Below, one piece after another: positions 1 through 59,942 of a stretch of DNA of 59,942 nucleotides. The notes under the pieces were generated by a model. That model was given only the letters and a program-made list of their open reading frames with translations. It had not been told where the DNA came from and did no database searches. The stretch is taken from contig JAGVQG010000056.1 in NCBI GenBank assembly GCA_020051845.1, positions 1 to 59,942 of the forward strand, given 5' to 3'. Both the position numbers and the translations under genes were made by a program. The stretch is from an archaeon. Lineage in GTDB: Archaea > Nanobdellota > Nanobdellia > Woesearchaeales > ARS49. How positions within the stretch are numbered: the first letter of the stretch is position 1; the number at the start of each line of letters is the position of its first letter.

Positions 1-121
1 GGAAACGCAGCAAAAATAGGCGCACCCAAAAGATACATCGGAAAACGAGCAGTAGTAATCATCCTAGAGAACTAGACTAATTGTGCAACACTGCATATAT
101 AAAATGATGTGGCTACATTAT

Positions 122-766
122 TCATCCACGCTCTTGCGCGGCGTACAATCTCTCGAACAGCGGCAGTGGAATTGCTGTGATGTCCTTCAATTCTTGCATT
201 GTCTCCTCTAAATCGATGATTATCCATGGATTGTTCTTTCTCTGGTCTATTGCCTTGTTGATGATGCTATCCCAATCAATAAATCTCTCGGCATGTATGA
301 TTGTTTCTATGTCTTCATGGTCTCTCTCCCTTCGCGTGACTGCTTTGAGGAGTATCAGGTCCTCTTTTGCTAGAAGCGAGACTGTGAGTTCGTGCGTACC
401 CAGATAGTCGCGTCTCTCGACGATCGCTGACTGTGTGAAATCGATGCTCATGCCAAAGACGTTTCCGACAAATAGGTCGAAGCGCTCCTCTCCACGCGTG
501 TACATGCGCGGTTTGTGCGCGTGTTTCTTGCGTTTGCCATCATAGATATCGCCGATTTCCCGTTCCCTATAGCCCAATTTCAGGATGGCTTTGACGAAAG
601 TGTCCCTGTCCTCTTCGGCGGCGAATACGAGATCGATATCTTTTGTCGCGGTCTTATATCCGAGAAACATCATGGCTGTGCCGCCTATTGCGATGCAGGA
701 GATGTTTTTCCCAAGATATTCCGCGACGAGTCGGAAGAGTTCGTCCTGGTCTTTCGTTGTTATCAT
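122..766 (-). CDS. AbiEii-like minimal nucleotidyltransferase (putative toxin of a type IV TA / abortive-infection pair)
   Basis: 214-aa ORF. N-terminal IAIGGTAMMFLGYKTATKDIDLVF resembles the GG...DxD minimal NTase signature. Its start overlaps the stop of the upstream wHTH gene by 4 nt (ATGA). Confidence 0.5.
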   Translation of the reverse strand: MITTKDQDELFRLVAEYLGKNISCIAIGGTAMMFLGYKTATKDIDLVFAAEEDRDTFVKAILKLGYREREIGDIYDGKRKKHAHKPRMYTRGEERFDLFVGNVFGMSIDFTQSAIVERRDYLGTHELTVSLLAKEDLILLKAVTRRERDHEDIETIIHAERFIDWDSIINKAIDQRKNNPWIIIDLEETMQELKDITAIPLPLFERLYAAQERG

Positions 767-1230
767 AGACGATACCTCAATGGAATCGTTTTACATCGGG
801 TGCGTGCGCGCGCTCGGACATAGAGTTTCTGGACGTCACTGACCAGGTTATTCTTCTTGGCCAGGTCAAAGAGACGTTTCCAACTCCGGACATGGCGGAA
901 GAGATGCGTGGTCGCATCCAATGTCCTGACATCACCTATCCTGATGCCATCGATAATGGCTCGCTCCACAGTGTATCTGCCTATGACTCGGTGTCGGAAC
1001 GCAGGAACTAGCTTCTCAGGACTGTATCGATTGACGACAGAATAGAATCCATTGTCGGGTTCCTGTGGCCGTGTACTGATGGTGTAGATACGTTTTTGGT
1101 GCCTACCACCACTCACACTGACTAATCCTTTTCGTTTGAGTCTGAACAGAAGATTGAGCGCCGACTGCCTTGCAAGCCCTGTCTTTGCGACGAACGTGTC
1201 AAGAGTGTACTTACCTTCTTGCAGGTTCAT
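763..1230 (-). CDS. winged-HTH protein, AbiEi-like putative antitoxin/regulator
   Basis: 155-aa ORF. The N-terminus (LDTFVAKTGLARQSALNLLFRLKRKGLVSV) looks like a wHTH. It is translationally coupled to the NTase gene downstream. Confidence 0.45.
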   Translation of the reverse strand: MNLQEGKYTLDTFVAKTGLARQSALNLLFRLKRKGLVSVSGGRHQKRIYTISTRPQEPDNGFYSVVNRYSPEKLVPAFRHRVIGRYTVERAIIDGIRIGDVRTLDATTHLFRHVRSWKRLFDLAKKNNLVSDVQKLYVRARARTRCKTIPLRYRL

Positions 1231-1378
1231 TTATGTTATCCATACGAAGTAATATATAAACTTTACTAATAGATTAGATTGCACGATGTCAATGACACTT
1301 CAGAATGACCATTTCCGATAGTTTTAAGAGCTTTTTGTCCCCGTTCCGTCAATAAACCCAGAACTAGCGACCGGAAGC

Positions 1379-1410
1379 TTTATATATGACCTATCCGAAA
1401 TCTATATAAT
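1379..1410 (+). promoter_or_regulatory. TATA-box region upstream of tfb (two TATA-like elements)
   Basis: TTTATATAT at 1379-1387 and TCTATATAAT at 1401-1410. The second lies about 55 nt upstream of ATG 1464, and GGGGGAAGG sits just before the ATG. Confidence 0.4.
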
Positions 1411-1463
1411 ATTAGTTGTGGCGTAGCATCTATGTTGCGCAAGTTGGGTTAGGGGGAAGGAAA

Positions 1464-2399
1464 ATGCCAGACCACATGTTGTATGTGAAAAAGTGCCCTG
1501 AATGCGGCAGCATCAACCTTTTCATCAATCGCGATAAAGGCGAGATCATCTGCAAGGACTGCGGTATCGTCGTCGAGGACAAGATGGTCGAGTTCGACCA
1601 GGAATGGCGCGACTTCGATTCTGACGGTGAAGCAGGCAACAGCGGGCGCAGGACAGGCGCTCCAATGACCTATACCCAATTCGACCGTGGTCTCGGCACC
1701 GAGGTCGGACAGAAAGCCGACCTTCTAGCCCTTGGATCAAAGGACCGCAACAAGTTCTTCCGCCTCAGGAAATGGCAATACAGGATCAGCACGGCCATCG
1801 AGCGCAACCTCAAGCTGGCTCTTGCCGAACTCAAACGCGTAAGCAGCTTCCTCAAGCTTCCAAGATCAGTCGAGGAAGAGGCTGCCATGATTTACACTCA
1901 AGCAGTACAGCGTGGCCTTGTAAGGGGCCGTTCAATGGAATCCGTCGTCTCTGGCGCGCTATACGCTGCCTGCAGGCGCCACGAGGTCCCAAGGACTCTG
2001 GACGAGCTCAGCGAAGCGTCAGGCATCGAGAAGAAGGAGATAGGACGCACATACCGGTTCGTCACGCGCGAGCTCGGCATCAAGATATTGCCAAGCAATC
2101 CTGCTGATTACATCGCACGCTTCGCGAGTTCATTGAAACTCGCGGCCGAGACACAATCAAAGGCCGTCGAGATCCTTGAGAAGGCGCAGAACAGCGAACT
2201 CACGAGCGGTCGCGGTCCGACAGGAATAGCCGCTGCATCGTTGTACGTGAGCGCCTTGATCCACGGCGAGAAGCGCACACAGCGCGAAGTCGCCGATGTC
2301 GCAGGCGTCACAGAAGTCACTATCAGAAACCGTTACAAGGAACTCCTTGAAAAGCTCAAGCTCGACAAGGAGATCAAGAAGCAGAAGAAGAAACGGTGA
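1464..2399 (+). CDS. tfb: transcription initiation factor IIB (TFB)
   Basis: N-terminal Zn ribbon CPECGS...CKDCG followed by two cyclin-like repeats. ATG 1464 is preferred over TTG 1416 because it follows an SD-like GGGGGAAGG. Confidence 0.93.
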   Translation: MPDHMLYVKKCPECGSINLFINRDKGEIICKDCGIVVEDKMVEFDQEWRDFDSDGEAGNSGRRTGAPMTYTQFDRGLGTEVGQKADLLALGSKDRNKFFRLRKWQYRISTAIERNLKLALAELKRVSSFLKLPRSVEEEAAMIYTQAVQRGLVRGRSMESVVSGALYAACRRHEVPRTLDELSEASGIEKKEIGRTYRFVTRELGIKILPSNPADYIARFASSLKLAAETQSKAVEILEKAQNSELTSGRGPTGIAAASLYVSALIHGEKRTQREVADVAGVTEVTIRNRYKELLEKLKLDKEIKKQKKKR

Positions 2400-2422
2400 A
2401 AGGGAGGTGTGGTGAGCACACA

Positions 2423-3229
2423 ATGAAATACGCGCTCATCACGGATATCCACGGGAATCTTGAAGCACTTGACGCAGTCCTGAAAGAGATAGAGACAGCA
2501 GGCATATCGCCCGAACACACAGGCTGTCTTGGTGATATGGTCGGCTACGGGCCTTACCCGAATGAATGCGTCGATAAAGTCAGGCGCAGGTGCGGTTTTG
2601 TCGTGCATGGCAACCATGAACTGTCCGTTGTGAGCGGGATTCCGAAGGCATACATCCACTCCAGTCTGTTTGAGATGATGAAGTGGACCAAGAAGAGAAT
2701 CACGCAGGAGAATCTTGAATGGATGGCCCAACTTCCTGCGCAGACACGATTCAGATATGGGATCGTTGCCCATGGCCAACCGATTTACGGCGACAAAATA
2801 TTCGATTACGAGCGCGTCAACAACTATGTCTTCATCGAGGAAGGTAAAGACGCGACATTTGTCATGTCGAGGGTTTTCCGTAACCTGAAGCACCACTCCA
2901 AGGAGACAGGCAACGGTTCCTATCTCGCGGCTTTCGGCCACACCCATGAAGGTTGGGCTATGATCGAGAATGACCGTTTCGTGAGGCTTGAACCTGATTT
3001 CAAGACGCGCAGATATGAGAACCCCGATAAGGCGTTGATGATCGCATCGGTCCCTTCTGTGGGCCTTCCGCGCGACGGCGACTGGCGCTCTGGCTGGCTC
3101 GAGGTCGATGCGCACGGCGTGACGCTGCACAGGACAGAGTATGATGTGCAGGCGACAATCGACGCCACGATACATGAAGCTGTAACTGACGGAGTCATGC
3201 CCTTACAGAAAGGAACGTTCAAAAGATGA
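2423..3229 (+). CDS. metallophosphoesterase (calcineurin-like, YfcE/MJ0936-type)
   Basis: Motifs DIHGN, GDMVGYGP and GNHE. GGGAGGTG lies upstream of ATG 2423. Confidence 0.8.
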   Translation: MKYALITDIHGNLEALDAVLKEIETAGISPEHTGCLGDMVGYGPYPNECVDKVRRRCGFVVHGNHELSVVSGIPKAYIHSSLFEMMKWTKKRITQENLEWMAQLPAQTRFRYGIVAHGQPIYGDKIFDYERVNNYVFIEEGKDATFVMSRVFRNLKHHSKETGNGSYLAAFGHTHEGWAMIENDRFVRLEPDFKTRRYENPDKALMIASVPSVGLPRDGDWRSGWLEVDAHGVTLHRTEYDVQATIDATIHEAVTDGVMPLQKGTFKR

Positions 3230-3542
3230 ATCGCCTGCGCGAGAAATCCTTGACTTTTCCGTCGACAACCTTGATTCCTTCATTCCGAAGCAATCCTGTT
3301 TTCCTGTCGATCTGTTCACCTTCTGTGCAACCCATGAAGCCGCCGATGGAACCATCTGAAGAGACGACGCGATGACAAGGGACCTGGGGTGAGTATGGGT
3401 TCCTCTTCAACGCACCCCCGATAGCTTGCGCTGACGCGACACCAACCACAGATGCAAGATCGCCATAGGTGATGACTTTTCCCGCAGGGACCTTGCGCAA
3501 GGCGTGATAGACCTTTTCCTGGAATTCTGTGGTTCTAACCAT
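3219..3542 (-). CDS. ogt: methylated-DNA--protein-cysteine methyltransferase, DNA-binding/active-site domain only
   Basis: PCHRVV active-site motif. A 107-aa product results if started at ATG 3542; the upstream ORF extension looks non-coding in this frame. Confidence 0.8.
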   Translation of the reverse strand: MVRTTEFQEKVYHALRKVPAGKVITYGDLASVVGVASAQAIGGALKRNPYSPQVPCHRVVSSDGSIGGFMGCTEGEQIDRKTGLLRNEGIKVVDGKVKDFSRRRFIF

Positions 3543-3642
3543 TTGCGAATTTCTTCGTCCTGTGAGGCCCGCCTCGCTTGAAGAAGACGCCTTTCTTGCG
3601 TTTCTTGTGGGTCTTGCGCTGGTACGGTTCGCCTTCATCCAT
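3535..3642 (-). CDS. 35-aa highly basic micro-protein (hypothetical)
   Basis: MDEGEPYQRKTHKKRKKGVFFKRGGPHRTKKFANG. The ATG is about 26 nt downstream of a TATA-like TTTAATAAA. Its stop overlaps the ogt start by 8 nt (ATGGTTAG). Confidence 0.3.
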   Translation of the reverse strand: MDEGEPYQRKTHKKRKKGVFFKRGGPHRTKKFANG

Positions 3643-3663
3643 GACGGTGCAGATGATGACAAC

Positions 3664-3672
3664 CTTTATTAA
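3664..3672. promoter_or_regulatory. near-palindromic TATA element shared by divergent genes
   Basis: TTTATTAAA reads TTTAATAAA on the other strand. It sits about 26 nt from ATG 3642 (minus) and about 45 nt from ATG 3714 (plus). Confidence 0.35.
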
Positions 3673-3713
3673 ACCGCCCGTGGTCATTCTTATTATCGAA
3701 CGAGGTGTTGGAT

Positions 3714-3986
3714 ATGATGTCATCGATTCCGATTGATTTGCAGAAGTCGAAGAAAGATATAGACAAGCAGATCTGTCGAGTGGGCATGATTGCAGAGCTC
3801 GACGCGATAAGCTTGTATGAACAACTGGCCGCCATGACGGAGAACACGGTCCTCAAGGCCACGCTCCTCGACATCGCCAAGGAAGAGAAGACGCACACAG
3901 GAGAGTTCGAGGCCATCCTGCTTCGATTGGACAAGGAGCACGAGAAGGAGATCGCGGCGGGTAAGAAGGAAGTCGAAGAGAAGTGA
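3714..3986 (+). CDS. small ferritin-like protein of the encapsulated-ferritin (EncFtn) type
   Basis: ELDAISLYEQ and DIAKEEKTHTGEF match the two EncFtn helix motifs (E-x-x-H di-iron ligands). The product is about 90 aa. An SD-like GAGGTG precedes the ATG. Confidence 0.6.
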   Translation: MMSSIPIDLQKSKKDIDKQICRVGMIAELDAISLYEQLAAMTENTVLKATLLDIAKEEKTHTGEFEAILLRLDKEHEKEIAAGKKEVEEK

Positions 3987-3987
3987 A

Positions 3988-4320
3988 TCATCTCGACGGA
4001 ACCCTTATCGGGTCTAGCAGGGCGCGTACCAGCCTGCAACGATATGCCTCGGACATGTTATCAAAGCCCAGCAACGCGTCGAAGAATTCCGTCCTTTGAC
4101 CGTCTGTCGCCATGATTTTCCGCTCTCCGGTCTTGACATAAGCAGTGTAGATTTTCTGGCCTATTCCGCTCACGTATACGAGCTGCATCCGGCCGCTCAC
4201 AACAGTCTCGCTCATGCGCTCGAAACCTAACGCGCGGAATTCGTGGTCAAGTCCCATGGCGAGTTCTTCGATGCTGACGTTGTTGCCTATCTTAAGACCG
4301 ACTGCATTGTGCATGATCAC
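3988..4320 (-). CDS. hypothetical protein
   Basis: 110-aa ORF directly downstream of the methyltransferase-kinase gene on the same strand. No motif recognised. Confidence 0.4.
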   Translation of the reverse strand: MIMHNAVGLKIGNNVSIEELAMGLDHEFRALGFERMSETVVSGRMQLVYVSGIGQKIYTAYVKTGERKIMATDGQRTEFFDALLGFDNMSEAYRCRLVRALLDPIRVPSR

Positions 4321-4349
4321 ATAATTGATGATATGATATAAAAGAGTTT

Positions 4350-5522
4350 TCAGCCCAACAACGCGGAAATCGCGTCGAAGGTCTTCCTGTCGGGGAATCT
4401 GGAATAATTCTCGGCCCTACGCCGCAATGCCGTGTGGTCGATGAATATCTTCTTGCTCTCGAGCACTGACGCGAGTTGTGAAAGATATTGACAGCATTGC
4501 GTGACATTGTGCGGCCTTGGCGTGTGGTGGCCGCGTTCGAAGTCGAGCAACGTGACTTTTTTACCTACCACGATGTGTTTGTGCGGGTGGTGCATCTCCT
4601 CTTTCTGGATTCCGAGAGTGTCTAAGACGAGACATTGACGCAATACTTCGCGCAAAACTTCCAACGTCGCTTTTCTTGAAGCTCCAGGAAGCCAGTCCCT
4701 GATCAATTCGCCTTTGGCGAAATCGTAGCAAAGCACTTTCTCCGTCGAGAAGATAATCTTCGGCCCGATTCTCTTCTTGTTGATCATCCCCAACACGCGC
4801 GCCTCGTTCTCGATCCTGCCGATCGCTTCGCTTTTGGGGTTGTGGATCTTCAGCGCGACCTCTTTCTTTCCGATCTTCCCCTTGAATATCCATCCGCGTT
4901 TTCCTTTCGAGAAATAATCGATGTCGGTCACGCGTTTCCTTTCGGCGTCAAGTCGTGAGAAGGTCTTGCGCAGCCCGTAGACGTAATATGTCTCGAATGC
5001 GATGTGGTTCGTCGCTAGCATCGTCCAATCGAGAAGCGATCTTTCGATAAGTTCGTGTACTTTCGATTTGTCGGTGCGTGACGTGAACAACAAAAAGATG
5101 TTGCCTTTCGGCGTCAGGTGGCTCGGAGCCGTCTCAAGGAATCTTTCGATGGTCTCCCATCCTTTCTTTCCGCCTATTGTCGCAGGATCGTCAGGATAAC
5201 CATCCGCTGGCAGATAGGGTGGGTTGAAAAGAATGGTGTCGAACTTCGTTTTCGGCACCTTGGAAAAAAGATCGGATTGGATGAACTTGGCTTTCTTGTT
5301 GGTCTTTGTAATGGTGTCATTGCAGTGTCTCACAGCCAATGGGTTGATGTCGACGCCCAGCACGCTCTTTGCTTTTGCTTCAAGCGCTGCCTTGCTCTGT
5401 ATCCCTGACCCGCAACCCATGTCAAGCACCTTTCCAAGGGCTTTTTCCCGGACGACTGCAGCGAGCAAAAGTGAGTCTTCGAGCGGAGGGTAGACAGAGA
5501 CGGGCAAATCCTTGGTCACCAT
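4350..5522 (-). CDS. fusion protein: HemK/Mtq2-like SAM methyltransferase plus small Bud32/RIO-like (COG2112-type) kinase domain
   Basis: N-terminal half has VLDMGCGSGIQS (SAM motif I) and NPPYLP (motif IV). C-terminal half has GKRGWIFKG...EVALKI (P-loop/Lys) and KHIVVGKKVTLLDFERG (catalytic/DFE). ATG 5522 is preferred over the 5714 extension. Confidence 0.7.
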   Translation of the reverse strand: MVTKDLPVSVYPPLEDSLLLAAVVREKALGKVLDMGCGSGIQSKAALEAKAKSVLGVDINPLAVRHCNDTITKTNKKAKFIQSDLFSKVPKTKFDTILFNPPYLPADGYPDDPATIGGKKGWETIERFLETAPSHLTPKGNIFLLFTSRTDKSKVHELIERSLLDWTMLATNHIAFETYYVYGLRKTFSRLDAERKRVTDIDYFSKGKRGWIFKGKIGKKEVALKIHNPKSEAIGRIENEARVLGMINKKRIGPKIIFSTEKVLCYDFAKGELIRDWLPGASRKATLEVLREVLRQCLVLDTLGIQKEEMHHPHKHIVVGKKVTLLDFERGHHTPRPHNVTQCCQYLSQLASVLESKKIFIDHTALRRRAENYSRFPDRKTFDAISALLG

Positions 5523-5900
5523 GATATCAGCATACCTTTCCTCCTTTATAAATGCTGGGTGGCTAATTGAATTAGTGCCTGGGCAAAAGCAATCAAAATA
5601 CTCAACCCAAACACATATTCCCGAAAAACAACCATCCCTCATGAGTTTATCGACGGGACCATATTCTCCAGCAACGAAATATTTATATACTTGAGTCACC
5701 ATACTAATATACAATATAGTATACCAGCATAGGCAGACAGATAGTGCCTAATGCTTCAGACATTTGACCTCCTGAGCTTGTCGGGAAAAACGACGCGGGA
5801 AAAAGAGGCCTGGTCATCGATTGATCGGGTAATTGGCAATAGACAACTACGCCCGGCAGCTCTCCTTTTCAAATAATTCTGATAAAATCACATAAAAGAA

Positions 5901-6068
5901 TCAGTATCTCTCTTTCTCAGGCAAAATTCCTATGCACTTCGTCTCCTTGAACCCGCATGCCATACAGACGAAATTCACGAACTTGGAATTGCCGCTGATG
6001 GAGCCGAAAGACTGCCGCATCTTGCCTTTGCATTTTGGGCAAGCACCGGATGATTCCTTCTTTTCCAT
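5901..6068 (-). CDS. small zinc-ribbon protein (55 aa)
   Basis: Translated by hand: MEKKESSGACPKCKGKMRQ...FVCMACGFKETKCIGILPEKERY, with CPxC...CxxC. It is below the ORF-track length cutoff. Confidence 0.5.
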   Translation of the reverse strand: MEKKESSGACPKCKGKMRQSFGSISGNSKFVNFVCMACGFKETKCIGILPEKERY

Positions 6069-6225
6069 GACGCTAAAATAATGGCCGTGGTATTTAATCC
6101 TTTGGAACGACCTATTGTGCTTTAATATTGAAACCGTGTCGAGTCATCATCGAAACAGGCATCCTCCTGATGTGCGGAATCTTTAAATATCGCTTTGACA
6201 TGGGGTTGGCCAAGGGGTGGTAGGA

Positions 6226-6345
6226 ATGGACGGACACGAACGCGCTGCGTTGATCGAAAGAATCACAAGATCATTGATTGATAAATCGCACGTGGAACCG
6301 ACGATCGCCGAGGAGATGGCTCGTCGCTGGGTCACGATGTCATAG
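6226..6345 (+). CDS. 39-aa hypothetical micro-protein upstream of ftsZ
   Basis: MDGHERAALIERITRSLIDKSHVEPTIAEEMARRWVTMS. GGGGTGGTAGGA precedes the ATG. A TATA-like CTTTAAATAT lies at 6181-6190. Confidence 0.3.
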   Translation: MDGHERAALIERITRSLIDKSHVEPTIAEEMARRWVTMS

Positions 6346-6430
6346 GCGAGGTGACACATGGCAAAGGATGAGGAATTCGACGAAGACTGGGATGAAGATA
6401 TAGAAGATATCTAAGGCCGTCTTCAAAAAA

Positions 6431-7477
6431 ATGATCAGTAGAGGGAAACAATTGAGTGAGCACTCTGAACAGGATTTGGAATCGTTCTTGAAGGAATCTT
6501 CTGTGGTGATCAAGGTTCTTGGTTCTGGCGGAGCAGGCAACAACACGCTCGACAGCCTGTATTCTTCAGGCGTCCACGGCGCCGAACTTATCGCGCTCAA
6601 CACCGACGCCCAGGATCTCCTGGACACTTCCTGTGATGCAAAGATACTGCTTGGAAGGAATCTTACTCGTGGCCTTGGGGCAGGCAACGATCCCCTGAAG
6701 GGTGAGCAGGCCGCAAGGGAAAGCCAGGCAGCCATCAGAGAGGCTGTTCAGGACGCTGACCTTGTCTTCATCGTTGGCGGTCTTGGAGGTGGCACAGGCA
6801 CGGGCTCATTGCCTGTGATCGCTGACGTTGTCAAGGAATGCGGCATCCTTAGCGTAGCCGTCGTCTCCATGCCGTTCCAGATGGAAGGGAAGAGACGTAT
6901 GGAGAACGCCATGCAGGGCATGCGCAAGCTCGAGGATAAGGTTGACGCGCTCATCGTGCTTCCTAATGACCGGCTCATGGAGCACGCGCAGCAGATGCCA
7001 TTGCAGCAGGCCTTTGGCATGGCAGACAAGGTCTCTGCGCAGGCGCTCAAGGGCATTATCGAACTCATCACAAGACCAGGGATAGTCAACCTGGACTTCT
7101 CTGACCTTAAGGCGATCCTGAAGAACAGCGGCGTGTGTGTCATAGGCGTAGGCGAAAGCGACACGCAGGAACGCGCCATCGAAGCTGTCCAGAACGCGCT
7201 CGGCAACCCGCTTGTCGAGGCGAACATAAGCGAAGCCAAGGGCGCGCTCATCAACGTCATCGGCGGCATGGACATGACCCTCAGCCAGGCGCAATCGACG
7301 ATAGAGGAGGTCAAGCGTTCGCTTTCCGAAGACGCGAAGATAATCTGGGGCACCCAACTCGATGAGAGCATGAAGGGCAAGATAAAAGTCCTTGTTGTGA
7401 TGACAGGCCTCACAAGCAGGGCCATGGTGGATAGCCAGGCAGTCGACGGCTATGTCGCCATGGATGAGATTCTATGA
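6431..7477 (+). CDS. ftsZ: cell division GTPase FtsZ (paralog A)
   Basis: GSGGAGNN, GGLGGGTGTG (tubulin signature) and NLDFSDLK (T7 loop). Confidence 0.95.
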   Translation: MISRGKQLSEHSEQDLESFLKESSVVIKVLGSGGAGNNTLDSLYSSGVHGAELIALNTDAQDLLDTSCDAKILLGRNLTRGLGAGNDPLKGEQAARESQAAIREAVQDADLVFIVGGLGGGTGTGSLPVIADVVKECGILSVAVVSMPFQMEGKRRMENAMQGMRKLEDKVDALIVLPNDRLMEHAQQMPLQQAFGMADKVSAQALKGIIELITRPGIVNLDFSDLKAILKNSGVCVIGVGESDTQERAIEAVQNALGNPLVEANISEAKGALINVIGGMDMTLSQAQSTIEEVKRSLSEDAKIIWGTQLDESMKGKIKVLVVMTGLTSRAMVDSQAVDGYVAMDEIL

Positions 7478-7971
7478 TAACTTTAGGACCACAGAGCGAT
7501 TTCCTGTTCCTCGCGACTCCGCTTGATAACAGGAAGCAGCGTCCGATGCGAGAGTTATATGAGGCGATCCACGCCAGCAGACTCAAAGTCATAGCCCTAG
7601 GCACGATCCACACCAACATAATCGCACCTAATGTCAAGGAGACCCTTGCATACAGCCTTTCCTGGTGGCTCTCTGAGCGAAGCGTACACCATTGCGTTTT
7701 CCAGACATCGAAATCCTACAAAGCGATCGTGGGCTTCGAAAGCAAAACGCCGTTGGAGGATCTGGCGAAGACATTGCCTGATCTGACCACTGAACTGGAA
7801 GGTAATGTCGCAAGACTTTATGGCTGTGGTAACATTCAATGGGATATGAAAGCAAGAAACACGCTCGACGTGCTGGGCCAGACCGAGAAAGTCGTCGAGT
7901 ACGGCATTCCCTATCTGAAGCGTCGTTCGAGGGATTTCATCGGGAAGTTCATCGCCGATTCCGAGGAATGA
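7474..7971 (+). CDS. hypothetical protein translationally coupled to ftsZ
   Basis: 165-aa ORF. Its ATG overlaps the ftsZ stop (ATGA). No motif recognised. Confidence 0.55.
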   Translation: MITLGPQSDFLFLATPLDNRKQRPMRELYEAIHASRLKVIALGTIHTNIIAPNVKETLAYSLSWWLSERSVHHCVFQTSKSYKAIVGFESKTPLEDLAKTLPDLTTELEGNVARLYGCGNIQWDMKARNTLDVLGQTEKVVEYGIPYLKRRSRDFIGKFIADSEE

Positions 7972-8697
7972 TCACTCTTTCGCCGTCTTCCAGAGCAGTT
8001 CAAAGAAGTTTTGATATCCGCGCGCCATCTCTTTGTTCCGAATGACTATCGCGATAGGTTTCTCGCTCCACAAAACCAAGGCGACGTTGTCGCCATAGAC
8101 GTTGATCGCCGCTGGCCCCATGAATTGCTCAGGCAGGAATCTCACCTGGGAAAGAGGTATCTTGCCAAGTGTCTTCTTTGCGCTTTCCTCGAATATTACT
8201 TTGACATTGACCTTGGCCTTCTTCCTGCGTTCGTCGAACCATTTGAAGTACCAGCGCATCGTCTCATAGGATTTCGCGCTGCTGCTCACGATGAGTATCT
8301 CTTTTCCCGTGCGCAATTGGTCCTCGAACGCGGTCTTGAGCCCCTGTTTTCCTTCGAAGAGCAATGTCTCCTGCTTGGCTTCAGTGAGATTCCAGCGGCC
8401 TTGCAGAGTCAACACCGCTTCCGATAGGCGTTTCTTCCTCTCATCGACCATCTCGAGCAGCCTGTCAGGCCTTACTGCCTCGAAGTTCTTGCGGTTGTTC
8501 TTGGTGATGTGGCCGACTAAACCCTTCGCGACAAGCCTTTCGGTCGCGTCATAAGCGAGACGGCGATGCACTCCTGCACGTCGAGAAAGCTCTCCGGCAG
8601 AGCACATTCCACCGTCGACAAGAGCCAGATACACCTTAATCTCGATGGGCGTGAGCCCTTCATCGCTAAGAACGGATTCCATTGTCATAGAACTCAA
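7972..8697 (-). CDS. TrmB-family transcriptional regulator
   Basis: The N-terminal wHTH (LTPIEIKVYLALVDGGMCSAGELSRRAGVHRRLAYDATERLVAKGLV) is typical of TrmB-like regulators. Confidence 0.75.
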   Translation of the reverse strand: MSSMTMESVLSDEGLTPIEIKVYLALVDGGMCSAGELSRRAGVHRRLAYDATERLVAKGLVGHITKNNRKNFEAVRPDRLLEMVDERKKRLSEAVLTLQGRWNLTEAKQETLLFEGKQGLKTAFEDQLRTGKEILIVSSSAKSYETMRWYFKWFDERRKKAKVNVKVIFEESAKKTLGKIPLSQVRFLPEQFMGPAAINVYGDNVALVLWSEKPIAIVIRNKEMARGYQNFFELLWKTAKE

Positions 8698-8927
8698 TAA
8701 TCAATCCAGATTCATAAGTTTTGTGGTGATGATGTCTATCACAATAAAACAGTAACGTTTTTTAGTGAGTATGTTCTTATGTGTTAAAATGAAAACACTA
8801 ACAACAAAAGAGGAATCCTGTGAAGATGTATTTGATATCCCCTATTCAATCGCAGGTAAATTCAAGGGTCTGAAGTGGAATAAATCAGAAGATAGAATGA
8901 GTTCAAGAGAATTTTGATTTTTAGCTT

Positions 8928-10229
8928 CTAAACTATCGTCCCGTATCCGATCAACCGCCATCTCTTTCCTACGTTGCGCGAGATCGTCACGCGCGATCCC
9001 TTTGTCGCGCACACCGGCCGCCTCAAAGGTATCTTGACAAGGCCTTTGCCCGTCTCGGACACCACTCCGACCGTCGCCGCGCTGTTCACGTTGAGCATGA
9101 GTATCTCTGTCTTGTGTATTGGATCGACGACCAGGCTGTCCTTTGCTCCGACGACTCTTTCAAGAAGGTGCGGCTCGAGCGTGAGCGTTGACAACACAGG
9201 TGGCGTCATTCCCGGCAATCCAATGACCGCTCCGACGAGCTTGTCGCTCTTGATGATGGACGGGTCGAGTCCGGTCATCAGGCCTATGCTTCCACCAGGC
9301 CTTGCCTGGTCGACGGATTTTCCACCGGCCATTATGCTCATGATCTTCGTCGTCAAAGGCTTCCATACTTTCTGGTTGCGTTCCTCGACCTCATAGCCAG
9401 GCATTATCTCGACTTCCATGCCGACCTTGAACACGCCTTGCTTGATCGCTCCACCAAGGACTCCGCCGACCATCTTCTTGGGCGTGGTGCCTGGCTTGTT
9501 GACATCGAAGCTGCGCGCCACGAACATTATCGGTTCCTTGGTGGCGTCGCGCTGCGGCGTCGGTATGAACTTCTGGAACGCTTCGATGAGCAGGTCTATG
9601 TTTAGGCTGTGTTTGGCGGCCACCGGGATGATCGGTGCATCGGCGAATGGCGATGCCTTGAGGAATTCACGTATCTGCGCCTGGTTCTTCTTCGCCTGGT
9701 CGACCGAGACAAGGTCGATCTTGTTCTGCACGACTATGACATTGGTGATGCCCATGATCGTCAACGCATGCATATGTTCGCGTGTCTGCGGCTGTGGACA
9801 TTCCTCATTGGCAGCCACAAGCAGCAAGGCTCCGTCCATTATGTTAGCACCCGATAGCATGGTCGCCATCAGGCTTTCATGGCCTGGCGCATCCACAAGG
9901 GACACCTTGCGTACGTGTTCTGTGGGCTTGCCTTCGATCTCTGGCTTGAGTGTCCATTGTTCAGGGCCTTCCTTGCCAGGTATCCTGTAGATATCTATAT
10001 CTGCGTAGCCGAGCTTTATCGTGATTCCACGCTTCAATGATTCAGAATGTGTGTCTGTCCACTTGCCGCTTAGTGCCTGCACAAGGGTGGTCTTACCATG
10101 GTCGACGTGGCCGACCATACCTATGCTGACCTCTGGCTGCGTGCTGGATGCATTGGCCTTGGCTTCTATCTTATCCTCGGTCGCCGCTGGTTGTTCAGTG
10201 TCCGCCTTCGCGGTCTTCTTCTTAGCCAT
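8928..10229 (-). CDS. eif2g: translation initiation factor aIF2 gamma subunit
   Basis: GHVDHGKTTL G1 motif, DAPGH and NKIDL. Domain II/III-like C-terminus. Confidence 0.95.
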   Translation of the reverse strand: MAKKKTAKADTEQPAATEDKIEAKANASSTQPEVSIGMVGHVDHGKTTLVQALSGKWTDTHSESLKRGITIKLGYADIDIYRIPGKEGPEQWTLKPEIEGKPTEHVRKVSLVDAPGHESLMATMLSGANIMDGALLLVAANEECPQPQTREHMHALTIMGITNVIVVQNKIDLVSVDQAKKNQAQIREFLKASPFADAPIIPVAAKHSLNIDLLIEAFQKFIPTPQRDATKEPIMFVARSFDVNKPGTTPKKMVGGVLGGAIKQGVFKVGMEVEIMPGYEVEERNQKVWKPLTTKIMSIMAGGKSVDQARPGGSIGLMTGLDPSIIKSDKLVGAVIGLPGMTPPVLSTLTLEPHLLERVVGAKDSLVVDPIHKTEILMLNVNSAATVGVVSETGKGLVKIPLRRPVCATKGSRVTISRNVGKRWRLIGYGTIV

Positions 10230-10508
10230 TCATCTCAAAGCCAGAACAGGTTATTTATAAAGCTTCGGTAATGACAGAACATGGACTGGTCGGTAATGCT
10301 TATGCCGGATTCTGCCGCACATCCTCGACCACTTCCTGGACGATGTGTACCGTCGGAAGCTGGACATCACGGACGCGCATATGAGAAAACGGTCCAATGG
10401 TCAATTAGCGGAGCGTTTCCGGCGATTCCGTACCACTTGCGGCGTTTCCGCATACGCTCCGTGTTGGCGACCACAACACATGAAAAGCAAGACCGCATCG
10501 ATCATATC

Positions 10509-10742
10509 ATGGCGAAGAACGAACAAGCGATAACCTACCTGATAATCAGCATCGTGCTTTTCACGCTGATGATCATCCACATCTTTCAGGCGTTCCCGCT
10601 GAGCACCGACAAGTTCGCGTTTTTCCTTGTGAGCCTTTTCACGACGGTGATGCTGATCCCCATGCTCAAATACCTGAAGTTCTTTGATATAGTGGAACTC
10701 AGGCGTTCTTACAAGACGTTGGAAAAAGAGAGGAGAACCTGA
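10509..10742 (+). CDS. small membrane protein (77 aa, about two TM segments)
   Basis: MAKNEQAITYLIISIVLFTLMIIHIF...LVSLFTTVMLIPML. The upstream part of the 153-aa ORF looks non-coding. Confidence 0.4.
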   Translation: MAKNEQAITYLIISIVLFTLMIIHIFQAFPLSTDKFAFFLVSLFTTVMLIPMLKYLKFFDIVELRRSYKTLEKERRT

Positions 10743-11085
10743 ACTGCCGTGGTTTTCCGGAATATCTCGGCATGTCGCAAAGATACGCGAGTTCTTCGCC
10801 TCCATCACGCCACAGAAGAAGGTGCACTTGTTTGTCGTGTACGACAACACCGTTGACAACCCATGGTTCTCCGTAATTTCGCCCTTCTCCCGGCCAGTTG
10901 TGGTGCAATAAATAGATGCGTCGCTCAAGGTCGTAATGATATCTCAATGCGCTCAGTTCCCGCACTGAATCGATCCGTTTCGAGCGGGTGCATTCAGTCA
11001 ACGCGGATAGCGCAAGCTTTTGTAGATATTCCAGGTCCAGTGAGCGATGACGCAGGTCGTATGGAAGGTCCCTTATGAAGTTCAT
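10699..11085 (-). CDS. hypothetical protein coupled to the phosphohexomutase gene
   Basis: 128 aa from ATG 11085, which overlaps the upstream stop (ATGA). No motif recognised. Confidence 0.45.
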   Translation of the reverse strand: MNFIRDLPYDLRHRSLDLEYLQKLALSALTECTRSKRIDSVRELSALRYHYDLERRIYLLHHNWPGEGRNYGEPWVVNGVVVHDKQVHLLLWRDGGEELAYLCDMPRYSGKPRQFRFSSLFPTSCKNA

Positions 11086-12401
11086 TCCTTGATCAGCCCG
11101 GTTATCTCTTTCAAGCGTCTCTCCAGTTCCTTCTTGTTCCTGGCTTCTACGTTGAGACGAAGCAAAGGTTCGGTGTTCGAGGGCCGCACATTGAACCACC
11201 AATCGGAGAACTCGACGCTGACGCCATCAAGTTCGGATATCTTTCCATCACGGTATTCGTTCTTGAGTTGCGCTATCTTCGCATCCTTGTCCTTGACCTC
11301 GAAGTTGATCTCGCCACTAGGATAATACTTCTTCAAAGGCTTGACCAATTCAGACAGCTTTCTGCCTGACGATGAGACCAGGCCCGCCATCAGCACAAGT
11401 GTGATGTCGCCGCTATCAGCGTAACTGTTGGACGCGTAATAGTAATGACCTGACAATTCACCCGCGAATATGGCGTTCGTCTGCCGCATCTTCTCCTTGA
11501 TGAAGCTGTGGCCGACGCGGGTCACGACGGCCTTGCCACCTAGCGCCGCGATCTGTTCCTTAACGGACCAGGATGAACGCAGGTCGTACAATATCGTCGA
11601 TTCGGGGTTCTTCTTCAGCAATTGCTCCGCGATGAGCGCGGTTATCAGATCAGCGGCTATCTGTTCGCCTTTCTCGTCTATGAAGAACACCCTATCGCAG
11701 TCAGCGTCGTAGGCGACGCCGAAATCCGCATTTGTGGAGAGCACTTTCTTCTTGAGGCTGTCAGTCGCCCCTTCGACCAATGGATTCGGCCCACGGCCGG
11801 GGAAGTTGCCGTCTGGTTCGAAATATAGCGGCACTATCTCTATGCCCGTGCTCTTCGCTATCTTTTCGATCGCGATGCTTGCGGCGCCGTTGCCAGCGTC
11901 AACGACGATCTTGATCTTGCCGATGCCGTGGGCGTATGCCGCGACATCTTCGACGAACTCATCCAATATGTCGACCTGGCGCACAGTGCCTTTCTTGGCC
12001 GATTGCTTGGGATTGCCAACCATCGACTTCTCGATGTCTTTGAGGCCGCTGTCTGATCCTATAGGTATGGCGCCTTTGCGGCACAACTTGAAGCCGTTGT
12101 ATTCCTTTGGCGTGTGGCTCGCCGTGATCATAGCAGCGTCTCCCTTGCGGCTGGCATAGTAGAGCATGTTGGTCGAGCAGACGCCGATGTCCTCGACATC
12201 ACAGCCTTGGTCGACCAGTCCTTGCACGAAGCGCGAATGCAATGCCGCGCTTGAGTTGCGCACGTCGCGTCCAACTATCAATTTCTTGGCCTTCAAGAAG
12301 ACCACGAGCGCTCTCGCAAGCGTGTAAGCGAAACCATCGTTCAATTCAGATGGATAGATGCCCCGTATATCGTATGCCTTGAATACTCCCAAAACATTCA
12401 C
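11082..12401 (-). CDS. glmM: phosphoglucosamine mutase / phosphomannomutase family (alpha-D-phosphohexomutase)
   Basis: Active-site loop TASHTPKEYNGFK and metal loop DADCDR. Confidence 0.88.
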   Translation of the reverse strand: MNVLGVFKAYDIRGIYPSELNDGFAYTLARALVVFLKAKKLIVGRDVRNSSAALHSRFVQGLVDQGCDVEDIGVCSTNMLYYASRKGDAAMITASHTPKEYNGFKLCRKGAIPIGSDSGLKDIEKSMVGNPKQSAKKGTVRQVDILDEFVEDVAAYAHGIGKIKIVVDAGNGAASIAIEKIAKSTGIEIVPLYFEPDGNFPGRGPNPLVEGATDSLKKKVLSTNADFGVAYDADCDRVFFIDEKGEQIAADLITALIAEQLLKKNPESTILYDLRSSWSVKEQIAALGGKAVVTRVGHSFIKEKMRQTNAIFAGELSGHYYYASNSYADSGDITLVLMAGLVSSSGRKLSELVKPLKKYYPSGEINFEVKDKDAKIAQLKNEYRDGKISELDGVSVEFSDWWFNVRPSNTEPLLRLNVEARNKKELERRLKEITGLIKE

Positions 12402-12502
12402 CTCTGAAGTGGCATCCTGCGAGCTTGATTAAAAACATTATGGTCCGGATGCCCTGCCATGCGATTGAGAACTTCGACTTGCCGCCGTGGCCTTTCCGAT
12501 TT

Positions 12503-12688
12503 TCACTTACGGAGTTTCGGCATCTCGAGGACCGGGTCTGGCAGGCCGTATTTTCGCGCCCGCGCTTGCTCGAGACTCACGAGTCGCCTGCAGTCGACGC
12601 ACCATTTGCGCATAGGACTGAGGCTTGACACTGCGCAGCCGCATCGCTGGCACAGCACCTGCATGATTTCATCCATGCTATTCTTCAT
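12503..12688 (-). CDS. small zinc-ribbon protein (61 aa)
   Basis: CQRCGC...CVDCRR provides two CxxC pairs. GAGGAAG lies upstream of the ATG. Confidence 0.45.
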   Translation of the reverse strand: MKNSMDEIMQVLCQRCGCAVSSLSPMRKWCVDCRRLVSLEQARARKYGLPDPVLEMPKLRK

Positions 12689-12805
12689 AACCCACCGTCT
12701 TCCTCACGTATTCCTAGAGGAGGTCTTCGGTTTATATTGATTTCTCTTGTAGCGACTTGAGAGTAGTCAAACTATTCTTATAAATGGAGTAAGGATAGTG
12801 CCGAT

Positions 12806-12970
12806 ATGCGAGACGCGCAGAAGAACACGGCCGAATCCTACGCTCGCGAGATGAAGAGACGCGATCAGCGCATAGAGGAACTCGAGGAGGAACTGCGGAT
12901 GATGCGCAAGTTGTTGCTCAAATCTGTGGGTGAGAAGCTCTCCATCACCGACAGGATGAAGAGACGCTAA
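12806..12970 (+). CDS. 54-aa coiled-coil micro-protein (hypothetical)
   Basis: Translated by hand: MRDAQKNTAESYAREMKRRDQRIEELEEELRMMRKLLLKSVGEKLSITDRMKRR. GGAGTAAGG lies upstream. Confidence 0.35.
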   Translation: MRDAQKNTAESYAREMKRRDQRIEELEEELRMMRKLLLKSVGEKLSITDRMKRR

Positions 12971-13677
12971 CCCCACTGTTCTTTCTTGATGCTCGCGGCA
13001 GGGATTTCGCAGAAAAGCAGCGTCTCCTCGACGCCTTTCACGAACGGTTCTGGTCCGCAGACATAATATACCGCGTTCTTGAGGTTGCGGACATGCCTCT
13101 TGATGGTCTCCTCGCCGATCCTGCCGCGGTGTCCTTGCCAGCCACTGTCCTCGGGTTCACGCGTGAGAGTCTGGATATAACAATGATCCGCGAACTTCTG
13201 GCTGCGATGGGTCAACTCATCCTTGTGCAATATGTCGAGCTGCGTGCGCACGGAATAAATCAGCGTCACGCGGGTCTTCATTCCAGAGTCCTGGATGTGA
13301 CGCAGCATGCTCATCATGGGCGCTATTCCTGTGCCGCCAGCAAGCAGCACGACGTCTGCCGGGACGGGCTCCTGCAATACGAAATTGCCATAGGGACCTT
13401 GCACGATGATCTCATCGCCTTCCTCTTTCTTGAAAAGCTCGGTCGTGAACACGCCGACCTTCTGTATCGTGAGCTCTATCGCGTCATCCATCAAAGGACT
13501 GCTCGATATGGAGTATGATCTCGGCCCGCATTTCGGGTTCTCGATGGTGAGTGTGACGAACTGGCCTGGCTTGAACACGATCTTCTCGGGCGTCTTCGGC
13601 TTCAGAGTGAACGCCTTGACGACGGTGTTGTGTCTTTCGATGGACTGGATGATGAATGGCCTTTTCTGGATGTTCAT
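12967..13677 (-). CDS. FNR-family flavoprotein oxidoreductase (FAD/NAD(P)-binding, no Fe-S domain)
   Basis: RSYSISS (RxYS FAD motif) and LLAGGTGIAPM (NAD(P) motif). Coupled to bcp by a 4-nt overlap. Confidence 0.8.
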   Translation of the reverse strand: MNIQKRPFIIQSIERHNTVVKAFTLKPKTPEKIVFKPGQFVTLTIENPKCGPRSYSISSSPLMDDAIELTIQKVGVFTTELFKKEEGDEIIVQGPYGNFVLQEPVPADVVLLAGGTGIAPMMSMLRHIQDSGMKTRVTLIYSVRTQLDILHKDELTHRSQKFADHCYIQTLTREPEDSGWQGHRGRIGEETIKRHVRNLKNAVYYVCGPEPFVKGVEETLLFCEIPAASIKKEQWG

Positions 13678-14147
13678 GTCCTTTCCCCCACGGCCGATAG
13701 CGCCTCTGATGCGTGCCCTTCTGGCACGACCTGCTGGAATATCTTCATTATGTTCCCATCCTCATCGATGATGAATGTCGAGCGGGCCATGCCGAACGAT
13801 GTCTTGCCATCGACCGTGCGCTTGCCCCAGACACCATATAGAGACGCGACCTCATGGTTCTGGTCGGATAGGAGCTTGAATTTCAATGAATGTTTTTGCG
13901 CGAAGCCCGCATGGCTTTCTGCGCTGTCCGGACTCACACCGACAACCATTATCTTGCGTTTCTCGTATTCTTCGCTGCTATCACGGAACGAGCACGCCTG
14001 GGCAGTGCAACCCGGAGTGTCATCCTTCGGGTAGAAGTAAAGCACGACTCGCTGCCCGCGCAATGATGAAAGAGAGATGTCGTTGCCTTTCGCGTCAGAT
14101 AGCTTGAAATCAGGCGCAACATCACCTTCTTTTAGCGTGATTGACAT
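13674..14147 (-). CDS. bcp: peroxiredoxin, Bcp/PrxQ type
   Basis: YFYPKDDTPGCTAQAC peroxidatic/resolving Cys motif. Confidence 0.9.
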   Translation of the reverse strand: MSITLKEGDVAPDFKLSDAKGNDISLSSLRGQRVVLYFYPKDDTPGCTAQACSFRDSSEEYEKRKIMVVGVSPDSAESHAGFAQKHSLKFKLLSDQNHEVASLYGVWGKRTVDGKTSFGMARSTFIIDEDGNIMKIFQQVVPEGHASEALSAVGERT

Positions 14148-14262
14148 AACAGGATGCCTTTTCTTGACGTATAAATGTCTTGCGCACCACAGCCATCAAC
14201 TCAAACTCGTTTGAGGGAATCTATAAAAGAATCTGGTGCCTACTAATGGTCGGGTGAAGACA

Positions 14263-15099
14263 ATGGAACAAGACGACTTCAACAAAACAGATTACATAAA
14301 ACATGAACTCCTTGGTGTTTTCCTTGACGGATTGATCGCGGAATCCATGGCGCAGCGACGCGAGCTTGTGATCATCGAATCACACGCAGGAAAAGGCAAA
14401 CGATACGCTCTGCCGATGGCATCTGTAGTGAATGCGAATTCAGGACACCGTGCTTACAATGACGACACACCCCTGCTGGCCGCGAGGAAGCTGGAGGCTG
14501 CGCGGAAACAGGGCTTGAGATATCAACTCAATCTGCATGAAGGCAAATTGAAGTGCAGGAAGGATCTCAAGACGTTCATGGACAACTACGCCGGACTGCA
14601 TGCTGCCGAGCAAGCCATACAGGTCAAGGACACCCTATTCGAAGAAGCATTGCTGGACTACCAGCTTCGCCGGTCCAATACCGACCATAACTTCGCGATA
14701 TTCATGGATCCTTCGGAAGAAGTCGCCCTGGGATATTACGACGAGAGTATGGTCAAGGGAATACAACATTGGTTGAAGAACGGCCGCGCCGATGTGATGT
14801 TGTACATGACCCAACTGACGCGCAGGGCACCCTATGTGGCACAGCATGACAAAAAATTGGATGCACTACATGATTCCATCGGCCAAAGGGCTGTGGACTT
14901 CTTCCACAAAATGCGCGGCGGAGCCATGGAATCACTAGACCATTTCATAATAACTGTCGACGACAAAGTAGTCGAGAACAGGCTGATCGACACACACATA
15001 CACGCTTTCGGGCAGTTGTTCCCGGGAAAAGTATACGCGGCCAACACGAACAGGACAACGATGGCGACGTCTGCTGGCGGTTATATGCTCATCCCTTGA
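14263..15099 (+). CDS. RlmJ/DUF519-like protein with degenerate catalytic motif
   Basis: TDYIKHELL...VIIESHAGKGKRYAL parallels RlmJ ADVLKH...DTHAGAGRYQL. The expected DPPY position reads MDPSEE. Confidence 0.4.
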   Translation: MEQDDFNKTDYIKHELLGVFLDGLIAESMAQRRELVIIESHAGKGKRYALPMASVVNANSGHRAYNDDTPLLAARKLEAARKQGLRYQLNLHEGKLKCRKDLKTFMDNYAGLHAAEQAIQVKDTLFEEALLDYQLRRSNTDHNFAIFMDPSEEVALGYYDESMVKGIQHWLKNGRADVMLYMTQLTRRAPYVAQHDKKLDALHDSIGQRAVDFFHKMRGGAMESLDHFIITVDDKVVENRLIDTHIHAFGQLFPGKVYAANTNRTTMATSAGGYMLIP

Positions 15100-15117
15100 G
15101 CACGGGCAGTGCGTAAA

Positions 15118-15127
15118 ATCTATATAC
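15118..15127 (+). promoter_or_regulatory. TATA box for sod
   Basis: ATCTATATAC lies about 30 nt upstream of the GTG 15150 / ATG 15159 start, implying a leaderless or near-leaderless mRNA. Confidence 0.4.
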
Positions 15128-15158
15128 GCCGGCTGCGTAAACGGTATCGGTGATACCG

Positions 15159-15761
15159 ATGCCTTACACTTTGAAACCTTTCACATACGCGAAGGATTCC
15201 CTCGAACCGTTCATGGACAGTCGCACTGTCGAGATCCATCATGACAAGCATCATCAGACCTACGTCGACAAGCTCAACGCCGCTGTCGAGAAGCATCCTG
15301 AGCTGTTCAAGAAGTCGCCCGAGGAACTGCTCAAGGATTTGAACGCTGTGCCTGATGACATTCGCGTCGCTGTCAAGAACATGGGAGGCGGTGTCGTCAA
15401 CCACGACTTTTTCTGGTCGATACTAAAGAAGGACGTCAAACCTTCAGGCCTGGTCATCGAAGCCATAAACAAGCAATGGGGTTCGCTCGACGCTTTCAAG
15501 AAAGCCTTCGGTGATGCAGCTGCAGGCGTTTTCGGCAGCGGCTGGACCTGGCTCGTGTCCAACAATGGCAAGCTGGAGATCATGACGACGTCGAACCAGG
15601 ACAGCCCGTTATCTGTCGGCAAGGTCCCGCTTTTGACGATAGATGTCTGGGAGCACGCGTATTATCTGAAGTACATGAACAAGAGGGTCGATTTCATAAG
15701 TGCGTTCTGGAATATCGTGGACTGGGAAAAGGTCGACGAACACTTCTCGAAGGCGAAATGA
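15159..15761 (+). CDS. sod: Fe/Mn superoxide dismutase
   Basis: HHDKHH, DVWEHAYYL. Confidence 0.93.
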   Translation: MPYTLKPFTYAKDSLEPFMDSRTVEIHHDKHHQTYVDKLNAAVEKHPELFKKSPEELLKDLNAVPDDIRVAVKNMGGGVVNHDFFWSILKKDVKPSGLVIEAINKQWGSLDAFKKAFGDAAAGVFGSGWTWLVSNNGKLEIMTTSNQDSPLSVGKVPLLTIDVWEHAYYLKYMNKRVDFISAFWNIVDWEKVDEHFSKAK

Positions 15762-16466
15762 TCAGATAAGCCGGAATTCCGACAATTCACCGTCGTTCTC
15801 TTTCATCATTGCGCTCTTGAGAGCGATTTTCTTCCCAAGTCTGTTCTTGATCAACCATAGGTCTGACGGCACGACGTTCTTTTCGTCGAGTCCGTCTATC
15901 TTGAACCATCGGGCAGGTCCGTCTTCCGATTTGATCGGTGCGCCTTTCGCGCTGACTGTGGTGAAGAACAGGATGAAGCTGTGCTTGATGATGCCATCGC
16001 CTTCGACACGCTCGTGCAGCACTGCGTTGATGGAGCCGAAAACCGGTTCAAGCCCTGTTTTGGTCTTGATGTGCCTGATGCTCGCGTCCTCGAAGCTTTC
16101 CTCAAGAAGCATCTTACCTCCGATGCAGGTCCAGTAGCCCTTGTACGGCCGTTTCCTGCGCCGGATCATCAGGATCCTGTCCTTGTCCACGCACGCGACG
16201 ATCACGACAGGCACAGGCCCTAATTGCTGGCCCGTGATATGCGAGAATATCGGGATGTAGCGTTCCGCGGTCTTGGTGAGATGGTAATTCTCGCCACGTT
16301 TCTCGAGCAAGCCGTCTTTCTGCATCATCGTGAGGTGATAGGCTAGCGCGTTCGACCTTATTCCCAGTGCCTTCTCGATGTCGCTGAACTTGAACTTGGT
16401 CCTGTCGAGGAACAACTCGAATATCTGCTCGCGTTCCTTTTTGACAAGGCTGCCCGTGTATCTCAT
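15762..16466 (-). CDS. winged-HTH (ArsR/MarR-like) fused to a Nudix-fold domain with a degenerate Nudix box
   Basis: N-terminal FSDIEKALGIRSNALAYHLTMMQKDGLLEK. The Nudix box reads G-x5-E-x7-R-H-I-x-T-K-x-G-L, so the REUxEE glutamates are replaced. It is the last gene of the suf operon, with a 4-nt overlap. Confidence 0.65.
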   Translation of the reverse strand: MRYTGSLVKKEREQIFELFLDRTKFKFSDIEKALGIRSNALAYHLTMMQKDGLLEKRGENYHLTKTAERYIPIFSHITGQQLGPVPVVIVACVDKDRILMIRRRKRPYKGYWTCIGGKMLLEESFEDASIRHIKTKTGLEPVFGSINAVLHERVEGDGIIKHSFILFFTTVSAKGAPIKSEDGPARWFKIDGLDEKNVVPSDLWLIKNRLGKKIALKSAMMKENDGELSEFRLI

Positions 16467-16861
16467 TTTTTCCCCTCATATTCGACTATCGCCATCTTGA
16501 GCACCTTGAATCCGAGCAGCGCGCACTTGAGCCGCATGCCTGATATGGGAACGCCTAACAAATCCAACACTTCCTGCTTGTCCATCGCAATGACATCCGC
16601 GACCTTATTGCCTATGATGTTCTCGGTAAGCATGCTTGTCGCTGCTATCGATATCGCGCATCCTTTGCCGTCGAACTTGACATCTTTGATTATGTCTTTC
16701 TTGACAAGAAGCGTGATGCCGACCTCATCACCGCATGCCGTGTTGACGTCATGCGCATGGCCGTTCGCATTCTTGACGACACCACTGTTCTTGGGATTCC
16801 TGAAGTGGTCGAGGATTATCTCCTGGTACATCTGCTCGTTTGGGAACGTTTTGTTATTCAT
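16463..16861 (-). CDS. sufU: SufU/IscU-type Fe-S cluster scaffold / sulfur acceptor
   Basis: LDHFRNPKN, ACGDEV and GKGCAIS conserved Cys motifs. ATG 16861 overlaps the sufS stop. Confidence 0.88.
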   Translation of the reverse strand: MNNKTFPNEQMYQEIILDHFRNPKNSGVVKNANGHAHDVNTACGDEVGITLLVKKDIIKDVKFDGKGCAISIAATSMLTENIIGNKVADVIAMDKQEVLDLLGVPISGMRLKCALLGFKVLKMAIVEYEGKK

Positions 16862-18066
16862 AGACCGAACACCTTCCTGCAATGCAGCAGCGCGTCGACA
16901 AGCACGTCTATGTCCTCTTTGGTGTTGTATATCTGGAAACTGGCGCGGACGCTTGATTCGAGTCCGAGGCGAGCGTGCAAAGGCATCGCGCAATGATGGC
17001 CGCTGCGGACAGCCACGCCATGATCATCGAGTATCGACGCCACATCGTGCGGCGGTATGCCCTCCATCACGAAAGACACCAATCCGATGCGGTCATCGCT
17101 TCCCAGGATGCTGATGCCAGGCACCTTCTTGAGTTGACGCAATGCATAGTCGGTCAACGTCCGCACGTGGCCAGCGACCTTGTCCATTCCGTATGTCTGC
17201 AGGTAATCGACAGCGGCTGCAAGGCCGATGGCGCCGGCGACATTGGGCGTTCCTGCCTCGAACTTGTGCGGCACGTCATTCCATGTGCTCTTGCTCAGCG
17301 TGACTTCACGTATCATGTCTCCGCCGACGAGGAATGGAGGCATGTGCTCAAGTAGCTCTTTCCGTCCATAAAGCGCTCCGATCCCCGTGGGACCTAGCAT
17401 CTTGTGGCCTGAGAACACAAGGAAGTCGCAGCCGATGTCTTTGACATCGATGGCTGTATGCGAAACGCTCTGGCAGGCATCGACCAATACGACCGCTCCT
17501 GCGTCGTGCGCTCGCCGGGTCATCTCCTTCACAGGATTCAGCGTGCCTAGCACGTTGGAGATTTGCGTGAAAACGACTATCTTGGGCTTTTTCTTGAGGA
17601 ATGACAGGTATTGCTGCTGGTCCAACACACCTCTGCCGTCTATGTCGACGAATGCCAATAGAGCGCCGCGCTCATTGGCGAGCTGTTGCCAGGGGACGAT
17701 ATTGCTGTGGTGCTCCATGACCGTAAGCACAATCAAGTCGCCGCGCTTGAGGTTGGCCATCCCGAATGTCTTGGAGACCAGATTTATTCCTTCGGTGGCG
17801 TTGCGCGTGAAGATGATCTCTTCAGGAGACGAGTTGATGAACGCCGCCACTTTCTTCCTTGCGTTCTCGTAAGCTTCGGTCGCCTCTGCGCTAAGCGTAT
17901 GCACGCCACGATGGACATTGGCGTTCATGGTCTCGTAATACGCCCTTTCCGCGTCGAGCACCGATTCCGGTTTCTGCGACGTCGCGGCGCTGTCCAAGTA
18001 AACCAGCCTTTTTCCGTGCACCTTCCTTGACAATATCGGGAAATCCTTGCCGACTTCTTTAGCCAT
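16858..18066 (-). CDS. sufS: cysteine desulfurase SufS (class V aminotransferase)
   Basis: YLDSAATSQKP, FSGHKMLGPTGIG (PLP Lys) and RSGHHCA (active-site Cys). Confidence 0.93.
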   Translation of the reverse strand: MAKEVGKDFPILSRKVHGKRLVYLDSAATSQKPESVLDAERAYYETMNANVHRGVHTLSAEATEAYENARKKVAAFINSSPEEIIFTRNATEGINLVSKTFGMANLKRGDLIVLTVMEHHSNIVPWQQLANERGALLAFVDIDGRGVLDQQQYLSFLKKKPKIVVFTQISNVLGTLNPVKEMTRRAHDAGAVVLVDACQSVSHTAIDVKDIGCDFLVFSGHKMLGPTGIGALYGRKELLEHMPPFLVGGDMIREVTLSKSTWNDVPHKFEAGTPNVAGAIGLAAAVDYLQTYGMDKVAGHVRTLTDYALRQLKKVPGISILGSDDRIGLVSFVMEGIPPHDVASILDDHGVAVRSGHHCAMPLHARLGLESSVRASFQIYNTKEDIDVLVDALLHCRKVFGL

Positions 18067-18991
18067 TCGAAACCTCCAGTACCGCATCGATCTTTGGACG
18101 CAAGGCCTCGCGGCCCGCGTTCTCAGGCCATTGTTTGATTATGGACTCTATGAACCCCTTGACGATCAACCCGCGCGCTTCTTCGCGGCCGATGCCGCGC
18201 GATTGCAAATAGAACAATTGGGCCTCATCTATCGGTCTGACACTGGCACTGTGGCTTGCCTTGACGTCATTGGCCTCGACTTCAAGTGAGGGGATCGCTT
18301 TTGCGACGGCATCTTTCGAAAGGAGCATCCAGTGGTCTGACAGGAAGCTCTCGGATTTTTGCGCGCGTGCAAGCAATCTCAACATACCGCTAGCCTGCAC
18401 GCTTCCGCTGTTGAGCACGACGCCATTGCGGCTGACATCGGCCTTTGTATGAGGCGAAGAATGTATGACTGCGTTATCAAGCACGATAGAATTATTGCCT
18501 ACCAGGAATTCCCTGTCCATCAACGACGCGCCAGGACCGAGCAGTGTGCTTTGTCTTGTGTATGTGCCTGTCGCATTGATGTGTCCTGCCAATAAAGTGA
18601 GAGATGCGCCGTCTTCCACCAAGAATTCGTGGCGTAGCATGGTGTCGGATTCGTTGACGAGCGTTATGGTCGCTTTGACATCATGTTTGATGAGCACTAT
18701 GTCCAACTCCAGTTTGGTGCCGGGCAGTGGCGTGAGGTCGACGTCGCCGTCTTTGGAGAGCACGACAAAGCGTATGACCGTGTTTCCGAAGCCTCGTTGT
18801 TCCTGGTCCATTATCACGGTGTCTGCCGTCGCTATGGCTAGCAGTGTATGAGGATGTGCGGAAGGAACGACGAGACGCTCGAAGAGCGGAAGTAGCTCGG
18901 CAGGCACGTCTATCTTCGTGCGCTTGTCGACCTTATCCCAACTTGTCTTGAGGAGTTCACGTGCCCTTTCCTGCAGTTCGGAGAAGCTCAT
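18059..18991 (-). CDS. sufD: Fe-S assembly protein SufD
   Basis: SufB/D beta-helix family with [12 protein letters not shown] near the C-terminus. Position between sufB and sufS. Confidence 0.85.
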
Positions 18992-20388
18992 CCTACGCTC
19001 CCCTCCATCTCGAGCTCTATGAGTTTGTTGAGCTCGATGCTGTACTCGAGCGGCAATGCCTTAGTGAATTCCGAGATGAAACCAAGGACAATGAGCGCCA
19101 TGGCCTCTTCCTCTTTCAGGCCGCGCTGCATCAAATAGAACAATTGTTCCTCACCGATCTTGCCGACCGTCGCCTCGTGGCAGACCGTGGCGTCCTCTTC
19201 CTCGACCTGCATCGTCGGATAAGTATCAGAACGGGATTTATCGTCGAGCAAGAGCGCGTCGCAACGAACGCTTGCCTTGACTGAATTGGCGCCCTCGCAC
19301 ACCTTGACAAGGCCGCGATAGCTCGTCCTTCCGCCGTCCTTCGCTATACTCTTGGATATGATCCTGCTCGTGGTTCCTGGAGCCAGATGTATGATCTTGG
19401 CTCCTGCGTCCTGGTGCTGGCCGCGGCCTGCGAAGGCTATGCTAAGCACATCCGCCCTTGAATTCGCGCCTTTCAGGACCACGGAAGGGTATTTCATCGT
19501 TGTCCTGCTACCCAGGTTCCCATCCACCCATTCGACGATGGCGTTCTCGTGCGCGATCGCGCGCTTCGTGACCAGATTATAGACGTCACCCGACCAATTC
19601 TGTATCGTGGTGTAGCGCACCTTGGCGCCTTCGAGCGCGAACACCTCGACGACAGCCGCGTGCAATGAATCTGTCGAATAAACAGGAGCCGTGCATCCCT
19701 CGATGTAGTGCACCTCTGCGCCTTTGTCGACGATTATGAGCGTGCGTTCGAACTGGCCCATGTTCTTGGCGTTTATGCGGAAGTAGGCCTGCAGAGGCAC
19801 CTCGACCTTGACTCCAGGCGGCACGTAGATGAAGCTTCCGCCGCTCCAGACAGCGCTGTTGAGCGCCGCGAACTTGTTGTCGCTTGTGGGCACGAGCGTT
19901 GAGAGGTATTTCTTGACGAGTTCAGGATGATCCTTGAGTGCGCTGTCCATGTCGGTGAAGATGACCCCTTTCTCCGACAGGTCGTCGCGTAGTTTGTGGT
20001 AGACCGATTCCGATTCGAATTGCGCGCCGACTCCACCGAGGAACTTCCTCTCCGCCTCAGGCACGCCTAGACGGTCGAAGGTCTTCTTGATGTGTTCTGG
20101 CACGTCTTCCCAGCGTTTCGCGCTCTCCTCAGACGGCTTGAGGTAGTAGGTTATCTTGTCGAAATCGATCTGGGACAGGTCCGCTCCCCACGAAGGCATT
20201 TGCTTCACGAGGAATATCTTGAACGCGTTGAGCCTGAAATCGAGCATCCATCGCGGCTCGCCTTTCTTGGCGCTTAGCTCACGTATGACTTCCTCATTGA
20301 GGCCTTTTGGTGATCGGAATACCGCCTTCTCGCTCACGTGGAAGCCGTACTTCTCGCCATAATCATCGTTGATGGAGCCGATTCCCAT
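18988..20388 (-). CDS. sufB: Fe-S assembly protein SufB
   Basis: A 466-aa protein with typical SufB motifs ([20 protein letters not shown]). Confidence 0.95.
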
Positions 20389-20392
20389 GCAA

Positions 20393-21268
20393 TCAGACCA
20401 CCTTCAGTTTGACTTCACCATATCCTTCTTTCTCGATCTTGTCGATGAGTGCCGGACCATCTGTCTGCGTTATGGCGCCGTTCATCATTATGTGGACGCT
20501 GTCAGGCTCCATCTTGCTCGCGTGCTTTGGAAGGTGGGTTATCAGTATGACGCCAAGGCACGGTCCACGTATCTTGTTGAAAGCGTCGCGCACGACGCGC
20601 AGCGCGTCTATGTCAAGGCCGGAGTCTGTCTCGTCGAATATCGCGAACGCGGGCTTTGTGAGCAGGAGCTGCAGCATCTCGACTTTCTTCTTCTCGCCGC
20701 CGGAGAATCCGACATTGAGCTGCCTGTCGATGAAGGCGCGGTCGAGCTTGAGCGCCTTCAGGCTTGCGTTGAGGTCGCGGTTGAAGTCGGCCGCCTTGGC
20801 ATCCTTGCCATACCTTGCCTTGTAAAGATGGAAAAGGAACGTCCCCAGGTTGATGTCTATCTCCTGAGGGTTTTGGAAGGCGAGGAAGATCCCGAGCCTT
20901 GCGCGCTCGTCTGGCTCCAGCCCTAGAACGTTCTTCGAATTCAATGTCACCGTGCCTTTTGATATCTCATAGGCCGGATGGCCTGCTATCGCCATCGCGA
21001 GCGTGCTCTTGCCTGCTCCGTTCGGTCCCATCAAAACGTGCACCTCACCTTGCCTGACAGTGAGGTCGACTCCTTTGAGCACTTCCTTGCCATGGACGCT
21101 GACGTGCAGGTTCTTCACTGCCAGCACCGCGCGTCGAGGGCACTTCTTCCGCGAGTCCTCGTCCTTGCAGCCGCAGCCGCAACCGAGGTCCTTGATCGTC
21201 CTGGGAGGCACTCCCTCGTCGTATTGATCGAGTATCTTCATTGCTTCTTCGAATCCCATTTCATTCAC
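20393..21268 (-). CDS. sufC: Fe-S assembly ATPase SufC with an about 50-aa Cys-rich N-terminal extension
   Basis: Walker [13 protein letters not shown] signature FSGGEKK and Walker [13 protein letters not shown]. The N-terminus contains [18 protein letters not shown]. The ATG overlaps the upstream regulator by 8 nt. Internal GTG starts at 21127 and 21118 cannot be excluded. Confidence 0.9.
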
Positions 21269-21629
21269 CTTGGTAGCATAATTTGCAGGCTGGCGCGACG
21301 TTTTTGTCCATCTTCAGGTGCATTTTGCACAGAAGCTTGGCCTTGTTCGCGTCCTTGACAAGATGCTGGAGCTGTGCGTAAGCCGATGCCTGGTCTTTGA
21401 CTGTCTTGGCGCGTTCGCGCACCTTTTTCACGAACGTCGGAGGCAGTTCCATGTCTGTGCCGCGCTTGCCGCTGATGTAATGGCTGACAGCCGCTCCTGT
21501 GACCCCGAGCAGTTCCGCTATCGTCTTCTGGTCCTTGCCGAGTTCCTTTAGCGCACGCGCGAGTTCGCGGCGCAGCGCTGGAAGCAGGTAGAATGCCTCT
21601 ATCTCCTGCGGTTGCAATACCTTGAGCAT
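21261..21629 (-). CDS. HTH transcriptional regulator with C-terminal Cys cluster (first gene of suf operon)
   Basis: HTH QKTIAELLGVTGAAVSHYISGKRG. The C-terminus LLCKMH...[10 protein letters not shown] has three Cys and one His. Confidence 0.65.
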   Translation of the reverse strand: MLKVLQPQEIEAFYLLPALRRELARALKELGKDQKTIAELLGVTGAAVSHYISGKRGTDMELPPTFVKKVRERAKTVKDQASAYAQLQHLVKDANKAKLLCKMHLKMDKNVAPACKLCYQGE

Positions 21630-21648
21630 TTGTTCTCCCTGAAACCCT

Positions 21649-21672
21649 AGTTATTAACAATAGTTAATAACT
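21649..21672. promoter_or_regulatory. perfect 10-bp inverted repeat (candidate operator) between TATA box and suf operon start
   Basis: AGTTATTAAC-AATA-GTTAATAACT. It is immediately flanked by the TATA-like GATATATAAATC (21673-21684) and lies 20 nt from ATG 21629. Confidence 0.6.
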
Positions 21673-21684
21673 GATATATAAATC
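21673..21684 (-). promoter_or_regulatory. TATA box of suf operon
   Basis: The minus-strand reading is GATTTATATATC, about 45-55 nt upstream of ATG 21629. Confidence 0.45.
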
Positions 21685-21719
21685 TTATGAGCATTCATCG
21701 ACGGAACAACTCCCAATGA

Positions 21720-22049
21720 CTATCTCTTCCTAGAACCCTTGGATCCTTTCCGCGCCTCGAGATATCTCATCGTCTCGACGACCAAGAAGACGACCATGAC
21801 GACGAATGTTATCGGCCAGAGCGGCGGCAATGGAGGTAGCATCAATTCAAGGATGAAACCCGCGACAAGACCTATGATATAAGGTCTGTAGCGCATCTTC
21901 ATCAGGTCGAAATATGCCCTGTACAGCAGAACATAGAGTATGAGGCCATTGATCAGCGCAGTAACGATGTCGTGGAAGAACAATGTCCCAAGGAGCGCGA
22001 AGAAGACGACGCTCACGAGCAGCATTATCACGGACGCCAGCAATACCAT
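21720..22049 (-). CDS. small integral membrane protein
   Basis: 109 aa with three to four hydrophobic segments and a basic C-terminal tail. Confidence 0.55.
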   Translation of the reverse strand: MVLLASVIMLLVSVVFFALLGTLFFHDIVTALINGLILYVLLYRAYFDLMKMRYRPYIIGLVAGFILELMLPPLPPLWPITFVVMVVFLVVETMRYLEARKGSKGSRKR

Positions 22050-22094
22050 GGTCTTTCTATGCCTCTTCGATCATTAAAATCTTCATGCGGATAT

Positions 22095-22967
22095 TCATTT
22101 GCATTCGAGCGCTGTGCGCAATGTCTGCAGGTTCTTGCGCATTATCGAATAATAATCGCCCGATTCCTTGACGTCGACATGGCTGATCACGAGCGTCTTC
22201 GCCCCGACTTCACGGGCGATGGCGTCGCTCACCTTGGGATCGACGAGCTCCTCATAGAGCACGTATTTCAATTTGTGTTCACGGACGTTGTCGATGAGGT
22301 TTCGCAATGCTCCTGGCGAAGGCTCTGTCTCGGGCGCTAGACCGCTTATGCCTATCTCCGAAAACCCGTAGTCCTTTCCAGTGTAACCGAACGCGAGGTG
22401 GCTCACGATTATTGTGTCTTTGCCGCACCCGGACAGTCCTGATTCATATTCATCATCAAGGGCTTTGAGCTTGGCAAGTGTGGTCTTGAGGTTATCGTCG
22501 TATCTTTGACCATTCGCTGGGTCGTTCTTCTTCAGTCCAGCAGCTATATTATTTGCCACGATCATCATCTGCTCAGGCGAAAGCCAGACATGCGGATCTA
22601 TCGCAGAGTCGACTTTCACAAGTTCAATCCCATCACTCACCATTATGGTGGGGATATCCTTGCCAGTGGCCGCGATGACCCTGTCCTCGAGCGGCGCCCA
22701 TTCCAACCCGATGCGGACGAATAGATCGGCTGACATGAACTGTCTCATGTCAGAAGGCCCTGGTTCATACTCATGGGACTCGACTCCTGGCGGGATGAGT
22801 GAATCCACTATGACCTCGGGTCCTGCGATGTCTTTCGTCACATCGAGAAGCGGGAAGAAAGTGACGAGGACTTGCATCTTGCCATTGTTAGTGGCAGCCG
22901 GAGTGCATGCGACCAATGCCAGCAGCAACGATACCAATGCCATTGTCGCGATTTTAGTCATACGCAT
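22095..22967 (-). CDS. metal (Zn/Mn) ABC-transporter substrate-binding lipoprotein, ZnuA/TroA family
   Basis: Lipobox-like LLALVAC; DPHVWLSP motif. No adjacent permease or ATPase genes. Confidence 0.8.
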   Translation of the reverse strand: MRMTKIATMALVSLLLALVACTPAATNNGKMQVLVTFFPLLDVTKDIAGPEVIVDSLIPPGVESHEYEPGPSDMRQFMSADLFVRIGLEWAPLEDRVIAATGKDIPTIMVSDGIELVKVDSAIDPHVWLSPEQMMIVANNIAAGLKKNDPANGQRYDDNLKTTLAKLKALDDEYESGLSGCGKDTIIVSHLAFGYTGKDYGFSEIGISGLAPETEPSPGALRNLIDNVREHKLKYVLYEELVDPKVSDAIAREVGAKTLVISHVDVKESGDYYSIMRKNLQTLRTALECK

Positions 22968-23073
22968 GGTCCCTCTTTTTTATTACCTGTGTGGTTAGGG
23001 TATTTAACGCTTATGACTGGTGTGGACAATAGGATGATAACCTATTAATAGAGCACCGGGTGGGTCGCTCAAC

Positions 23074-23544
23074 ATGAGTGAAGACAATGACCCCCGCGTG
23101 GTCGCTGAGCTGGACGCGAATTCTCCTTACCACATTATGACCTTCAAGATAGTGGATGCGTTCAACAGAAGGTCGGATGGATACCGCACTTGGATGGATG
23201 GCACCATCTTGCCTTCCTGGTACGATCGTATCCATCAATCGCACCAGATTGCCAGATACCGGCCTTCCGAATTCGTCAAGGACTGCCACCAGAACGGCTG
23301 GGATAAAGCCCACAAGTTTGAATTACAAACACTAGATATGAGCGTCGACCTGCTGCTTTTCAAGAACGACGGCAGCACACAATACGAGAAGGGCCTGTGG
23401 ATGATAACCCACGCAGGACAGAATGATAAGAAAGCGGCGGATTCTGTGTCAACGCTATTGATGACGACGCTCGCCATCAAGCAGCGCGGCCGGCAGGTCT
23501 CCGAATTCAGCTATCACGATGAGCCGCTCCACATAAACGTTTAA
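23074..23544 (+). CDS. hypothetical protein
   Basis: 156-aa ORF. It is preferred over the antisense 100-aa ORF on composition. No motif recognised. Confidence 0.5.
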   Translation: MSEDNDPRVVAELDANSPYHIMTFKIVDAFNRRSDGYRTWMDGTILPSWYDRIHQSHQIARYRPSEFVKDCHQNGWDKAHKFELQTLDMSVDLLLFKNDGSTQYEKGLWMITHAGQNDKKAADSVSTLLMTTLAIKQRGRQVSEFSYHDEPLHINV

Positions 23545-23569
23545 ATAGACCGCTTTCTGCGTCTTATCC

Positions 23570-25249
23570 ATGGATTTCAGGGAAAAGATCGGTGAACTGC
23601 TCAAGAAGCAAGGCATCCAGGGCGATATTGTCCTGGAAGTGCCGCCGCAGCCAGAGCTGGGTGACTTCGCATTCCCGTGTTTCCCGCTCGCCAAACAGTT
23701 CAAGAAAGCGCCGAACGCCATCGCCGCAGATCTCGTGCTGAAGATCGGCAAGGTCGATTTCCTTGAGAAGGTCGTCGCGACAGGACCCTATGTCAACTTC
23801 TTCGTCGACAAACCGAAGAGGACAGAAGCCGTACTCAGGGACATCACAAAGCGCAAGGACACCTTCGGTTCGCATCCGATAGGAAAAGGAAAGACCATAG
23901 TCATCGATTATTCACAGCCCAATGTGGGCAAGCCTCTCGGCATCCACCATCTGGGCAGCACCGTGATAGGCCATTCCTTGGCCAACATCCACAAATTCCT
24001 CGGATACAACGTCGTCGGCGTCAATTACATCGGCGACTGGGGCACTCAGTTCGGCGTCCTGCTCTCAGCATATGCCAAATGGGGTGATGAGAAGAAGCTG
24101 CAAGCTGATCCTGTGAACTATCTGCTGTCGCTCTACGTCAAGTATTCTGCCGAGGAGGAGAAGGATCCTGCCCTGCATGAGGAGGCCAAGGCCTGGTTCA
24201 AGAGACTTGAGGACGGCGATCCTCACGCCACAAAGCTATGGACGATGTTCCGCGACTACAATCTCTCAACGTTCAAACGAGTATACAAACGGCTTGAGAT
24301 AGAATTCGATTCTTTCAACGGCGAGGCGTTCGTGCGCGACAAGATGGGCCCGATAATCGACGATGTCAAGAAGAAGGGCATCTCCGAAGAGGATCAGGGA
24401 ATGCTCATCGTGCGCATGGAAGGCGATCTGCCTCCGTGCATCCTACGCAAGAGCGACGAGGCTTCGACCTACGCGTTGCGTGACCTGGCCGCGATCAAAT
24501 ACCGGTTCGACACTTACAAGCCAGACAAAGTATTGTATGTCGTGGCGCAACAGCAGACGCTGCACTTCATCCAGGTTTTCGCCGTCGCCAAGAAGCTCGG
24601 CTTCGACAATGACAAGTTAGAGCACATCAGCTTCGGCATGATGCGTCTGCCTGATGGCAAGATGAGCACGCGCAAGGGCAAGATCATCTTCATGGAGGAT
24701 GTGCTTGACCGCGCTGTCGAGGATGTGGCCAAGATAATCCAGGATAAGAACCCCGAGCTCAAGGACAAGGCGCGGGTGGCTGAGCAGGTGGGCATCGGCG
24801 CTGTCTTCTTCGCGTACTTGATGAACGACCGCATCAAGGATTTCGAGTTCAGCTGGGACAGGATGCTTGATTTCGAGGGCGACACAGGACCTTACGTTCA
24901 ATACACCCACGCGCGTGCATGCTCAGTGCTACGCAAGGCAAAGGAGGAGGTTTCTGTCGACGCGAACCTATCGGTGCTGAATGCAAAGTCCGAGTACGAG
25001 CTTGTCACGATGCTGGAGAGATTCCCTGATATTGTCGCGAGCGTGTTGCATGACTACAAGCCACATATACTTTCTCAATACTTGTTGCGCCTGAGTCACC
25101 AGTTCAACGAGTTCTACCATGACTGCCCGATAATCACCGCAGAGAACGATGAATTGCGAAAGGCGAGATTGCTTCTGTGCGACTGCGCAAGACAGGCGTT
25201 GCAGAACGGATTAGGGCTTCTTGGGATCGCTTCTCCGCAAGAGATGTGA
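23570..25249 (+). CDS. argS: arginyl-tRNA synthetase
   Basis: Class I HIGH-like PLGIHHLGS, KMSTRKG (KMSKS variant) and a DALR-type C-terminus ending in M. Confidence 0.95.
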   Translation: MDFREKIGELLKKQGIQGDIVLEVPPQPELGDFAFPCFPLAKQFKKAPNAIAADLVLKIGKVDFLEKVVATGPYVNFFVDKPKRTEAVLRDITKRKDTFGSHPIGKGKTIVIDYSQPNVGKPLGIHHLGSTVIGHSLANIHKFLGYNVVGVNYIGDWGTQFGVLLSAYAKWGDEKKLQADPVNYLLSLYVKYSAEEEKDPALHEEAKAWFKRLEDGDPHATKLWTMFRDYNLSTFKRVYKRLEIEFDSFNGEAFVRDKMGPIIDDVKKKGISEEDQGMLIVRMEGDLPPCILRKSDEASTYALRDLAAIKYRFDTYKPDKVLYVVAQQQTLHFIQVFAVAKKLGFDNDKLEHISFGMMRLPDGKMSTRKGKIIFMEDVLDRAVEDVAKIIQDKNPELKDKARVAEQVGIGAVFFAYLMNDRIKDFEFSWDRMLDFEGDTGPYVQYTHARACSVLRKAKEEVSVDANLSVLNAKSEYELVTMLERFPDIVASVLHDYKPHILSQYLLRLSHQFNEFYHDCPIITAENDELRKARLLLCDCARQALQNGLGLLGIASPQEM

Positions 25250-25369
25250 ACAGTAGAAAGACAAAGAATTGGGCACCAGGATTGCTGGATAGGACGATGA
25301 CAAGTGGTTTCTGACCGCAAACTTCTTAAACAAAAGCCCCCTGTGTTAGAAGATTACCTAGGGAATACT

Positions 25370-25561
25370 ATGGGACGCATAAAAACAAAACTCACTAAAC
25401 GACTCACCTACCAGTTACTGGCACAGCACAAAGAGAATCTTTTCGGCACTTTCCAGGAGAACAAGCAAGTCCTTACGACCGAGTTGACTGGTGCGTCGAA
25501 GAAGGTACGCAATGTTGTCGCCGGTTTCGTAACGCGCAAAATGCGCCGAAACGAACAATAA
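25370..25561 (+). CDS. rps17e: ribosomal protein eS17
   Basis: MGRIKTKLTKRLTYQLL... 63 aa, typical of archaeal S17e. Confidence 0.85.
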   Translation: MGRIKTKLTKRLTYQLLAQHKENLFGTFQENKQVLTTELTGASKKVRNVVAGFVTRKMRRNEQ

Positions 25562-25575
25562 TTACTGGTTATTTA

Positions 25576-25890
25576 TTGGAGTGTGTTGTGACCGCGTACA
25601 GCATCGTCTTCGTGGGCGCTAAGCCCTTCATGAATTACGTGACTGGTGTCGTCATGCAGTTCGACCAGCACAGCGCTTCCGAGGTCACTGTCAAGGCGCG
25701 CGGAAAATTCATCTCACGCGCAGTCGATGTCGCTGAGGTCGCGACGAAACGTTTTCTGCAGAACAAGGTGAAGGTCGACGACATCCAGATCGCCTCCGAG
25801 GGTTTCACCAATCCCGAAGGCAAACAGGTGCGAGTGAGCACGATAACGATCAAGTTGAAGAAGATCGAAGGCCAGCAGACGCTGCAATAA
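25576..25890 (+). CDS. albA: DNA/RNA-binding protein Alba
   Basis: VFVGAKPFMNYVTGVVMQF...VKARGKFISRAVDVAEV. Confidence 0.88.
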   Translation: MECVVTAYSIVFVGAKPFMNYVTGVVMQFDQHSASEVTVKARGKFISRAVDVAEVATKRFLQNKVKVDDIQIASEGFTNPEGKQVRVSTITIKLKKIEGQQTLQ

Positions 25891-25891
25891 T

Positions 25892-26206
25892 ATGACTTAC
25901 TTCCGAACAGGGAAAAAGCTCGATCCCGCGCTTCAGGAAAGGACTTCTGAGTTGCATGACACGATAATGCGGTTGATGGAACATGAACTCGACGGTCGCA
26001 CGACCGTAGATAACATCGTCAACGCCATTAACCGCGGTGTCGCGAAGGATCAAGTCCTCGAGTTACAATCCCTATATGCAGGCAAGAACTACATTCTTGG
26101 TATTGGTGAGCTGTTCCCGAACGAGATAGCCGACGCGATAAGGGATTACGAGCCGCGGAAAGCTGAACGACAGGTTTTAGAACCACAACCACCATCGAAC
26201 GCTTGA
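25892..26206 (+). CDS. hypothetical protein in the eS17-alba-sfsA operon
   Basis: 104-aa ORF that starts 1 nt after the alba stop and ends overlapping the sfsA start. Confidence 0.5.
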   Translation: MTYFRTGKKLDPALQERTSELHDTIMRLMEHELDGRTTVDNIVNAINRGVAKDQVLELQSLYAGKNYILGIGELFPNEIADAIRDYEPRKAERQVLEPQPPSNA

Positions 26207-26940
26207 TGAGACTCGTTTTTCTCCGGCCGCTCGTCGAAGGCGTCATCCGGTCACGACCGAATAGGTTCATCATGAACGTCGACATCGGCGGTGTGTCGGC
26301 GCGCTGCCATTGCCCGTCGACAGGCCGCATCAGCAGCATCGAGTTCAAGCACATCCCCTGCCTTCTATCGAAGAGCGATGATCCTGCAAGGAAGACGCCC
26401 TACACTGTCGAGGCGTTCTCGCTCGACCCCCTGGGCAGAAAGGACAAGGAATGGATCGGCATCAACCAGAACAAGGCCAACGACTACGTCGATTTTTTCC
26501 TGCGCGCAGGAAAACTGTCAAGGATGACTGGAAAGACACGGGTGATACAACGCGAGGTCCGTCTCGGCACGTCACGCATCGACTTTCTCATCAATGGCAA
26601 GGACTTCATCGAGGTCAAGACACCGCTGTCAATGATTCCCTGCGACGGCCATCCCCGCTGCAGGCAATCCGTCCCGACGATGACTGGTTTCGACCGCACC
26701 ATCAAGCATTTCGGCGACATATCAAAGAGCATAAGCCATGGCTCACGCGCCATCATACTTCTCTGCTTCATGTACAAAGCCAAACCCTTCGAGGTGCCAA
26801 ATCCCGGGCGCCATGAGCTGTCCATCGTGCGCGCAGCGCGCCACGCAAGAAGTCGAGGCATGGAGAACTGGCAGATCAACCTCAGGATCGACAAGAAGGG
26901 CGTCGAGCTGCTGGACTGCTTCAGGTTGAGGCTGTTCTGA
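26206..26940 (+). CDS. sfsA: SfsA-family protein (PD-(D/E)xK nuclease fold)
   Basis: RPNRFIMNV, CHCPSTGRI and SRIDFLI...IEVK parallel E. coli SfsA motifs. Confidence 0.8.
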   Translation: MRLVFLRPLVEGVIRSRPNRFIMNVDIGGVSARCHCPSTGRISSIEFKHIPCLLSKSDDPARKTPYTVEAFSLDPLGRKDKEWIGINQNKANDYVDFFLRAGKLSRMTGKTRVIQREVRLGTSRIDFLINGKDFIEVKTPLSMIPCDGHPRCRQSVPTMTGFDRTIKHFGDISKSISHGSRAIILLCFMYKAKPFEVPNPGRHELSIVRAARHARSRGMENWQINLRIDKKGVELLDCFRLRLF

Positions 26941-26952
26941 TACTGGATCCAT

Positions 26953-27354
26953 TCAGCTGAATCCGTAGAGATTCCTTTTCCCTTGCAACCAGACGAATAT
27001 GTCGTCAAGCGTGCTCAGCATCTTCTTGATCTGTTCAGCCATGTCAAAGCGTATGTTGCGCTTCTCGGCGGCGTTCTTTTCTTTGCTTATCGCAACCGCA
27101 ACAGCTTTCATCAGATCGAAAACACCGACGACGTGCTTCTCGACCAGATCGCTCGCCATCTTTCCTGCCTCGGTCTTTGGGAACGCGCTCTTGAGACTCA
27201 CAGCCCATGGCCTGAACCTGCTGTGCCAGACAAGGATGAGTTCGGTATCGAGCGGGTCAGGGTTCTCAGGATCGACCTTTGACAGGATTATATTGGCCTG
27301 CGAAGTCAGACCTAATATGATCGCTTTCATCTCCTCTTTTTTCTTTTTGTCCAT
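26953..27354 (-). CDS. hypothetical protein; start codon 2 nt from tRNA-Arg 3' end
   Basis: 133-aa ORF beginning MDKKKKEEMK... No motif recognised. Confidence 0.5.
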   Translation of the reverse strand: MDKKKKEEMKAIILGLTSQANIILSKVDPENPDPLDTELILVWHSRFRPWAVSLKSAFPKTEAGKMASDLVEKHVVGVFDLMKAVAVAISKEKNAAEKRNIRFDMAEQIKKMLSTLDDIFVWLQGKRNLYGFS

Positions 27355-27356
27355 AC

Positions 27357-27429
27357 GGGCCTAGGAGGATTTGAACCCCCGTCTCATGGTCCGAAGCCAC
27401 GCGTACTATCCAAGCTATACTATAGGCCC
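27357..27429 (-). tRNA. tRNA-Arg (anticodon UCG)
   Basis: Folded by hand. Acceptor GGGCCUA/UAGGCCC, D stem GUAU/GUAC, anticodon stem CGUGG/CCAUG with loop CUUCGGA, T arm GGGGG-UUCAAAU-CCUCC. No intron and no encoded CCA. Confidence 0.9.
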
Positions 27430-27454
27430 TTGGTTTGTTCGTTGAAATTATGTA

Positions 27455-27463
27455 GAATATAAA
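27455..27463 (-). promoter_or_regulatory. TATA box of tRNA-Arg
   Basis: Minus-strand TTTATATTC, 26 nt upstream of tRNA position 1. Confidence 0.5.
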
Positions 27464-27530
27464 TCAGACGGCCCGCGCAATCAAAGATTGCGCTGTCGTC
27501 GCTGCCAGAAATTGCGTGAAAGCTGAGCGT

Positions 27531-27547
27531 TACTATAGGCCCTTGGT
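27531..27547 (-). repeat. 17-nt exact duplicate of the tRNA-Arg 5' leader plus first 12 nt (partner at 27418-27434)
   Basis: TACTATAGGCCCTTGGT occurs at both positions, offset by 113 nt. The second copy has its own TATA-like element (27571-27577) at similar spacing. Confidence 0.8.
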
Positions 27548-27634
27548 AGATAACAATCATTTTGTGTCTGTTATATACAAGAGAATCGGTGTGTGATGGT
27601 GCGATCACTTCTTTTTGTAGCACATCCTATATCT

Positions 27635-28075
27635 TCACACTTTTTGGAACAGTCTCTTCTTTTGTTTGGCTTTGTGTCTTTTATCTTTGATCGCGGTTTC
27701 GTACATCGATTGTAATGGCAGGTTGTTGACTGGCGGGAGTCGTCTGTGTCGCGGCTTGCTTGCGGATAAGCAACCTATCAATTTCCTTGCCAGTACGACG
27801 GTCAGATTATCGTCGGTTATGTTCCTGTTTTTGGTCCCTATCCACGTGTATGCGTTGACGGATGCTGCTCGTCCCTGGTATATCTTCTCGACTACGCCAT
27901 CGATGGCGTCATCTATCGTCTCGCGTTTGATGTCGAGCACCCATTCTTTCCTGCCTTTGTCGTTTTTCTCTTGGTACAGCCAGACAGTGCTTGCCTTGAA
28001 TGATGGTCTTTCAGGATCGTATTCGGGTCGGGTATAGTATCCTGTCACCAGTAGATAGCCTGTCTTCACTCCCAT
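27635..28075 (-). CDS. hypothetical protein
   Basis: 146-aa ORF with a basic C-terminus. No motif recognised. Confidence 0.5.
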   Translation of the reverse strand: MGVKTGYLLVTGYYTRPEYDPERPSFKASTVWLYQEKNDKGRKEWVLDIKRETIDDAIDGVVEKIYQGRAASVNAYTWIGTKNRNITDDNLTVVLARKLIGCLSASKPRHRRLPPVNNLPLQSMYETAIKDKRHKAKQKKRLFQKV

Positions 28076-28152
28076 CTCTCGCTCGCGTCTGAAGACCTTA
28101 TAAGAACATTATGGATTTCAAGAATCGCGCAGCTACTTCTTGGTCGAGGTGT

Positions 28153-28980
28153 TCACAATATCCGCGCGTTGCTGTACATCTGTAGCGCATGGAATCCTGT
28201 TCGTTCTTGCGAGTACCATTTCGCCATCTGTCTCACGCATATTGGTCCATAGAGTTTGTTGACTTTGCGTGAGTTGATATTCCCGTTGGTTTGCTGTTCG
28301 ACAGCCACATCAAGGAGCATGCCTTTTGTCCAGCCTTCGTCGTCTGCTACGCCGCCGGTTTCGAACCATCTGCATAGGCTCTCGTATGCGGTGTCATACT
28401 TCTCCGGCAGGCCGACTTCCGAGGCGATGCTGTCTCCGAGATTGCGGTATTTGCTCGGCGCTACGCAGAAGGCGCGACGGCGGCAGGTTTTTCCCAAGGC
28501 CGACATCCTTTCTTCCGTCGTGCTTTTCGGAGTCAGCTGTTTCAATTCTGTCTCCCTCAGCAACTCACCCAGCTCAGGTACGTCAATCATGGCGCGCACA
28601 GCAGCCACTCCTTTGTGCTGGTATGCACGGAGATTCTCTATGTTCGCGGCAAGTTCACACTCACCTTTGTCCCACAGAAACTCAGGCAGTATAGTCCCGT
28701 GGAACAGGAATGCGTATGTCGAAGCGTCGACTACTTTTCCGGGTGTGTCCACATGGCCGCCTTTCTCCCACTTTGGCGCGAGGCGGTTGATCTCTGGGCG
28801 TTGGAAGTATTGGCATAGCTTCCTGTAGATTACATCTTCAGGAGTGCCCCAGATGAAACTCATGTGTTGGGCTTTTTCGCGGAATTCGCGGGGCGAGCTG
28901 TGTTTAGAGGCATACAACAGCGCTTCCTCGAAATATATTCCTTGGTCGATTCGGGGCTGTCTTTTGAAGGATTCTTGCAT
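28153..28980 (-). CDS. hypothetical protein
   Basis: 275-aa ORF. No motif recognised. Confidence 0.55.
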   Translation of the reverse strand: MQESFKRQPRIDQGIYFEEALLYASKHSSPREFREKAQHMSFIWGTPEDVIYRKLCQYFQRPEINRLAPKWEKGGHVDTPGKVVDASTYAFLFHGTILPEFLWDKGECELAANIENLRAYQHKGVAAVRAMIDVPELGELLRETELKQLTPKSTTEERMSALGKTCRRRAFCVAPSKYRNLGDSIASEVGLPEKYDTAYESLCRWFETGGVADDEGWTKGMLLDVAVEQQTNGNINSRKVNKLYGPICVRQMAKWYSQERTGFHALQMYSNARIL

Positions 28981-29113
28981 TTTGCACCTTTTGGGGTATG
29001 CTTAGAACGCCGGATGACTATATAAATCTTACTAAGAATAACCACCAAATAGTGACAACAAAACAAGGATTCTGGCATCGTCCCACATAAACCATCCACA
29101 GCCCCACTGTAAC

Positions 29114-29122
29114 CTTTATAAG
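29114..29122 (+). promoter_or_regulatory. TATA box of proS (leaderless arrangement)
   Basis: CTTTATAAG ends 23 nt before ATG 29145. Confidence 0.45.
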
Positions 29123-29144
29123 TGCCATATCGATAGCCCCTCCT

Positions 29145-30617
29145 ATGCCTGACAAGCCCAAACTCAAGGAACAAGACAAGGAGCAGACTCTCGGCCTCTC
29201 GGTCAAGAAATCCGAGAACCTCGCCGACTGGTATCCTGAGGTAGTACTCAAGGCAGAGATGGCTGATTACAGTCCTGTCAAGGGCTGCATGGTGATCCGT
29301 CCGAACGCCTACGCGATCTGGCAGACCATCCAAGAGGAGTTCAACAAGCGTCTCGTTGAGTTGAAGGTGCAGAACGCGTACTTCCCGCTATTCATCCCGG
29401 AATCTTTCTTCAAGAAAGAGGCGACTCATGCAGAGGGCTTCAGCCCAGAAGTGGCCTGGATCGCCAACACCGAAGAAGGGGGTGAGCGGCTCGCCATACG
29501 TCCCACGAGCGAGACCATAATGTACGACATGTACTCGAAATGGATACGCTCCTACAGGGATCTGCCATTGCGCATCAATCAATGGTGCAATGTCGTACGC
29601 TGGGAGACGAAAGCGACAAAGCTATTCCTGAGGACAAGAGAATTCCTTTGGCAGGAAGGCCACTGTGTCTATGAGACGAAAGAGCAGTGCGACGAAGAAG
29701 TCAAGCTGATGATCATGGAGTACAAGAAGGTCGCGGAAGAGCTTCTGGCAGTGCCAGTCATCGTCGGAAAGAAGACGAAGTACGAGACCTTCGCCGGCGC
29801 GGACTACTCGCTAACGATTGAATCATTCATGCCTGATGGGAAGGCGTTGCAGTCCGGTACGAGCCACAATCTCGGCCAGGGTTTCGCGAAATCCTTCGGC
29901 ATAAGCTTCCTTGGAAAGGACAGCGAACAGCACGTTCCCTGGCAATCTTCCTGGGGATTCTCGACGAGACTCATCGGCGCGCTGATAATGACGCACGGCG
30001 ACGACAAGGGAGTAATCATTCCACCAAAGGTCGCGCAGTACCAGGCAGTCATAGTGCCGATCCTTTTCGACAAGACAAAGGACGCTGTCCTCGCCGAATG
30101 TAGGGCATTGGAAGAAGCTTTGCGCAATGACGGAATCCGTATTGTTCTCGACGACCGCGACGAGCACAGCTCGGGCTGGAAGTTCAACCATTGGGAACTG
30201 CGCGGCGTGCCTCTGAGGATAGAGCTAGGTCCAAAGGATTTGGAGAAGAAGCAAGTCATGCTCGTGCACAGGCACACCGGAAAGAAACATCCCGTGTCAA
30301 TGGACAATCTCGCTGATGTCATAGAAAAAGAACTGGAACAAGTCCAAAAAGAGCTTTTGGCGATCGCCAAGAAGCGTTTGGAAGACAACATAGTCAAAGT
30401 CACGACAAAAGAGCAGTTGCTGCAAGCGCTCGAGCAGAAGAAGCTCGCTCTTGCGCCATTCTGCTGCGACAAGGAAATCGAGGAAGAGCTCAAGGCAGGT
30501 ACTGGCGGCGCGACGAGCCGTTGCATCCCCCTTGACGCTCCTGAACCTAAAGGCATGAAATGCGTCTGGTCAGGACGAGAGGCGAAGGCTTGGGTCTATT
30601 TCGCCAAGTCGTATTGA
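29145..30617 (+). CDS. proS: prolyl-tRNA synthetase (archaeal/eukaryotic type)
   Basis: Class II motifs and a C-terminal Zn-binding-type domain ending YFAKSY. Confidence 0.95.
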   Translation: MPDKPKLKEQDKEQTLGLSVKKSENLADWYPEVVLKAEMADYSPVKGCMVIRPNAYAIWQTIQEEFNKRLVELKVQNAYFPLFIPESFFKKEATHAEGFSPEVAWIANTEEGGERLAIRPTSETIMYDMYSKWIRSYRDLPLRINQWCNVVRWETKATKLFLRTREFLWQEGHCVYETKEQCDEEVKLMIMEYKKVAEELLAVPVIVGKKTKYETFAGADYSLTIESFMPDGKALQSGTSHNLGQGFAKSFGISFLGKDSEQHVPWQSSWGFSTRLIGALIMTHGDDKGVIIPPKVAQYQAVIVPILFDKTKDAVLAECRALEEALRNDGIRIVLDDRDEHSSGWKFNHWELRGVPLRIELGPKDLEKKQVMLVHRHTGKKHPVSMDNLADVIEKELEQVQKELLAIAKKRLEDNIVKVTTKEQLLQALEQKKLALAPFCCDKEIEEELKAGTGGATSRCIPLDAPEPKGMKCVWSGREAKAWVYFAKSY

Positions 30618-31100
30618 ATGGATGATTTACTGAGCATAATCGAGCAGAGGATCGAGGACACCGAGACCGAACACCTCAGGATGATGCATCCCTTCTTGCG
30701 CAGGTGGCATGAAGATGTGAAGCCGTGGATACGTTACAAGATCGGCGCCACTCCCCGCGTGAAAGAAGCACCCTATGTTTTCTTGGACAGGGATCTGTAC
30801 GTGAATCTTGTCACCGAAACGATGAAACGCAGGAATATCGTCCCTGCCAACGAGGACTACCTGCCTGTCGAATGTGATTTCGGCTATTTCATAGCGACGC
30901 GCGGCAGGCATCCTGAGGCCCTGATGCCTTTGACAGTGCACTTGCGTGACGGATATTGGGCTGGTTTCGCGGTATGCCTGCCAGTGAAAAACGTCGAGAT
31001 GCCTAGGAAAGGCATGAGGAAGACCGCCACACCCGCGATATTCGAGACGCCAACGCAGAAAGAACCGGTCAGGGCATACGAGACAGTGGCGTCCAGATAG
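30618..31100 (+). CDS. hypothetical protein abutting proS
   Basis: 160-aa ORF. The ATG immediately follows the proS TGA. Confidence 0.5.
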   Translation: MDDLLSIIEQRIEDTETEHLRMMHPFLRRWHEDVKPWIRYKIGATPRVKEAPYVFLDRDLYVNLVTETMKRRNIVPANEDYLPVECDFGYFIATRGRHPEALMPLTVHLRDGYWAGFAVCLPVKNVEMPRKGMRKTATPAIFETPTQKEPVRAYETVASR

Positions 31101-31162
31101 CAGTAGAAACCTTTATATATAGGTGTATTGATATCAGGATATCGTTCTCGGGGTGAATTTTC

Positions 31163-31801
31163 TTGAACGAAGAAAAACAACTTAAAACTGGTACAACCAC
31201 AGTAGCAATCGTGTGCAGGGACGGCGTCATCTTGGCCGCTGATAAGCGCGTGACAGCAGGCTATATCGCGAACAAGCGTTTCCGCAAGATCCTCAACATC
31301 ACAGATAACATCGCAGTCACGGTCGCTGGCAGTGTCAGCGAGGTACAGCTTCTCTCAAGGCTTATCCAAGCAGAGCTAAGGCTGAAGGACCTTCAGACCA
31401 AGCGTATCACGAACGTCAAGGAGGCTGCCAACCTGCTAGCGGGCATGGTCTTCAGCAACTTCCGCAGGATGGCAATGATGCCTGCCATCACCGGCTTCCT
31501 TATGGGTGGCCGTGATGAGAGCGGCCAGTATGCCTATGAGATAGGCATCGACGGCTCGATCATGAAGATCGACGATTACACTTCCGATGGTTCGGGCAGC
31601 TTCTTCGCTATTGGCGTGCTCGAGCAGGAATTCAAGAAGGATCTGTCTATTGATGAAGGCGTCAAGCTGGCCACTCGCGCGATCAACGCTGCGATCCAGC
31701 GCGACCCTTCCTCGGGCAATGGCATAGATGTCGTGGCGATAACAACGTCCGGCGTGAAGACAGTGCTTGAGAAGGAGCTTATCGTCCGTCTGGACGTATA
31801 A
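31163..31801 (+). CDS. psmB: proteasome subunit beta
   Basis: Propeptide followed by GTTTVAIVCRDGVILAADKR (catalytic Thr). TTG start in the ORF track. Confidence 0.93.
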   Translation: MNEEKQLKTGTTTVAIVCRDGVILAADKRVTAGYIANKRFRKILNITDNIAVTVAGSVSEVQLLSRLIQAELRLKDLQTKRITNVKEAANLLAGMVFSNFRRMAMMPAITGFLMGGRDESGQYAYEIGIDGSIMKIDDYTSDGSGSFFAIGVLEQEFKKDLSIDEGVKLATRAINAAIQRDPSSGNGIDVVAITTSGVKTVLEKELIVRLDV

Positions 31802-31833
31802 TTGTCTAAGGCTTCTTTGCACTACTAGAACAT

Positions 31834-33744
31834 ATGGCACAAGCAGAGAAAGTGGAAATCATCAAGGAGATGCTCAAGCTTCTACCTGATGGCATCATAT
31901 CCGACGCCGCATTCGAAGGCGCCAATATCGTCCTTTACACGAAGGACAAGACTTTCTTCAGGGATAACACCGATGATATTCGTGGCCTTGTCAACACGTT
32001 CAAGAAGCGCGTCGAGATGCGCGCCGATCCAAGCATCGCTTTGGACATCGAGGAAGCCGAGAAGATGATCCGCAGCATCGTGCCTGCCGAGGCTGCCGTC
32101 GGTACGGTGAGGTTCGACAGCCAGAGAAGCACGGTATTGATCGAGACAGAGAAGCCCGGTGTCGCCATCGGAAAACAGGGCGAACTCCTCAGACAGATCA
32201 GGTCAGATACTTTCTGGACGCCGGTGGTCCGCAGGATGCCGGCGATCAAGAGCAACCTTATAGAGAATATCCGTCAGGTCTATTTCCAGCATTCCGATTA
32301 CAGGAGAAAATTCCTTGACAAGGTCGGCCATCGTATCTATGATGGCTGGATGCGCGGCAAGAAACAGGAATGGGTGCGCATCACGTTCCTGGGCGCAGGA
32401 AGACAGGTCGGCAGGTCATGCTTCCTGCTTCAGACGCCTGAAAGCAGGATCATGCTTGACTGCGGGGTCAACGTCGCGTCAGACGAGCCCACAGAGGCTT
32501 TCCCGATCCTTGACTGTCCTGAGTTCAACATCCAGGACCTTGACGCGGTCGTACTTTCTCACGCACACCTGGACCACTGCGGTTTCATCCCTTACCTTTT
32601 CAAGTATGGCTATCGTGGCCCGGTGTATTGCACTGAACCCACAAGGGACATCGCAGCACTTCTTCTGATCGACTACGTGAAGATCATGAAGGGCGACAAT
32701 CGCACGATGATCTTCGACATCGACGACATCAAAGAGTTCGTCAAGCACGTGATAACCCTTGATTTCGAGGAAGTCACCGACATAACGCCTGATGTGCGTC
32801 TCACATTATACAACGCAGGCCACATCCTTGGTTCGGCCATGTGCCATTTCAACATCGGCAACGGATTGCACAACTACGTATACACAGCAGACCTGAAGTT
32901 CGGACGCACGCCGCTCCTCGATCCTGCTGCCTGCCACTTCCCGCGTCTTGAGACTCTGATGATTGAATCCACCTATGGTGGTAAGACCAACGTCCTTCCT
33001 CCTGGAAAGGAGCAGGACGAATTCCTCGTGCAGACCATAAAAGAGACCATTGCGAGAGGCGGAAAGGTCCTCATGCCGGTTCTAGGCTCAGGCCGTGCGC
33101 AGGACGTCATGGTGATCATAGAGAATCTGGTGCGCACTGGCCAAATGGAGAAGGTGCCTGTCTATGTCGATGGAATGGTCTGGGACATCACGGCGATCCA
33201 CACCGCTTACCCTGAGTTCCTCAACGGCAACATCCGTAAACTGATTTTCCACAAGGATGAGAATCCTTTCCTTGCCGACTTCTTCAAGCATGTAGGATCC
33301 GCGAAGGAACGCAAGGAAGTCCTTGAAGAGACGGGCGCGTGCGTCATACTCGCCACAAGCGGCATGATGGTGGGTGGTCCTGTGATTGAGTACTTCAAGA
33401 ACTTGGCTGACAACCCCAAGAACACACTTATCTTCTCATCTTACCAAGCAGAGGGTTCACTGGGTTATCGCATCATGCACGGCGAGAAGGAGATCATCTT
33501 CCGCAGCGGCACGCGACCCGAGATGATCAAGGTGAACATGGAGGTCTTCAGGTTGGAGATCACCGACCACAGCGATCGCAAGCAGTTGATGAACTTCCTC
33601 TACAAGGTATCGCCAAGGCCTAAGAAAGTCCTGGTGAACCACGGAGAGGTCAGCAGGTGTCTTGACCTTGCGAGCTCGATCCACAAGCAGAACAAGGTGG
33701 AGACATTAGCCCCGCGCAATTTGGAGACAGTGCGTCTTAAGTGA
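31834..33744 (+). CDS. aCPSF1-type KH-domain / beta-CASP metallo-beta-lactamase ribonuclease
   Basis: N-terminal KH-like region (GVAIGKQG). HAHLDHCG motif and beta-CASP C-terminal motifs. Confidence 0.92.
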   Translation: MAQAEKVEIIKEMLKLLPDGIISDAAFEGANIVLYTKDKTFFRDNTDDIRGLVNTFKKRVEMRADPSIALDIEEAEKMIRSIVPAEAAVGTVRFDSQRSTVLIETEKPGVAIGKQGELLRQIRSDTFWTPVVRRMPAIKSNLIENIRQVYFQHSDYRRKFLDKVGHRIYDGWMRGKKQEWVRITFLGAGRQVGRSCFLLQTPESRIMLDCGVNVASDEPTEAFPILDCPEFNIQDLDAVVLSHAHLDHCGFIPYLFKYGYRGPVYCTEPTRDIAALLLIDYVKIMKGDNRTMIFDIDDIKEFVKHVITLDFEEVTDITPDVRLTLYNAGHILGSAMCHFNIGNGLHNYVYTADLKFGRTPLLDPAACHFPRLETLMIESTYGGKTNVLPPGKEQDEFLVQTIKETIARGGKVLMPVLGSGRAQDVMVIIENLVRTGQMEKVPVYVDGMVWDITAIHTAYPEFLNGNIRKLIFHKDENPFLADFFKHVGSAKERKEVLEETGACVILATSGMMVGGPVIEYFKNLADNPKNTLIFSSYQAEGSLGYRIMHGEKEIIFRSGTRPEMIKVNMEVFRLEITDHSDRKQLMNFLYKVSPRPKKVLVNHGEVSRCLDLASSIHKQNKVETLAPRNLETVRLK

Positions 33745-33764
33745 TATTCTTAGATATCGTTCTA

Positions 33765-34427
33765 TCAAGACTTCTCGTTCATCATCTGCACTTCGAGTTC
33801 CTTTTCCTTGCGCTTGTTCTTCACGTGATGATAGACGAACCAGACGCAACCCACGACAAGCAGCACGGCGACTGCTATGCTTATGGGTTCTGTGTATTCC
33901 CGCACAAGCCTCCATTGTGAGGCAAGGACATATCCGAGATATGCCAAGAACGCGTTCCATATGGTCGCACCGACGAATGTGTATAGTATGAACTTGCCGA
34001 ATTTCATGCGGGCTACGCCTGCGGGGATCGAGATCACGTGCCGTATCACTGGTATGAACCTGCAGATGAATATGGTCTTCTCACCGTGCCTGTGGAAGTA
34101 GTCCTCTGCTTTCTTGAGGTCAGTGACATGCAGCAGGAAATACTTGCCGAAGCGCACGACAAGCGGATAGCCGCCATAGAACCCCATCCAATAAGACAAT
34201 GAAGAACCGACGACGCTGCCTATCCCAGAGAAAAGTATGACGAGCCAGATGTTGAACTGGCCTTGCGCCGCGAGGAAGCCCGCGAAAGGCATAACGAGCT
34301 CGGAGGGCAATGGCGTTATCATGCTCTCGAGTGCCATGAGAACAAGTATGCCACCGTAGCCAAGGAAAGATATCGTTTGCACCGCGAAAGTCGCCATCGC
34401 AGCCATCACGTCGTTTATTATTGACAT
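33765..34427 (-). CDS. dedA: DedA-family membrane protein
   Basis: GYGGILVLMALESMITPLPSELVMPFAGF and RFIPVIRHVISIPAGV. Confidence 0.85.
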   Translation of the reverse strand: MSIINDVMAAMATFAVQTISFLGYGGILVLMALESMITPLPSELVMPFAGFLAAQGQFNIWLVILFSGIGSVVGSSLSYWMGFYGGYPLVVRFGKYFLLHVTDLKKAEDYFHRHGEKTIFICRFIPVIRHVISIPAGVARMKFGKFILYTFVGATIWNAFLAYLGYVLASQWRLVREYTEPISIAVAVLLVVGCVWFVYHHVKNKRKEKELEVQMMNEKS

Positions 34428-34548
34428 CGACCCTGTCGGCGCGAACTCGGCTTATATAGTTTTTGATGGAGCTGCTGATAGGAAGATTTCTTATATTACA
34501 TGACCCAAAACAAACAAAAAACATCTCCGAAAGGAGGCAGGTGAAAAT

Positions 34549-35424
34549 ATGAAGAGTGCAATTGTTTTATTCGTCACACTATGCATTGTGATGTCAGTCG
34601 GTGCTGTGTATACTCCCGACACTAATGTCGTGGTGGATACGGGATCGGCGACTGCATCTGTTGATGTAAGCGGCCAAGGCGGCGTCGATGCGCAAGCTAA
34701 CGCCGCGAACCTGGAGACCAATACCGCCACGCAAGTCACGACAACGCCGACACCGACATTATATGGCGGCGTTGAACCGACTGCGGTTGCGACCACAACC
34801 GGCGCGACCGCTGTTGCTGCAGCAGGCGGCGCTGTGGTCACTACTGGCAACAACGGCGTCTCCGCGCAAGCGGGCGGGAATGTCGTCGCTGTCAATACGC
34901 CCATGCCCACCCAGGCCAGTCCTGTCGCTGTCCAACGCGTTCTTGAGAACCGCAACATCGACGCGACCGAGATCAGCGCTGTGTCGAACGGCGCGACTAT
35001 CGAAATCAAGCCTGGAAGGGTCTCGGCTGGAGATGTCAGCGTTGAGACGACAGAGAACACCGTGACCGTAATGATCAACGGCAAGAAGATCGAGATTACG
35101 CCAGGAGCGACCAACGTCATGATCAGTGAAGGCAACCTGTCTGTCGAGGCAGGCGATGTCAAGATCAGCAATGGCCGCATCAAGGTTGGCGACATCGAGA
35201 TCATGACTCCCGGTGAAGTGATCGTCGGCGACTTGAAGGTCACGGCTAACAAGGTCCAGATAAGGACCGAGGAAGGCAAGGTGGTCTACAATGTCGAGAC
35301 CGCGCGACCCGCGAAGGTATTCTGGCTGTTCCCTGTCAACGTCACTGGCGAGGTCAAGATAAACGCCGAGAATGGACAGACGATCAGGGTCCAGAACCCC
35401 TGGTGGAACTTCCTGGCCTGGTAG
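34549..35424 (+). CDS. secreted low-complexity T/V/A/G-rich protein
   Basis: Sec-type signal MKSAIVLFVTLCIVMSVGA, strong SD AAAGGAGG, short beta-strand-like repeats, and a C-terminus reading VQNPWWNFLAW. Confidence 0.7.
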   Translation: MKSAIVLFVTLCIVMSVGAVYTPDTNVVVDTGSATASVDVSGQGGVDAQANAANLETNTATQVTTTPTPTLYGGVEPTAVATTTGATAVAAAGGAVVTTGNNGVSAQAGGNVVAVNTPMPTQASPVAVQRVLENRNIDATEISAVSNGATIEIKPGRVSAGDVSVETTENTVTVMINGKKIEITPGATNVMISEGNLSVEAGDVKISNGRIKVGDIEIMTPGEVIVGDLKVTANKVQIRTEEGKVVYNVETARPAKVFWLFPVNVTGEVKINAENGQTIRVQNPWWNFLAW

Positions 35425-35429
35425 GTCCG

Positions 35430-35471
35430 TCTTTTTTCTTTTATTTTGTTCTCTCTTTTGTTTATTTTTCC
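35430..35471 (+). terminator. oligo-T tract (archaeal-type terminator candidate)
   Basis: TCTTTTTTCTTTTATTTTGTTCTCTCTTTTGTTTATTTTTCC lies just after the stop codon. Confidence 0.45.
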
Positions 35472-35518
35472 TACACAATCGTTAAATACTCAATCTCTGC
35501 AAATCGTTATTGGTGATT

Positions 35519-36682
35519 ATGATGACTGTCTACGATGAATCATTAGCTATGCACGAGAAGCACAGGGGCAAGCTCGAAGTCAAGTCAAAGGTTCCGCTGA
35601 AGGACCGCAAGGATCTTTCTTTGGCATACACTCCTGGAGTGGCTGAGCCCTGCAGGCGAATAGCAGCCAACAAGGAGGATGTCTACAAGTACACGATGAA
35701 GGGCAACAGCGTGGCCGTAGTCTCTGACGGAACAGCTGTGCTCGGCCTCGGCAACATCGGCGGTTACGCCGCCATTCCGGTCATGGAAGGCAAAGCAGTG
35801 CTGTTCAAGGAGCTGGGAGGCATAGACGCCTTCCCTATCTGTCTCGCGTCACAGGACGTCAAGACGACCATAGAGACCGTGCGCAACATCGCGCCCGTGT
35901 TCGGCGGCATCAACCTCGAGGATTTCAAGGCGCCGCAATGTTTTGAGATAGAAGCAGCCCTGCAGGACCTCGGCATCCCTGTGATGCACGATGACCAGCA
36001 CGGAACGGCAGTCGTCGCGCTCGCTGGCCTGATCAACGCACTAAAGGTCGTGAGAAAGGAGATGAAGGACGTGCGCATCGTCTTCAACGGCGCAGGAGCC
36101 GCTGGCACCGCTGTCATGAAACTCATGATCGAAGAGGGCGCGAATGACATAATCATGTGCGACACCAAGGGCATAATCGTCGAGGGTCGTGCTGACCTGC
36201 CTTCGAATCCTGCAAAGGTCGAGATTGCGAAGCTAACCAACAGGAAGAAGATCAAAGGCCAGCTTACCGACGCGATAAAAGGCGCGGATGTCTTCATCGG
36301 CGTCTCTGTCAAAGGCGCGTTGACGCAGGACATGGTCAAGCTGATGGCGAAGAATCCCGTGATTTTCGCTCTTGCCAACCCTGATCCAGAGATCCTTCCA
36401 GATGAAGCGAAAGCGGCAGGAGCGGCTGTGATAGCAACAGGGCGCTCTGATTTCCCGAACCAGGTCAACAACTCACTTGGATTCCCCGGCATCTTCAGGG
36501 GTGCGCTCGACGTACGGGCCACAAGGATAACGACGAAGATGAAGATCGCGGCAGCCAAAGCACTAGCAGGGCTGATAAAGAATCCGACGCCTGACATGAT
36601 CCTTCCACTGGCTCTCGATAAGTCAGTGCCGCCTGCTGTCGCAGAGGCTGTGAAAAAGGCGTGGATTGATGAGATGAGATAG
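35519..36682 (+). CDS. NAD(P)-dependent malic enzyme (short type)
   Basis: LSLAYTPGVAEPC, VVSDGTAVLGLGNIG and FNGAGAAGTA. Confidence 0.9.
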   Translation: MMTVYDESLAMHEKHRGKLEVKSKVPLKDRKDLSLAYTPGVAEPCRRIAANKEDVYKYTMKGNSVAVVSDGTAVLGLGNIGGYAAIPVMEGKAVLFKELGGIDAFPICLASQDVKTTIETVRNIAPVFGGINLEDFKAPQCFEIEAALQDLGIPVMHDDQHGTAVVALAGLINALKVVRKEMKDVRIVFNGAGAAGTAVMKLMIEEGANDIIMCDTKGIIVEGRADLPSNPAKVEIAKLTNRKKIKGQLTDAIKGADVFIGVSVKGALTQDMVKLMAKNPVIFALANPDPEILPDEAKAAGAAVIATGRSDFPNQVNNSLGFPGIFRGALDVRATRITTKMKIAAAKALAGLIKNPTPDMILPLALDKSVPPAVAEAVKKAWIDEMR

Positions 36683-36762
36683 TCAAGCCCACGACAGCTT
36701 AGCCACTCACTATTTCGCTAATCCACAATGTGTATAAAGGGACGTTTCTTGGCGCGCTCAGC

Positions 36763-37761
36763 ATGCTGAAACTTGGGGATGACCGTCATCAATTATGTCG
36801 AAAGAGGTCTTTGGACCTTGATGTGGCTGAGATCCAACAGGAATATTGTTGTGACAGGCTCATGGCTGAGCACATGGTCAAGGTGCAACGATATGCCACG
36901 AATGGCGTCGCTGACATGACCGCGGCCGTGCGCAAGTCATTGCCCGAGGGAGCACACGTCCAAGCCAGCACTCTTGCAGGCATATGCCACGTGTTCGACG
37001 TCTACGGCCACAACCTGGCCGACGCCTTGGACGAGATGGCAGGGATGTGCGAATACCAGAAACGGAGATTCAAACGTGGCTACGCTCGTATGGAGCGCTT
37101 GTTCGGCGACCAGTTCAACCGGATGCGCGACAGCACCAATGCCTACGAATTTTTCATGCCGTTCAGGCTTGAACGCAGCGGTGAGTATCTTGGCACGAAA
37201 AAAATCGACCGTTCAGAACTCCATTGCGCGCTGACAAAAGTCCTCAAAGGCGCGCACGGCCTCGGTTTCAAGAAAGACAGCGATATCGCCCGTTGCGCGA
37301 TAACCTATGTGGACGGTCTCGTTCTCGGCCTAAAGCCTTCTGATCCGGCATTGCACGATTTGCAGCGGAGAGCCAGCGAGAACACCCACTGGAGGTTCAT
37401 TAATTGCGCTTTCAACGACGGGCTTCTGAAAGGGATGCAATATGAGAATGTGCGTCGCGCGTGGGTGGGCGAACTCGATATACTACCCGGCATGCTACGC
37501 AATTATGATAGGCTGGGTAGCAGATACACTCCCTACGAACAGAACCTCGCGCTGTTGTTCGCGACCTTCGTGGCAGCGCCTTGCGCTGACATGGCCCTCA
37601 TTGCTGCCAAGGAGGTGGCCCGGAGCCAGATACTCGGCAAGCACACGTTGAGATCCGAACACGCGTTCTTGGTGAACGCCGTTGTCGAGAAGCATAAGAC
37701 CAGCATCGATGTCGACCGCACAGGGCTTCCTTTGCCTGAGCGCGTCAAGCCGAAGAGATGA
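36763..37761 (+). CDS. hypothetical protein
   Basis: 332 aa from ATG 36763. GTATAAAG at 36731-36738 looks like its TATA box rather than coding sequence. No motif recognised. Confidence 0.55.
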   Translation: MLKLGDDRHQLCRKRSLDLDVAEIQQEYCCDRLMAEHMVKVQRYATNGVADMTAAVRKSLPEGAHVQASTLAGICHVFDVYGHNLADALDEMAGMCEYQKRRFKRGYARMERLFGDQFNRMRDSTNAYEFFMPFRLERSGEYLGTKKIDRSELHCALTKVLKGAHGLGFKKDSDIARCAITYVDGLVLGLKPSDPALHDLQRRASENTHWRFINCAFNDGLLKGMQYENVRRAWVGELDILPGMLRNYDRLGSRYTPYEQNLALLFATFVAAPCADMALIAAKEVARSQILGKHTLRSEHAFLVNAVVEKHKTSIDVDRTGLPLPERVKPKR

Positions 37762-37816
37762 CTTCATCCGGCGCAGCATCGAAAACCAATTAAACACCCG
37801 TTCGTAATCCCATCCC

Positions 37817-38143
37817 ATGATCCAACAACAACTGATAATGGTCGAGACGACTGTAGCCTCTGAGCCTGTCGCTCGAAGAATGGCCGCTGTTCTTATAGAG
37901 AAGAAGGTCGCGGCTTGTGTCAACGTCGAAGGCCCTATCGAGTCGCACTACGCCTGGAAGGGCACTGTGAAGGCCGACAAGGAGTTCATCGTGCGTGCTA
38001 AGACGACGCAGGCGCGCTTGCTTGACTGCATCGAGGCCATAAAGAAGGAGCATCCTTACGAACTGCCTTCGATACTGGCATTGCCCGTGATCGGCGCGAA
38101 CAAGCCCTACGCTGACTGGGTCTCTGAATTCGTCAAGAAGTGA
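37817..38143 (+). CDS. cutA: divalent-cation tolerance protein CutA
   Basis: AACVNVEGPIESHYAWKG...PYELPSILALPV. Confidence 0.88.
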   Translation: MIQQQLIMVETTVASEPVARRMAAVLIEKKVAACVNVEGPIESHYAWKGTVKADKEFIVRAKTTQARLLDCIEAIKKEHPYELPSILALPVIGANKPYADWVSEFVKK

Positions 38144-38145
38144 TC

Positions 38146-38185
38146 TTGTCTTTATTTCATTGTATTCTTCTTTTTATTTGATTTC
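38146..38185 (+). terminator. oligo-T tract after cutA
   Basis: TCTTGTCTTTATTTCATTGTATTCTTCTTTTTATTTGATT. Confidence 0.4.
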
Positions 38186-38200
38186 TGTCTGCATCCAATC

Positions 38201-41200
38201 TCAACTATACGCATAGATGAAGCTCTCCGGATTCTCGTTCTGGTATGATCCTGCCGAGTCCGCACAGATGAATGCATAGCTCTTCTCGCCGTTGGTGTCG
38301 AGCTGCGTCTCACAATGGCTGTCTGTGCAGGTCATGCCCGAGGGTAGTTTGTCGAATGATTGTATGGCCGGTCCGTACTTGCAGATGTAATTTGAAGGCG
38401 TGTTCACGGTGAATTTCGTCGATGCCTTGGTCGCGGGATAGGTTATCGTCTGCGTCATCATGAACGGGCTTACCGTGAAATTGATATCCTCTCCCGGCGA
38501 CAACACGCCTCCTGTGGCTTCCGGCTGTCCTGTCGTGGTTATCTTGAGCAATCCGTGATAGAACGCGAAAGGCCTGTCGCGGCACTTGACATAGACAGTA
38601 TGTGGTCCGCTCACTCCTGTCTCCGTTTCGCACTGTCTTGTCCCGACTCCGCGCATGTCGCATTTCATCGCAGTCATCTCATCGAATGTCTTGTCGTTGT
38701 CCAGCGAGAAGGCGCATTCCGCGGGCTCGCTGAGCAATAGCTTCAACGAAGAAGGCATCGCAGCGGGTGGAGCGGGAGTGACGTTCAAGACACGCACGGG
38801 TATGTTGTCCTGTCGTATCGCTACTTCTATGACTATCTGTTTGGTCGTCGTGCCTTCCTCATCTTCGTCGCACGAGAGATAGAGGCGCAGTTCTGTCGGA
38901 ACCTTACGCAGTGCGTTGAATGTCAACAAAAGATCGACCTTGTTTCCAAGCGTGTTGAACTGCTTGTTCTCTTTGAGCGCGGAACTCAGCGGCTCTCCCC
39001 ACGCATCCTTTGCTTTCTGCAGGTTGACCTGTGCTCGAGGATCCGTTGTCGCGAAACTGAATACGCTATCGAACAGGCTCTTTGTCTCGAATGGATTCGC
39101 GAAGTACGATGCTGCCTTCGAACCCGTGGTCATTGAATTGAACTGACTGGTGTCAGGCACTTCGAAAAGGAGGTCCTGCGATTTCGCGGGTTCGCGCAAG
39201 TCGGGGTTGAACGCGTTGCTTCCTGGAGAGAATGATTCCATCATATAGTCGAAGAATATCTTCGCTCCACCAAGAGCGGACTCTGTTTCTGGATCGTCGG
39301 ATTCTAGCGAGCCTGTGAAACCAGGTATCATGCTCAGCATGCACGTCGCTTCCGAATCAGTCTTCACCGATATGTTGAGCATCTCCCAAGGATTGAGCGG
39401 TTCGACCACACGATATCCTGAGGATGTTGCCTGCACGTTCCTGCCTGGGAACTCGATGGTGATATCAAGTTGTGTGTCGGTGCCTTTCACCACGCATTTC
39501 GGGAAGCCATTGTCATTGGAGAAGACGCATTTGCGTCCTAGCGACTTACAGAGATATTCCGAACATCCGCCTAGCGCGTCTGCGCACATCTCACAACGTT
39601 GCTTCTTGAGCCGCACTGGTGCCTTGTATAACTTGCAATGCGTACTGTGGCGGATCCATAGCGGCACCATGTCCATCAAGACAGCGATAGGATCCTGCGA
39701 TAGCCACCAGTTGATGTATTCCCGTGTCCGATCCTTCATGTAATCAGGATCTCCCTGTGGATAGTTGAAATTGTCTGCCTTGACTCCCTGGAATGCAGGT
39801 ATGTTGAGAGGGACTTTCGGCGCCTTTATGATCTCGTCAAGAGTTGTGGTCATGTATGATTTGGATGGCTTGCCTGTACTGCTCTTGAATCGCTTGTTCG
39901 GTCCGAACTCAGCCATGTTGACCTTGTTTCCACAGTCGCCGAGCGAGTAGCACCATTGCGCCATGGCATTTGCGTGGGCCACTGGCGGCTTCCAGCTGAG
40001 TGCCTGCGAGAACACACCTATGTCCTCGTGCATCTGTTCGTTGCCGACCTGGCATACCAGCTTGCCTGAGGCGGTCCAGTGCTGCAAGCCAGGTCCTACT
40101 ATTGGATTGCATCGGTCGCTGTTGCGCCCAGCAACCTCTGTTGGTGGCGGTGGGACGAATCCTGGCCGCCAGAAGCAGTCGCGCACTGTCGTGTTCTCGC
40201 ACTGCCCAACACTTGCCTGGCTCCAGCAATCCTGCCAGCGGTTGTCGCGGCAACCGGCGACTTCACCATCTTCGACGCAGAACTCCTCCCTGTAGTCCCT
40301 GCATGGCTCCTCGATTATCTCGCCGTCGATGCATGAAAGTTTCACGAAACGGCTTCCCACAAGATCAAGCCCGTTCTTGCGATGGTAACTGTCGCCGCAC
40401 CATTGTTTTCCGTGCGGTAGTATCGTGCCTTCAAGATCGCAGCTCTTGCATGCTTTGCCGTTGCATTTCGTTTCATTGACGAAAGGCGGAACGCAGCGGC
40501 TGTCATTGGCCTCCACGACAATGCCTTTCTTCGAGGTGCATAATGATGCTGGCGCGTTGAAGTAGCAGTCGAAGCCATCATTGCAGTTCTGCAGGTATGT
40601 GACAGGCCTGCGCGGCTCGAGCGGCTTGTCAGCTGTCGACAACCCGCTCTGCGCAACGCGGAAAAAATATTGGCGTCCGACATTGTCCGTGGTGTTGAGC
40701 TCTATGACCGTGTTAGGATATGGCCTGTCGATGTTTATCTTTATGCCTGCGCCGTGCTGTTTCATCCAACTATCCTTGTCCATGTACCCGTTCTGGATCT
40801 CCTGGTTCAAGAGTAAAAGCGCAAGTGAGTGTAGCTTGCCTATCGGAGACTGTGTGCGCTGCGCAAGCTGGTCGAAGCTTATGGTGTCCTGGCCGCGCTT
40901 GAGTTTGATCGGTATCGTCAGTTCGCTCGTGACATCATCGAAGCCTATGATGCTGCTGATCGCGAGCGTTCCTCTGCTCACGACAGTGAATCCCTTCTTC
41001 TCAAGGGGCGCAAGATCGATGCAACCATCCACCAAAGGCGTGATGAGCGTGTCGAATTCCTCGGCGATGTCACGCTTTGTTCGCAGTAGGTTGATGCACC
41101 CTTTCCCATCGACTTCCTGGCAGTATACGCTGTAGGGTTGACCACGATGCACTATGAAAGGCTCCTTCAGCGTACCTCCTTTCTCCGATAGCTTGCGCAG

Positions 41201-41407
41201 GTAAGGTATACTTTGCGAACGGTAACATTCGGTGACTATTCCCTGGAGCTGCGTCGACGGGTCCTCGTTGCGCGCAGTGTCCTCGACAATGGTGTTGGTC
41301 TTCTCGCCACGACCCACCACATAGACAACGGTCCCTACTCCTATGATAAGTATGAGACCTATGATTATGAAAATGGCTATCTGACCTCTTTTGTTCCCCA
41401 TATCCAA
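38201..41407 (-). CDS. large (1068 aa) Cys-rich extracellular protein with a class III (pilin-like) signal-peptide-like N-terminus
   Basis: N-terminus MDMGNKRGQIAIFIIIGLILIIGVG. About 26 Cys counted by eye in the central third. No catalytic motif recognised. Confidence 0.75.
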   Translation of the reverse strand: MDMGNKRGQIAIFIIIGLILIIGVGTVVYVVGRGEKTNTIVEDTARNEDPSTQLQGIVTECYRSQSIPYLRKLSEKGGTLKEPFIVHRGQPYSVYCQEVDGKGCINLLRTKRDIAEEFDTLITPLVDGCIDLAPLEKKGFTVVSRGTLAISSIIGFDDVTSELTIPIKLKRGQDTISFDQLAQRTQSPIGKLHSLALLLLNQEIQNGYMDKDSWMKQHGAGIKINIDRPYPNTVIELNTTDNVGRQYFFRVAQSGLSTADKPLEPRRPVTYLQNCNDGFDCYFNAPASLCTSKKGIVVEANDSRCVPPFVNETKCNGKACKSCDLEGTILPHGKQWCGDSYHRKNGLDLVGSRFVKLSCIDGEIIEEPCRDYREEFCVEDGEVAGCRDNRWQDCWSQASVGQCENTTVRDCFWRPGFVPPPPTEVAGRNSDRCNPIVGPGLQHWTASGKLVCQVGNEQMHEDIGVFSQALSWKPPVAHANAMAQWCYSLGDCGNKVNMAEFGPNKRFKSSTGKPSKSYMTTTLDEIIKAPKVPLNIPAFQGVKADNFNYPQGDPDYMKDRTREYINWWLSQDPIAVLMDMVPLWIRHSTHCKLYKAPVRLKKQRCEMCADALGGCSEYLCKSLGRKCVFSNDNGFPKCVVKGTDTQLDITIEFPGRNVQATSSGYRVVEPLNPWEMLNISVKTDSEATCMLSMIPGFTGSLESDDPETESALGGAKIFFDYMMESFSPGSNAFNPDLREPAKSQDLLFEVPDTSQFNSMTTGSKAASYFANPFETKSLFDSVFSFATTDPRAQVNLQKAKDAWGEPLSSALKENKQFNTLGNKVDLLLTFNALRKVPTELRLYLSCDEDEEGTTTKQIVIEVAIRQDNIPVRVLNVTPAPPAAMPSSLKLLLSEPAECAFSLDNDKTFDEMTAMKCDMRGVGTRQCETETGVSGPHTVYVKCRDRPFAFYHGLLKITTTGQPEATGGVLSPGEDINFTVSPFMMTQTITYPATKASTKFTVNTPSNYICKYGPAIQSFDKLPSGMTCTDSHCETQLDTNGEKSYAFICADSAGSYQNENPESFIYAYS

Positions 41408-41555
41408 GGCTTTCGGGTGCCGGCTGCTTTATAAATGTATGGCATCGCGCCAGAACTCCTTGACGAGAACGACAACGCTATTTGTTGTCACTACGAAGAG
41501 GCAAAAAGAAGAAAGATTTATATAGTAATGTTGCGTATCATGACCTTGAGTGAAG

Positions 41556-42806
41556 ATGGCACAAACACCCGCGCCCTTGAAGAAAGAGCCATATTATACG
41601 ATTCTTGCGTTCGAGAAGCTCGAGCTACAAAAACCGCTCGAGATGATCACGAGCACGATATTATCTGAAAAAGCAGGCGCTCAATCATATGAAGTCTGGC
41701 GCCAGAACCCGCTCAGCATAATGCCAAACGTCCTGGCGTGGGCGTCGATGACCTGCTACGGTGGTTTTCGCAACAGGGTCAGCCCGAAGTTCGAGGAGCA
41801 CTTCGACCTTGACTTCTCATTCTATCCACGCACGCAAAAAAGGATGGAGAATGGCAGCATCCTAGAACAACACCTGTTCGAGAGATGCTCAAAGGATCCT
41901 GACGCTGCGCGAACAAAGGACATAGTGATACAGCTCCGTGAGCGCGACGACCACATGAAATATGATGCGACAAGATTCACGCACGACATCCAAGACCTTC
42001 TGCCCGACGCACTAAAAGATGTGAAACAGAATCTCGGCTTCGCGCCTTATGTTCCAGGAACTATCGATGCTTTCACGCACGCGTTCAGGAACGAGAATTT
42101 TGATGTGGCCACTGCCAAGACCTGTGAGAAAGGGTTGTTCCGACGTGGCATCGATATCGTGGCTGTCAACCTCCTCTACAATAGAGGTTTCATAGAAACA
42201 CTCTGCGACACTAGACGCGGAAACAAAGGCGAACTGACCTATCAAGGGATCAAGGACGCCAAGTGGGTGTTGTTCTTCCCAGAGGACATGTACGAACGCG
42301 ACCTGAAGACGATAGACGGCGTGAAAGGGGATTATGCGCAGCTAGACCCGATACAGAAGATGATCGCGATGAATGTCGCATTGCCAATCATTGCATTCAA
42401 GACGAAGACAGGCTTGTTCACGCCAGTAGGGGCACAAGACAAGAAAGGATCGAGGATCGTTCCCCGATCAAGCGAGACCCAAGTGCTTAGGAAGATATAC
42501 ACCCGCATACCTTCGGTGGCTTTCGACTCCGCGATTCTGATCGACAAGCACATTATTGAGAAGAACAGGACCCATCCTTGGACGATAAATGAATACGAAC
42601 GCCAGAAGACTGAGGTTGATCCTGAGGAGAAGATACCGACAGGACCTCAAGAAACAATTGAAGTCAAGCACGACAATCGTCCGACCGAATTGGAAAGCCC
42701 TCCTGTTGTGCTTCCTGTGAACCCACCCGCTCTTCCCAAACTGCCGAAGTTCTCCGTCAGAGGTCCAAGAAAGACGGCACATCTCCCGTTCGAGGATATC
42801 AAATGA
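41556..42806 (+). CDS. hypothetical protein (416 aa) with Pro-rich C-terminus
   Basis: ATG 41556 is about 32 nt downstream of TATA-like TTTATATAG. The stop overlaps the next gene (ATGA). Confidence 0.6.
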   Translation: MAQTPAPLKKEPYYTILAFEKLELQKPLEMITSTILSEKAGAQSYEVWRQNPLSIMPNVLAWASMTCYGGFRNRVSPKFEEHFDLDFSFYPRTQKRMENGSILEQHLFERCSKDPDAARTKDIVIQLRERDDHMKYDATRFTHDIQDLLPDALKDVKQNLGFAPYVPGTIDAFTHAFRNENFDVATAKTCEKGLFRRGIDIVAVNLLYNRGFIETLCDTRRGNKGELTYQGIKDAKWVLFFPEDMYERDLKTIDGVKGDYAQLDPIQKMIAMNVALPIIAFKTKTGLFTPVGAQDKKGSRIVPRSSETQVLRKIYTRIPSVAFDSAILIDKHIIEKNRTHPWTINEYERQKTEVDPEEKIPTGPQETIEVKHDNRPTELESPPVVLPVNPPALPKLPKFSVRGPRKTAHLPFEDIK

Positions 42807-43708
42807 ACCAAGCCACGATCTCATTGGGGAAGAAAGCCCTATTTTGCGTCAACGCGACGCTCCTCACTGCCGCAGGCTACCTCTGGTACAATCACGCCGA
42901 CGCGCACAAACCAATCAGGATCACTCCGCATATCGCACAAGAACATCAAGCACCCGATCCCAGGACCGACAACTTGCCCGCTGCGACGCAAATCACGACC
43001 GCGCCCGATACGCTTGAAGTCCTCGTGCAGAAACCCGCGACTGTCGATCCGCGTGTCACGACCCTCACGCTCAAAGGTTTCGACGAGTACAACGCACTCG
43101 TTCCGGCCATGCTCAAGGTCTCCGACGAACTTAAATCGAATAGGATCGATGTGCCATCCGAGATCATCGCGCTCACTGTGCTTACAGAGACTTCAGGAAA
43201 GACCGGTCGCGACGGAAAATACCGCGACCGCTACGAGCCGGGATTCCAGAGGAGATATGTCGATCCCCTGTTCGACAAGTGGGACAAGAAAGCAAATGGC
43301 TACGGACTCCACATGGTCCTTGAGAAGATATACAAGAGGATGCAGGAGCAAGGAAGCGAAATCAGCAAAGACGCGTTCAAGGCCATGCTCGCGTCGTCCC
43401 CAGGACCCGCGCAGGTGATTAGACTGACGGCATATGACGATGGTTTCCGAGGTTTGCCGAACGAGCTTGACGACAATGAAGTCAACCTCCGCTGCGCCGC
43501 AATGCACATCTGGAGACAAAGGCACCAGACATCCACGGTTGTCGACAATGATGAAGGACAGCATCGAGTCTACGACCCCCGACTAGTCCTCAGGGCATAC
43601 AACGCAGGCAATGTGGACGCCAAGCCGACAGAAGGCCACGTCGAGCGTGGCATGGATTACTGGACACAGTTGCAGAAGAACACCCTTGCGAATTCCCGTC
43701 GTAGATGA
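42803..43708 (+). CDS. membrane-anchored lysozyme-like / lytic-transglycosylase-like protein
   Basis: N-terminal TM (ALFCVNATLLTAAGYLWY). LTETSG (Glu-Ser-type motif), SSPGPAQV and VLRAYNAGN resemble SLT motifs I-III. RYEPGFQRRY resembles the muramidase FE.H.F element. Confidence 0.45.
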   Translation: MNQATISLGKKALFCVNATLLTAAGYLWYNHADAHKPIRITPHIAQEHQAPDPRTDNLPAATQITTAPDTLEVLVQKPATVDPRVTTLTLKGFDEYNALVPAMLKVSDELKSNRIDVPSEIIALTVLTETSGKTGRDGKYRDRYEPGFQRRYVDPLFDKWDKKANGYGLHMVLEKIYKRMQEQGSEISKDAFKAMLASSPGPAQVIRLTAYDDGFRGLPNELDDNEVNLRCAAMHIWRQRHQTSTVVDNDEGQHRVYDPRLVLRAYNAGNVDAKPTEGHVERGMDYWTQLQKNTLANSRRR

Positions 43709-43804
43709 CACCCGCAGCCAATCTAACCTTTTAATCATCACTACTAAGTGATTAAAACACCGAAATGTTTAAATAGTAGTTATACCACTACACAGTAGAT
43801 ACAA

Positions 43805-44335
43805 ATGGGGGTTATCGTGAGAACAACTCTGTTCATCATCATCGCCTTCGCTTTTGGCATCGCCATCGGCGGAGTACTCCACGGAATGACCGTGGTCGAT
43901 GTTGCTGCAGCACCTTCTCCACAGCAACCCGCAAGCGTATCCACACTCGCGTTCACGTCCACTACGGACATGGCCGCGCCCAGCGACCATATCCCTGAGA
44001 GCGCCATCAGCGTCCTCTCGGACAAGGTCGTCATAGACCTGCCCGGCGCTGTCTGGGCGAAATTCACGCCTTCGGGTTCGATGAAACCGGTGTTCGACAC
44101 CGGCGCGAACGCAATCGAGGTCGTGCCTTCGTCCCCTGGACAGATCAACGTCGGCGACATCGTGTCGTACCAGAGCGACTGGATGGACACGCCGGTCATC
44201 CACCGCGTGATTCAGACAGGCACCGACTCGGAAGGATGGTACGCCGTGATGAAGGGCGACAACAACAGCACGCAGGATCCTGGCAAGGTCAGGTTCCCGC
44301 AGGTGCGTCGCGTCGTCGTCGCGGTCATTTACTGA
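43805..44335 (+). CDS. signal peptidase I, archaeal/eukaryotic Sec11 type
   Basis: N-terminal TM, SGSMKP (catalytic Ser), HRV, and the GDNN motif. Confidence 0.85.
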   Translation: MGVIVRTTLFIIIAFAFGIAIGGVLHGMTVVDVAAAPSPQQPASVSTLAFTSTTDMAAPSDHIPESAISVLSDKVVIDLPGAVWAKFTPSGSMKPVFDTGANAIEVVPSSPGQINVGDIVSYQSDWMDTPVIHRVIQTGTDSEGWYAVMKGDNNSTQDPGKVRFPQVRRVVVAVIY

Positions 44336-44352
44336 AACTCACCACACACCTC

Positions 44353-44650
44353 ACAACAAGACGTTTTGCGTTTTGTTGTATCCCATACTGGATCGCAAGA
44401 TCAAGTATGGGCTTATGCTCACCAAACACCTCTTTTCCTGCGTCGGCAGCCCTCACGGGCTGTCGGCGTAGGTTTTGATCTTGTGAGGTTAACTCACCAA
44501 ACACAACGGAAGCAAAGCTTCCGTGTGCACGGAACCAACGGTTCCGTTGCACAACGAAATGCAAAGCATTTCGTGTGCCAGAAACGCTCCGCGTTTCTCG
44601 GCACCTCTTTTCCTGCGTCGGCAGCCCTCACGGGCTGTCGGCGTAGGTTT
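44353..44650 (+). repeat. array of eight stable hairpins including a 49-nt perfect direct repeat (44427-44475 and 44602-44650)
   Basis: Hairpins paired by hand at 44353-44379, 44382-44411 (GCAA loop), 44437-44472, 44506-44524, 44525-44552, 44554-44574, 44575-44604 and 44612-44647. Confidence 0.75.
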
Positions 44651-44710
44651 ATTTTCAAACCATTACGAACCCTAGAAACCTTCTTATAGCCGCCATCTAG
44701 AACCTGCCGC

Positions 44711-45592
44711 ATGGCTGAGATTGATGACTGGAAAGAGGCTGGCAGAATAGCTGCCCAGGCACTTGATTTCGGCAAGAACCTGATCAAGCCAGGTTCCAAG
44801 ATTCTTGATGTATGCGAGAAAGTCGATGCGAAGATCCGCGAACTCGGTGCGCAGCCCGCTTTCCCGACTCAGATCAGCTGCGACCACGTTGCGGCACATT
44901 CATGTCCTTTGGATGATGATGCGACAATATTTGACAAGCAAGTCGCTTCTTTGGATGTGGGTGTTCATGTTAATGGCGCGATAGGCGACACTGCTCTGAC
45001 TGTCGACTTGAGCGGTCAGCATGCTGATCTTGTGAAAGCTTCGCAAGAAGCTGTCGATGCCGCGCTGAAGATCGTCAAGATAGGAGTCACGCTCGGTGAG
45101 ATCGGAAAGACCATCCAGGAAGTCATCACAAGCCACGGTTTCGCTCCCATCAGGAATCTCAGCGGCCATGGCCTCGACCGTTTCAACATCCACACAATCC
45201 CCACTGTCCCTAACATTGATACCAATGATTCAACAGAGCTAGAGGACGGCATGTTCATCGCCATCGAGCCGTTCGCCTCCACAGGCAGCGGTCTTGTGCA
45301 GGAATCCGGCGAACCTACTCTTTTCTCATTCGCAGAGATAAAAGGAATACGTTCACAATACGCACGCGACGTGATGCGAGAGGTCGAACAATACACCACG
45401 CTTCCTTTCACGACGCGCTGGGTCAGCAGGTCCCTGGGTATCGGCAAGACCAAGTTCGGACTGAGGGAGCTGATGCAATCCGGCGTCCTAGAGAGCTACC
45501 CGCCGCTCATTGATTCAAGAAAAGGCATCACGAGCCAGGCCGAGCATTCTGTCTACGTCTGCGACAAGCCGATTGTACTCACTCGATTGTGA
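44711..45592 (+). CDS. map: methionine aminopeptidase, type 2
   Basis: MAEIDDWKEAGRIAAQAL..., AFPTQISCDHVAAH, with the characteristic type-2 insertion. Confidence 0.92.
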   Translation: MAEIDDWKEAGRIAAQALDFGKNLIKPGSKILDVCEKVDAKIRELGAQPAFPTQISCDHVAAHSCPLDDDATIFDKQVASLDVGVHVNGAIGDTALTVDLSGQHADLVKASQEAVDAALKIVKIGVTLGEIGKTIQEVITSHGFAPIRNLSGHGLDRFNIHTIPTVPNIDTNDSTELEDGMFIAIEPFASTGSGLVQESGEPTLFSFAEIKGIRSQYARDVMREVEQYTTLPFTTRWVSRSLGIGKTKFGLRELMQSGVLESYPPLIDSRKGITSQAEHSVYVCDKPIVLTRL

Positions 45593-46350
45593 ACCGGATT
45601 GTTTCCGGCTTTGTTTTCGAAAACAGTTTAAAGAGCAGGACTAGATTTTACTGCATGAACAAAAAAGACCGCAATCCGGACTATGATGGATTGTATCGCG
45701 AGGCGGTGAGACTCTTCCGCAGAGTCCGGACTTTTTCGTCAGGAGCGTTGGATGAGACGTATTACACGATGCGCGTGTACGAGACCGCGAAAGAGATAAT
45801 CCTCCGCTTGCTCAAGCCTGTCCACAGACAACGGATCCTTGTCGCCGCGTTGCTGCACGACATCGGAAAGACAAAGTTGGACGTCAAAAAGATACACGAC
45901 GAGAAAGGTTTCACCGATGAGATAAAGCCCGAGTGGAAGCGCCACCCTAAGCTGAGCGTCCCGATGGCAAGGCGCATCCTCAAACGCATGAGGCATTCGG
46001 ATTCTTTCATCGATGGTGTTTGCTATCTTATCGAGAATCACAGCAACAAGTCTGCCGAGCCGATGACGCTCGAGCTGAAGATCCTGCAAGACGCCGACTT
46101 GATAGCCGACTGCGGCGTCGCCGGCTTCATCAGGCCTTTCTCTTTCGGCGGTTTCTTCAAACGACCGACCATCGGCAGCATCATGTTCATACAGAAGAAC
46201 AAGTCGCGCATAGAGAATCTTGATGAGATCCACCTCAACGTCTCGAAGAAGCTCGCGCGACGCGAATTGAGGCTGGAGAAGGATCTTGTCAGGATGGCTG
46301 GAAAGACCATCCGCTCCTCGGTCGTACAAAACGTTTTTAAGCTTCCTTGA
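45589..46350 (+). CDS. HD-domain phosphohydrolase
   Basis: ALLHDIGK and QDADLIAD. The start is uncertain: GTG 45589 overlaps the map stop, or ATG 45655. Confidence 0.75.
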   Translation: MNRIVSGFVFENSLKSRTRFYCMNKKDRNPDYDGLYREAVRLFRRVRTFSSGALDETYYTMRVYETAKEIILRLLKPVHRQRILVAALLHDIGKTKLDVKKIHDEKGFTDEIKPEWKRHPKLSVPMARRILKRMRHSDSFIDGVCYLIENHSNKSAEPMTLELKILQDADLIADCGVAGFIRPFSFGGFFKRPTIGSIMFIQKNKSRIENLDEIHLNVSKKLARRELRLEKDLVRMAGKTIRSSVVQNVFKLP

Positions 46351-46380
46351 TATCGGTATCCTCAATAAGAGGTGATTTGT

Positions 46381-46539
46381 ATGTGTTTTGATGCGAAGAC
46401 TTTGGGCTGGATCCAGATAGTCGGATCCGTGCTTTCAGGAATTCTCGCCTACCAGAACGAGGGTTGGGAAGTCCTGATCCTCGCGGTGCTGTTCCTCATA
46501 ACAGGAATCCACCACGTGATGGAAAAGAAGAAGCGATAA
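46381..46539 (+). CDS. 52-aa two-TM micro-protein
   Basis: Translated by hand: MCFDAKTLGWIQIVGSVLSGILAYQNEGWEVLILAVLFLITGIHHVMEKKKR. Strong SD AAGAGGTGA 6 nt upstream. Confidence 0.55.
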   Translation: MCFDAKTLGWIQIVGSVLSGILAYQNEGWEVLILAVLFLITGIHHVMEKKKR

Positions 46540-46563
46540 AGAATATTTTTGTTTTTTGTTTTC

Positions 46564-47601
46564 TCAATCTTTTATCACTCTTGTCTCGAGAGGTTTCTGC
46601 CAGGGTTGTGTCTTCTGCCAGGCTCCGACCCAATCCGCAGGCAGCACCATGGTGAGCGCTGCGATGTCACCGAGTCTGTCTTCGAGTTCGGCTGTCTTGA
46701 AGGCGACATCCTTGCCGAGAGTCGGGTGCACGCATTCGGCGAATCGTTCCTCGATGAGCGGTTGCAGCACATCCTTGTCATTCCACATGCTTCCGCCAAA
46801 GATGAACGCTTGCACGTCGTGGTCGGCGCTCACGTTCGCGAGGGTCTGCGCGATGTAACCTGCTGCTTCCGAGATCACGCGTCGCGCGACGAAATCCCCT
46901 CTCCTGAATTGGTCGAAGACGTATTTCGGCTTGTCCTTGGGATCAACGACTTCTATCTTCCTGTTCATTATCTCTTCGTAGATTGCGGCGATGGCGGGTC
47001 CTGCCGCGTGCGCCTCAAGGTGTCCGCGTATGCCGCAGCCGCAGATCCTTCCGTTCGGAACGACCTTGTGGTGTCCGAAGTGTCCCGCGTTCCGTCTGCC
47101 TAGCACGAGCTTGCCGTGGGACTTCACGCCACCACCTATACCTGTGCTTATCGTCATGTACGCGACGACATCATATCCTCTTCCGGCGCCGAACATGTGC
47201 TCGGCATTGACAGCCGTCGTGCAGTCGTTGCCTGCCTCGACCCGCTCATAGCTCTGGGAAAGATAGTCTCTTAGCGGGAATCCTGTCCAGTCATTGTTCC
47301 TGCCTTCCTTTCTCGCGATGCCTTCGCAGATGTTGGGAGCGACGACAAGTTCATACTTGCCGCGAGGATTGTCGTCGAATGGTCCGCATGTGCTGATGCC
47401 GACTCCGCTGATCCGTTTCTTGTCTATGCCTGCGTCCTTGCAGGCTTCAGCGATCAGATTGTCGACCTGTCGCGGAACCGTGTTCTCATCGCCGACCCGC
47501 ATGACGTCCTGCTTGACCTTGGAATGTATGCCGTCGATGCTCGCCACGCTGGCGCGTATGTTCGTTCCACCTATGTCCACTGCCGCAAGATACTCAGTCA
47601 T
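46564..47601 (-). CDS. ROK-family sugar kinase (glucokinase-like)
   Basis: AAVDIGGTNIRA; the Zn motif CGCGIRGHLEAH. Confidence 0.88.
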   Translation of the reverse strand: MTEYLAAVDIGGTNIRASVASIDGIHSKVKQDVMRVGDENTVPRQVDNLIAEACKDAGIDKKRISGVGISTCGPFDDNPRGKYELVVAPNICEGIARKEGRNNDWTGFPLRDYLSQSYERVEAGNDCTTAVNAEHMFGAGRGYDVVAYMTISTGIGGGVKSHGKLVLGRRNAGHFGHHKVVPNGRICGCGIRGHLEAHAAGPAIAAIYEEIMNRKIEVVDPKDKPKYVFDQFRRGDFVARRVISEAAGYIAQTLANVSADHDVQAFIFGGSMWNDKDVLQPLIEERFAECVHPTLGKDVAFKTAELEDRLGDIAALTMVLPADWVGAWQKTQPWQKPLETRVIKD

Positions 47602-47668
47602 GAAGATCCCCACTCATTTATCGCAGTGGCATCTGGAAATGGTTCAAAAGCTTTTGCCGTCTGGAGAC

Positions 47669-48082
47669 TTAGATTCCCTGTTGGACTTCGAAGCCGTACT
47701 TTCTCAGCTCCTGTTTCCATTGCAGGCCTATCTTCATGAGGTCTTGAGCGAATTTCGAAGACAGCTTGTAAGTCTTCTTATACAGGTCATAATCTATCAA
47801 TCCCATGGCCTTCATGGGCGTGAGGATCCTGTCGTAGAACTGGCGCTTGTTGTATGATAGCTTGACCTTCTTGCCCTTGTATTGGCCTTCGTCGAGCGTT
47901 GTCTCGTATACTCCGTCGTGCAGTTGCGTGGCGAACAAAGACATCTCTGTCTTTGTGACTTCGCCCTTGTTCGACGCCATGTACTTGATAAGCTCACGAG
48001 CAACTATGTTCTGTTGGCTTGTGGAGAATATGGTCTCGAAGATGTCTTCGCTCAGGTTGAACCTGTCATAGAGTATTACCAT
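47669..48082 (-). CDS. hypothetical protein
   Basis: 137 aa from ATG 48082, preceded by GAGGAGA. No motif recognised. Confidence 0.5.
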   Translation of the reverse strand: MVILYDRFNLSEDIFETIFSTSQQNIVARELIKYMASNKGEVTKTEMSLFATQLHDGVYETTLDEGQYKGKKVKLSYNKRQFYDRILTPMKAMGLIDYDLYKKTYKLSSKFAQDLMKIGLQWKQELRKYGFEVQQGI

Positions 48083-48349
48083 TGTTTCTCCTCTGGCTTT
48101 CTCGCTTAGGCAGCCCTTGCCGCCCGCCCCCCAATTCACCCAACTAACGCGGATTTTATGCAGACCAGTATATAAATGTTCGCATTCCCCCTATTGTTCT
48201 GTCGACGGAGAGCATTAACAGACCACTAAGAGCTTTAAGAATAAACTAGTCGCCTAAATAAAAACATTTATATATAAGTTGCCCTTCTGGTATCTCAGTA
48301 TACACAAATCAACACCACTGAGTTCGGATGAACCCAATGGGTCACACTA

Positions 48350-48468
48350 AAAGGAGGCTTTCTCGCGTTTTCTTCACGAAAACCACCCCCCAAACCCACA
48401 AAACAAGATACCCATCTTGTTGCTTGAAAGCCTCCTTTCCTATCCTCAATCAAGGGTGCAAAGCACCC
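48350..48468. ncRNA. candidate structured RNA / long ftsZ leader element (strand unresolved)
   Basis: A 13-bp perfect helix (48350-48362 with 48426-48438) encloses hairpins at 48367-48383 and 48402-48421. It is followed by the hairpin GGGUGC-AAA-GCACCC at 48454-48468. A TATA-like element lies at 48267-48277. Confidence 0.4.
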
Positions 48469-48581
48469 ATCACAGCTATCCACCATCTCACGCTCGGCAT
48501 ATACTCAAGTATATACCACGATCAGTAAAAAAACCAAAGGGGCGGCTTGTACGGGCCGTGTAAAAAACGGAGGCGCAGAGT

Positions 48582-49652
48582 ATGGAATTCGTAGTGCAGA
48601 ACGCAATGCGAAGTAACAGCCGGCAGGACGACGACATGATGGTCGGTCAGGCCAACATCAAGGTCATCGGAGTCGGCGGTGGCGGTAACAACATGGTTAG
48701 CTGGCTCTACAAGAAGGGAATCAAGGGAGCCGAAGTCATCGCTGTCAACACTGACAAACAGCACCTGGACATTTCTGAATCTGATAAGAAGTTCCTAATC
48801 GGTCGCGACGTGACTCGCGGTCTCGGTTGCGGCGGTTTCCCACAGAAGGGAGCTGAAGCAGCACAGGAATCATTGATGGCGCTCAAGGAGACCTTGCGCG
48901 GTTCTGACATGGTCTTCGTGTGCGCAGGTATGGGCGGAGGCACAGGTACTGGCGCCGCGCCGGTTGTGGCAAGTGTGGCAAAGGAGATGGGTGCGATAGT
49001 CATCGGCACCGTCACCATGCCATTCAACATCGAACGCGCACGTTGCGACAAGGCCGAATACGGCCTGCAGCAATTGCGCCAGCAGAGCGACACAGTGGTC
49101 GTCATCGACAACAACCGCCTAGTGCAGATCGCAGGCAACCTGCCGGTCCAACAGGCGTTCGCTGTCGCCAACGAGCTCGTGTCGACGATGATCAAGGGAA
49201 TAGTCGAGACAATCGCCGTCCCCTCGCTCGTCAACCTCGACTACGCTGACGTCAAGGCGATCATGACCAACGGTGGCGTCGCAGCCATCGGTATCGGTTC
49301 GTCCGACACCAACAACCGCGTAGATGAAGCTGTCCGTGGCGCTCTCGCCAACCCCTTGCTCGAAGTGAGCTACAACGGAGCCACAGGCGCGCTTATCCAC
49401 GTCGAAGGCGGTCCTGACATGACTTTGGACGAGATCAACCGTGTCGGTGAACTCGTGACAGAGTCGATGGACGCTGACGCCAACGTCATCTGGGGCGCAC
49501 GTGTCTCGGAAGAGATGAAGGGCAAGCTGATGGTCATGACCATCATCACAGGCGTACAGAGCCCGTGGTTGCTCGGCAAAGGCGACAACCGCCAGAAGGT
49601 CCAGCAGTCCCGCAAGGTCATGAACGACGACCTCGGCATCGAGACGCTGTAA
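48582..49652 (+). CDS. ftsZ: cell division GTPase FtsZ (paralog B)
   Basis: GVGGGGNN, GMGGGTGTG and NLDYADVK. Confidence 0.95.
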   Translation: MEFVVQNAMRSNSRQDDDMMVGQANIKVIGVGGGGNNMVSWLYKKGIKGAEVIAVNTDKQHLDISESDKKFLIGRDVTRGLGCGGFPQKGAEAAQESLMALKETLRGSDMVFVCAGMGGGTGTGAAPVVASVAKEMGAIVIGTVTMPFNIERARCDKAEYGLQQLRQQSDTVVVIDNNRLVQIAGNLPVQQAFAVANELVSTMIKGIVETIAVPSLVNLDYADVKAIMTNGGVAAIGIGSSDTNNRVDEAVRGALANPLLEVSYNGATGALIHVEGGPDMTLDEINRVGELVTESMDADANVIWGARVSEEMKGKLMVMTIITGVQSPWLLGKGDNRQKVQQSRKVMNDDLGIETL

Positions 49653-49657
49653 ACCAG

Positions 49658-49688
49658 TTCTTTTTTGTTTATTTTTTCTTTATTCTTC
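49658..49688 (+). terminator. oligo-T tract after ftsZ paralog B
   Basis: TTCTTTTTTGTTTATTTTTTCTTTATTCTTC. Confidence 0.45.
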
Positions 49689-49757
49689 TGTCTATGATAT
49701 AGCTCCTAAATCTGAGTTCCAAACGTTTTTATACGCATAGCAGGATTATGATGCCCT

Positions 49758-51008
49758 ATGATTCATGATATCAAGGCAAGGGCTACGCGTGTGACTCTTG
49801 CACTCATAATATTCCTGGATATGCTGGGCTTCACGCTCATCATCCCCATTCTCGCGCCTCTTTTACTGGATAGCACGCAACTATTGCCGTACACTACAAG
49901 CGCTTCCACGCGCGCCATGCTGCTCGGCGTTCTATTATCATTATACGCTATTGCCCAATTCATAGGCGCTCCAATGCTGGGCGCGCTGTCGGACAGGTTC
50001 GGAAGGAAGCGTTTGCTTGTGTGCTCGCTTTTCGGATCCTTCCTTGGATATCTCGCATTGGGGTTCGGCATCGCCTACAGTCATCTTTGGCTCATATTCC
50101 TTGGCAGGGTGGTCGCTGGTTTCACCGGCGGCAACATCAGCATTGCGCTTTCAGCGATGGCTGACGTGAGTGATGAGAAGGCGAAGGCCAAGAACTTCGG
50201 GCTTATCGGTATGGCTTTCGGCCTTGGTTTCATCATAGGCCCGTTCATAGGTGGAAAGCTTGCCGATCCTATGCTTGTTCCTTGGTTCGATTTCGCGACT
50301 CCGCTCTGGTTCGCCGCTGGTCTGGCGTTGATGACTGTGGCATTATGCGCGATTCTACTACCTGAGACGTGCACAATACGCAGAAAGACCCCTGTCAGCG
50401 CGCTTACGGGCATACGCAACATATTCAAGGCTTTCAAACTGCCTGACCTGCGGATCATGTTCATAGTCATATTCCTTCTGGCGTTCGGCTTCAATTTCGT
50501 GACCCAGTTCTTCCAGGTCTTCCTAATCCAGAAATTCCAGTACACACAGTCGCAGATAGGTGACATTTTCGCCTATGCCGGCTTGTGGATCGCTGTGTCC
50601 CAAGTTGCTTTGACTACGCCTCTATCACACCGCTTCAAGCCGCACCAGGTTTTGCCGTTCTTCATATTACTGTCCGCTATCGCCATAGGACTTCTCGTAT
50701 TACCTGACAAGGCCTGGATGATTTGGATTATCATGCCTTTCGTGCTCATAGGTCAGGGCGTGACTCAGCCCAATGCCACCGCGGTGATCTCGAATCTCAG
50801 CGGCGAGGATAGTCAAGGCGAGATCATGGGCATCAACCAGTCGATCCAGTCATTAGGCATGGCCGTGCCGCCATTGATCGCAGGGATGCTCGTGACGCTC
50901 CACCGCAACCTTCCGATAATCATAGGCGCCATACTGACTCTTGCTGCGGGCGTGGTCTTCGTCCTATTCTATAGAGGACATAGAGAGGCGTTGTTCCACG
51001 AGGTTTGA
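49758..51008 (+). CDS. MFS transporter (DHA1/tetracycline-efflux-like)
   Basis: About 12 TM segments. GALSDRFGRKR is the MFS loop 2-3 motif. Confidence 0.88.
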   Translation: MIHDIKARATRVTLALIIFLDMLGFTLIIPILAPLLLDSTQLLPYTTSASTRAMLLGVLLSLYAIAQFIGAPMLGALSDRFGRKRLLVCSLFGSFLGYLALGFGIAYSHLWLIFLGRVVAGFTGGNISIALSAMADVSDEKAKAKNFGLIGMAFGLGFIIGPFIGGKLADPMLVPWFDFATPLWFAAGLALMTVALCAILLPETCTIRRKTPVSALTGIRNIFKAFKLPDLRIMFIVIFLLAFGFNFVTQFFQVFLIQKFQYTQSQIGDIFAYAGLWIAVSQVALTTPLSHRFKPHQVLPFFILLSAIAIGLLVLPDKAWMIWIIMPFVLIGQGVTQPNATAVISNLSGEDSQGEIMGINQSIQSLGMAVPPLIAGMLVTLHRNLPIIIGAILTLAAGVVFVLFYRGHREALFHEV

Positions 51009-51013
51009 ATTAA

Positions 51014-51511
51014 TTATCTTTCCTTGACCCAAAGAATCCTCGGAATTCCGTCGACTTTGTGCGTCTTGACTTTCTCGAAACCTAATTTCGGGAGCATCTT
51101 GATGACTCCTTTGTTGTGGGCTTTGCACTGCGCGTATATCATCTTGAACTTCTTTCTGAGTCCATAGCGTACAACCTCAGTTAAAGCGTCAGTGGCCAGC
51201 CCTTTTCGCCTGAATTTCGGATGTATCCAGGTATGGACCCTGCCCTCGTCGGAATTTTTATCCCAATCCTGGTGTTGCAGGATGATATTGCCCGCGTACT
51301 TGCCGCCGACTTCGATGGAGAAGACCTCGGAATCATCCTCTTTCACCTGTTTGAGCATTTCCTTGATCTCTTTCTTGGCTTCTGCAAGCGTGCCAGGGAA
51401 AGAACTCAGGTTTCTCCTTGTCTCTTCGTCCTGCATCACTTCAAAATAACCTTTGAGATCAGAGGTTTTGAGCGGCCTTAGAATGAATCCCTTTGCTTTT
51501 ATGATTGTCAT
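51014..51511 (-). CDS. GNAT-family N-acetyltransferase (RimJ/RimL-like)
   Basis: WIHPKFRRKGLATDAL is the acetyl-CoA-binding motif A. ATG 51511 avoids an overlap with hisS. Confidence 0.8.
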   Translation of the reverse strand: MTIIKAKGFILRPLKTSDLKGYFEVMQDEETRRNLSSFPGTLAEAKKEIKEMLKQVKEDDSEVFSIEVGGKYAGNIILQHQDWDKNSDEGRVHTWIHPKFRRKGLATDALTEVVRYGLRKKFKMIYAQCKAHNKGVIKMLPKLGFEKVKTHKVDGIPRILWVKER

Positions 51512-51524
51512 GTGATGACCGTTC

Positions 51525-52790
51525 TCACATCTCTTCCAATCTCTTCGACTCTTCATTGCCCGTAGTCATATCCTTGATCTTGACGACGCCTGTGGCAAGT
51601 TCCTGTGGTCCTATGACGACGAGCTTCTTGGCTCCGACGACGTTCGCGTACTTCATCTGCTTGTCGAGCTTCCTGCCAAGTAGGTCCATCTCTACTTTGA
51701 TGCCTCTCTTGCGCATCGAGTCTGCCAATTGCCTCGCTTTTTCCGTCTCTTTCACGCCAAGGCCGATGATATAATAGTCAGGGCCTATGGCTGTCTTGGG
51801 CATCTTTCCTTTCTGCGCCAATAGCAATGATAGTGTCGCGTAGCCTAAGCCGAAGCCAGTGGCCGCTTCTTTCTCTCCGCCGAAGAGCGAGACCATCTCG
51901 TCGTATCTTCCGCCGCCGAGTATGGCTCGGAGCTCCCCTTTCCTGTCGAAGACCTCGAATACGTTGCCTGTGTAGTACGCGAGTCCGCGAGCTAGTGAAA
52001 GGTCGAGCATCACGAACTCCTGAGGCAACATTGGCAACACTGCTTCGAGTTCGTCAAGGCCTTTCTTGGCATGTTCGCAGAGCTGCATGGCAAGCAATCT
52101 GGTGAGTACCTCTGCAGGTGTGCCGCGGATGCTGCTTATCTCGTCAACTTTCTCTGCCTGCTGCTGGTCAAGGCCTGCTTCCAGGAGAGAGTCGACGAAT
52201 TCGTTGTCGCTGATCTTGGATCGTTTGTCTATCAATCGTATGACTGTCTCTACCAGTTCTTTGCCTGTTATGTCGCCGACCATGCCTTCAAGCAGTTTCC
52301 TGTTGTTGAGCTTGAGCGTGACGTCCTCTGCTGTCAAGCCGAATGCCTTCAAGCAGTCCAATGCGACGTTTATGACTTCAGCGTCCGCTTCTGGCTTGTC
52401 AGAGCCGAATAGTTCGACTGATAATTGGTAGAATTCACGCAAACGGCCTTTCTGAGGCGCTTCATAGCGCCACATCCGTTCTAGCCCGAACCATTTGACT
52501 GGTTTTGGAAGCTCTTTCTGTTTTGAGATGAATAACCGTGCCATCGGCACTGTCAGGTCGAAGCGCAGCGCGTTCTCCTCAGCGCCTTTCTTCTCGAGCA
52601 CGAACAGTTGCTGCTTGATCTCCTCGCCGCTCTTCTTGGTGAGAAGTTCGGTGGTCTCCATGGCAGGTGTCGACACTTCGACGAAGCCGTATGATTTCGT
52701 CACCCTGCGAAGTATCTCGAACACCGCTTCTCTTTGTGCGAAGTCCTGCGGGTAGAAGTCTTCGCATCCCTTCACTGCCTTGAATACCAT
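51525..52790 (-). CDS. hisS: histidyl-tRNA synthetase
   Basis: Class II motifs (RYEAPQKGRLREFYQ, GGGRYD) and an anticodon-binding C-terminus. Confidence 0.95.
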   Translation of the reverse strand: MVFKAVKGCEDFYPQDFAQREAVFEILRRVTKSYGFVEVSTPAMETTELLTKKSGEEIKQQLFVLEKKGAEENALRFDLTVPMARLFISKQKELPKPVKWFGLERMWRYEAPQKGRLREFYQLSVELFGSDKPEADAEVINVALDCLKAFGLTAEDVTLKLNNRKLLEGMVGDITGKELVETVIRLIDKRSKISDNEFVDSLLEAGLDQQQAEKVDEISSIRGTPAEVLTRLLAMQLCEHAKKGLDELEAVLPMLPQEFVMLDLSLARGLAYYTGNVFEVFDRKGELRAILGGGRYDEMVSLFGGEKEAATGFGLGYATLSLLLAQKGKMPKTAIGPDYYIIGLGVKETEKARQLADSMRKRGIKVEMDLLGRKLDKQMKYANVVGAKKLVVIGPQELATGVVKIKDMTTGNEESKRLEEM

Positions 52791-52814
52791 AAGAAAAGAT
52801 GATGGTCAGGCCGT

Positions 52815-53483
52815 TTAAAAGTCTTGTGCCGCCTTGACCAGAATACTGCTGGCGTCCTTCACACAATCAGGATTGACGTCACTTACCTCAAGCCGGTGTT
52901 GCGGCGCATGCAGGGGATCTTTCTCACCAAGCGCTTCCTTGAGCACCGAGGTGAATAAAAGCACTGTCAGACGTGAACGTGACTGGTGTTCTGGCGGTGC
53001 CTGGCTTGGTGGCCTGCTGACAAGCACGCTTTTGACTGCGTTGGTCAGGGCTGCGCGATGCATGCGTTCATCTTCCAGTATTCCTTGGATTGCACCAAGC
53101 TCGGCTGTTGTCGCAAGTGACCTTCCATCGTGAGCCGCGGCGTCCAAGGAGCTGATGGCTCGATATAGTCGGTTATTCACATCCAATAACGCGCCCGTAT
53201 GGGCATACAGCCGCTTCATCTCTGTCAGGTCTACCTTGTCAGTGACTATCGACTTCATCTGCTCTGCCATCTCGATGAACTTACCTATCTTCTTCTGATG
53301 TTCTTCATGGTTATGCTTGGCGATAAGCAATGTTCCGGTGTCAAGGACTGAACGTTGATCGATTATCTTCAATCGCAATTCTTTTGGAAGGACAAGGCTG
53401 TTCGCCACCTTTGAGAATACTCCCTTCTTCTCAAGACCTGCAATCGCTGCATCTAAAACGCTGTCAGCTTCCCTCTTTTGCAT
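52815..53483 (-). CDS. hypothetical protein
   Basis: 222-aa ORF that appears mostly helical. No motif recognised. Confidence 0.5.
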   Translation of the reverse strand: MQKREADSVLDAAIAGLEKKGVFSKVANSLVLPKELRLKIIDQRSVLDTGTLLIAKHNHEEHQKKIGKFIEMAEQMKSIVTDKVDLTEMKRLYAHTGALLDVNNRLYRAISSLDAAAHDGRSLATTAELGAIQGILEDERMHRAALTNAVKSVLVSRPPSQAPPEHQSRSRLTVLLFTSVLKEALGEKDPLHAPQHRLEVSDVNPDCVKDASSILVKAAQDF

Positions 53484-53514
53484 GGATATCCAGCTGCTGT
53501 CCTTCTATATAAAT

Positions 53515-53733
53515 TTAGAGTCCTTCAGGGAAGACCGCCTTCCACTTGTATTCATAGCCGTTCTGCACCTTTCTGCGTTCGATGAAGCCCTGTGAAATTA
53601 GTTTATTGAAGACCGCGACCCATACGCGTGACTTGCCGTCGAATATGTGTCCAGGAGCCCATATATCCCTGTACGTGTATCTGAAGAAGTGCAGGATCTC
53701 GGCATGCGCCATGTCCTTCGCGCTCTGTTCCAT
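53515..53733 (-). CDS. hypothetical small protein (possibly wHTH-like)
   Basis: 72-aa ORF lying 31 nt upstream of the 222-aa ORF on the same strand. Confidence 0.4.
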   Translation of the reverse strand: MEQSAKDMAHAEILHFFRYTYRDIWAPGHIFDGKSRVWVAVFNKLISQGFIERRKVQNGYEYKWKAVFPEGL

Positions 53734-53791
53734 GCATTTACATCTGTCAGGACACTATAAATTTTTATGCATGGCATGATGCCAATGGCAC

Positions 53792-54181
53792 ATGAAAGAG
53801 TCTTTCGATGAATTGTACAAGATGGCAATAGCAGACAGGAAGAAGTCGCCGTGGTCCAGGAAAAAGACACTTAATGACTGCCATTCTCACCTTGCAGGAG
53901 AGGTCGAAGAGATTCGTCAGGCTTTAGAACAGGAGGATTTCGAGAATCTTCGTGAAGAGCTTGGCGACTCCTTGTTCGATGTCTTGGCGTTCATAGTTGT
54001 TGCAGAGGAGAAAGGCCTGCTCAAAGGCAAGGATGTCATTGATGCTGTGATGGTTAAGTTCAAGCGCAGGAAGCCGTGGATCTTCAATGATGAAGTCATG
54101 ACTGAAGATGACGAGATCCGCCGTTGGAATGAAGCCAAGCGATTGGAGAAATCAGCCAAGCAATCAAAGCAGAGTCAATAG
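53792..54181 (+). CDS. mazG: MazG-like nucleoside triphosphate pyrophosphohydrolase
   Basis: LAGEVEEIRQA...EELGDSLFDVL is the EExxE...ExxD metal motif. Confidence 0.8.
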   Translation: MKESFDELYKMAIADRKKSPWSRKKTLNDCHSHLAGEVEEIRQALEQEDFENLREELGDSLFDVLAFIVVAEEKGLLKGKDVIDAVMVKFKRRKPWIFNDEVMTEDDEIRRWNEAKRLEKSAKQSKQSQ

Positions 54182-54898
54182 TTTCTGATAGTCATCTAGC
54201 ATCTCTTTGCCGACGCTTTCATCTTTCGAGTACGTCTCGACGATGCCGATCGGTATGAGTTCAAGTACGCGTTTGAGGTCCACCACGCCTTGTCCTATGT
54301 TCTTCGGGAATGGGTTGCCTGCGTCGTAGAAATTGTCAGATATGTGCGAGTAGAGCTCGAACTCGTTCCCTAGCGTCTTCAATGCTGCCAATAATTGCGC
54401 TTCATTGTGGCAAGATGCGAAATGCGAGATGTCGAAACACACCTTCTTCATACCCATCTCTTTGACAAGGCTTCTGAACGACTCCAATTCATACAGTGCG
54501 CCGTGGCAGTTCTCGACATGGATGAAATCCGCGCAACGCGGTTTCTTCTTCAAGAGTCTCTTTGCCTCCGCGATTATCTTCTTCCTGTCGTCCCCTGCGT
54601 GCATTATGATGCCGATTACGCGCTTTTCTTCCTCGCATATATCACAAAGTGCGGAGTAGACCTCAACGCCGTCGTCATCCTCAAGGTTCACCAATCCCTC
54701 TGGTATCCTTATAGGAGTGTGCAATGTCAATTGGATGCCAGGGTATGACTTGAGCAAGGATTGTATTCGTCCTGGCAGCTCGTCATTCATATCGGTTGTT
54801 CGCAGGAATATCTCCAGAAGGCCGACCTTGATCTTGAGCTTGTGGTTGAATTCATCAGGGTCAAGACTTGCCTTGATCCCTAACCTCTTTTTCTCCAT
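54164..54898 (-). CDS. xylose-isomerase-like TIM-barrel protein (sugar-phosphate isomerase / endonuclease IV superfamily)
   Basis: LHTP, IIMHAG, HVENCHG and FDISHF form the beta-strand-end motif pattern. Confidence 0.65.
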   Translation of the reverse strand: MEKKRLGIKASLDPDEFNHKLKIKVGLLEIFLRTTDMNDELPGRIQSLLKSYPGIQLTLHTPIRIPEGLVNLEDDDGVEVYSALCDICEEEKRVIGIIMHAGDDRKKIIAEAKRLLKKKPRCADFIHVENCHGALYELESFRSLVKEMGMKKVCFDISHFASCHNEAQLLAALKTLGNEFELYSHISDNFYDAGNPFPKNIGQGVVDLKRVLELIPIGIVETYSKDESVGKEMLDDYQKLLTLL

Positions 54899-55015
54899 TG
54901 GATACTTGCGCCGTTCACGAGTTTATATAGTTAGCGAACGAATAGTTTAATAAATCCGGCCTATCCGCCTCGGACTGCGTTCTTGAGACCACGGGTTTCT
55001 TGGCGCGGAGTCATA

Positions 55016-55465
55016 ATGGCAACCAAGAACACAACCAAGGCCATCAAGAAAGGCGACAAGGTAAAGGTCAACTACACTGGAACGCTCGATGACGGTACTG
55101 TTTTCGACAGCTCCACGCACGGCGACCACCAGCATCCTCTGGAGTTCGAGGCAGGCGCGGGCCAGCTCATCAAGGGTTTCGACGACGCAGTCATCGGAAT
55201 GAAGGTCGGCGATGAGAAGACCGTCAAGATCGAAGCAGAGAACGCCTATGGCACGCATAAGCCCGAGCTTGTCAAGAAGTTCCCGCGAAACAACCTACCA
55301 CCCGAAGCCAAGGTCGGCATGATTCTGGGTCTCAAGACAGCAGACGGCCAGCAATTCCCTGCGACCATCGCAGCTATTGGCGACAAGGAAGTCTCCTTGG
55401 ACCTCAACCACCCGCTCGCGGGCAAGAATCTGACGTTCAAGATAACGGTCGTTGAGATAGTGTAA
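55016..55465 (+). CDS. FKBP-type peptidyl-prolyl isomerase (SlyD-like)
   Basis: GDKVKVNYTGTLDDGTVFDSS...FEAGAGQLIKGFDDAVIGMKVGD. Confidence 0.9.
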   Translation: MATKNTTKAIKKGDKVKVNYTGTLDDGTVFDSSTHGDHQHPLEFEAGAGQLIKGFDDAVIGMKVGDEKTVKIEAENAYGTHKPELVKKFPRNNLPPEAKVGMILGLKTADGQQFPATIAAIGDKEVSLDLNHPLAGKNLTFKITVVEIV

Positions 55466-55467
55466 GA

Positions 55468-55507
55468 GATAATCCTGTTTTCTTCGTATTTTTGTTTCTA
55501 TTTCTCC
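55468..55507 (+). terminator. oligo-T tract after the FKBP gene
   Basis: GAGATAATCCTGTTTTCTTCGTATTTTTGTTTCTATTTCT. Confidence 0.4.
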
Positions 55508-55556
55508 AGATTAATCCTGCACGTGCAAGTCGCGGAGCGAGGACAAGTGCAAGAGA

Positions 55557-55728
55557 ACGTTTTGCTATCAAAAAAACGTATGGCGTTTCTTGCGCACGGA
55601 ACCACGTTCCGTTGCGCTCACGATCATCAAAAGCTTGATTAGAATATTATCCGCGTGAGCCGGCGCTCCGCGCCTTCACACACAGGAGCGGTTTTGGTAG
55701 AGCTTTTTATCACGCGAGTGATAAAAAG
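55557..55728. repeat. second hairpin cluster sharing modules with the 44.5-kb array
   Basis: Hairpins at 55557-55579, 55592-55617 (near-copy of 44525-44552), 55655-55679 (CGC-UCC-GCG apex as in 44575-44604) and 55703-55728 (11 bp, GCGA loop). Confidence 0.65.
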
Positions 55729-55732
55729 GTCT

Positions 55733-55805
55733 GGGGCTGCGAGGATTTGAACCCCGATTACTACCACCCCAAGGTAATGTCCTAACCAAGTTAGACTACA
55801 GCCCC
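55733..55805 (-). tRNA. tRNA-Pro (anticodon GGG)
   Basis: Folded by hand. Acceptor GGGGCUG/CAGCCCC, D stem GUCU/GGAC, anticodon stem UUACC/GGUAG with loop UUGGGGU, T arm CGGGG-UUCAAAU-CCUCG. A TATA-like element at 55833-55841 lies 28 nt upstream. Confidence 0.88.
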
Positions 55806-55929
55806 TTAGGTGGTGTCAAAGAACAGTGGTTTGTTTAAAAGACTTATGGCATCTATTCGTTGAACACCCACGTTTAGCATTCACGAGTAGTACGCAATCA
55901 TTTAATACGCTGTTAGAAGGCATCAACCC

Positions 55930-56142
55930 ATGGCAAAAACTACCATAAACGAGAGCCGCATGGATCGGCTTTTCCGCCTTGTGGGCGGTGTCGCACTGAT
56001 ATTCATTGGTTTCTACGCGGTTGGCGTGGCCAAGTATGTGGGCTGGCTTGTAGGAGCGGTTCTGCTTCTGACGGCGCTCACCGGCTATTGCCATCTGTAC
56101 AAGATGTTGGGCGTCAGTACATTGACGAAAAAGAAGCGATAG
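55930..56142 (+). CDS. DUF2892 (YgaP C-terminal-like) small membrane protein
   Basis: RLFRLVGGVALIFIG...LLLTALTGYCHLYKMLGVST. Confidence 0.7.
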   Translation: MAKTTINESRMDRLFRLVGGVALIFIGFYAVGVAKYVGWLVGAVLLLTALTGYCHLYKMLGVSTLTKKKR

Positions 56143-56153
56143 AATCCTATCCA

Positions 56154-56798
56154 CTAAACAAGGGCGGGTTGCTTCTGTGATTTCTTTATTTTTTCCAATC
56201 TGGCTTTCGCCTCTTGCGTCTTGAGGCGTACCTTCAGGGCGTCCTTGTGGAATGTCCCGAATTCGGTCACGTATGCGACGTCATTTCCTGAGACGACGAC
56301 TTCACATTCGTATTCGTTCTCGAGCTTGTCAAGGAGTTGTTCTTCGAACGTGTCTTTCTGGTCGACTTTGGATTGCCGCAGGTATTTGGCGCATGCGGCA
56401 GCGTATGCTTCCGAGGTTATCGCCTTTTTCTTGGTGTCTTGGGTAAGGTAGACCTTTTCCGATCCTTGGACTACGTAGAGCATGTTGTTTTTCGGCGGGA
56501 TGTTGGACTTGGTTATGACGTGCGTTTTTCCTATCGCGTATCTGCTGTCTTTGACAATGCGTTCGAGTTCTCCGGCGCTCGTCTTGTTGATGTCTTTTTT
56601 GAGAAGTTCCCGTATGGTTTCTTCGGTATCGAGGCCACGATAGGCGACGATGCCATTGTCAGGCGTTCGTTCTATGTGCACTCGCATGGCTGGCGCTGGT
56701 CCGTATGTCACGCGCGTTGTGACCACTGTCGGGTTTTGCGTCCTGCCAGATGAGATTAGCGCGTCGTACGCATTCTTGAAGCAATCATACCATGCCAT
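56154..56798 (-). CDS. hypothetical protein
   Basis: 214-aa ORF. No motif recognised. Confidence 0.5.
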   Translation of the reverse strand: MAWYDCFKNAYDALISSGRTQNPTVVTTRVTYGPAPAMRVHIERTPDNGIVAYRGLDTEETIRELLKKDINKTSAGELERIVKDSRYAIGKTHVITKSNIPPKNNMLYVVQGSEKVYLTQDTKKKAITSEAYAAACAKYLRQSKVDQKDTFEEQLLDKLENEYECEVVVSGNDVAYVTEFGTFHKDALKVRLKTQEAKARLEKIKKSQKQPALV

Positions 56799-56922
56799 AT
56801 TCGATTAGTGCTGTTGTTCGATTATTTAAGGCTTTCTATTATTAGTAACCTAATAGTAGTATCAATACGGCCACAATCTTTATAAAGAAAACCTTAAAGT
56901 CATTTAAGGTAGAGGGAGTGAA

Positions 56923-57315
56923 ATGGAACTAAAGGTCAAATTCGTCTGCAACCAGGGAGAGATTTCCGATGTCGTTGATGCGACAGCCCCTAAAGGCAAG
57001 AGCGACACTTTTTTCGTGCAGGAAAAAGGCACTGTCCAGCACGCCGTGATCGAATATGGTGGACAGCTGTATGAAGTCCCTCGCGGCAAGAGCAAAAAGA
57101 TAGGCGCGAACGGTCAACCACAGATACATGTCGAAGTCATCGACAAGCCAAACAAGGCATTGCTCAGGTACGTGCACGTCGAAGCGGTCGAGCTTGAAGC
57201 CGAGAAGGAACTGGCCTACAGACTTGGCTGGGACCACCAGCTCAAGGATCAACTCGCGACAACCCCTCATAGAAAAAGTGCCGCACCCAGCAACAATAAC
57301 GGCTACAACAACTAG
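56923..57315 (+). CDS. hypothetical protein
   Basis: 130-aa ORF with GGTAGAGGGAGTGA upstream of the ATG. No motif recognised. Confidence 0.5.
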   Translation: MELKVKFVCNQGEISDVVDATAPKGKSDTFFVQEKGTVQHAVIEYGGQLYEVPRGKSKKIGANGQPQIHVEVIDKPNKALLRYVHVEAVELEAEKELAYRLGWDHQLKDQLATTPHRKSAAPSNNNGYNN

Positions 57316-57911
57316 CGTTTCTTGTTCCTTCCTCTTTTTTCGACCTGTTGGACCAGCCAGTCAATCACTTTCTTGCCTTCTGGCCATTCCTTGACATAGG
57401 CATCCAGAGCGGCCTGCCACGCGACATCATAGACCTCGGTATGCGTGCCTGACAATACCTGCCGTAGAAGGTGCAGATCCACTGCGAAGTCCTCGATTTT
57501 CAAGGTGAAGAAACTCAGTCCGAAATCTATGACATACGTCGTCTCGGCTGCGATGAAGTTGGATGTGGTTGGATCGCCGTGCGCCACGCCGCACTTGTGC
57601 ATTCGAGACAATAATGTGCCGATTGCCGCGCCGTACTGGATCGGCTTCGCACCCATCACGTCCCGGACCTTTGGGCCGTCGATGAACGTGAGCGTCAAAG
57701 TCATCGTCTTCTCGTCGCTGTCGAGCACGGTTGGAACGGCTATGTTGTTATCGGCCAAACGCGCGATGACCTTCTCCTCGCGTCGTTGGCGGGATCGACG
57801 CAGATCAATATCGATCTCGGCTATCCTGTAATCCTTGGATAACCTGTGCTTCAGCACAGTGTTGCCTTGCCTGGTCAGCACCGCTTCCGCTCCCTGGGCC
57901 AATATAGTCAT
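57312..57911 (-). CDS. bud32: Bud32/PRPK kinase (KEOPS subunit), stand-alone
   Basis: GAEAVL, and HGDPTTSNF...IDFGLSF as the catalytic/DFG-like motifs. Confidence 0.88.
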   Translation of the reverse strand: MTILAQGAEAVLTRQGNTVLKHRLSKDYRIAEIDIDLRRSRQRREEKVIARLADNNIAVPTVLDSDEKTMTLTLTFIDGPKVRDVMGAKPIQYGAAIGTLLSRMHKCGVAHGDPTTSNFIAAETTYVIDFGLSFFTLKIEDFAVDLHLLRQVLSGTHTEVYDVAWQAALDAYVKEWPEGKKVIDWLVQQVEKRGRNKKR

Positions 57912-58573
57912 GATAGAACGCCTCTCGGCTCGGTCTTTGACTCGGTCTTGGGCTCGATCTTGTAGAATATCTCGCTCGCCCTGAATTCGGGATTTGACGA
58001 TGCCTGTGCGGTCAACTCGCGCAACTGATCACCGCAGTAAGGCATCGCCTCTGCCCAACGGTTGTGATCCATGCTATTCGCATCATCCATGCGTCGCAGC
58101 AATTCATCGAGCTTTCCTTCATAGGAAACACGCGCTGTCCTGGCTTCTTTGATATGTTTACAGTATAACGCGGCCGCTCCGATCGCTGCCGGCCAGAACA
58201 ACAGGTTTCCCCACACGCGATGCCCTTCTGATAACTGCGATGCCACATACAGAGCACCGCCGGCCGTATACATGACAGCCGCCTCGACAACGACGCTTCG
58301 GATCGTCCGCCACTCCTCGTCTTCAAAGATCTTGATCATCAATGGTCGCGCGTTGCGCGCGTGGCCCAACAACTGGCGCACGGCTTCACCTGCGTCTTCA
58401 GGATTTCCGCTTTTTCGCAGATATGAATCCACCGTGACTATCCACCAAGGCGCCTCATCGTGCGATTTTGGAAGCGCGTAGCACAACGCTTTGTTGTCCG
58501 ATACCGTGGCTATCAAGTCCACCAATGGATTCTTGTCAATGCATTCCTTCATCATGTGGCGCTCACAAATCAT
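57908..58573 (-). CDS. hypothetical protein with central TM segments, coupled to bud32
   Basis: 221-aa ORF. The stop overlaps the bud32 start (ATGA). Hydrophobic stretches include VVVEAAVMYTAGGALYV and LLFWPAAIGAAALY. Confidence 0.55.
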   Translation of the reverse strand: MICERHMMKECIDKNPLVDLIATVSDNKALCYALPKSHDEAPWWIVTVDSYLRKSGNPEDAGEAVRQLLGHARNARPLMIKIFEDEEWRTIRSVVVEAAVMYTAGGALYVASQLSEGHRVWGNLLFWPAAIGAAALYCKHIKEARTARVSYEGKLDELLRRMDDANSMDHNRWAEAMPYCGDQLRELTAQASSNPEFRASEIFYKIEPKTESKTEPRGVLS

Positions 58574-58605
58574 GAGATAAAAGCTTTTGCCGTCTTTGTG
58601 ATGAC

Positions 58606-59391
58606 TTAGACGTCCGCTTCAGAGGGGTCTTCCTTGCCGACTTCCTCGGCGTCCTCTGCAGCGACATCTTCGGCAGACTCATCGGCTCCATCCACTGGTT
58701 CGTCCGAATCATCAACGGATTTGGGGTCAGCGCCGCTTTCTTCGGTCTCGGCCGCGGCGTCTTCCTTCTGCTCTGCCTTTGGTTCAGGCACTGGAGGAAG
58801 GACTGGCTTCTTGCCCTCTCCCTTCAAGAGTTCGAGCGTCTTTATCTCGCACGCACCTATCGGGAATGTCTTCCTGATCGCATCATGCACGGCTCGCTGG
58901 AGTTTGCTTGTTATCACATCGGCATAAAGCTGCTCGGCGGTGACAGTGACTGCGTATCGAACGACTGCCTCGCGCGTGACCTTGCGCAGCCCTGTGAGGA
59001 TGCTGCCCTTGGTCTTGTAGCGCGCCACCACGTACGGCTTGATTCGCATCAATTTGCCGTCTGCGCATGTGACTATCATGCTGTCTTCGAACTTGTCCTT
59101 GTTACGCCTGACTAGCCTTCGCAATGCGCTGGGCAGGATCTTGTAGTACTTGATCGCGGTCAGGAGCTTCTCGCCCTGGACATCCACTATCTGGAAACCC
59201 GCGGAGATGTATTGCTTCTGGGGCTCGCCCGTGATCTGCATGACGCTGACGCGCACTGTGCGGCCGATTGCGTCCTTGGGTTCAAGGAGGTAGCTTTCTC
59301 CCAGGGGCATTTCGTTGAACAGCTTTGGAGCGATTATCGTCACCCATCGCTTCTTCTTGACTTGGACTGTTGCTTTGGTTGCTTTTGCCAT
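58606..59391 (-). CDS. rps3ae: ribosomal protein eS1 (S3Ae) with an about 65-aa acidic C-terminal tail
   Basis: KKKRWVTIIAPKLFN... matches the S3Ae core. The C-terminus is rich in D/E/A (EEDAAAETEESGADPKSVDDSDEPVDGADESAEDVAAEDAEEVGKEDPSEADV). Confidence 0.9.
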   Translation of the reverse strand: MAKATKATVQVKKKRWVTIIAPKLFNEMPLGESYLLEPKDAIGRTVRVSVMQITGEPQKQYISAGFQIVDVQGEKLLTAIKYYKILPSALRRLVRRNKDKFEDSMIVTCADGKLMRIKPYVVARYKTKGSILTGLRKVTREAVVRYAVTVTAEQLYADVITSKLQRAVHDAIRKTFPIGACEIKTLELLKGEGKKPVLPPVPEPKAEQKEDAAAETEESGADPKSVDDSDEPVDGADESAEDVAAEDAEEVGKEDPSEADV

Positions 59392-59491
59392 AGGTTCGAG
59401 GGAAAGGGGTTGGTTTAAAAAGCTTCCGATAGGGATTCCATAGTGGTTTATGTATTCCTAGAATTTCGACCCGACTAATCGGTGACGAAAA

Positions 59492-59818
59492 TCAGACAGA
59501 AAAGTACAAAGTGTGGTCCTTTGGGTCCGGGTGATCCCCGACAACCGGCAGTGCACATGCGACAGGCTGCCTGCTACGATCAAGCCATTCCTGATAGTTA
59601 GCATCAAGAGCTTTGCGTTGATCAGAGGTCACATTGCTCGCATACCGTGGTTTTACTTCACACAGCAATTTCGGGGGCAACTCAGAAAATACACCAATCA
59701 CTGCGGTTAAATTCCCAACAGGCTGATCGTTGATGTAGAACCCGCTCTTCGGATCGTGATCAATGACCATCTGTTGTTTCTGCGCTATCGATTCCAGTGC
59801 ACTTTGAGCTGTTTCCAT
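59492..59818 (-). CDS. hypothetical protein
   Basis: 108 aa from ATG 59818, preceded by GGAGG 8 nt upstream. No motif recognised. Confidence 0.45.
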   Translation of the reverse strand: METAQSALESIAQKQQMVIDHDPKSGFYINDQPVGNLTAVIGVFSELPPKLLCEVKPRYASNVTSDQRKALDANYQEWLDRSRQPVACALPVVGDHPDPKDHTLYFSV

Positions 59819-59942
59819 GCATGCGCCTCCAAAACAAGAACTATTGTATTTGTTTAGCTGATTTGTGCTTGTTCTGATTCGTATTACGAATGTATGGTCT
59901 GGAGTAGCGAAATGCATTTATATTTAATATATATCTGATATA

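What the first reader, a model, noticed from the sequence alone, without database searches (positions are those of the whole stretch)
15762..16466. Last gene of the suf operon is a wHTH fused to a Nudix fold with an inactivated Nudix box
The N-terminus is ArsR/MarR-like. In the C-terminal domain the Nudix box reads G-KMLLE-E-SFEDASI-R-H-I-K-T-K-T-G-L, so the metal-binding glutamates of REUxEE are replaced by H, T and K. Catalytically dead Nudix domains act as ADP-ribose/NAD-metabolite sensors in bacterial NrtR regulators. NrtR has the opposite domain order, Nudix then wHTH. Placing such a sensor inside an Fe-S biogenesis operon, with a 4-nt overlap with sufU, suggests nucleotide-metabolite control of Fe-S assembly, which I have not seen described.
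Basis: partly seen in the sequence, partly recalled or inferred. Interest (0 to 1): 0.6.

Follow-up and report, generated by a model that had tools for sequence, protein, structure and literature searches.

The report
Dead-Nudix archaeal regulator appended to suf
The gene encodes a DNA-binding switch with a catalytically disabled Nudix "sensor" domain from an undescribed family in tiny DPANN archaea, but its place behind the iron-sulfur (suf) genes is a recent deletion accident in this lineage, and its predicted targets are nucleotide-clean-up and peroxiredoxin genes, not suf.

Summary
ORF 15762-16466 (-) encodes a 234-aa protein with an ArsR-like winged helix, then a Nudix fold whose box reads RHIKTK instead of REUxEE. 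Its ATG overlaps the sufU stop by 4 nt.

- **Sensor-regulator: supported.** About 176 homologues, nearly all Woese-/Pace-/Nanoarchaeota, keep the architecture. In 120 aligned sequences the first Glu is never Glu and the last is Lys in 113. At least 57 of 80 loci carry the same TATA box plus 16-bp palindrome (CTCGAAT-TA-ATTCGAG) directly upstream of the gene. 53 of 80 face a divergent Nudix hydrolase with intact catalytic glutamates.
- **Suf link: not supported.** None of 80 related loci has a suf gene within 10 kb. The closest relative (82% identity) keeps its own TATA/operator in a ~390-nt stretch after sufU, where the window has 27 nt. The suf promoter carries a different palindrome beside its own Cys-bearing HTH gene.

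A motif matrix picks two outlier sites in the 1.33-Mb genome:
- window 14200-14215, between the Bcp peroxiredoxin-FNR genes and an RlmJ-like gene;
- another contig, between a HAD nucleotidase-like gene and an AAA_28/HD dNTPase-like pair.

Most likely it is a nucleoside-polyphosphate-sensing repressor. The ligand is unknown. It is a new variant of the NrtR idea, built independently.

The parts
15762..16466 (-). Gene for the 234-aa wHTH + pseudo-Nudix regulator (P0001)
   Evidence: ORF and translation. Pfam NUDIX E 2.3e-11. 176 homologues of the same length.
16257..16466 (-). N-terminal winged helix-turn-helix (residues ~1-70). R37, S38, N39, Y43 and H44 are invariant in the family.
   Evidence: Sub-threshold ArsR-type hits. 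Model secondary structure H10-18, E24-26, H27-34, H38-50, E54-57, E60-63. Invariant columns.
15837..16214 (-). Nudix-fold domain (residues ~85-210), the presumed ligand sensor
   Evidence: Pfam. PDB MTH1 E 1e-8. Foldseek hits to MTH1, MutT2 and BdRppH.
16050..16118 (-). Degenerate Nudix box G117..L139, with RHIKTK in place of REUxEE
   Evidence: Translation. Column counts in 120 homologues.
16463..16466 (-). ATGA overlap of the sufU stop codon and the regulator start codon. No TATA-like element in the 50 nt upstream.
16455..16481 (-). Deletion scar. These 27 nt stand where the 82%-identical relative L081 has about 390 nt (L081 1948-2337: sufU 3' end, a small divergent ORF, and the regulator's TATA box and operator).
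   Evidence: blastn colinearity. L081 sequence.
16463..16861 (-). SufU-type scaffold gene (NifU_N), upstream neighbour
   Evidence: Pfam E 1e-31.
14200..14215 (.). Predicted operator CTCAAAC-TC-GTTTGAG. It is the only match to the family operator core in the whole window.
   Evidence: Regex. PWM score 16.6, second best in the genome with the third best at 8.7. The site is conserved at the same place in L081.
14220..14229 (.). TATA box (TCTATAAAAG) abutting the operator, in the 115-nt divergent region between bcp and the RlmJ-like gene
   Evidence: Sequence. Same TATA-2nt-operator geometry as the family promoter.
12967..14147 (-). Bcp-type peroxiredoxin (13674-14147) plus FNR-like flavoprotein (12967-13677), a predicted target operon
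   Evidence: Pfam AhpC-TSA E 2.5e-42. NCBIfam FNR-type reductase hits.
14263..15099 (+). It occupies the 'partner' position on the other side of the TATA box and operator.
   Evidence: No Pfam hit. Geometry.
21649..21672 (-). suf promoter palindrome AGTTATTAAC-tatt-GTTAATAACT after TATA GATTTATATATC. It is unrelated to the P0001 family operator.
   Evidence: Sequence.
21261..21629 (-). First gene of the suf operon: HTH_3 protein with a C-terminal Cys cluster, the likelier suf regulator
   Evidence: Pfam HTH_3 E 1.2e-5. Translation.

Best explanation
P0001 belongs to an undescribed family of one-component transcription factors in DPANN archaea (Woese-/Pace-/Nanoarchaeota). An N-terminal ArsR-like winged helix reads a 16-bp palindrome, CTCRAAN-NN-NTTYGAG, that abuts a TATA box. 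The palindrome implies a dimer. The C-terminal Nudix fold derives from MutT/NudG-type (d)NTP pyrophosphohydrolases. It has lost its metal-binding glutamates, one of them replaced by Lys, and most likely binds a nucleoside polyphosphate that changes DNA affinity.

In most relatives the protein sits on its own leaderless promoter, which implies autorepression. That promoter shares its TATA box with a divergent Nudix hydrolase gene whose catalytic glutamates are intact. Further sites lie at HAD and NT5C nucleotidase genes and a cytidine deaminase gene.

In this genome a difference of about 360 bp from the closest relative removed the gene's own promoter, its operator and a small divergent ORF. 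The gene was thereby fused to sufU with an ATGA overlap. It is now most likely made from the suf transcript, but it does not regulate suf.

Its two predicted operators in this genome are:
- at the bcp peroxiredoxin-FNR / RlmJ-like divergent promoter (window 14200-14215);
- at a HAD-nucleotidase-like / AAA_28 + HD(dNTPase-like) divergent promoter on contig C40.

Shown here: architecture, box decay, motif conservation, site locations and the deletion. Inferred: DNA binding, repression, ligand class and co-transcription with suf.
For: **Architecture and box**
-.
- Box degenerate across 120 homologues and in all 21 rows of its tree group.

**Operator**
- Conserved TATTTAAATA-AT-TCCTCGAAT-TA-ATTCGAGTA lies just upstream of the start codon in at least 57 of 80 loci whose proteins are only 33-61% identical.
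- 77 of 92 operator-core matches in 1.1 Mb of loci are at that promoter.

**Conserved neighbours**
- Divergent Nudix hydrolase with catalytic glutamates intact in 53 of 80 loci (NudI/MutT-like).
- Operator upstream of HAD-regulator operons in L045, L061, L049 and L069.
- Sites at NT5C / cytidine deaminase in G010.

**Own genome**
- PWM built from other genomes gives two hits, 17.5 and 16.6, with the third best at 8.7.
- 60 local shuffles give a mean of 0.05 hits at that level, and 0 of 60 shuffles give two.
- Both hits lie in divergent intergenic regions, one beside the HAD orthologue.
- The window site is conserved in the 82% relative.

**Co-occurrence control**
- In 10 related genomes without the regulator, 0 of 8 pattern matches abut a TATA box.
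- In genomes with it, 7 of 11 do.

**Deletion**
-.

**Origin of the sensor domain**
- Stand-alone relatives of the sensor domain have intact boxes and are MutT/NudG-like.
Against: - No experiment: DNA binding, oligomeric state, ligand and sign of regulation are all inferred.
- The window site and the C40 site score far below the training sites (about 17 versus a median of 44 bits). The main reason is that this genome is 53% GC and its TATA part differs.
- At bcp a second, proximal TATA (14170-14177) could be the real promoter. That would put the operator upstream of it, where repression is less certain.
- The MTH1 base-pocket residues are mostly not kept (F72->H, F74->R, M81->K, N33->S/T, W117->I/V; only D120 is kept; alignment), so the ligand cannot be named.
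- The same-genus genome G001 has only an intact-box paralogue and no bcp operator, so the regulon is very lineage-specific.
Confidence: 0.7

Rival explanations
1. One reading: the protein is the metabolite-sensing regulator of the suf operon, so Fe-S assembly is under nucleotide-metabolite control.
For: Physical position as the last suf gene with a 4-nt overlap. Synteny suf-regulator-SOD-bcp is shared with the 82% relative L081.
Against: - 0 of 80 homologous loci have SufB/C/D/S/U within 10 kb.
- L081 keeps an independent promoter and operator for the regulator.
- The suf promoter carries a different perfect palindrome, and the operon starts with its own HTH_3-Cys protein.
- The window holds no family-motif match other than 14200-14215.
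- The DNA-reading residues R37, S38, N39, Y43 and H44 are unchanged, so a new specificity is unlikely.
Confidence: 0.05
2. Adaptive rewiring: the fusion to sufU is functional. It puts the regulator's dosage under the suf promoter (Fe-S or oxidative-stress signal), and so couples Fe-S stress to peroxiredoxin and nucleotide clean-up genes.
For: - Loss of the autoregulated promoter, with translational-coupling geometry and a GAGG 8-11 nt upstream of the ATG.
- The neighbourhood is an oxidative-stress cluster of suf, SOD, bcp and FNR.
- The predicted operator sits at bcp.
Against: - Seen in a single genome.
- A second difference of about 220 bp on the other side of the gene suggests plain genome streamlining.
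- No expression data.
- More repressor during stress would lower bcp expression unless the ligand also rises.
Confidence: 0.15
3. It is still an enzyme: a Nudix hydrolase with an unusual active site tethered to DNA, or a bifunctional enzyme-regulator like the NrtR members that keep an intact box.
For: - More distant wHTH-Nudix relatives keep an intact REUxEE (P0137, P0140, P0141, P0149, P0170, P0240, P0268).
- E123 and R131 are invariant.
Against: - All three REUxEE glutamates are gone here (H, T, K).
- The residue aligned to the further MTH1 metal ligand E100 is not conserved in the family (H/Y/S/A, D here).
- In NrtR such boxes gave no detectable activity (PMC2330246).
Confidence: 0.04
4. 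NrtR-like NAD/ADP-ribose sensor with swapped domains, regulating NAD salvage.
For: - Weak NCBIfam hits of the Nudix domain to NadM-Nudix ADPR pyrophosphatases.
- One predicted target pair includes an AAA_28 protein related to the NadR kinase domain.
- Stand-alone relatives give weak hits to the NCBIfam ADPR-responsive repressor model listed as 'NtrR' (NF050029).
Against: - Stronger similarity to MTH1, MutT and NudG.
- No NAD biosynthesis gene (nadA/B/C/D/E, pncB, nadV) was seen beside any operator.
- The conserved partners are NTP-type Nudix, HAD/NT5C nucleotidases and cytidine deaminase.
Confidence: 0.1

Closest known systems
NrtR, Nudix-related transcriptional regulators of bacterial NAD metabolism (Rodionov et al. 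2008, PMC2330246). The family includes Bacteroides AraR (PMC4666351).
   Same: - A Nudix fold with a decayed signature serves as the effector domain of a wHTH regulator.
- Palindromic operators lie close to the promoter.
- Autoregulation.
- Some family members keep an intact box.
   Different: - Domain order is reversed (wHTH first).
- The wHTH is ArsR-like, not the NrtR/COG4111-type C-terminal domain.
- The Nudix domain is nearest to MutT/MTH1/NudG-type enzymes, not to ADPR pyrophosphatases.
- The hosts are archaea, and the operator abuts a TATA box.
- The regulon is nucleotide clean-up genes (plus bcp here), not NAD synthesis.
- The likeliest reading is an independent invention.
MTH1/NUDT1 and bacterial MutT/MutT2/NudG (d)NTP pyrophosphohydrolases
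   Same: - Best sequence and fold matches of the C-terminal domain.
- The P-x-D motif equivalent to MTH1 P118/D120 is invariant as P200-S201-D202.
- K23 of MTH1 aligns with the invariant R103.
   Different: - The catalytic REUxEE glutamates are replaced.
- Most MTH1 base-pocket residues are replaced by polar or basic ones.
- Fused to a DNA-binding domain.
ArsR/SmtB-type archaeal wHTH regulators such as Pyrococcus Phr (PDB 2p4w)
   Same: Closest, but weak, matches of residues 8-62. The fold order is that of a winged helix.
   Different: All hits are below family thresholds. There is no sign of a metal site. The sensor is a separate Nudix domain.
RbkR, archaeal riboflavin kinase/regulator fusion (PMC5397151; abstract seen)
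   Same: An archaeal one-component regulator in which an enzyme-family domain senses a nucleotide-like metabolite.
   Different: The enzyme fold is different, RbkR keeps its enzyme activity, and the regulon is different.

Membership tests
NrtR family | N-terminal Nudix domain followed by the family's characteristic C-terminal wHTH domain | tested here: not met
   The wHTH is N-terminal (residues ~1-70) and the Nudix domain C-terminal (87-197). N-terminal hits are ArsR-type.
NrtR family | Nudix domain homologous to ADP-ribose pyrophosphatases | tested here: not met
   Best PDB and fold hits are MTH1, MutT2, BdRppH and UDP-X diphosphatase. Stand-alone relatives score best with MutT/NudG/PRK08999 models. 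NadM-Nudix hits are weaker.
NrtR family | Perturbed Nudix signature GX5EX7REUXEEXGU | tested here: met
   RHIKTK here. Family consensus is R[LQVI]VK[E>Q,D]K.
NrtR family | Palindromic operators at its own promoter and target promoters; NAD-metabolism regulon; ADP-ribose effector | tested here: inconclusive
   Palindromic operators and an autoregulatory position are found in relatives. The regulon is not NAD synthesis. The effector is not testable here.
Nudix hydrolase superfamily (PF00293), as an active enzyme | Nudix fold | tested here: met
   Pfam 44.3 bits against a cut-off of 21.1. Model and Foldseek.
Nudix hydrolase superfamily (PF00293), as an active enzyme | Metal-binding glutamates of REUxEE | tested here: not met
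   E->H132, E->T135, E->K136. The loss is family-wide at positions 132 and 136.
ArsR/SmtB wHTH regulators | Match to family models above threshold | tested here: not met
   HTH_20 18.4 bits against 27; NCBIfam HTH_metalloreg 20.7 against 55. There is a fold-level resemblance only.
suf (Fe-S assembly) operon component or regulator | Conserved linkage with suf genes across homologues | tested here: not met
   tblastn of SufB/C/D/S/U against 80 loci (+-10 kb) gave 0 hits. Linkage is seen only in the window and in L081/L082.
suf (Fe-S assembly) operon component or regulator | Its operator at the suf promoter | tested here: not met
   A different palindrome lies at 21649-21672. There is no PWM or regex match in the suf region.
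Undescribed DPANN wHTH-pseudoNudix regulator family (this report; also earlier scan notes) | About 235 aa; invariant R37-S38-N39, Y43-H44, R103, R106-P107-Y108, G116-G117-K118, E123, R131, E152, K161, S201-D202, W204 | tested here: met
   All are present in P0001.
Undescribed DPANN wHTH-pseudoNudix regulator family (this report; also earlier scan notes) | Own promoter with TATA + CTCRA-N6-TYGAG operator, and a divergent active Nudix partner | tested here: not met
   Both are missing in this genome. Both, or the operator alone, are present in relatives. The motif survives at two other promoters of this genome.

The most novel reading that the evidence does not exclude
The dead MutT/MTH1-like domain senses damaged or non-canonical nucleotides (for example 8-oxo-(d)GTP or 2-oxo-dATP) or a stress dinucleotide such as Ap4A. 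The factor would then read nucleotide-pool damage and switch on sanitising enzymes (Nudix, HAD/NT5C, HD). In this lineage it would also switch on the peroxiredoxin-FNR pair. Its capture by the suf operon would wire Fe-S/oxidative stress directly into that response. That would be a new kind of oxidative-stress sensor in archaea.
Probability: 0.12. Interest if true: 0.8.

Novelty: new variant of a known kind. Interest (0 to 1): 0.45.

Why it matters
DPANN archaea have almost no characterised transcription factors, and they depend on salvaged nucleotides. This family offers three testable handles: a recognisable sensor domain, a sharply defined operator fused to the TATA box, and a small coherent regulon of (d)NTP pyrophosphatase, nucleotidases, deaminase and dNTPase-like HD protein. 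Together they give a way into how these organisms control their nucleotide pools.

It is also a second, independent case of a Nudix enzyme turned into a sensor, after NrtR.

For this window the practical message is negative. The suf position is a by-product of deletion and should not be read as evidence for metabolite control of Fe-S assembly. The suf operon has its own candidate regulator and operator.

Tried and rejected
- **Suf linkage in relatives.** Searched 80 loci for suf, SOD, Prx and the suf HTH gene by tblastn. None found.
- **Divergent Nudix partner in the window's genome.** Searched with protein, tblastn and an HMM. No orthologue found, only four unrelated intact-box Nudix genes.
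- **Naming the ligand from MTH1 pocket residues.** Mapping shows the pocket is largely remodelled, so this was abandoned.
- **Assigning the active relatives to a characterised enzyme.** All NCBIfam hits are below cut-off.
- **Tree to ask whether box loss happened once.** The tree is poorly resolved. At least 6 changes are needed, so there is no simple story.
- **Same-genus genome G001.** It has only an intact-box paralogue at a contig edge and no bcp operator, so it gives no help.
- **Literature.** No paper in the held library describes an N-terminal-wHTH/C-terminal-Nudix regulator. This is absence in that library only.
- **A weaker promoter inside sufU.** No TATA-like element lies in the 50 nt before the ATG.

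Full report
**1. What is there**

The ORF 15762-16466 on the minus strand encodes 234 residues.
- Upstream on the same strand lie an HTH_3 protein with a Cys-rich tail (21261-21629), SufC, SufB, SufD, SufS and a NifU_N/SufU-type scaffold gene (16463-16861).
- The sufU stop codon and the ATG of the ORF overlap as ATGA.
- Downstream, a convergent Fe/Mn superoxide dismutase gene ends at 15761. The two stop codons abut.
- Further on lie an unassigned 278-aa gene (14263-15099, +) and a bcp peroxiredoxin plus FNR-like flavoprotein pair (13674-14147 and 12967-13677, -).

**2. The protein**

- Pfam NUDIX matches residues 87-197 (E 2.3e-11).
- The N-terminus gives only sub-threshold ArsR-type hits.
- The AlphaFold model (34-sequence alignment, mean pLDDT 82.8, pTM 0.67) has the helix / strand / helix / helix / beta-hairpin order of a winged helix. 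A poorly ordered linker (76-82) follows, then a Nudix fold, then a conserved C-terminal hairpin.
- Foldseek and phmmer against the PDB put MTH1/NUDT1, M. smegmatis MutT2, BdRppH and a UDP-X diphosphatase on top.

**3. The family**

The word-index search found 176 homologues. All are about 235 aa, and nearly all come from Woesearchaeota/Nanoarchaeota metagenome bins. In 120 aligned sequences:

| Position in REUxEE | Residues seen |
|---|---|
| first Glu (132) | L/Q/V/I, never Glu |
| second Glu (135) | Glu in 81 |
| third Glu (136) | Lys in 113 |

Many other positions are invariant: R103, R106-P107-Y108, Y111-W112, G116-G117-K118, E123, R131, E152, K161, S201-D202, W204. In the wHTH, R37-S38-N39 and Y43-H44 are invariant. 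This is the signature of a domain that still binds something but no longer holds the catalytic metals.

The exhaustive profile search found 76 clusters at E <= 1e-30.
- The closest clusters all have dead boxes.
- More distant wHTH-Nudix proteins keep REUxEE.
- Stand-alone proteins of about 160 aa that match the sensor domain strongly all keep an intact box. Their best, sub-threshold, family hits are MutT, NudG and PRK08999.
- A tree of the Nudix parts is poorly resolved. It places P0001 in a group of 21 rows that all have dead boxes, and it needs at least six changes of box state overall.

**4. The suf link does not hold**

I fetched 80 loci from species-representative genomes, with proteins 33-61% identical. 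I searched them with this window's SufB, C, D, S, U, the suf HTH gene, SOD and Prx. Not one hit turned up within 10 kb.

The only relative with the same neighbourhood is an 82%-identical protein on an 8-kb metagenome contig (L081). Its gene order is sufS, sufU, regulator, SOD, unknown, bcp, FNR.
- In L081 a stretch of about 390 nt (1948-2337) separates the aligned part of sufU from the regulator. The window has 27 nt there.
- That stretch holds a small divergent ORF.
- Immediately before the ATG it holds ATATTTATGTA-AT-CCCTCAAAGTCATTTGAGG, the family's TATA box plus operator.
- The window also lacks about 220 bp between the regulator and SOD.

The ancestral state is therefore an independent, autoregulated gene. 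The fusion to sufU is a recent deletion.

The suf promoter itself has TATA GATTTATATATC followed by a different perfect palindrome, AGTTATTAAC-tatt-GTTAATAACT.

**5. What is conserved instead**

- **Partner enzyme.** In 53 of 80 loci a Nudix hydrolase of 155-170 aa lies divergently, mostly 40-130 bp upstream. Its REUxEE glutamates are intact, and it has an insertion of about 17 residues before the Nudix helix. It resembles NudI and a Methanosarcina MutT-related protein.
- **Operator.** In at least 57 of 80 loci the sequence just upstream of the regulator's start reads TATTTAAATA-AT-TCCTCGAAT-TA-ATTCGAGTA. This is a TATA box followed after 2 nt by a near-perfect inverted repeat (core CTCRA-N6-TYGAG), with the ATG a few nucleotides later. 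Of 92 core matches in 1.1 Mb of loci, 77 are at this promoter.
- **HAD operons.** In a sub-clade a HAD hydrolase gene precedes the regulator in an operon, and the palindrome lies upstream of HAD.
- **Further sites with the same TATA-operator geometry in related genomes.** One lies between an NT5C deoxyribonucleotidase and a small membrane ORF plus cytidine deaminase. Others lie next to a pair of small unknown proteins.
- **Control.** Ten related genomes without the regulator have the bare pattern at background frequency, and 0 of 8 matches abut a TATA box. In genomes with the regulator, 7 of 11 do.

**6. Targets in this genome**

The assembly is 1.33 Mb, 96.6% complete and 53% GC. It has no orthologue of the partner hydrolase.

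I built a position matrix from the other genomes' sites, with the spacer masked, and scanned both strands. It gives two outliers, 17.5 and 16.6 bits, with the third best at 8.7. In 60 locally shuffled genomes the mean number of hits at that level was 0.05, and no shuffle gave two.

- **Window site.** TTTTATAGAT-TC-CCTCAAACGAGTTTGAG on the minus strand. The palindrome is at 14200-14215 and the TATA box at 14220-14229, in the divergent region between bcp-FNR and the 278-aa gene. It is the only core match in the whole window. An equivalent site (ATTATATAGG-TT-CCCTCAAGTTCATTTGAC) sits at the same place in L081, although the flanks have diverged.
- **Contig C40 site (2749-2780).** It lies between a HAD hydrolase (TIGR02253/YjjG-like) and an AAA_28 protein followed by an HD + HD_assoc_2 protein of the dNTP-triphosphohydrolase type. 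This HAD is homologous to the one that forms an operon with the regulator elsewhere.

**7. Mechanism proposed**

A dimer binds the palindrome next to a quasi-symmetric TATA box that serves both directions.
- On the side where the operator covers the transcription start, binding should block polymerase recruitment. That is repression, and autorepression in relatives.
- On the other side it lies at the BRE position, where the sign of regulation is open.
- The pseudo-Nudix domain has Lys in place of one metal ligand and a ring of invariant Arg/Lys. It probably binds a nucleoside polyphosphate without metal and releases, or tightens, DNA binding.

The regulon theme is removal or recycling of (d)NTPs: Nudix pyrophosphatase, HD triphosphohydrolase-like protein, HAD/NT5C nucleotidases and cytidine deaminase. 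In this lineage bcp joins it. All of this is inference from sequence. Nothing was measured.

**8. Comparison with known systems**

The logic is that of NrtR (PMC2330246), but the defining NrtR features are not met:
- the domain order is reversed;
- the wHTH is of another type;
- the Nudix domain comes from another branch;
- the regulon is not NAD synthesis.

I found no description of this architecture as a regulator in the paper library. Earlier notes of this scan describe the same family in other DPANN genomes, and look-alikes in CPR bacteria. I reached the partner and operator conclusions from my own data, so they agree, but they are not independent experiments.

**9. Verdict**

- Observation: confirmed.
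- Sensor-regulator reading: supported.
- Suf reading: refuted as a conserved or regulatory link.
- New in this window: the promoter-deleting fusion to sufU, the loss of the partner enzyme, and operators at the bcp and HAD/HD promoters.

Noticed in passing
window 21649-21672 and 21261-21629 (-): The suf operon promoter has TATA GATTTATATATC followed by a perfect 10+10 palindrome, AGTTATTAAC-tatt-GTTAATAACT. The first gene is an HTH_3 protein with a C-terminal Cys cluster (CKMH...CKLC). This is a likely Fe-S-sensing suf repressor and its site.
   Followed up: partly
window 15142-15158: A perfect 7-bp inverted repeat, CGGTATC-GGT-GATACCG, lies between the SOD TATA box (about 15115-15127) and the likely ATG at 15159. 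It is a possible separate operator for SOD.
   Followed up: no
window 15759-15764: The stop codons of the convergent SOD and regulator genes abut with no spacer. The 82% relative has about 220 bp more here. Transcripts must overlap or terminate inside the opposite gene.
   Followed up: partly
L012:5884-6703, L011:1359-2193, L018:7039-7855, L103:722-1466: A conserved pair of small proteins without any family hit: about 150 aa with 'YTTWRYIH...AEGR', and about 125 aa with 'AYSSWYF.HD...MQYVMDYTVNKS'. It sits next to TATA+operator sites of the regulator in at least four genomes.
   Followed up: partly
L001:9477-9944 and 50 other loci: The divergent partner Nudix hydrolase carries an insertion of about 17 residues (DF.N.PKDT..HW...FEK) between the GX5E part and the REUxEE helix of the Nudix box.
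   Followed up: no
own genome contig C40:2064-4658: A HAD hydrolase lies divergent from an AAA_28 (NadR-kinase-like) protein and an HD + HD_assoc_2 (dNTPase-like) protein. They share one TATA box with the predicted operator.
   Followed up: partly
G001:C47:45-548 (L108): The same-genus genome has only a Nudix gene with an intact box (REAKEETGL) related to the sensor domain. It is cut at the contig start. Its bcp is divergent from SOD and has no operator.
   Followed up: partly
window 16463-18087: The suf cluster includes SufS and a SufU-type scaffold with three Cys residues, and about 60 residues between the second and third Cys.
   Followed up: no
L081:1920-2270 (-): A 116-aa ORF without any family hit lies divergent from the regulator in the closest relative, in the position of the partner Nudix. 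It is absent from the window.
   Followed up: no

What the first reader, a model, noticed from the sequence alone, without database searches (positions are those of the whole stretch)
21649..21684. Perfect 10+10 bp palindrome wedged between the TATA box and start of a seven-gene suf operon whose first gene is a Cys-bearing HTH regulator
AGTTATTAAC-AATA-GTTAATAACT (21649-21672) directly abuts the TATA-like GATTTATATATC on the minus strand and ends 20 nt before ATG 21629. That position would occlude TBP/TFB or RNA polymerase, the classical geometry of archaeal repression. The first gene encodes a 122-aa HTH protein whose C-terminus has C-x13-C-x2-C plus a His. This fits an Fe-S or redox-sensing autoregulator of sufCBDSU, analogous to but not homologous with bacterial SufR or IscR. 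Six of the seven gene junctions overlap by 4-8 nt, and the sufC-sufB junction has a 4-nt gap.
Basis: partly seen in the sequence, partly recalled or inferred. Interest (0 to 1): 0.6.

Follow-up and report, generated by a model that had tools for sequence, protein, structure and literature searches.

The report
Archaeal Fe-S assembly repressor and operator
The palindrome is real and is very probably the docking site of the small cysteine-tailed DNA-binding protein encoded next to it; together they look like an undescribed switch that turns off iron-sulfur-cluster assembly genes in tiny DPANN archaea, a counterpart of bacterial SufR and IscR built on a different protein.

Summary
AGTTATTAAC-AATA-GTTAATAACT lies at 21649-21672. 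It abuts the minus-strand TATA box (21682-21675) and ends 19 nt before the ATG at 21629, which starts a seven-gene operon: regulator, sufC, sufB, sufD, sufS, sufU, HTH-Nudix.

Only the inner 14 bp is conserved: TTAAC-n-AT-n-GTTAA. The outer 5+5 bp are lineage-specific. The genome belongs to a Woesearchaeota/Nanoarchaeota (DPANN) archaeon.

- In 97 non-redundant relatives, 54 carry the perfect core within 100 nt upstream of the regulator gene. About 0.2 are expected by chance.
- When the regulator heads an Fe-S operon, 63 of 65 loci have the site.
- When the regulator lies behind or divergent from the Fe-S genes, the site sits at the sufB or sufS promoter instead.
- Genomes of about 1 Mb hold one or two perfect sites, nearly all at suf promoters.
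- The site co-occurs with the regulator: 15 of 20 regulator-bearing genomes against 1 of 20 without it.

The protein family is known only as a generic HTH and has no fold match in the PDB. It keeps an invariant C-x2-(H/C)-x10-12-C-x2-C motif.

The best reading is an autoregulated repressor that blocks polymerase recruitment. Fe-S cluster sensing is plausible but untested; structural zinc is not excluded. I found no publication on this family.

The parts
21654..21667 (-). Core operator, TTAAC-T-AT-T-GTTAA on the minus strand. This is the family consensus TTAAC-n-AT-n-GTTAA.
   Evidence: A profile of 81 sites shows 12 near-invariant positions. It is the only site in the own genome with 0 or 1 mismatch. 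The core is enriched about 280-fold upstream of orthologous regulators.
21649..21672 (.). Full 10+4+10 palindrome as reported. The outer 5+5 bp (AGTTA/TAACT) are specific to this lineage.
   Evidence: Searches confirm the palindrome. The flanking positions carry only 0.03-0.5 bits across relatives.
21675..21682 (-). TATA box TTTATATA. The inferred transcription start is near 21652 and has not been mapped.
   Evidence: Read directly from the sequence. TTTATA(T/A)A-like boxes lie 7-25 nt upstream of the site in relatives.
21261..21629 (-). 122-aa regulator. It has an N-terminal long helix, an XRE/Cro-like HTH (recognition helix about residues 45-53, AAVSHY), three further helices and a C-terminal C101-x2-H104-x10-C115-x2-C118 metal site.
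   Evidence: Pfam gives only HTH_3 at 25.6 bits and NCBIfam gives nothing. The AF2 model has pLDDT 91.8. No PDB fold match reaches E<=1e-3.
20393..21268 (-). sufC, with a Cys-rich N-terminal extension of about 45 aa.
   Evidence: TIGR01978, 280.6 bits.
18988..20388 (-). sufB
   Evidence: TIGR01980, 714 bits.
18059..18991 (-). sufD-like gene, short and below the equivalog cut-off.
   Evidence: SUFBD_core, 122 bits. TIGR01981 gives 135 bits against a cut-off of 222.
16858..18087 (-). sufS cysteine desulfurase. The likely start is the ATG at 18066.
   Evidence: TIGR01979, 592 bits.
16463..16861 (-). sufU
   Evidence: TIGR01994, 99.7 bits against a cut-off of 92.5. NifU_N.
15762..16466 (-). Last gene of the operon, a winged-HTH plus Nudix fusion. 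It is not the partner of the operator.
   Evidence: Pfam NUDIX plus weak HTH_20. Full-length homologues occur in only about 7 of 22 site-bearing genomes and lie on other contigs.

Best explanation
The palindrome is the operator of the 122-aa HTH protein encoded as the first gene of the operon.

**Proposed mechanism**
- A dimer of the protein binds TTAAC-n-AT-n-GTTAA, one recognition helix per half-site.
- The site lies between the TATA box and the transcription start, at about -15 to -2. The extended palindrome spans about -20 to +4.
- A bound dimer therefore prevents RNA polymerase recruitment or promoter opening. It shuts off the regulator's own gene together with sufCBDSU.
- The C-terminal Cys3-(His/Cys) site is the likely sensor. 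The favoured model has the site receive an Fe-S cluster from the SUF machinery. The cluster-bound form represses, and loss of the cluster (high Fe-S demand, iron shortage or oxidants) releases the DNA. This is a negative-feedback loop of the SufR type.

**Shown here by computation**
- The site is conserved and almost exclusive to Fe-S operon promoters.
- The site co-occurs with the regulator.
- The site has repressor-type geometry.
- The four ligand positions are invariant.

**Inferred**
- Direct binding.
- Repression rather than activation.
- The identity of the metal.
- The direction of the switch.

**My odds**
- Regulator-operator pair: about 0.85.
- Repressor: about 0.75.
- Fe-S cluster as the signal: about 0.5.
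For: **Enrichment and placement of the site**
- Of 97 non-redundant loci from relatives, 54 have a perfect core within 100 nt upstream of the regulator start. 69 have a core with at most one mismatch.
- The background rates are 0.002 and 0.007 per equivalent stretch (binomial p about 1e-118).
- The site is present in 63 of 65 loci where the regulator precedes sufC, sufB, a cysteine desulfurase or sufU. It is present upstream of the regulator in only 4 of 27 loci where the regulator lies behind or divergent from those genes.
- In those 27 loci the site is found at the promoter of sufB or sufS instead.

**Whole-genome counts**
- Eight genomes of about 1 Mb hold one or two perfect sites each. Nine of the 11 sites lie between a TATA box and the first suf gene. 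The reversed control pattern gave 0 hits.
- The own genome has one perfect site, none with one mismatch (1.9 expected) and 16 with two mismatches (33 expected).

**Co-occurrence with the regulator**
- A perfect site at an Fe-S promoter occurs in 15 of 20 regulator-bearing genomes against 1 of 20 regulator-less genomes (Fisher p=1e-5).
- Ten regulator-less genomes that do have sufB show no site with at most one mismatch near it.

**Geometry**
- Sites fall into two main groups: abutting the TATA box, or 23-25 nt downstream of it.
- In the downstream group the spacer often reads TATG, and that ATG appears to be the start codon of a leaderless mRNA whose product begins MVNR.

**The protein**
- The recognition helix (S49, Y51, K55, R56) and the N-terminal PQE-E-Y-P-R motif are invariant.
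- The two loci with symmetric TTCAC...GTGAA operators are the only ones with S-T in place of A-A in the recognition helix.
- Ligand positions: C101 in 78 of 78, His (67) or Cys (11) at position 104, C115 in 77 of 78 and C118 in 78 of 78.
Against: - No binding, expression or metal data exist.
- C-x2-(H/C)-x10-12-C-x2-C is also a typical structural zinc motif.
- The direction of the switch (holo-repressor) is borrowed from SufR.
- One regulator-less genome (G018) still has the site in front of sufS-sufU.
- About 25 of the 97 loci lack a recognisable site upstream of the regulator. For four of them I looked further and found the site at the operon's first gene.
- A perfect 10+10 inverted repeat alone is only weakly improbable in 60 kb.
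Confidence: 0.72

Rival explanations
1. The regulator-operator pairing holds, but the Cys3-His site binds structural zinc. The protein then senses something else, such as a small ligand, a partner protein like SufC with its Cys-rich extension, or thiol oxidation of a zinc-thiolate. Alternatively it is a constitutive autorepressor that merely damps operon expression.
For: - C-x2-(H/C)-x10-12-C-x2-C has the spacing of zinc knuckles and ribbons.
- All four ligands lie in the last 22 residues.
- His/Cys exchange at one ligand position is common in zinc sites.
- No computational test here separates zinc from Fe-S.
Against: - The family is tied almost exclusively to Fe-S biogenesis genes, whichever machinery follows: sufCB, sufB alone, or an IscS-like desulfurase with IscU/SufU.
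- That pattern is expected of a sensor of Fe-S status.
- The protein has no other candidate sensor domain.
Confidence: 0.25
2. The operator is bound by a different factor, for example the winged-HTH-Nudix protein encoded at the end of the same operon, and the 122-aa protein has another role.
For: The operon encodes a second HTH protein at 15762-16466.
Against: - Full-length homologues of the HTH-Nudix protein occur in only about 7 of 22 site-bearing genomes and lie on other contigs than the suf locus.
- The site tracks the 122-aa protein: 15 of 20 genomes with it against 1 of 20 without it, and 0 of 10 in regulator-less genomes that have sufB.
- An operator variant coincides with a change in the recognition helix of the 122-aa protein.
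Confidence: 0.04
3. The inverted repeat acts as an RNA hairpin (5' leader structure, attenuator, or terminator of the upstream 109-aa gene), or it is a chance feature of an A+T-rich promoter.
For: - The 24-mer folds to -10.4 kcal/mol with z=-3.1.
- One or more perfect 10-nt inverted repeats occur in 32% of simulated windows.
Against: - The arms are invariant in sequence across about 80 sites rather than covarying.
- The two n positions are not kept complementary: spacers include TATG, CATA and TATC.
- Only 5+5 nt are conserved, which is too short for a stable hairpin.
- The inferred transcription start lies inside the repeat, so most of it would not be transcribed.
- In many relatives the spacer holds the start codon.
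- Chance cannot explain the enrichment or the co-occurrence with the regulator.
Confidence: 0.02

Closest known systems
SufR (cyanobacteria; actinobacteria such as Rv1460; see PMC6034842)
   Same: - It is encoded at the head of, or next to, the suf operon and is autoregulated.
- It binds palindromes in the suf promoter.
- It carries C-terminal cysteines that hold an Fe-S cluster, and it represses when cluster-loaded.
- This is the functional model I propose here.
   Different: - SufR has a winged-helix DNA-binding domain of the ArsR/DeoR type and a different Cys spacing. It is bacterial and acts on sigma-70 promoters.
- The protein here is an XRE/Cro-like HTH with a novel helical C-terminal half. 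It matches no SufR model and acts on a TATA/TFB promoter.
IscR (Rrf2 family, [2Fe-2S], bacteria)
   Same: - It is the first gene of an Fe-S biogenesis operon and gives feedback control by its own cluster occupancy.
- Its ligand set is three Cys and one His, like C101, H104, C115 and C118 here.
   Different: - IscR is a winged helix of the Rrf2 family (PF02082), which does not match here.
- IscR controls a wide regulon and has two site types. This regulator has one operator in the own genome and one or two in relatives.
Archaeal repressors that bind at or just downstream of the TATA box (MDR1, LrpA, Phr, TrmB family); from my own knowledge
   Same: The operator lies between the TATA box and the start, or on the start itself. 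Such a position allows TBP/TFB binding but blocks RNA polymerase recruitment.
   Different: They belong to other protein families (DtxR, Lrp/AsnC, wHTH, TrmB) with other signals. None controls Fe-S assembly.
XRE/Cro-type HTH proteins with a zinc module (MqsA antitoxin, archaeal MBF1)
   Same: A small protein that combines a Cro-like HTH with a four-ligand Cys/His metal site. There is a weak hit of the HTH to the MqsA family model, 17.5 bits against a cut-off of 61.8.
   Different: In MqsA and MBF1 the zinc module is N-terminal and the HTH C-terminal, and the genomic context is unrelated. Here the order is reversed and the whole-chain fold has no PDB match.

Membership tests
XRE/Cro-C1 HTH superfamily (Pfam HTH_3, PF01381) | The sequence matches the HTH_3 profile above the gathering score. 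| tested here: met
   The score is 25.6 bits against a cut-off of 23, over residues 23-61. 25 of 29 relatives match at E<=0.01. The match covers the DNA-binding module only.
XRE/Cro-C1 HTH superfamily (Pfam HTH_3, PF01381) | Five-helix Cro/C1 fold of the DNA-binding domain. | tested here: inconclusive
   The AF2 model is all-helical with a 23-residue first helix. The best PDB matches are XRE-type proteins, but only at TM 0.27-0.34 and E>=0.47.
SufR | Homology to the SufR family model (ArsR/DeoR-type winged helix plus C-terminal Cys domain). | tested here: not met
   No SufR model appears among the NCBIfam hits at E<=0.01. Pfam shows no SufR-type domain.
SufR | Encoded next to suf genes, with a palindromic operator in the suf promoter. 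| tested here: met
SufR | Binds an Fe-S cluster through conserved cysteines, and DNA binding depends on the cluster. | not testable with these tools
   Only the conservation of C101, H/C104, C115 and C118 could be shown.
IscR / Rrf2 family | Rrf2 winged-helix domain (PF02082). | tested here: not met
   Absent from the Pfam hits of the protein and of 29 relatives.
IscR / Rrf2 family | Three Cys plus one His as cluster ligands. | tested here: inconclusive
   The ligand composition is the same (Cys3-His in 67 of 78, Cys4 in 11 of 78). The spacing and fold differ, and the metal is unknown.
Archaeal TATA-proximal repressors (a functional class) | The operator overlaps or lies just downstream of the TATA box or transcription start. 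| tested here: met
   In the window the core starts 15 nt after the first T of the TATA box. In relatives the distance clusters at 7-11, 13-16 and 23-25 nt. The transcription start itself is not mapped.
Archaeal TATA-proximal repressors (a functional class) | The protein binds the operator and lowers transcription. | not testable with these tools
   This needs EMSA or footprinting and in vitro transcription.

The most novel reading that the evidence does not exclude
This protein and its 14-bp operator represent the missing archaeal Fe-S-status sensor. It would be a cluster-ligating transcription factor family unrelated to IscR, SufR and RirA. It would govern whichever Fe-S machinery a DPANN archaeon has (SUF, or an IscS/IscU-like pair). 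Related Cys-tailed HTH proteins may do the same job across other archaeal phyla; earlier notes of this scan suggest this, but I did not test it.
Probability: 0.45. Interest if true: 0.78.

Novelty: new variant of a known kind. Interest (0 to 1): 0.6.

Why it matters
**The gap it would fill.** From my own knowledge, no dedicated regulator of Fe-S cluster biogenesis has been characterised in Archaea. Five full-text searches found none. Public records call members of this family only "helix-turn-helix domain-containing protein", "transcriptional regulator" or "hypothetical protein".

**How widespread it is.** The family occurs in 210 of 301 high-quality genomes of the phylum, nearly always as a single copy.

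**Why it is a good test case.** DPANN archaea have few transcription factors and cannot be grown alone. A factor with one predicted operator per genome and a defined 14-bp site is therefore one of the few regulatory circuits of these organisms that can be tested entirely in vitro.

**If the metal site holds an Fe-S cluster.** It would be a further independent invention of the same logic as IscR and SufR: the cluster-assembly machine feeds its own repressor. It would do so on an archaeal TBP/TFB promoter.

Tried and rejected
**Other copies of the palindrome in the own genome.**
- None were found. The full site needs at least 5 mismatches for the next hit.
- The 14-mer has no hit with one mismatch.
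- The 16 hits with two mismatches are fewer than expected. The four I inspected lie at unrelated genes.

**Rfam families and tRNAs near the site.** The window holds only two tRNAs, both elsewhere.

**Solved structures.**
- By sequence, only generic Cro/lambda-repressor-like HTH matches appeared, best E=8e-6 over 56 residues.
- By fold, nothing reached E<=1e-3.

**The HTH-Nudix protein as operator partner.** Rejected from its phylogenetic profile.

**RNA hairpin reading.** Rejected from the conservation pattern.

**Literature.** Five searches gave no paper on this family. One candidate (PMC6981617) mentions an XRE regulator and sufB only in unrelated sentences.

Full report
**1. Observation**

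The window reads AGTTATTAAC-AATA-GTTAATAACT at 21649-21672, a perfect 10+10 inverted repeat with a 4-nt spacer.

On the minus strand the sequence is CATAAGA-TTTATATA-TC-AGTTATTAAC-TATT-GTTAATAACT-AGGGTTTCAGGGAGAACAA-ATG.
- The TATA box occupies 21682-21675.
- The palindrome starts two bases after the TATA box.
- The ATG of a 122-aa ORF (21629-21261) follows 19 nt after the palindrome.

Downstream on the same strand lie six more genes:
- sufC (TIGR01978, 281 bits)
- sufB (TIGR01980, 714 bits)
- a short sufD-like gene
- sufS (TIGR01979, 592 bits)
- sufU (TIGR01994, 99.7 bits)
- a winged-HTH-Nudix fusion

The genes are packed with 4-8-nt overlaps, and there is a 4-nt gap between sufC and sufB. 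Seven genes have six junctions, not seven.

The exact palindrome is unique in the window and in the 1.33-Mb, 52.8% G+C genome. Length alone is weak evidence. Perfect inverted repeats with arms of at least 10 nt and a loop of at most 8 nt occur at three places in the window, against 0.45 expected.

**2. Organism and protein**

Record titles of the closest relatives name Woesearchaeota, Nanoarchaeota and Nanoarchaeia. This is therefore a DPANN archaeon with a small genome.

The 122-aa protein matches only the generic HTH_3 model in Pfam (25.6 bits, cut-off 23). It matches nothing above cut-off in NCBIfam, and the same holds for 29 relatives. Public records call members "helix-turn-helix domain-containing protein", "transcriptional regulator" or "hypothetical protein".

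A profile of 78 members gave these counts:
- 842 clusters at 50% identity with E<=1e-10 among 1.84 billion representatives.
- A match in 210 of 301 high-quality genomes of the phylum, almost always as a single copy.

Invariant residues are P7, Q8, E9, E11, Y14, P17, R20, Y51, R56, C101 and C118. C115 is present in 77 of 78 sequences. Position 104 is His in 67 and Cys in 11. The C-terminal motif is therefore C-x2-(H/C)-x10-12-C-x2-C, a four-ligand metal site.

AlphaFold2 with this alignment gives a confident all-helical model (pLDDT 91.8, pTM 0.85). Its helices span residues 7-29, 34-41, 45-53, 64-74, 80-96 and 99-107. No PDB chain matches at E<=1e-3, and the best TM-scores are 0.27-0.34 to XRE-type proteins. 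A sequence profile search of the PDB finds only Cro/lambda-repressor-like HTH domains.

**3. The operator is conserved, but only its inner 14 bp**

I oriented 110 loci from relatives, of which 100 are non-redundant, and read the DNA before each regulator gene. The same box recurs throughout. A profile of 81 sites gives TTAAC-n-AT-n-GTTAA, with 12 positions at 1.4-2.0 bits and flanks at 0.5 bits or less.

The window's site fits the core perfectly (TTAAC-T-AT-T-GTTAA, 21667-21654 on the minus strand). Its outer AGTTA/TAACT arms are a lineage-specific extension.

Among 97 loci with enough upstream sequence:
- 54 have a perfect core within 100 nt of the regulator start.
- 69 have a core with at most one mismatch.
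- The rest of the same loci give 0.002 and 0.007 per equivalent stretch (binomial p about 1e-118).

**4. The site follows the Fe-S promoter, not the regulator gene**

The gene after the regulator differs between loci. It is sufC-sufB in some, sufB in others, and an IscS-like cysteine desulfurase followed by IscU/SufU in many.
- Where the regulator precedes such genes on the same strand, 63 of 65 loci have the site.
- Where the regulator lies behind the Fe-S genes or divergent from them, only 4 of 27 have a site in front of the regulator.
- In those loci the box appears at the promoter of sufB or sufS instead.

I then searched eight whole genomes of about 1 Mb for the perfect 14-mer. They include the lineage whose regulator sits at the end of the operon.
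- Each genome has one or two copies, and the reversed control pattern has none.
- Nine of the 11 copies lie between a TATA box and the first suf gene. One example reads ATTTATAAATAA-TTAACAATAGTTAA-...ATG of sufB.

The own genome has one perfect site, none with one mismatch (1.9 expected) and 16 with two mismatches (33 expected). The four of these that I inspected lie at unrelated genes. The regulon here is a single operator.

**5. The site co-occurs with the 122-aa protein**

I searched 20 genomes that encode the regulator and 20 that lack it.
- A perfect site at an Fe-S promoter is present in 15 of the regulator-bearing genomes and 1 of the regulator-less ones (Fisher p=1e-5).
- The five regulator-bearing genomes without a perfect site belong to two genera. 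Representatives of both, read earlier, carry one-mismatch variants: TTCAC...GTTAA and TTAAC...GTAAA.
- Ten of the regulator-less genomes do have sufB. None has a site with at most one mismatch within 1.5 kb of it.

The second HTH protein of the operon, the Nudix fusion, is not co-distributed with the site. Full-length homologues occur in about 7 of 22 site-bearing genomes, on other contigs.

There is also a hint of direct readout. The only two loci with a symmetric TTCAC-n4-GTGAA operator are also the only two whose recognition helix reads E-S-T-(I/V)-S-Q-Y instead of E-A-A-V-S-Q-Y. This rests on two cases.

**6. Geometry and mechanism**

In relatives the distance from the first T of the TATA box to the site clusters at 7-11 nt, 13-16 nt and 23-25 nt.
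- At 7-11 nt the site abuts the TATA box.
- At 23-25 nt the spacer is typically TATG, and this ATG opens the reading frame (MVNR...). The operator then sits on the start of what looks like a leaderless mRNA.

In the window the distance is 15 nt. The start is inferred near 21652, assuming the usual archaeal TATA position centred at about -26; this is established knowledge, not measured here. On that basis the core covers about -15 to -2 and the full palindrome about -20 to +4.

From my own knowledge of archaeal repressors such as MDR1, LrpA and Phr, a dimer bound in this position leaves TBP/TFB binding possible. It blocks polymerase recruitment or promoter opening. Because the regulator is the first cistron, the circuit is autoregulatory.

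**7. What the metal site does**

The protein has no other candidate sensor, and it is tied to Fe-S biogenesis genes whichever machinery is present. The simplest model is that the Cys3-(His/Cys) site receives an Fe-S cluster, and that cluster occupancy sets DNA affinity, as in SufR and IscR.

The spacing is equally typical of structural zinc, and no tool here can separate the two. I put Fe-S sensing at about 0.5. The direction of the switch (holo form represses) is taken by analogy with SufR.

**8. Rivals**

- *An RNA hairpin.* The repeat folds at -10.4 kcal/mol with z=-3.1. Against this, the arms are invariant rather than covarying, the two n positions are not kept complementary, only 5+5 nt are conserved, and the inferred start lies inside the repeat.
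- *Chance.* Excluded by sections 3 to 5.
- *Another binding protein.* Made unlikely by section 5.

**9. Comparison and novelty**

Functionally the system resembles SufR-controlled suf operons (PMC6034842 for the mycobacterial case) and IscR-controlled isc operons. By sequence and predicted fold it belongs to neither family. It shares only the XRE-type HTH with known proteins.

Full-text searches found no paper on an archaeal suf regulator of this kind.

Earlier notes of this scan describe the same kind of regulator-plus-palindrome pair in other archaeal genomes. I read them after reaching my conclusions. They are not independent evidence, and I did not test their claims about other phyla.

I rate the finding as a new variant of a known kind: a known regulatory logic on a new protein scaffold and on an archaeal promoter.

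**10. Limits**

Everything here is comparative and computational. DNA binding, repression and the metal all remain to be shown.

Noticed in passing
window 21119-21268 (minus strand): SufC has an N-terminal extension of about 45 residues with GCGCGC...C. The start [10 protein letters not shown] is conserved in the same-genus relative L002. A Cys-rich tail on the scaffold ATPase next to a Cys-tailed regulator could matter for cluster hand-over.
   Followed up: no
window 15762-16466 (minus strand): The last gene of the operon is a winged-HTH plus Nudix fusion. Full-length homologues occur in only about 7 of 22 related genomes and lie away from the suf locus, so its place in this operon is lineage-specific.
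   Followed up: partly
window 55699-55732: A 15-nt-arm inverted repeat, AGAGCTTTTTATCAC/GTGATAAAAAGGTCT (93% complementary, 4-nt loop), abuts the end of the tRNA-Pro gene at 55732-55805 on the minus strand.
   Followed up: no
window 26495-26514: A perfect 20-bp palindrome, TTTTCCTGCGCGCAGGAAAA. It is one of only three perfect inverted repeats with arms of 10 nt or more in the window.
   Followed up: no
L119 1501-1514 (genome G065, contig C8 29579-29592): In a relative, a second perfect operator copy lies just downstream of a TATA-like box in front of an unannotated 203-aa gene (MTERTLPPELQALVELPD...), away from the suf locus. It may be an extra regulon member.
   Followed up: partly
L010 1357-1370 and 1890-1903; L009 158-171 and 3088-3101: In one genus the regulator has no site of its own. 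Sites sit at the divergently transcribed sufB and in front of the gene after the regulator, so the circuit there is not autoregulatory in the simple sense.
   Followed up: partly
L133 1501-1514 (genome G018): A genome in which no regulator homologue was found (97% complete) still has a perfect operator between a TATA box and sufS-sufU. Either the regulator gene is missing from the assembly or another factor uses the site.
   Followed up: no
L092 and L107, upstream of the regulator: Symmetric operator variants TTCAC-n4-GTGAA coincide with S-T instead of A-A in the recognition helix. This may be coevolution of protein and site, but it rests on only two cases.
   Followed up: partly
L101 (record DATILO010000059.1): A 5.8-kb contig carrying this archaeal regulator, sufC and sufB is filed under a 'Candidatus Binatia bacterium' MAG. 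It is probably a binning error.
   Followed up: no

What the first reader, a model, noticed from the sequence alone, without database searches (positions are those of the whole stretch)
38201..41407. 1068-aa cysteine-rich envelope protein with a pilin-type (class III) signal-peptide-like N-terminus
This is the largest gene in the window. Its N-terminus is MDMGNKRGQIAIFIIIGLILIIGVG: a short charged head ending K-R-G, then Q and about 20 hydrophobic residues. Archaeal prepilin/preflagellin peptidases recognise that pattern, and it is not a standard Sec or lipoprotein signal. The central third carries about 26 Cys by my eye count in closely spaced C-x-C and CxxC-like patterns, which suggests a disulfide-rich or metal-binding extracellular module. 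I recognise no catalytic or known adhesin motif. A protein of about 118 kDa using a pilin-like anchor would be an unusual surface structure, possibly an adhesin presented on or as part of a filament.
Basis: partly seen in the sequence, partly recalled or inferred. Interest (0 to 1): 0.65.

Follow-up and report, generated by a model that had tools for sequence, protein, structure and literature searches.

The report
Pilin-signal, cysteine-rich archaeal surface protein
This gene encodes a large, disulfide-rich surface protein of a tiny symbiotic-type (DPANN) archaeon that starts with a pilin-style export signal; it is a single-chain fusion of three proteins that related genomes encode side by side with four small pilin-like genes, which points to an undescribed attachment apparatus.

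Summary
The ORF is real: window 38201-41401, minus strand, 1066 aa from the ATG. It has one N-terminal hydrophobic helix and 40 Cys, 27 of them in aa 273-636. Pfam, NCBIfam, PDB sequence search and Foldseek find nothing significant.

The family is very large. A profile search gives 10,875 cluster representatives, and there are 357 relatives in GTDB species genomes, where named by phylum Woesearchaeota/Nanoarchaeota, often several per MAG.

The N-terminus is conserved family-wide as K(-3) K/R(-2) G/A/S(-1) | Q(+1) ... F(+5) ... G(+9). This meets the sequence rules for archaeal class III (prepilin-type) signals and has the +1 Gln of EppA substrates. The globular part is not pilin-like: a disordered linker follows the helix and no pilin fold was found.

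The main new result is that the protein fuses three modules in order: N-module, Cys-rich module 1, then Cys-rich module 2 with beta-sandwiches. In 26 fetched loci these are consecutive genes. In 12 of 21 loci with enough downstream sequence, four small genes follow; in the 15 operons examined these carry conserved class III-like N-termini.

Best reading: a single-chain version of a pilin-anchored, adhesin-like surface complex. Cleavage, the peptidase and any filament remain unshown.

The parts
41428..41435 (-). TTTATAAA box (archaeal TATA-like), 20 nt upstream of the TTG and 26 nt upstream of the ATG. It implies a leaderless or near-leaderless mRNA.
   Evidence: Sequence read directly. That the box functions as a promoter is inferred.
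38201..41401 (-). Coding sequence, 1066 aa plus stop, from the ATG at 41401.
   Evidence: 100% match to P0001 (1066 aa). Homologues start MGQKRGQ.
41384..41401 (-). Short charged leader MGNKRG (aa 1-6). The predicted class III cleavage site lies after Gly6.
   Evidence: Family logo: K at -3 68%, K/R at -2 92%, G/A/S at -1 96%. Cleavage not shown.
41306..41383 (-). Hydrophobic helix QIAIFIIIGLILIIGVGTVVYVVGRG (aa 7-32). It is the only membrane segment.
   Evidence: Q at +1 100% (required by the selection pattern), F at +5 84%, G at +9 88%. Hydropathy. AF2 helix 5-32.
41264..41305 (-). Variable polar linker (aa 33-46), predicted disordered.
   Evidence: pLDDT below 50 in both models. Variable length and sequence in alignments.
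40616..41263 (-). Conserved alpha/beta N-domain (aa 47-262) with invariant C59 and C127 and a near-invariant GG at 75-76. Together with the signal it forms the 'N-module', which also exists as stand-alone proteins of about 255 aa.
   Evidence: AF2 pLDDT about 89-95. No PDB fold match with E<1e-3. Stand-alone and otherwise-fused copies.
39917..40600 (-). Cys-rich module 1 (aa 268-495): HG.QWC...GSR...C.DG...EPCRDYREEFC...CR.NRW.DC...RDCFW...C.P.V.PG..HW...LGDCGN.
   Evidence: Invariant Cys and motifs. Homologous to separate 'cys1' proteins with Sec-type signals, at 83-135 bits with the motifs aligned.
39647..39916 (-). Poorly conserved middle segment (aa 496-585). It falls at the position of the gene boundary in split operons, and of a hydrophobic insert in P0015/P0016-type relatives.
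   Evidence: pLDDT 33-59. Its HMM matches only 24 of 74 relatives. P0015 and P0016 sequences.
39482..39646 (-). Cys-rich module 2 (aa 586-640): C..Y.AP....C..C......CSEYLCKSLGRKC.....G.P.C.
   Evidence: Invariant C589, C603/606, C613, C618, C625, C636. The motif C[ST]EYxCxSLG is present in 27 of 52 cys2-annotated proteins of the split-operon loci.
38702..39481 (-). Beta-sandwich region with a long helical insert (aa 641-900).
   Evidence: AF2 secondary structure. Its HMM matches the 'cys2+bsand' genes of split operons.
38204..38701 (-). C-terminal tandem Ig-like beta-sandwich domains (aa 901-1066), each with conserved Cys pairs.
   Evidence: AF2 strands. Only Ig/FN3-like Foldseek hits. Big_13 Pfam hits in 8 of 41 relatives.

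Best explanation
The gene encodes a surface protein of about 117 kDa from a DPANN archaeon, inferred to be Woesearchaeota/Nanoarchaeota-like.

Shown:
- It has a short K-R-G leader, an invariant Gln, one 26-residue hydrophobic helix, a flexible linker, a conserved alpha/beta N-domain, two Cys-rich modules (26 conserved Cys) and Ig-like beta-sandwiches.
- It is a co-linear fusion of three proteins that many related genomes encode as consecutive genes: the N-module with the same K-[KR]-[GAS]-Q signal, a cys1 protein with a Sec-type signal, and a cys2 plus beta-sandwich protein.
- Those three genes are usually followed by four small genes whose N-termini also look like class III signals.

Inferred mechanism:
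1. The precursor is inserted by Sec.
2. A prepilin-type (A24 family, EppA/PibD-like) peptidase cuts after Gly6, leaving Gln7 at the new N-terminus.
3. The retained hydrophobic helix keeps the protein in the membrane, or lets a type-IV-filament machinery assemble it together with the small pilin-like proteins into a short stalk or tip complex.
4. The disulfide-stabilised Cys-rich and Ig-like modules project outward and act as the binding (adhesin-like) end.

In the split systems the secreted Cys-rich subunits would be held at the surface by docking to the N-module. Here that contact is made covalent.
For: - Real, conserved gene: 14 full-length homologues in the word-index search. The profile search of 1.84e9 cluster representatives gave 10,875 hits, 1,366 of them at E<=1e-30. 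There are 357 relatives in GTDB species genomes; where the record names a phylum it is Woesearchaeota/Nanoarchaeota, and there are 2-3 paralogues in many MAGs.
- Signal: logo from 137 members is K68%/R15% at -3, K/R 92% at -2, G53/A22/S21% at -1, Q 100% at +1 (fixed by the selection pattern; Q7 is also invariant in alignments A2 and A5), T/S 86% at +3, F 84% at +5, G 88% at +9, with a median leader of 6 aa.
- Published rules say that -2 (positive), -1 and +1 are the decisive positions for archaeal SPase III (PMC3387779). M. maripaludis EppA substrates read KGQV, KGQI, KGQL and RAQI and need Gln at +1 (PMC4371748).
- There is a single hydrophobic segment, no lipobox Cys and no twin-Arg.
- The N-module is reused. 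It occurs as stand-alone proteins of 240-275 aa and fused to other C-terminal parts.
- Fusion evidence: in L085, L089 and L090, and in 26 of 86 further loci, the genes N-module -> cys1 -> cys2+bsand lie in the same order as the target's domains. Eleven loci have N-module -> cys1+cys2 in one protein. The cys1 alignment keeps HGESWC, GSR, C.DFR.E.C, NKW.DC, RDCYW, PPGF.FW and LGDCG.
- In 12 of 21 evaluable loci four small same-strand genes follow. In the 15 operons examined their N-termini are conserved: KRGQ-MxLSFGMIFS, KKG-ALEISFGWLFAI, KKGQ-MKIQQMAFML and KKGQ-EEMVGFALII.
- Woesearchaeota MAGs are reported to carry flaI/flaJ/flaK homologues (PMC5994134; PMC11606122). Two loci with family members (L016, L064) carry the isolate labels MAG.221 and MAG.180, names that also appear in the latter paper.
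- Large Ig-rich adhesin-like proteins and SPIII proteins with extra domains are described next to archaeal type-IV-filament loci (bioRxiv 10.64898/2026.04.22.720090).
Against: - No A24 peptidase, secretion ATPase or platform gene is present in the 60-kb window (Pfam on about 55 ORFs). Motif scans of about 1.9 Mb around homologues and operons also found none.
- Pfam PF04021 (Class_IIIsignal) scores E=4. The only other N-terminal hit of this kind is sub-threshold Tad/TadE-like, E 0.05-0.1. NCBIfam finds nothing.
- Position +5 is Phe, not the Glu typical of EppA substrates.
- The AF2 model shows the hydrophobic helix separated from the globular domain by a disordered linker. Foldseek finds no pilin among the hits for the N-domain; the best E is 3.7e-3, and all TM-scores normalised to the query are 0.17 or lower (target-normalised up to 0.36 on short alignments). 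A classical helical-filament subunit is therefore unlikely.
- The four small pilin-like genes are not next to the target in this window.
- An adhesive function is inferred only from architecture.
Confidence: 0.6

Rival explanations
1. The protein is an ordinary type II (N-in, C-out) membrane protein. On this reading the N-terminal segment is an uncleaved signal-anchor, K-R simply obeys the positive-inside rule, and the protein has nothing to do with prepilin peptidases or type IV filaments.
For: - There is one N-terminal hydrophobic helix followed by a flexible linker.
- No peptidase or pilus genes lie nearby.
- Pfam and NCBIfam class III/pilin models do not match.
- No pilin fold was found.
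Against: A plain anchor does not explain three things:
- the near-invariant small residue at -1 and the invariant Gln at +1, together with F at +5 and G at +9, in proteins that are otherwise 20-30% identical;
- the same motif on stand-alone N-modules and on unrelated C-terminal architectures;
- the conserved operon partnership with four small proteins that have K-[GA]-Q/A pilin-like N-termini.
Confidence: 0.2
2. The protein is a structural cell-envelope (S-layer-like or sheath) component rather than an adhesin. On this reading the Cys-rich and Ig modules form a lattice or scaffold around the cell, tethered by the N-terminal helix.
For: - It is a large, acidic (pI 5.4), Ig-rich extracellular protein with 7 N-glycosylation sequons.
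- The split operon in L085 is followed by a gene matching the S-layer family PF05124.
- Neighbours of homologues include envelope genes: AglB-like, Lgt-like, GT2 and an ABC-2 exporter.
Against: - The target and 41 relatives show no S-layer family match.
- There are several divergent paralogues per genome, which suits variable binding proteins better than a single lattice protein.
- A separate S-layer-like gene exists beside the operon.
Confidence: 0.12
3. The Cys-rich core binds metals or Fe-S-type cofactors and has a redox or enzymatic role outside the cell, rather than being a disulfide-stabilised scaffold.
For: - There are 27 Cys in about 365 residues, including two CxxC motifs.
- SufBCDS, SOD and peroxiredoxin genes are in the same window.
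Against: - Cys spacing is mostly 5-22 residues and is spread through beta-rich modules, with no ferredoxin, rubredoxin, zinc-ribbon or haem (CxxCH) pattern.
- The location is extracellular, behind a signal.
- No cofactor-binding Pfam family matches.
- Conserved Trp, Pro and Gly around the Cys residues are typical of disulfide knots.
- The Suf genes are 17 kb away and are housekeeping genes.
Confidence: 0.05

Closest known systems
EppA-dependent class III signal proteins of Methanococcus maripaludis (Epd pilins; DUF361 / Pfam PF04021 'QxSxExxxL')
   Same: - Short basic leader ending K/R-G/A, then Gln at +1, Ser/Thr at +3, and about 20 hydrophobic residues. Compare KGQI, KGQV and RAQI with RGQI here.
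- The Epd-type system 1 is reported in DPANN.
   Different: - Position +5 is Phe, not Glu, and +9 is Gly, not Leu. The PF04021 model does not match (E=4).
- The protein is 1066 aa, with a linker and non-pilin domains.
- No epd-type genes lie nearby.
Bindosome-type substrate-binding proteins of Sulfolobales (class III signal on a large non-pilin surface protein; PibD substrates)
   Same: - A class III signal and a retained hydrophobic helix tether a large globular extracellular protein.
- The genes lie away from the pilus machinery.
   Different: - There is no solute-binding domain and no cognate ABC importer in the window.
- The cargo here is a Cys-rich/Ig module of unknown fold.
- The +1 residue is Gln.
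Modular type IV pilins (e.g. Streptococcus sanguinis PilB/PilC: pilin module fused to a functional module)
   Same: - A conserved N-terminal module with a class III signal is fused to variable functional modules.
- The same N-module occurs alone and with different C-terminal parts.
   Different: - The N-domain shows no detectable pilin fold and is separated from the helix by a disordered linker.
- The lineage is archaeal, and there is no sequence relationship.
Bacterial minor-pilin/PilY1 tip complex (FimU-PilVWX plus the large Sec-exported adhesin PilY1) and the four minor pseudopilins of T2SS
   Same: In the split operons four small class III-like proteins sit beside large Sec-signal proteins. 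The target fuses these large proteins to a fifth class III protein. The logic matches 'four minor pilins prime and present a large adhesin'.
   Different: - The resemblance is one of organisation only. There is no sequence or fold homology to PilY1 or minor pilins.
- No machinery genes are adjacent.
- Function is untested.
Large Ig-rich adhesin-like proteins encoded in archaeal type-IV-filament loci (e.g. arCOG05616, arCOG07037; bioRxiv 10.64898/2026.04.22.720090)
   Same: Large extracellular proteins with multiple Ig-like domains, linked to pilin-like genes.
   Different: - Those proteins sit inside loci with the ATPase and platform genes.
- This family has its own class III signal, a novel N-domain and a 26-Cys core, and it is not in such a locus.

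Membership tests
Archaeal class III (prepilin-type, SPase III) signal-peptide proteins | Positively charged residue at -2 | tested here: met
   Arg5 in the target. K or R in 92% of 137 family members. Rule from PMC3387779.
Archaeal class III (prepilin-type, SPase III) signal-peptide proteins | Small residue (Gly/Ala, rarely Ser) at -1 | tested here: met
   Gly6 in the target. G 53%, A 22%, S 21% in the family.
Archaeal class III (prepilin-type, SPase III) signal-peptide proteins | Cleavage motif lies before, not after, a hydrophobic stretch of about 20 residues, and the leader is short | tested here: met
   The leader is 6 aa (family median 6). The hydrophobic helix spans aa 7-32. The target also fits my recollection of the FlaFind pattern [KRDE][GA][ALIFQMVED][ILMVTAS]x3; FlaFind itself was not run.
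Archaeal class III (prepilin-type, SPase III) signal-peptide proteins | Match to curated sequence models (Pfam PF04021 Class_IIIsignal; NCBIfam pilin N-terminal models) | tested here: not met
   PF04021 scores E=4 on one member only. Tad (PF13400) scores E 0.05-0.1, below threshold. NCBIfam finds nothing.
Archaeal class III (prepilin-type, SPase III) signal-peptide proteins | Actual cleavage by an A24-family prepilin peptidase encoded in the same genome | not testable with these tools
   No A24 peptidase is in the 60-kb window. The rest of the genome is not available. flaK homologues are reported in Woesearchaeota MAGs.
EppA-type substrates (DUF361, QxSxExxxL) | Gln at +1 | tested here: met
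   Gln7 in the target. Q is invariant in alignments A2 and A5; the 100% figure in the logo is fixed by the selection pattern. The EppA requirement is from PMC4371748.
EppA-type substrates (DUF361, QxSxExxxL) | Ser at +3, Glu at +5, Leu at +9 | tested here: not met
   +3 is T/S in 86% of members (Ala in the target). +5 is Phe (84%) and +9 is Gly (88%).
Type IV pilin (filament subunit) | Continuous N-terminal alpha-helix whose C-terminal half packs on a beta-sheet/Ig-like head domain | tested here: not met
   The AF2 model has helix 5-32, then a disordered stretch 33-46, then a separate alpha/beta domain. There are no pilin structures among the top 50 Foldseek PDB hits.
Type IV pilin (filament subunit) | Gene linked to secretion ATPase and platform genes, or to other pilin genes | tested here: inconclusive
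   Nothing of this kind is in the window or near homologues. However, the split form of the protein lies in an operon with four small pilin-like genes.
Bindosome-type SPIII substrate-binding proteins | Periplasmic solute-binding domain and adjacent ABC importer | tested here: not met
   No SBP Pfam domain was found. An ABC-2-type ATPase lies immediately downstream on the opposite strand in 9 of 74 homologue loci, but not in the window.
S-layer proteins | Match to S-layer families, or a C-terminal anchor (PGF-CTERM or TM) | tested here: not met
   No S-layer Pfam or NCBIfam match. There is no C-terminal hydrophobic segment.
PilY1-like tip adhesins | C-terminal beta-propeller/PilY1 domain homology | tested here: not met
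   No Pfam match and no significant Foldseek match.

The most novel reading that the evidence does not exclude
The target and the conserved operon together define a previously unrecognised, DPANN-specific surface organelle related to type IV filaments. The operon consists of the N-module, the cys1 protein, the cys2/Ig protein and four small proteins with class III-like signals. On this reading five pilin-like helices form a short pseudopilus or tip complex that presents disulfide-knotted adhesins. Woesearchaeota/Nanoarchaeota episymbionts would use it to attach to host cells, and the many fused paralogues, like the one in this window, would serve as interchangeable 'heads'.
Probability: 0.3. 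Interest if true: 0.85.

Novelty: new variant of a known kind. Interest (0 to 1): 0.66.

Why it matters
Woesearchaeota and related DPANN archaea are abundant, uncultivated and thought to live attached to other cells, but how they attach is unknown. This protein belongs to one of their largest unannotated surface-protein families, with thousands of cluster representatives and no Pfam or NCBIfam model.

The fused and split gene arrangements give a concrete, testable parts list: one class III-anchored module, two Cys-rich secreted modules and four pilin-like proteins. That list describes a candidate attachment apparatus.

It would also extend the known use of prepilin-type signals in archaea beyond pilins, archaellins and sugar-binding proteins, to very large disulfide-rich adhesin-like proteins. 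The family also offers three apparently new folds or domains for structural work.

Tried and rejected
**Searches that found nothing for the target**
- Pfam and NCBIfam on the full protein, on N-terminal peptides and on 41 relatives gave only Ig-like Big_13 hits in some relatives.
- PDB sequence and profile searches with the protein, A1 and A5 found nothing.
- Foldseek against PDB gave only generic Ig hits for the full model, and weak NTF2/cystatin-like and XLF hits for the N-domain, all with E>1e-3.
- Foldseek against viral models gave only tandem Ig/FN3 hits with very low TM-scores, so a viral glycoprotein or fusogen link was dropped.

**Looking for pilus machinery**
- Pfam on about 55 window ORFs found none.
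- Motif scans for A24 peptidases (G[GA][GA]D[VI]K-type) and PilB/FlaI Walker A over about 1.9 Mb of loci found none. These regexes are crude and could miss divergent genes.

**Gene neighbourhood of 74 fused homologues**
- Recurrent neighbours are an ABC-2 exporter, Lgt-like and AglB-like genes, RNase HII, GT2 and an unknown family of about 400 aa. They look like lineage synteny or general envelope context, not a dedicated system.
- The 418-aa and 301-aa neighbours in the window are conserved only in close relatives and have no family match.

**Other**
- Cluster look-up of window housekeeping proteins gave no taxon name.
- The Szabo 2007 FlaFind paper is not in the library, so the FlaFind pattern is quoted from memory.
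- Model coordinates are not exposed, so disulfide pairing could not be checked.


Full report
**1. Observation**

The ORF at 38201..41407 on the minus strand is present as described. It is the longest ORF in the window. The first in-frame start is a TTG. An ATG two codons downstream, at 41401, gives MGNKRGQ... (1066 aa). That is how the public collection calls the protein (P0001), and it is where the closest homologues begin (MGQKRGQ). A TTTATAAA box lies at 41428-41435, 20 nt upstream of the TTG, which fits an archaeal promoter and a near-leaderless mRNA.

The surrounding genes are archaeal housekeeping genes: TFB, eIF2-gamma, a proteasome subunit, FttA/aCPSF1, S3Ae, several aminoacyl-tRNA synthetases, two FtsZ genes, SufBCDS, SOD and a peroxiredoxin.

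The protein has 40 Cys, 27 of them between aa 273 and 636. That is about 7% in the core, against 1.14% in 35 other window genes. There are two CxxC motifs and no CxC. There is a single hydrophobic segment at the N-terminus, 7 N-x-S/T sequons, and the mature protein has a pI of 5.4.

**2. Family**

Pfam and NCBIfam give no hit. PDB sequence and profile searches also give none.

The word-index search found 14 full-length homologues at 23-75% identity. The exhaustive profile search of 1.84 billion cluster representatives found 10,875 proteins at E<=1e-3 and 1,366 at E<=1e-30. Most of the top 150 are 800-1350 aa and align end to end.

In GTDB species genomes 357 relatives were confirmed. Most of the best 80 come from MAGs named Woesearchaeota, Nanoarchaeota/Nanoarchaeia or Nanobdellota. 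The rest carry what looks like a placeholder label, 'uncultured Methanosarcinales'. Many MAGs hold 2-3 paralogues.

Alignments show at least 24 invariant Cys and the following conserved motifs:
- HGxxWC
- GSRH
- EPCRDYREExC
- CRxNRWxDC
- RDCxW
- CxPxVPPGxxxW
- GDCGN
- CxxWxAPxxxxCxxCxxxxxxC[ST]EYxCxSLGxxC

**3. The N-terminus**

I took 137 members whose N-terminus could be placed in register. The selection pattern required Gln at +1, so the 100% figure for Q is fixed by the method. Q7 is, however, also invariant in alignments A2 and A5, which did not impose it.

| Position | Residues |
|---|---|
| -3 | K 68% |
| -2 | K/R 92% |
| -1 | G 53%, A 22%, S 21% |
| +1 | Q 100% (by selection) |
| +2 | I/V/L |
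| +3 | T/S 86% |
| +5 | F 84% |
| +9 | G 88% |
| +21 | Y 55% |

The leader is mostly 3-8 residues, with a median of 6.

Reviews state that in archaeal SPase III substrates positions -2 (positive), -1 and +1 are decisive, and that Glu at +5 is often absent (PMC3387779). The EppA substrates of M. maripaludis read KGQV, KGQI, KGQL and RAQI, and EppA needs Gln at +1 (PMC4371748). The target's RGQI fits these rules. It also fits the FlaFind pattern as I recall it, but FlaFind itself could not be run.

Conservation of a small residue and a Gln at fixed positions, in proteins that are otherwise 20-30% identical, is hard to explain for a mere signal-anchor.

Three points count against formal membership. 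Pfam's Class_IIIsignal model does not match (E=4). The only other relevant hit is a sub-threshold Tad/TadE-like match (E 0.05-0.1). Position +5 is Phe rather than Glu.

In the window no other ORF has such an N-terminus.

**4. Structure**

The full-length AF2 model has a mean pLDDT of 69. The model of aa 1-265 has a mean pLDDT of 89. Together they give this layout:
- helix, aa 5-32
- disordered linker, aa 33-46
- confident alpha/beta domain, aa 47-255
- beta-rich Cys module, aa 270-490
- low-confidence stretch, aa 493-590
- small Cys knot, aa 589-640
- beta-sandwich with a long helical insert, aa 641-900
- two Ig-like domains at the C-terminus

Foldseek against PDB found nothing with E<1e-3 for either model. 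The full model gave only Ig-like hits. The N-domain gave weak NTF2/cystatin-like and XLF hits with TM-scores of 0.36 or lower on either normalisation, and no pilins. The viral library gave only tandem Ig/FN3 matches.

So the similarity to pilins is confined to the signal and the hydrophobic helix. The protein does not look like a canonical filament subunit.

**5. Modular nature and the fusion**

I built HMMs from segments of the target. The signal plus N-domain, which I call the N-module, also occurs in other architectures near family members: proteins of 336, 547, 580, 705 and 771 aa. A Laminin_G_3 protein in L001 carries the same signal.

A profile of the N-module retrieved many stand-alone proteins of 240-275 aa. 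Their gene contexts are highly informative. In L085 the following genes lie on one strand:

| Coordinates | Product |
|---|---|
| 5071-5835 | N-module |
| 5832-7406 | cys1 protein with a Sec-type signal |
| 7393-9999 | cys2 + beta-sandwich + C-terminal protein |
| 10001-10768 | second N-module |
| 10770-14150 | cys1+cys2+beta-sandwich protein |
| 14182-16529 | four small genes |

L089 and L090 repeat this arrangement.

A metagenome scan with stand-alone N-modules returned 80 more loci. Of the 86 loci analysed, many of them short:
- 26 show N-module -> cys1 -> cys2;
- 11 show N-module -> a single cys1+cys2 protein;
- in 12 of the 21 loci with enough downstream sequence, four small same-strand genes follow.

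The homology of the split cys1 proteins is genuine: 83-135 bits, with HGESWC, GSR, CxDFRxExC, NKWxDC, RDCYW, PPGFxFW and LGDCG aligned. The C[ST]EYxCxSLG motif is present in 27 of the 52 cys2-annotated proteins in these loci.

The gene order equals the domain order of the target. The poorly conserved aa 496-585 stretch falls at the position of the cys1/cys2 gene boundary. The target is therefore a 'Rosetta-stone' fusion. This implies that in the split systems the N-module and the two secreted Cys-rich proteins act together, probably as a complex.

**6. The four small genes**

Across 15 operons the products are about 150, 310, 175 and 165 aa. Their N-termini are strongly conserved:
- K-R-G-Q|M-x-L-S-F-G-M-I-F-S-I-I-L-I-I
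- K-K-G|A-L-E-I-S-F-G-W-L-F-A-I-I-V-G
- K-K-G-Q|M-K-I-Q-Q-M-A-F-M-L-I-A-V
- K-K-G-Q|E-E-M-V-G-F-A-L-I-I-I-I-V

Each has a short basic leader, a small residue, often Gln, sometimes an acidic residue, and then about 20 hydrophobic residues. That is the pilin or pseudopilin pattern. None matches Pfam or NCBIfam, so their pilin nature is also inferred from the motif only.

The organisation, four small class III-like proteins beside large Sec-exported proteins, resembles bacterial minor-pilin/PilY1 or T2SS minor-pseudopilin sets. There is no homology to those systems.

**7. Machinery**

No A24 peptidase, secretion ATPase or platform gene lies in the window, within 8-10 kb of 74 fused homologues, or near the operons. 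The motif scans were crude.

Published analyses report flaI, flaJ and flaK homologues in most Woesearchaeota MAGs (PMC5994134; PMC11606122). Loci L016 and L064, which carry family members, bear the isolate labels MAG.221 and MAG.180, names that also appear in the latter paper. A 2026 preprint places TFF systems 1 and 4A in DPANN. Pilin genes located away from the machinery are common in archaea.

Whether this particular genome has the peptidase cannot be tested from 60 kb.

**8. Interpretation**

Best-supported reading: this is a single-chain version of a conserved DPANN surface complex. Its membrane-proximal module carries a class III-type, EppA-like signal, and its distal disulfide-rich and Ig modules act as a binding or adhesive head.

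What is shown:
- the gene is real and belongs to a very large family;
- the signal motif is conserved;
- there is a single N-terminal hydrophobic helix;
- the protein is modular;
- the fusion/split relationship holds;
- the split form is partnered in an operon with small pilin-like genes.

What is inferred:
- cleavage after Gly6;
- involvement of a TFF machinery;
- assembly into a stalk or tip;
- adhesion.

Rival readings, in order of weight, are an uncleaved signal-anchor, a structural envelope component, and metal or redox chemistry. Each is set out with its evidence in the rival section.

**9. Comparison and novelty**

The closest known concepts are:
- EppA-type class III substrates (same signal logic);
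- bindosome sugar-binding proteins (class III signal on a large non-pilin protein);
- modular pilins such as S. sanguinis PilB;
- minor-pilin/PilY1 tip complexes;
- Ig-rich adhesin-like proteins of archaeal TFF loci.

The family fails the tests for 'pilin fold', 'curated class III model', 'S-layer' and 'SBP'. It should not be filed as a member of those families. It works like a class III-anchored surface protein.

I found no description of this family or operon in the searchable literature. I cannot exclude an arCOG entry or a paper outside the library.

I rate it a new variant of a known kind, of fairly high interest. The family is very large, unannotated, restricted to a lineage whose cell biology is largely unknown, and now has a testable parts list.

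Noticed in passing
L085:5071-16529 (also L089, L090, L111, L119, L121, L122, L134, L168 and others): A conserved operon, usually just downstream of PCNA and opposite a primase gene. Its order is N-module, cys1 protein, cys2/Ig protein, then four small genes (about 150, 310, 175 and 165 aa) with conserved class III-like N-termini. None of these has a Pfam or NCBIfam family.
   Followed up: partly
L007:6548-7318 and 16 other Woesearchaeota loci; L001:12554-16402: Clear homologues of bacterial prolipoprotein diacylglyceryl transferase (Lgt, PF01790, E=2e-41) occur in these archaeal MAGs. Next to one family member lie three paralogous proteins with lipobox-like signals (…LLFLVGC). This is relevant to the open question of how archaea make lipoproteins.
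   Followed up: no
P0015, P0016, P0165-P0177 (relatives; not in the window): A second architecture of the Cys-rich core. It has a Sec-type signal, no N-module, and a long Gly/Ala-rich hydrophobic insert between cys1 and cys2, at the position where the target has its disordered middle segment.
   Followed up: partly
L085:17274-19541: A 755-aa protein matching the S-layer family PF05124 (25.3 bits, above the cut-off) lies directly downstream of the operon. The region is therefore a cell-envelope gene cluster.
   Followed up: no
window 41550-43708 (+): Two genes of unknown function (418 aa and 301 aa) are transcribed divergently from the target. The 418-aa gene is conserved beside the target's orthologue in L084 and L005. 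Neither has a Pfam or NCBIfam match.
   Followed up: partly
window 43805-44335 (+): An archaeal type I signal peptidase lies 2.4 kb from the target's start. TIGR02228 scores 50.9 bits, just under its 51.85 cut-off. The proximity is probably coincidental.
   Followed up: no
window 6431-7477 (+) and 48582-49652 (+): Two FtsZ paralogues lie on the same 60-kb contig.
   Followed up: no
L090:10841-11500: A HEPN/nucleotidyltransferase toxin-antitoxin-like pair is inserted inside the operon, between the N-module gene and the cys1 gene.
   Followed up: no
P0097 (5994 aa; relative): A giant protein with 27 stretches matching profile positions 802-998. The beta-sandwich unit of this family can evidently be amplified into very long arrays.
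   Followed up: no
L026:1391-4322 and about 5 other loci: Paired multi-pass membrane proteins of about 490 aa lie upstream of family members on the opposite strand. One has a weak AglB-core-like match (E=5e-4). These may be glycosyltransferases for surface proteins.
   Followed up: no
P0160: A 1468-aa family member is labelled 'candidate division KSB1 bacterium' in NCBI. This is probably a mis-binned DPANN contig.
   Followed up: no
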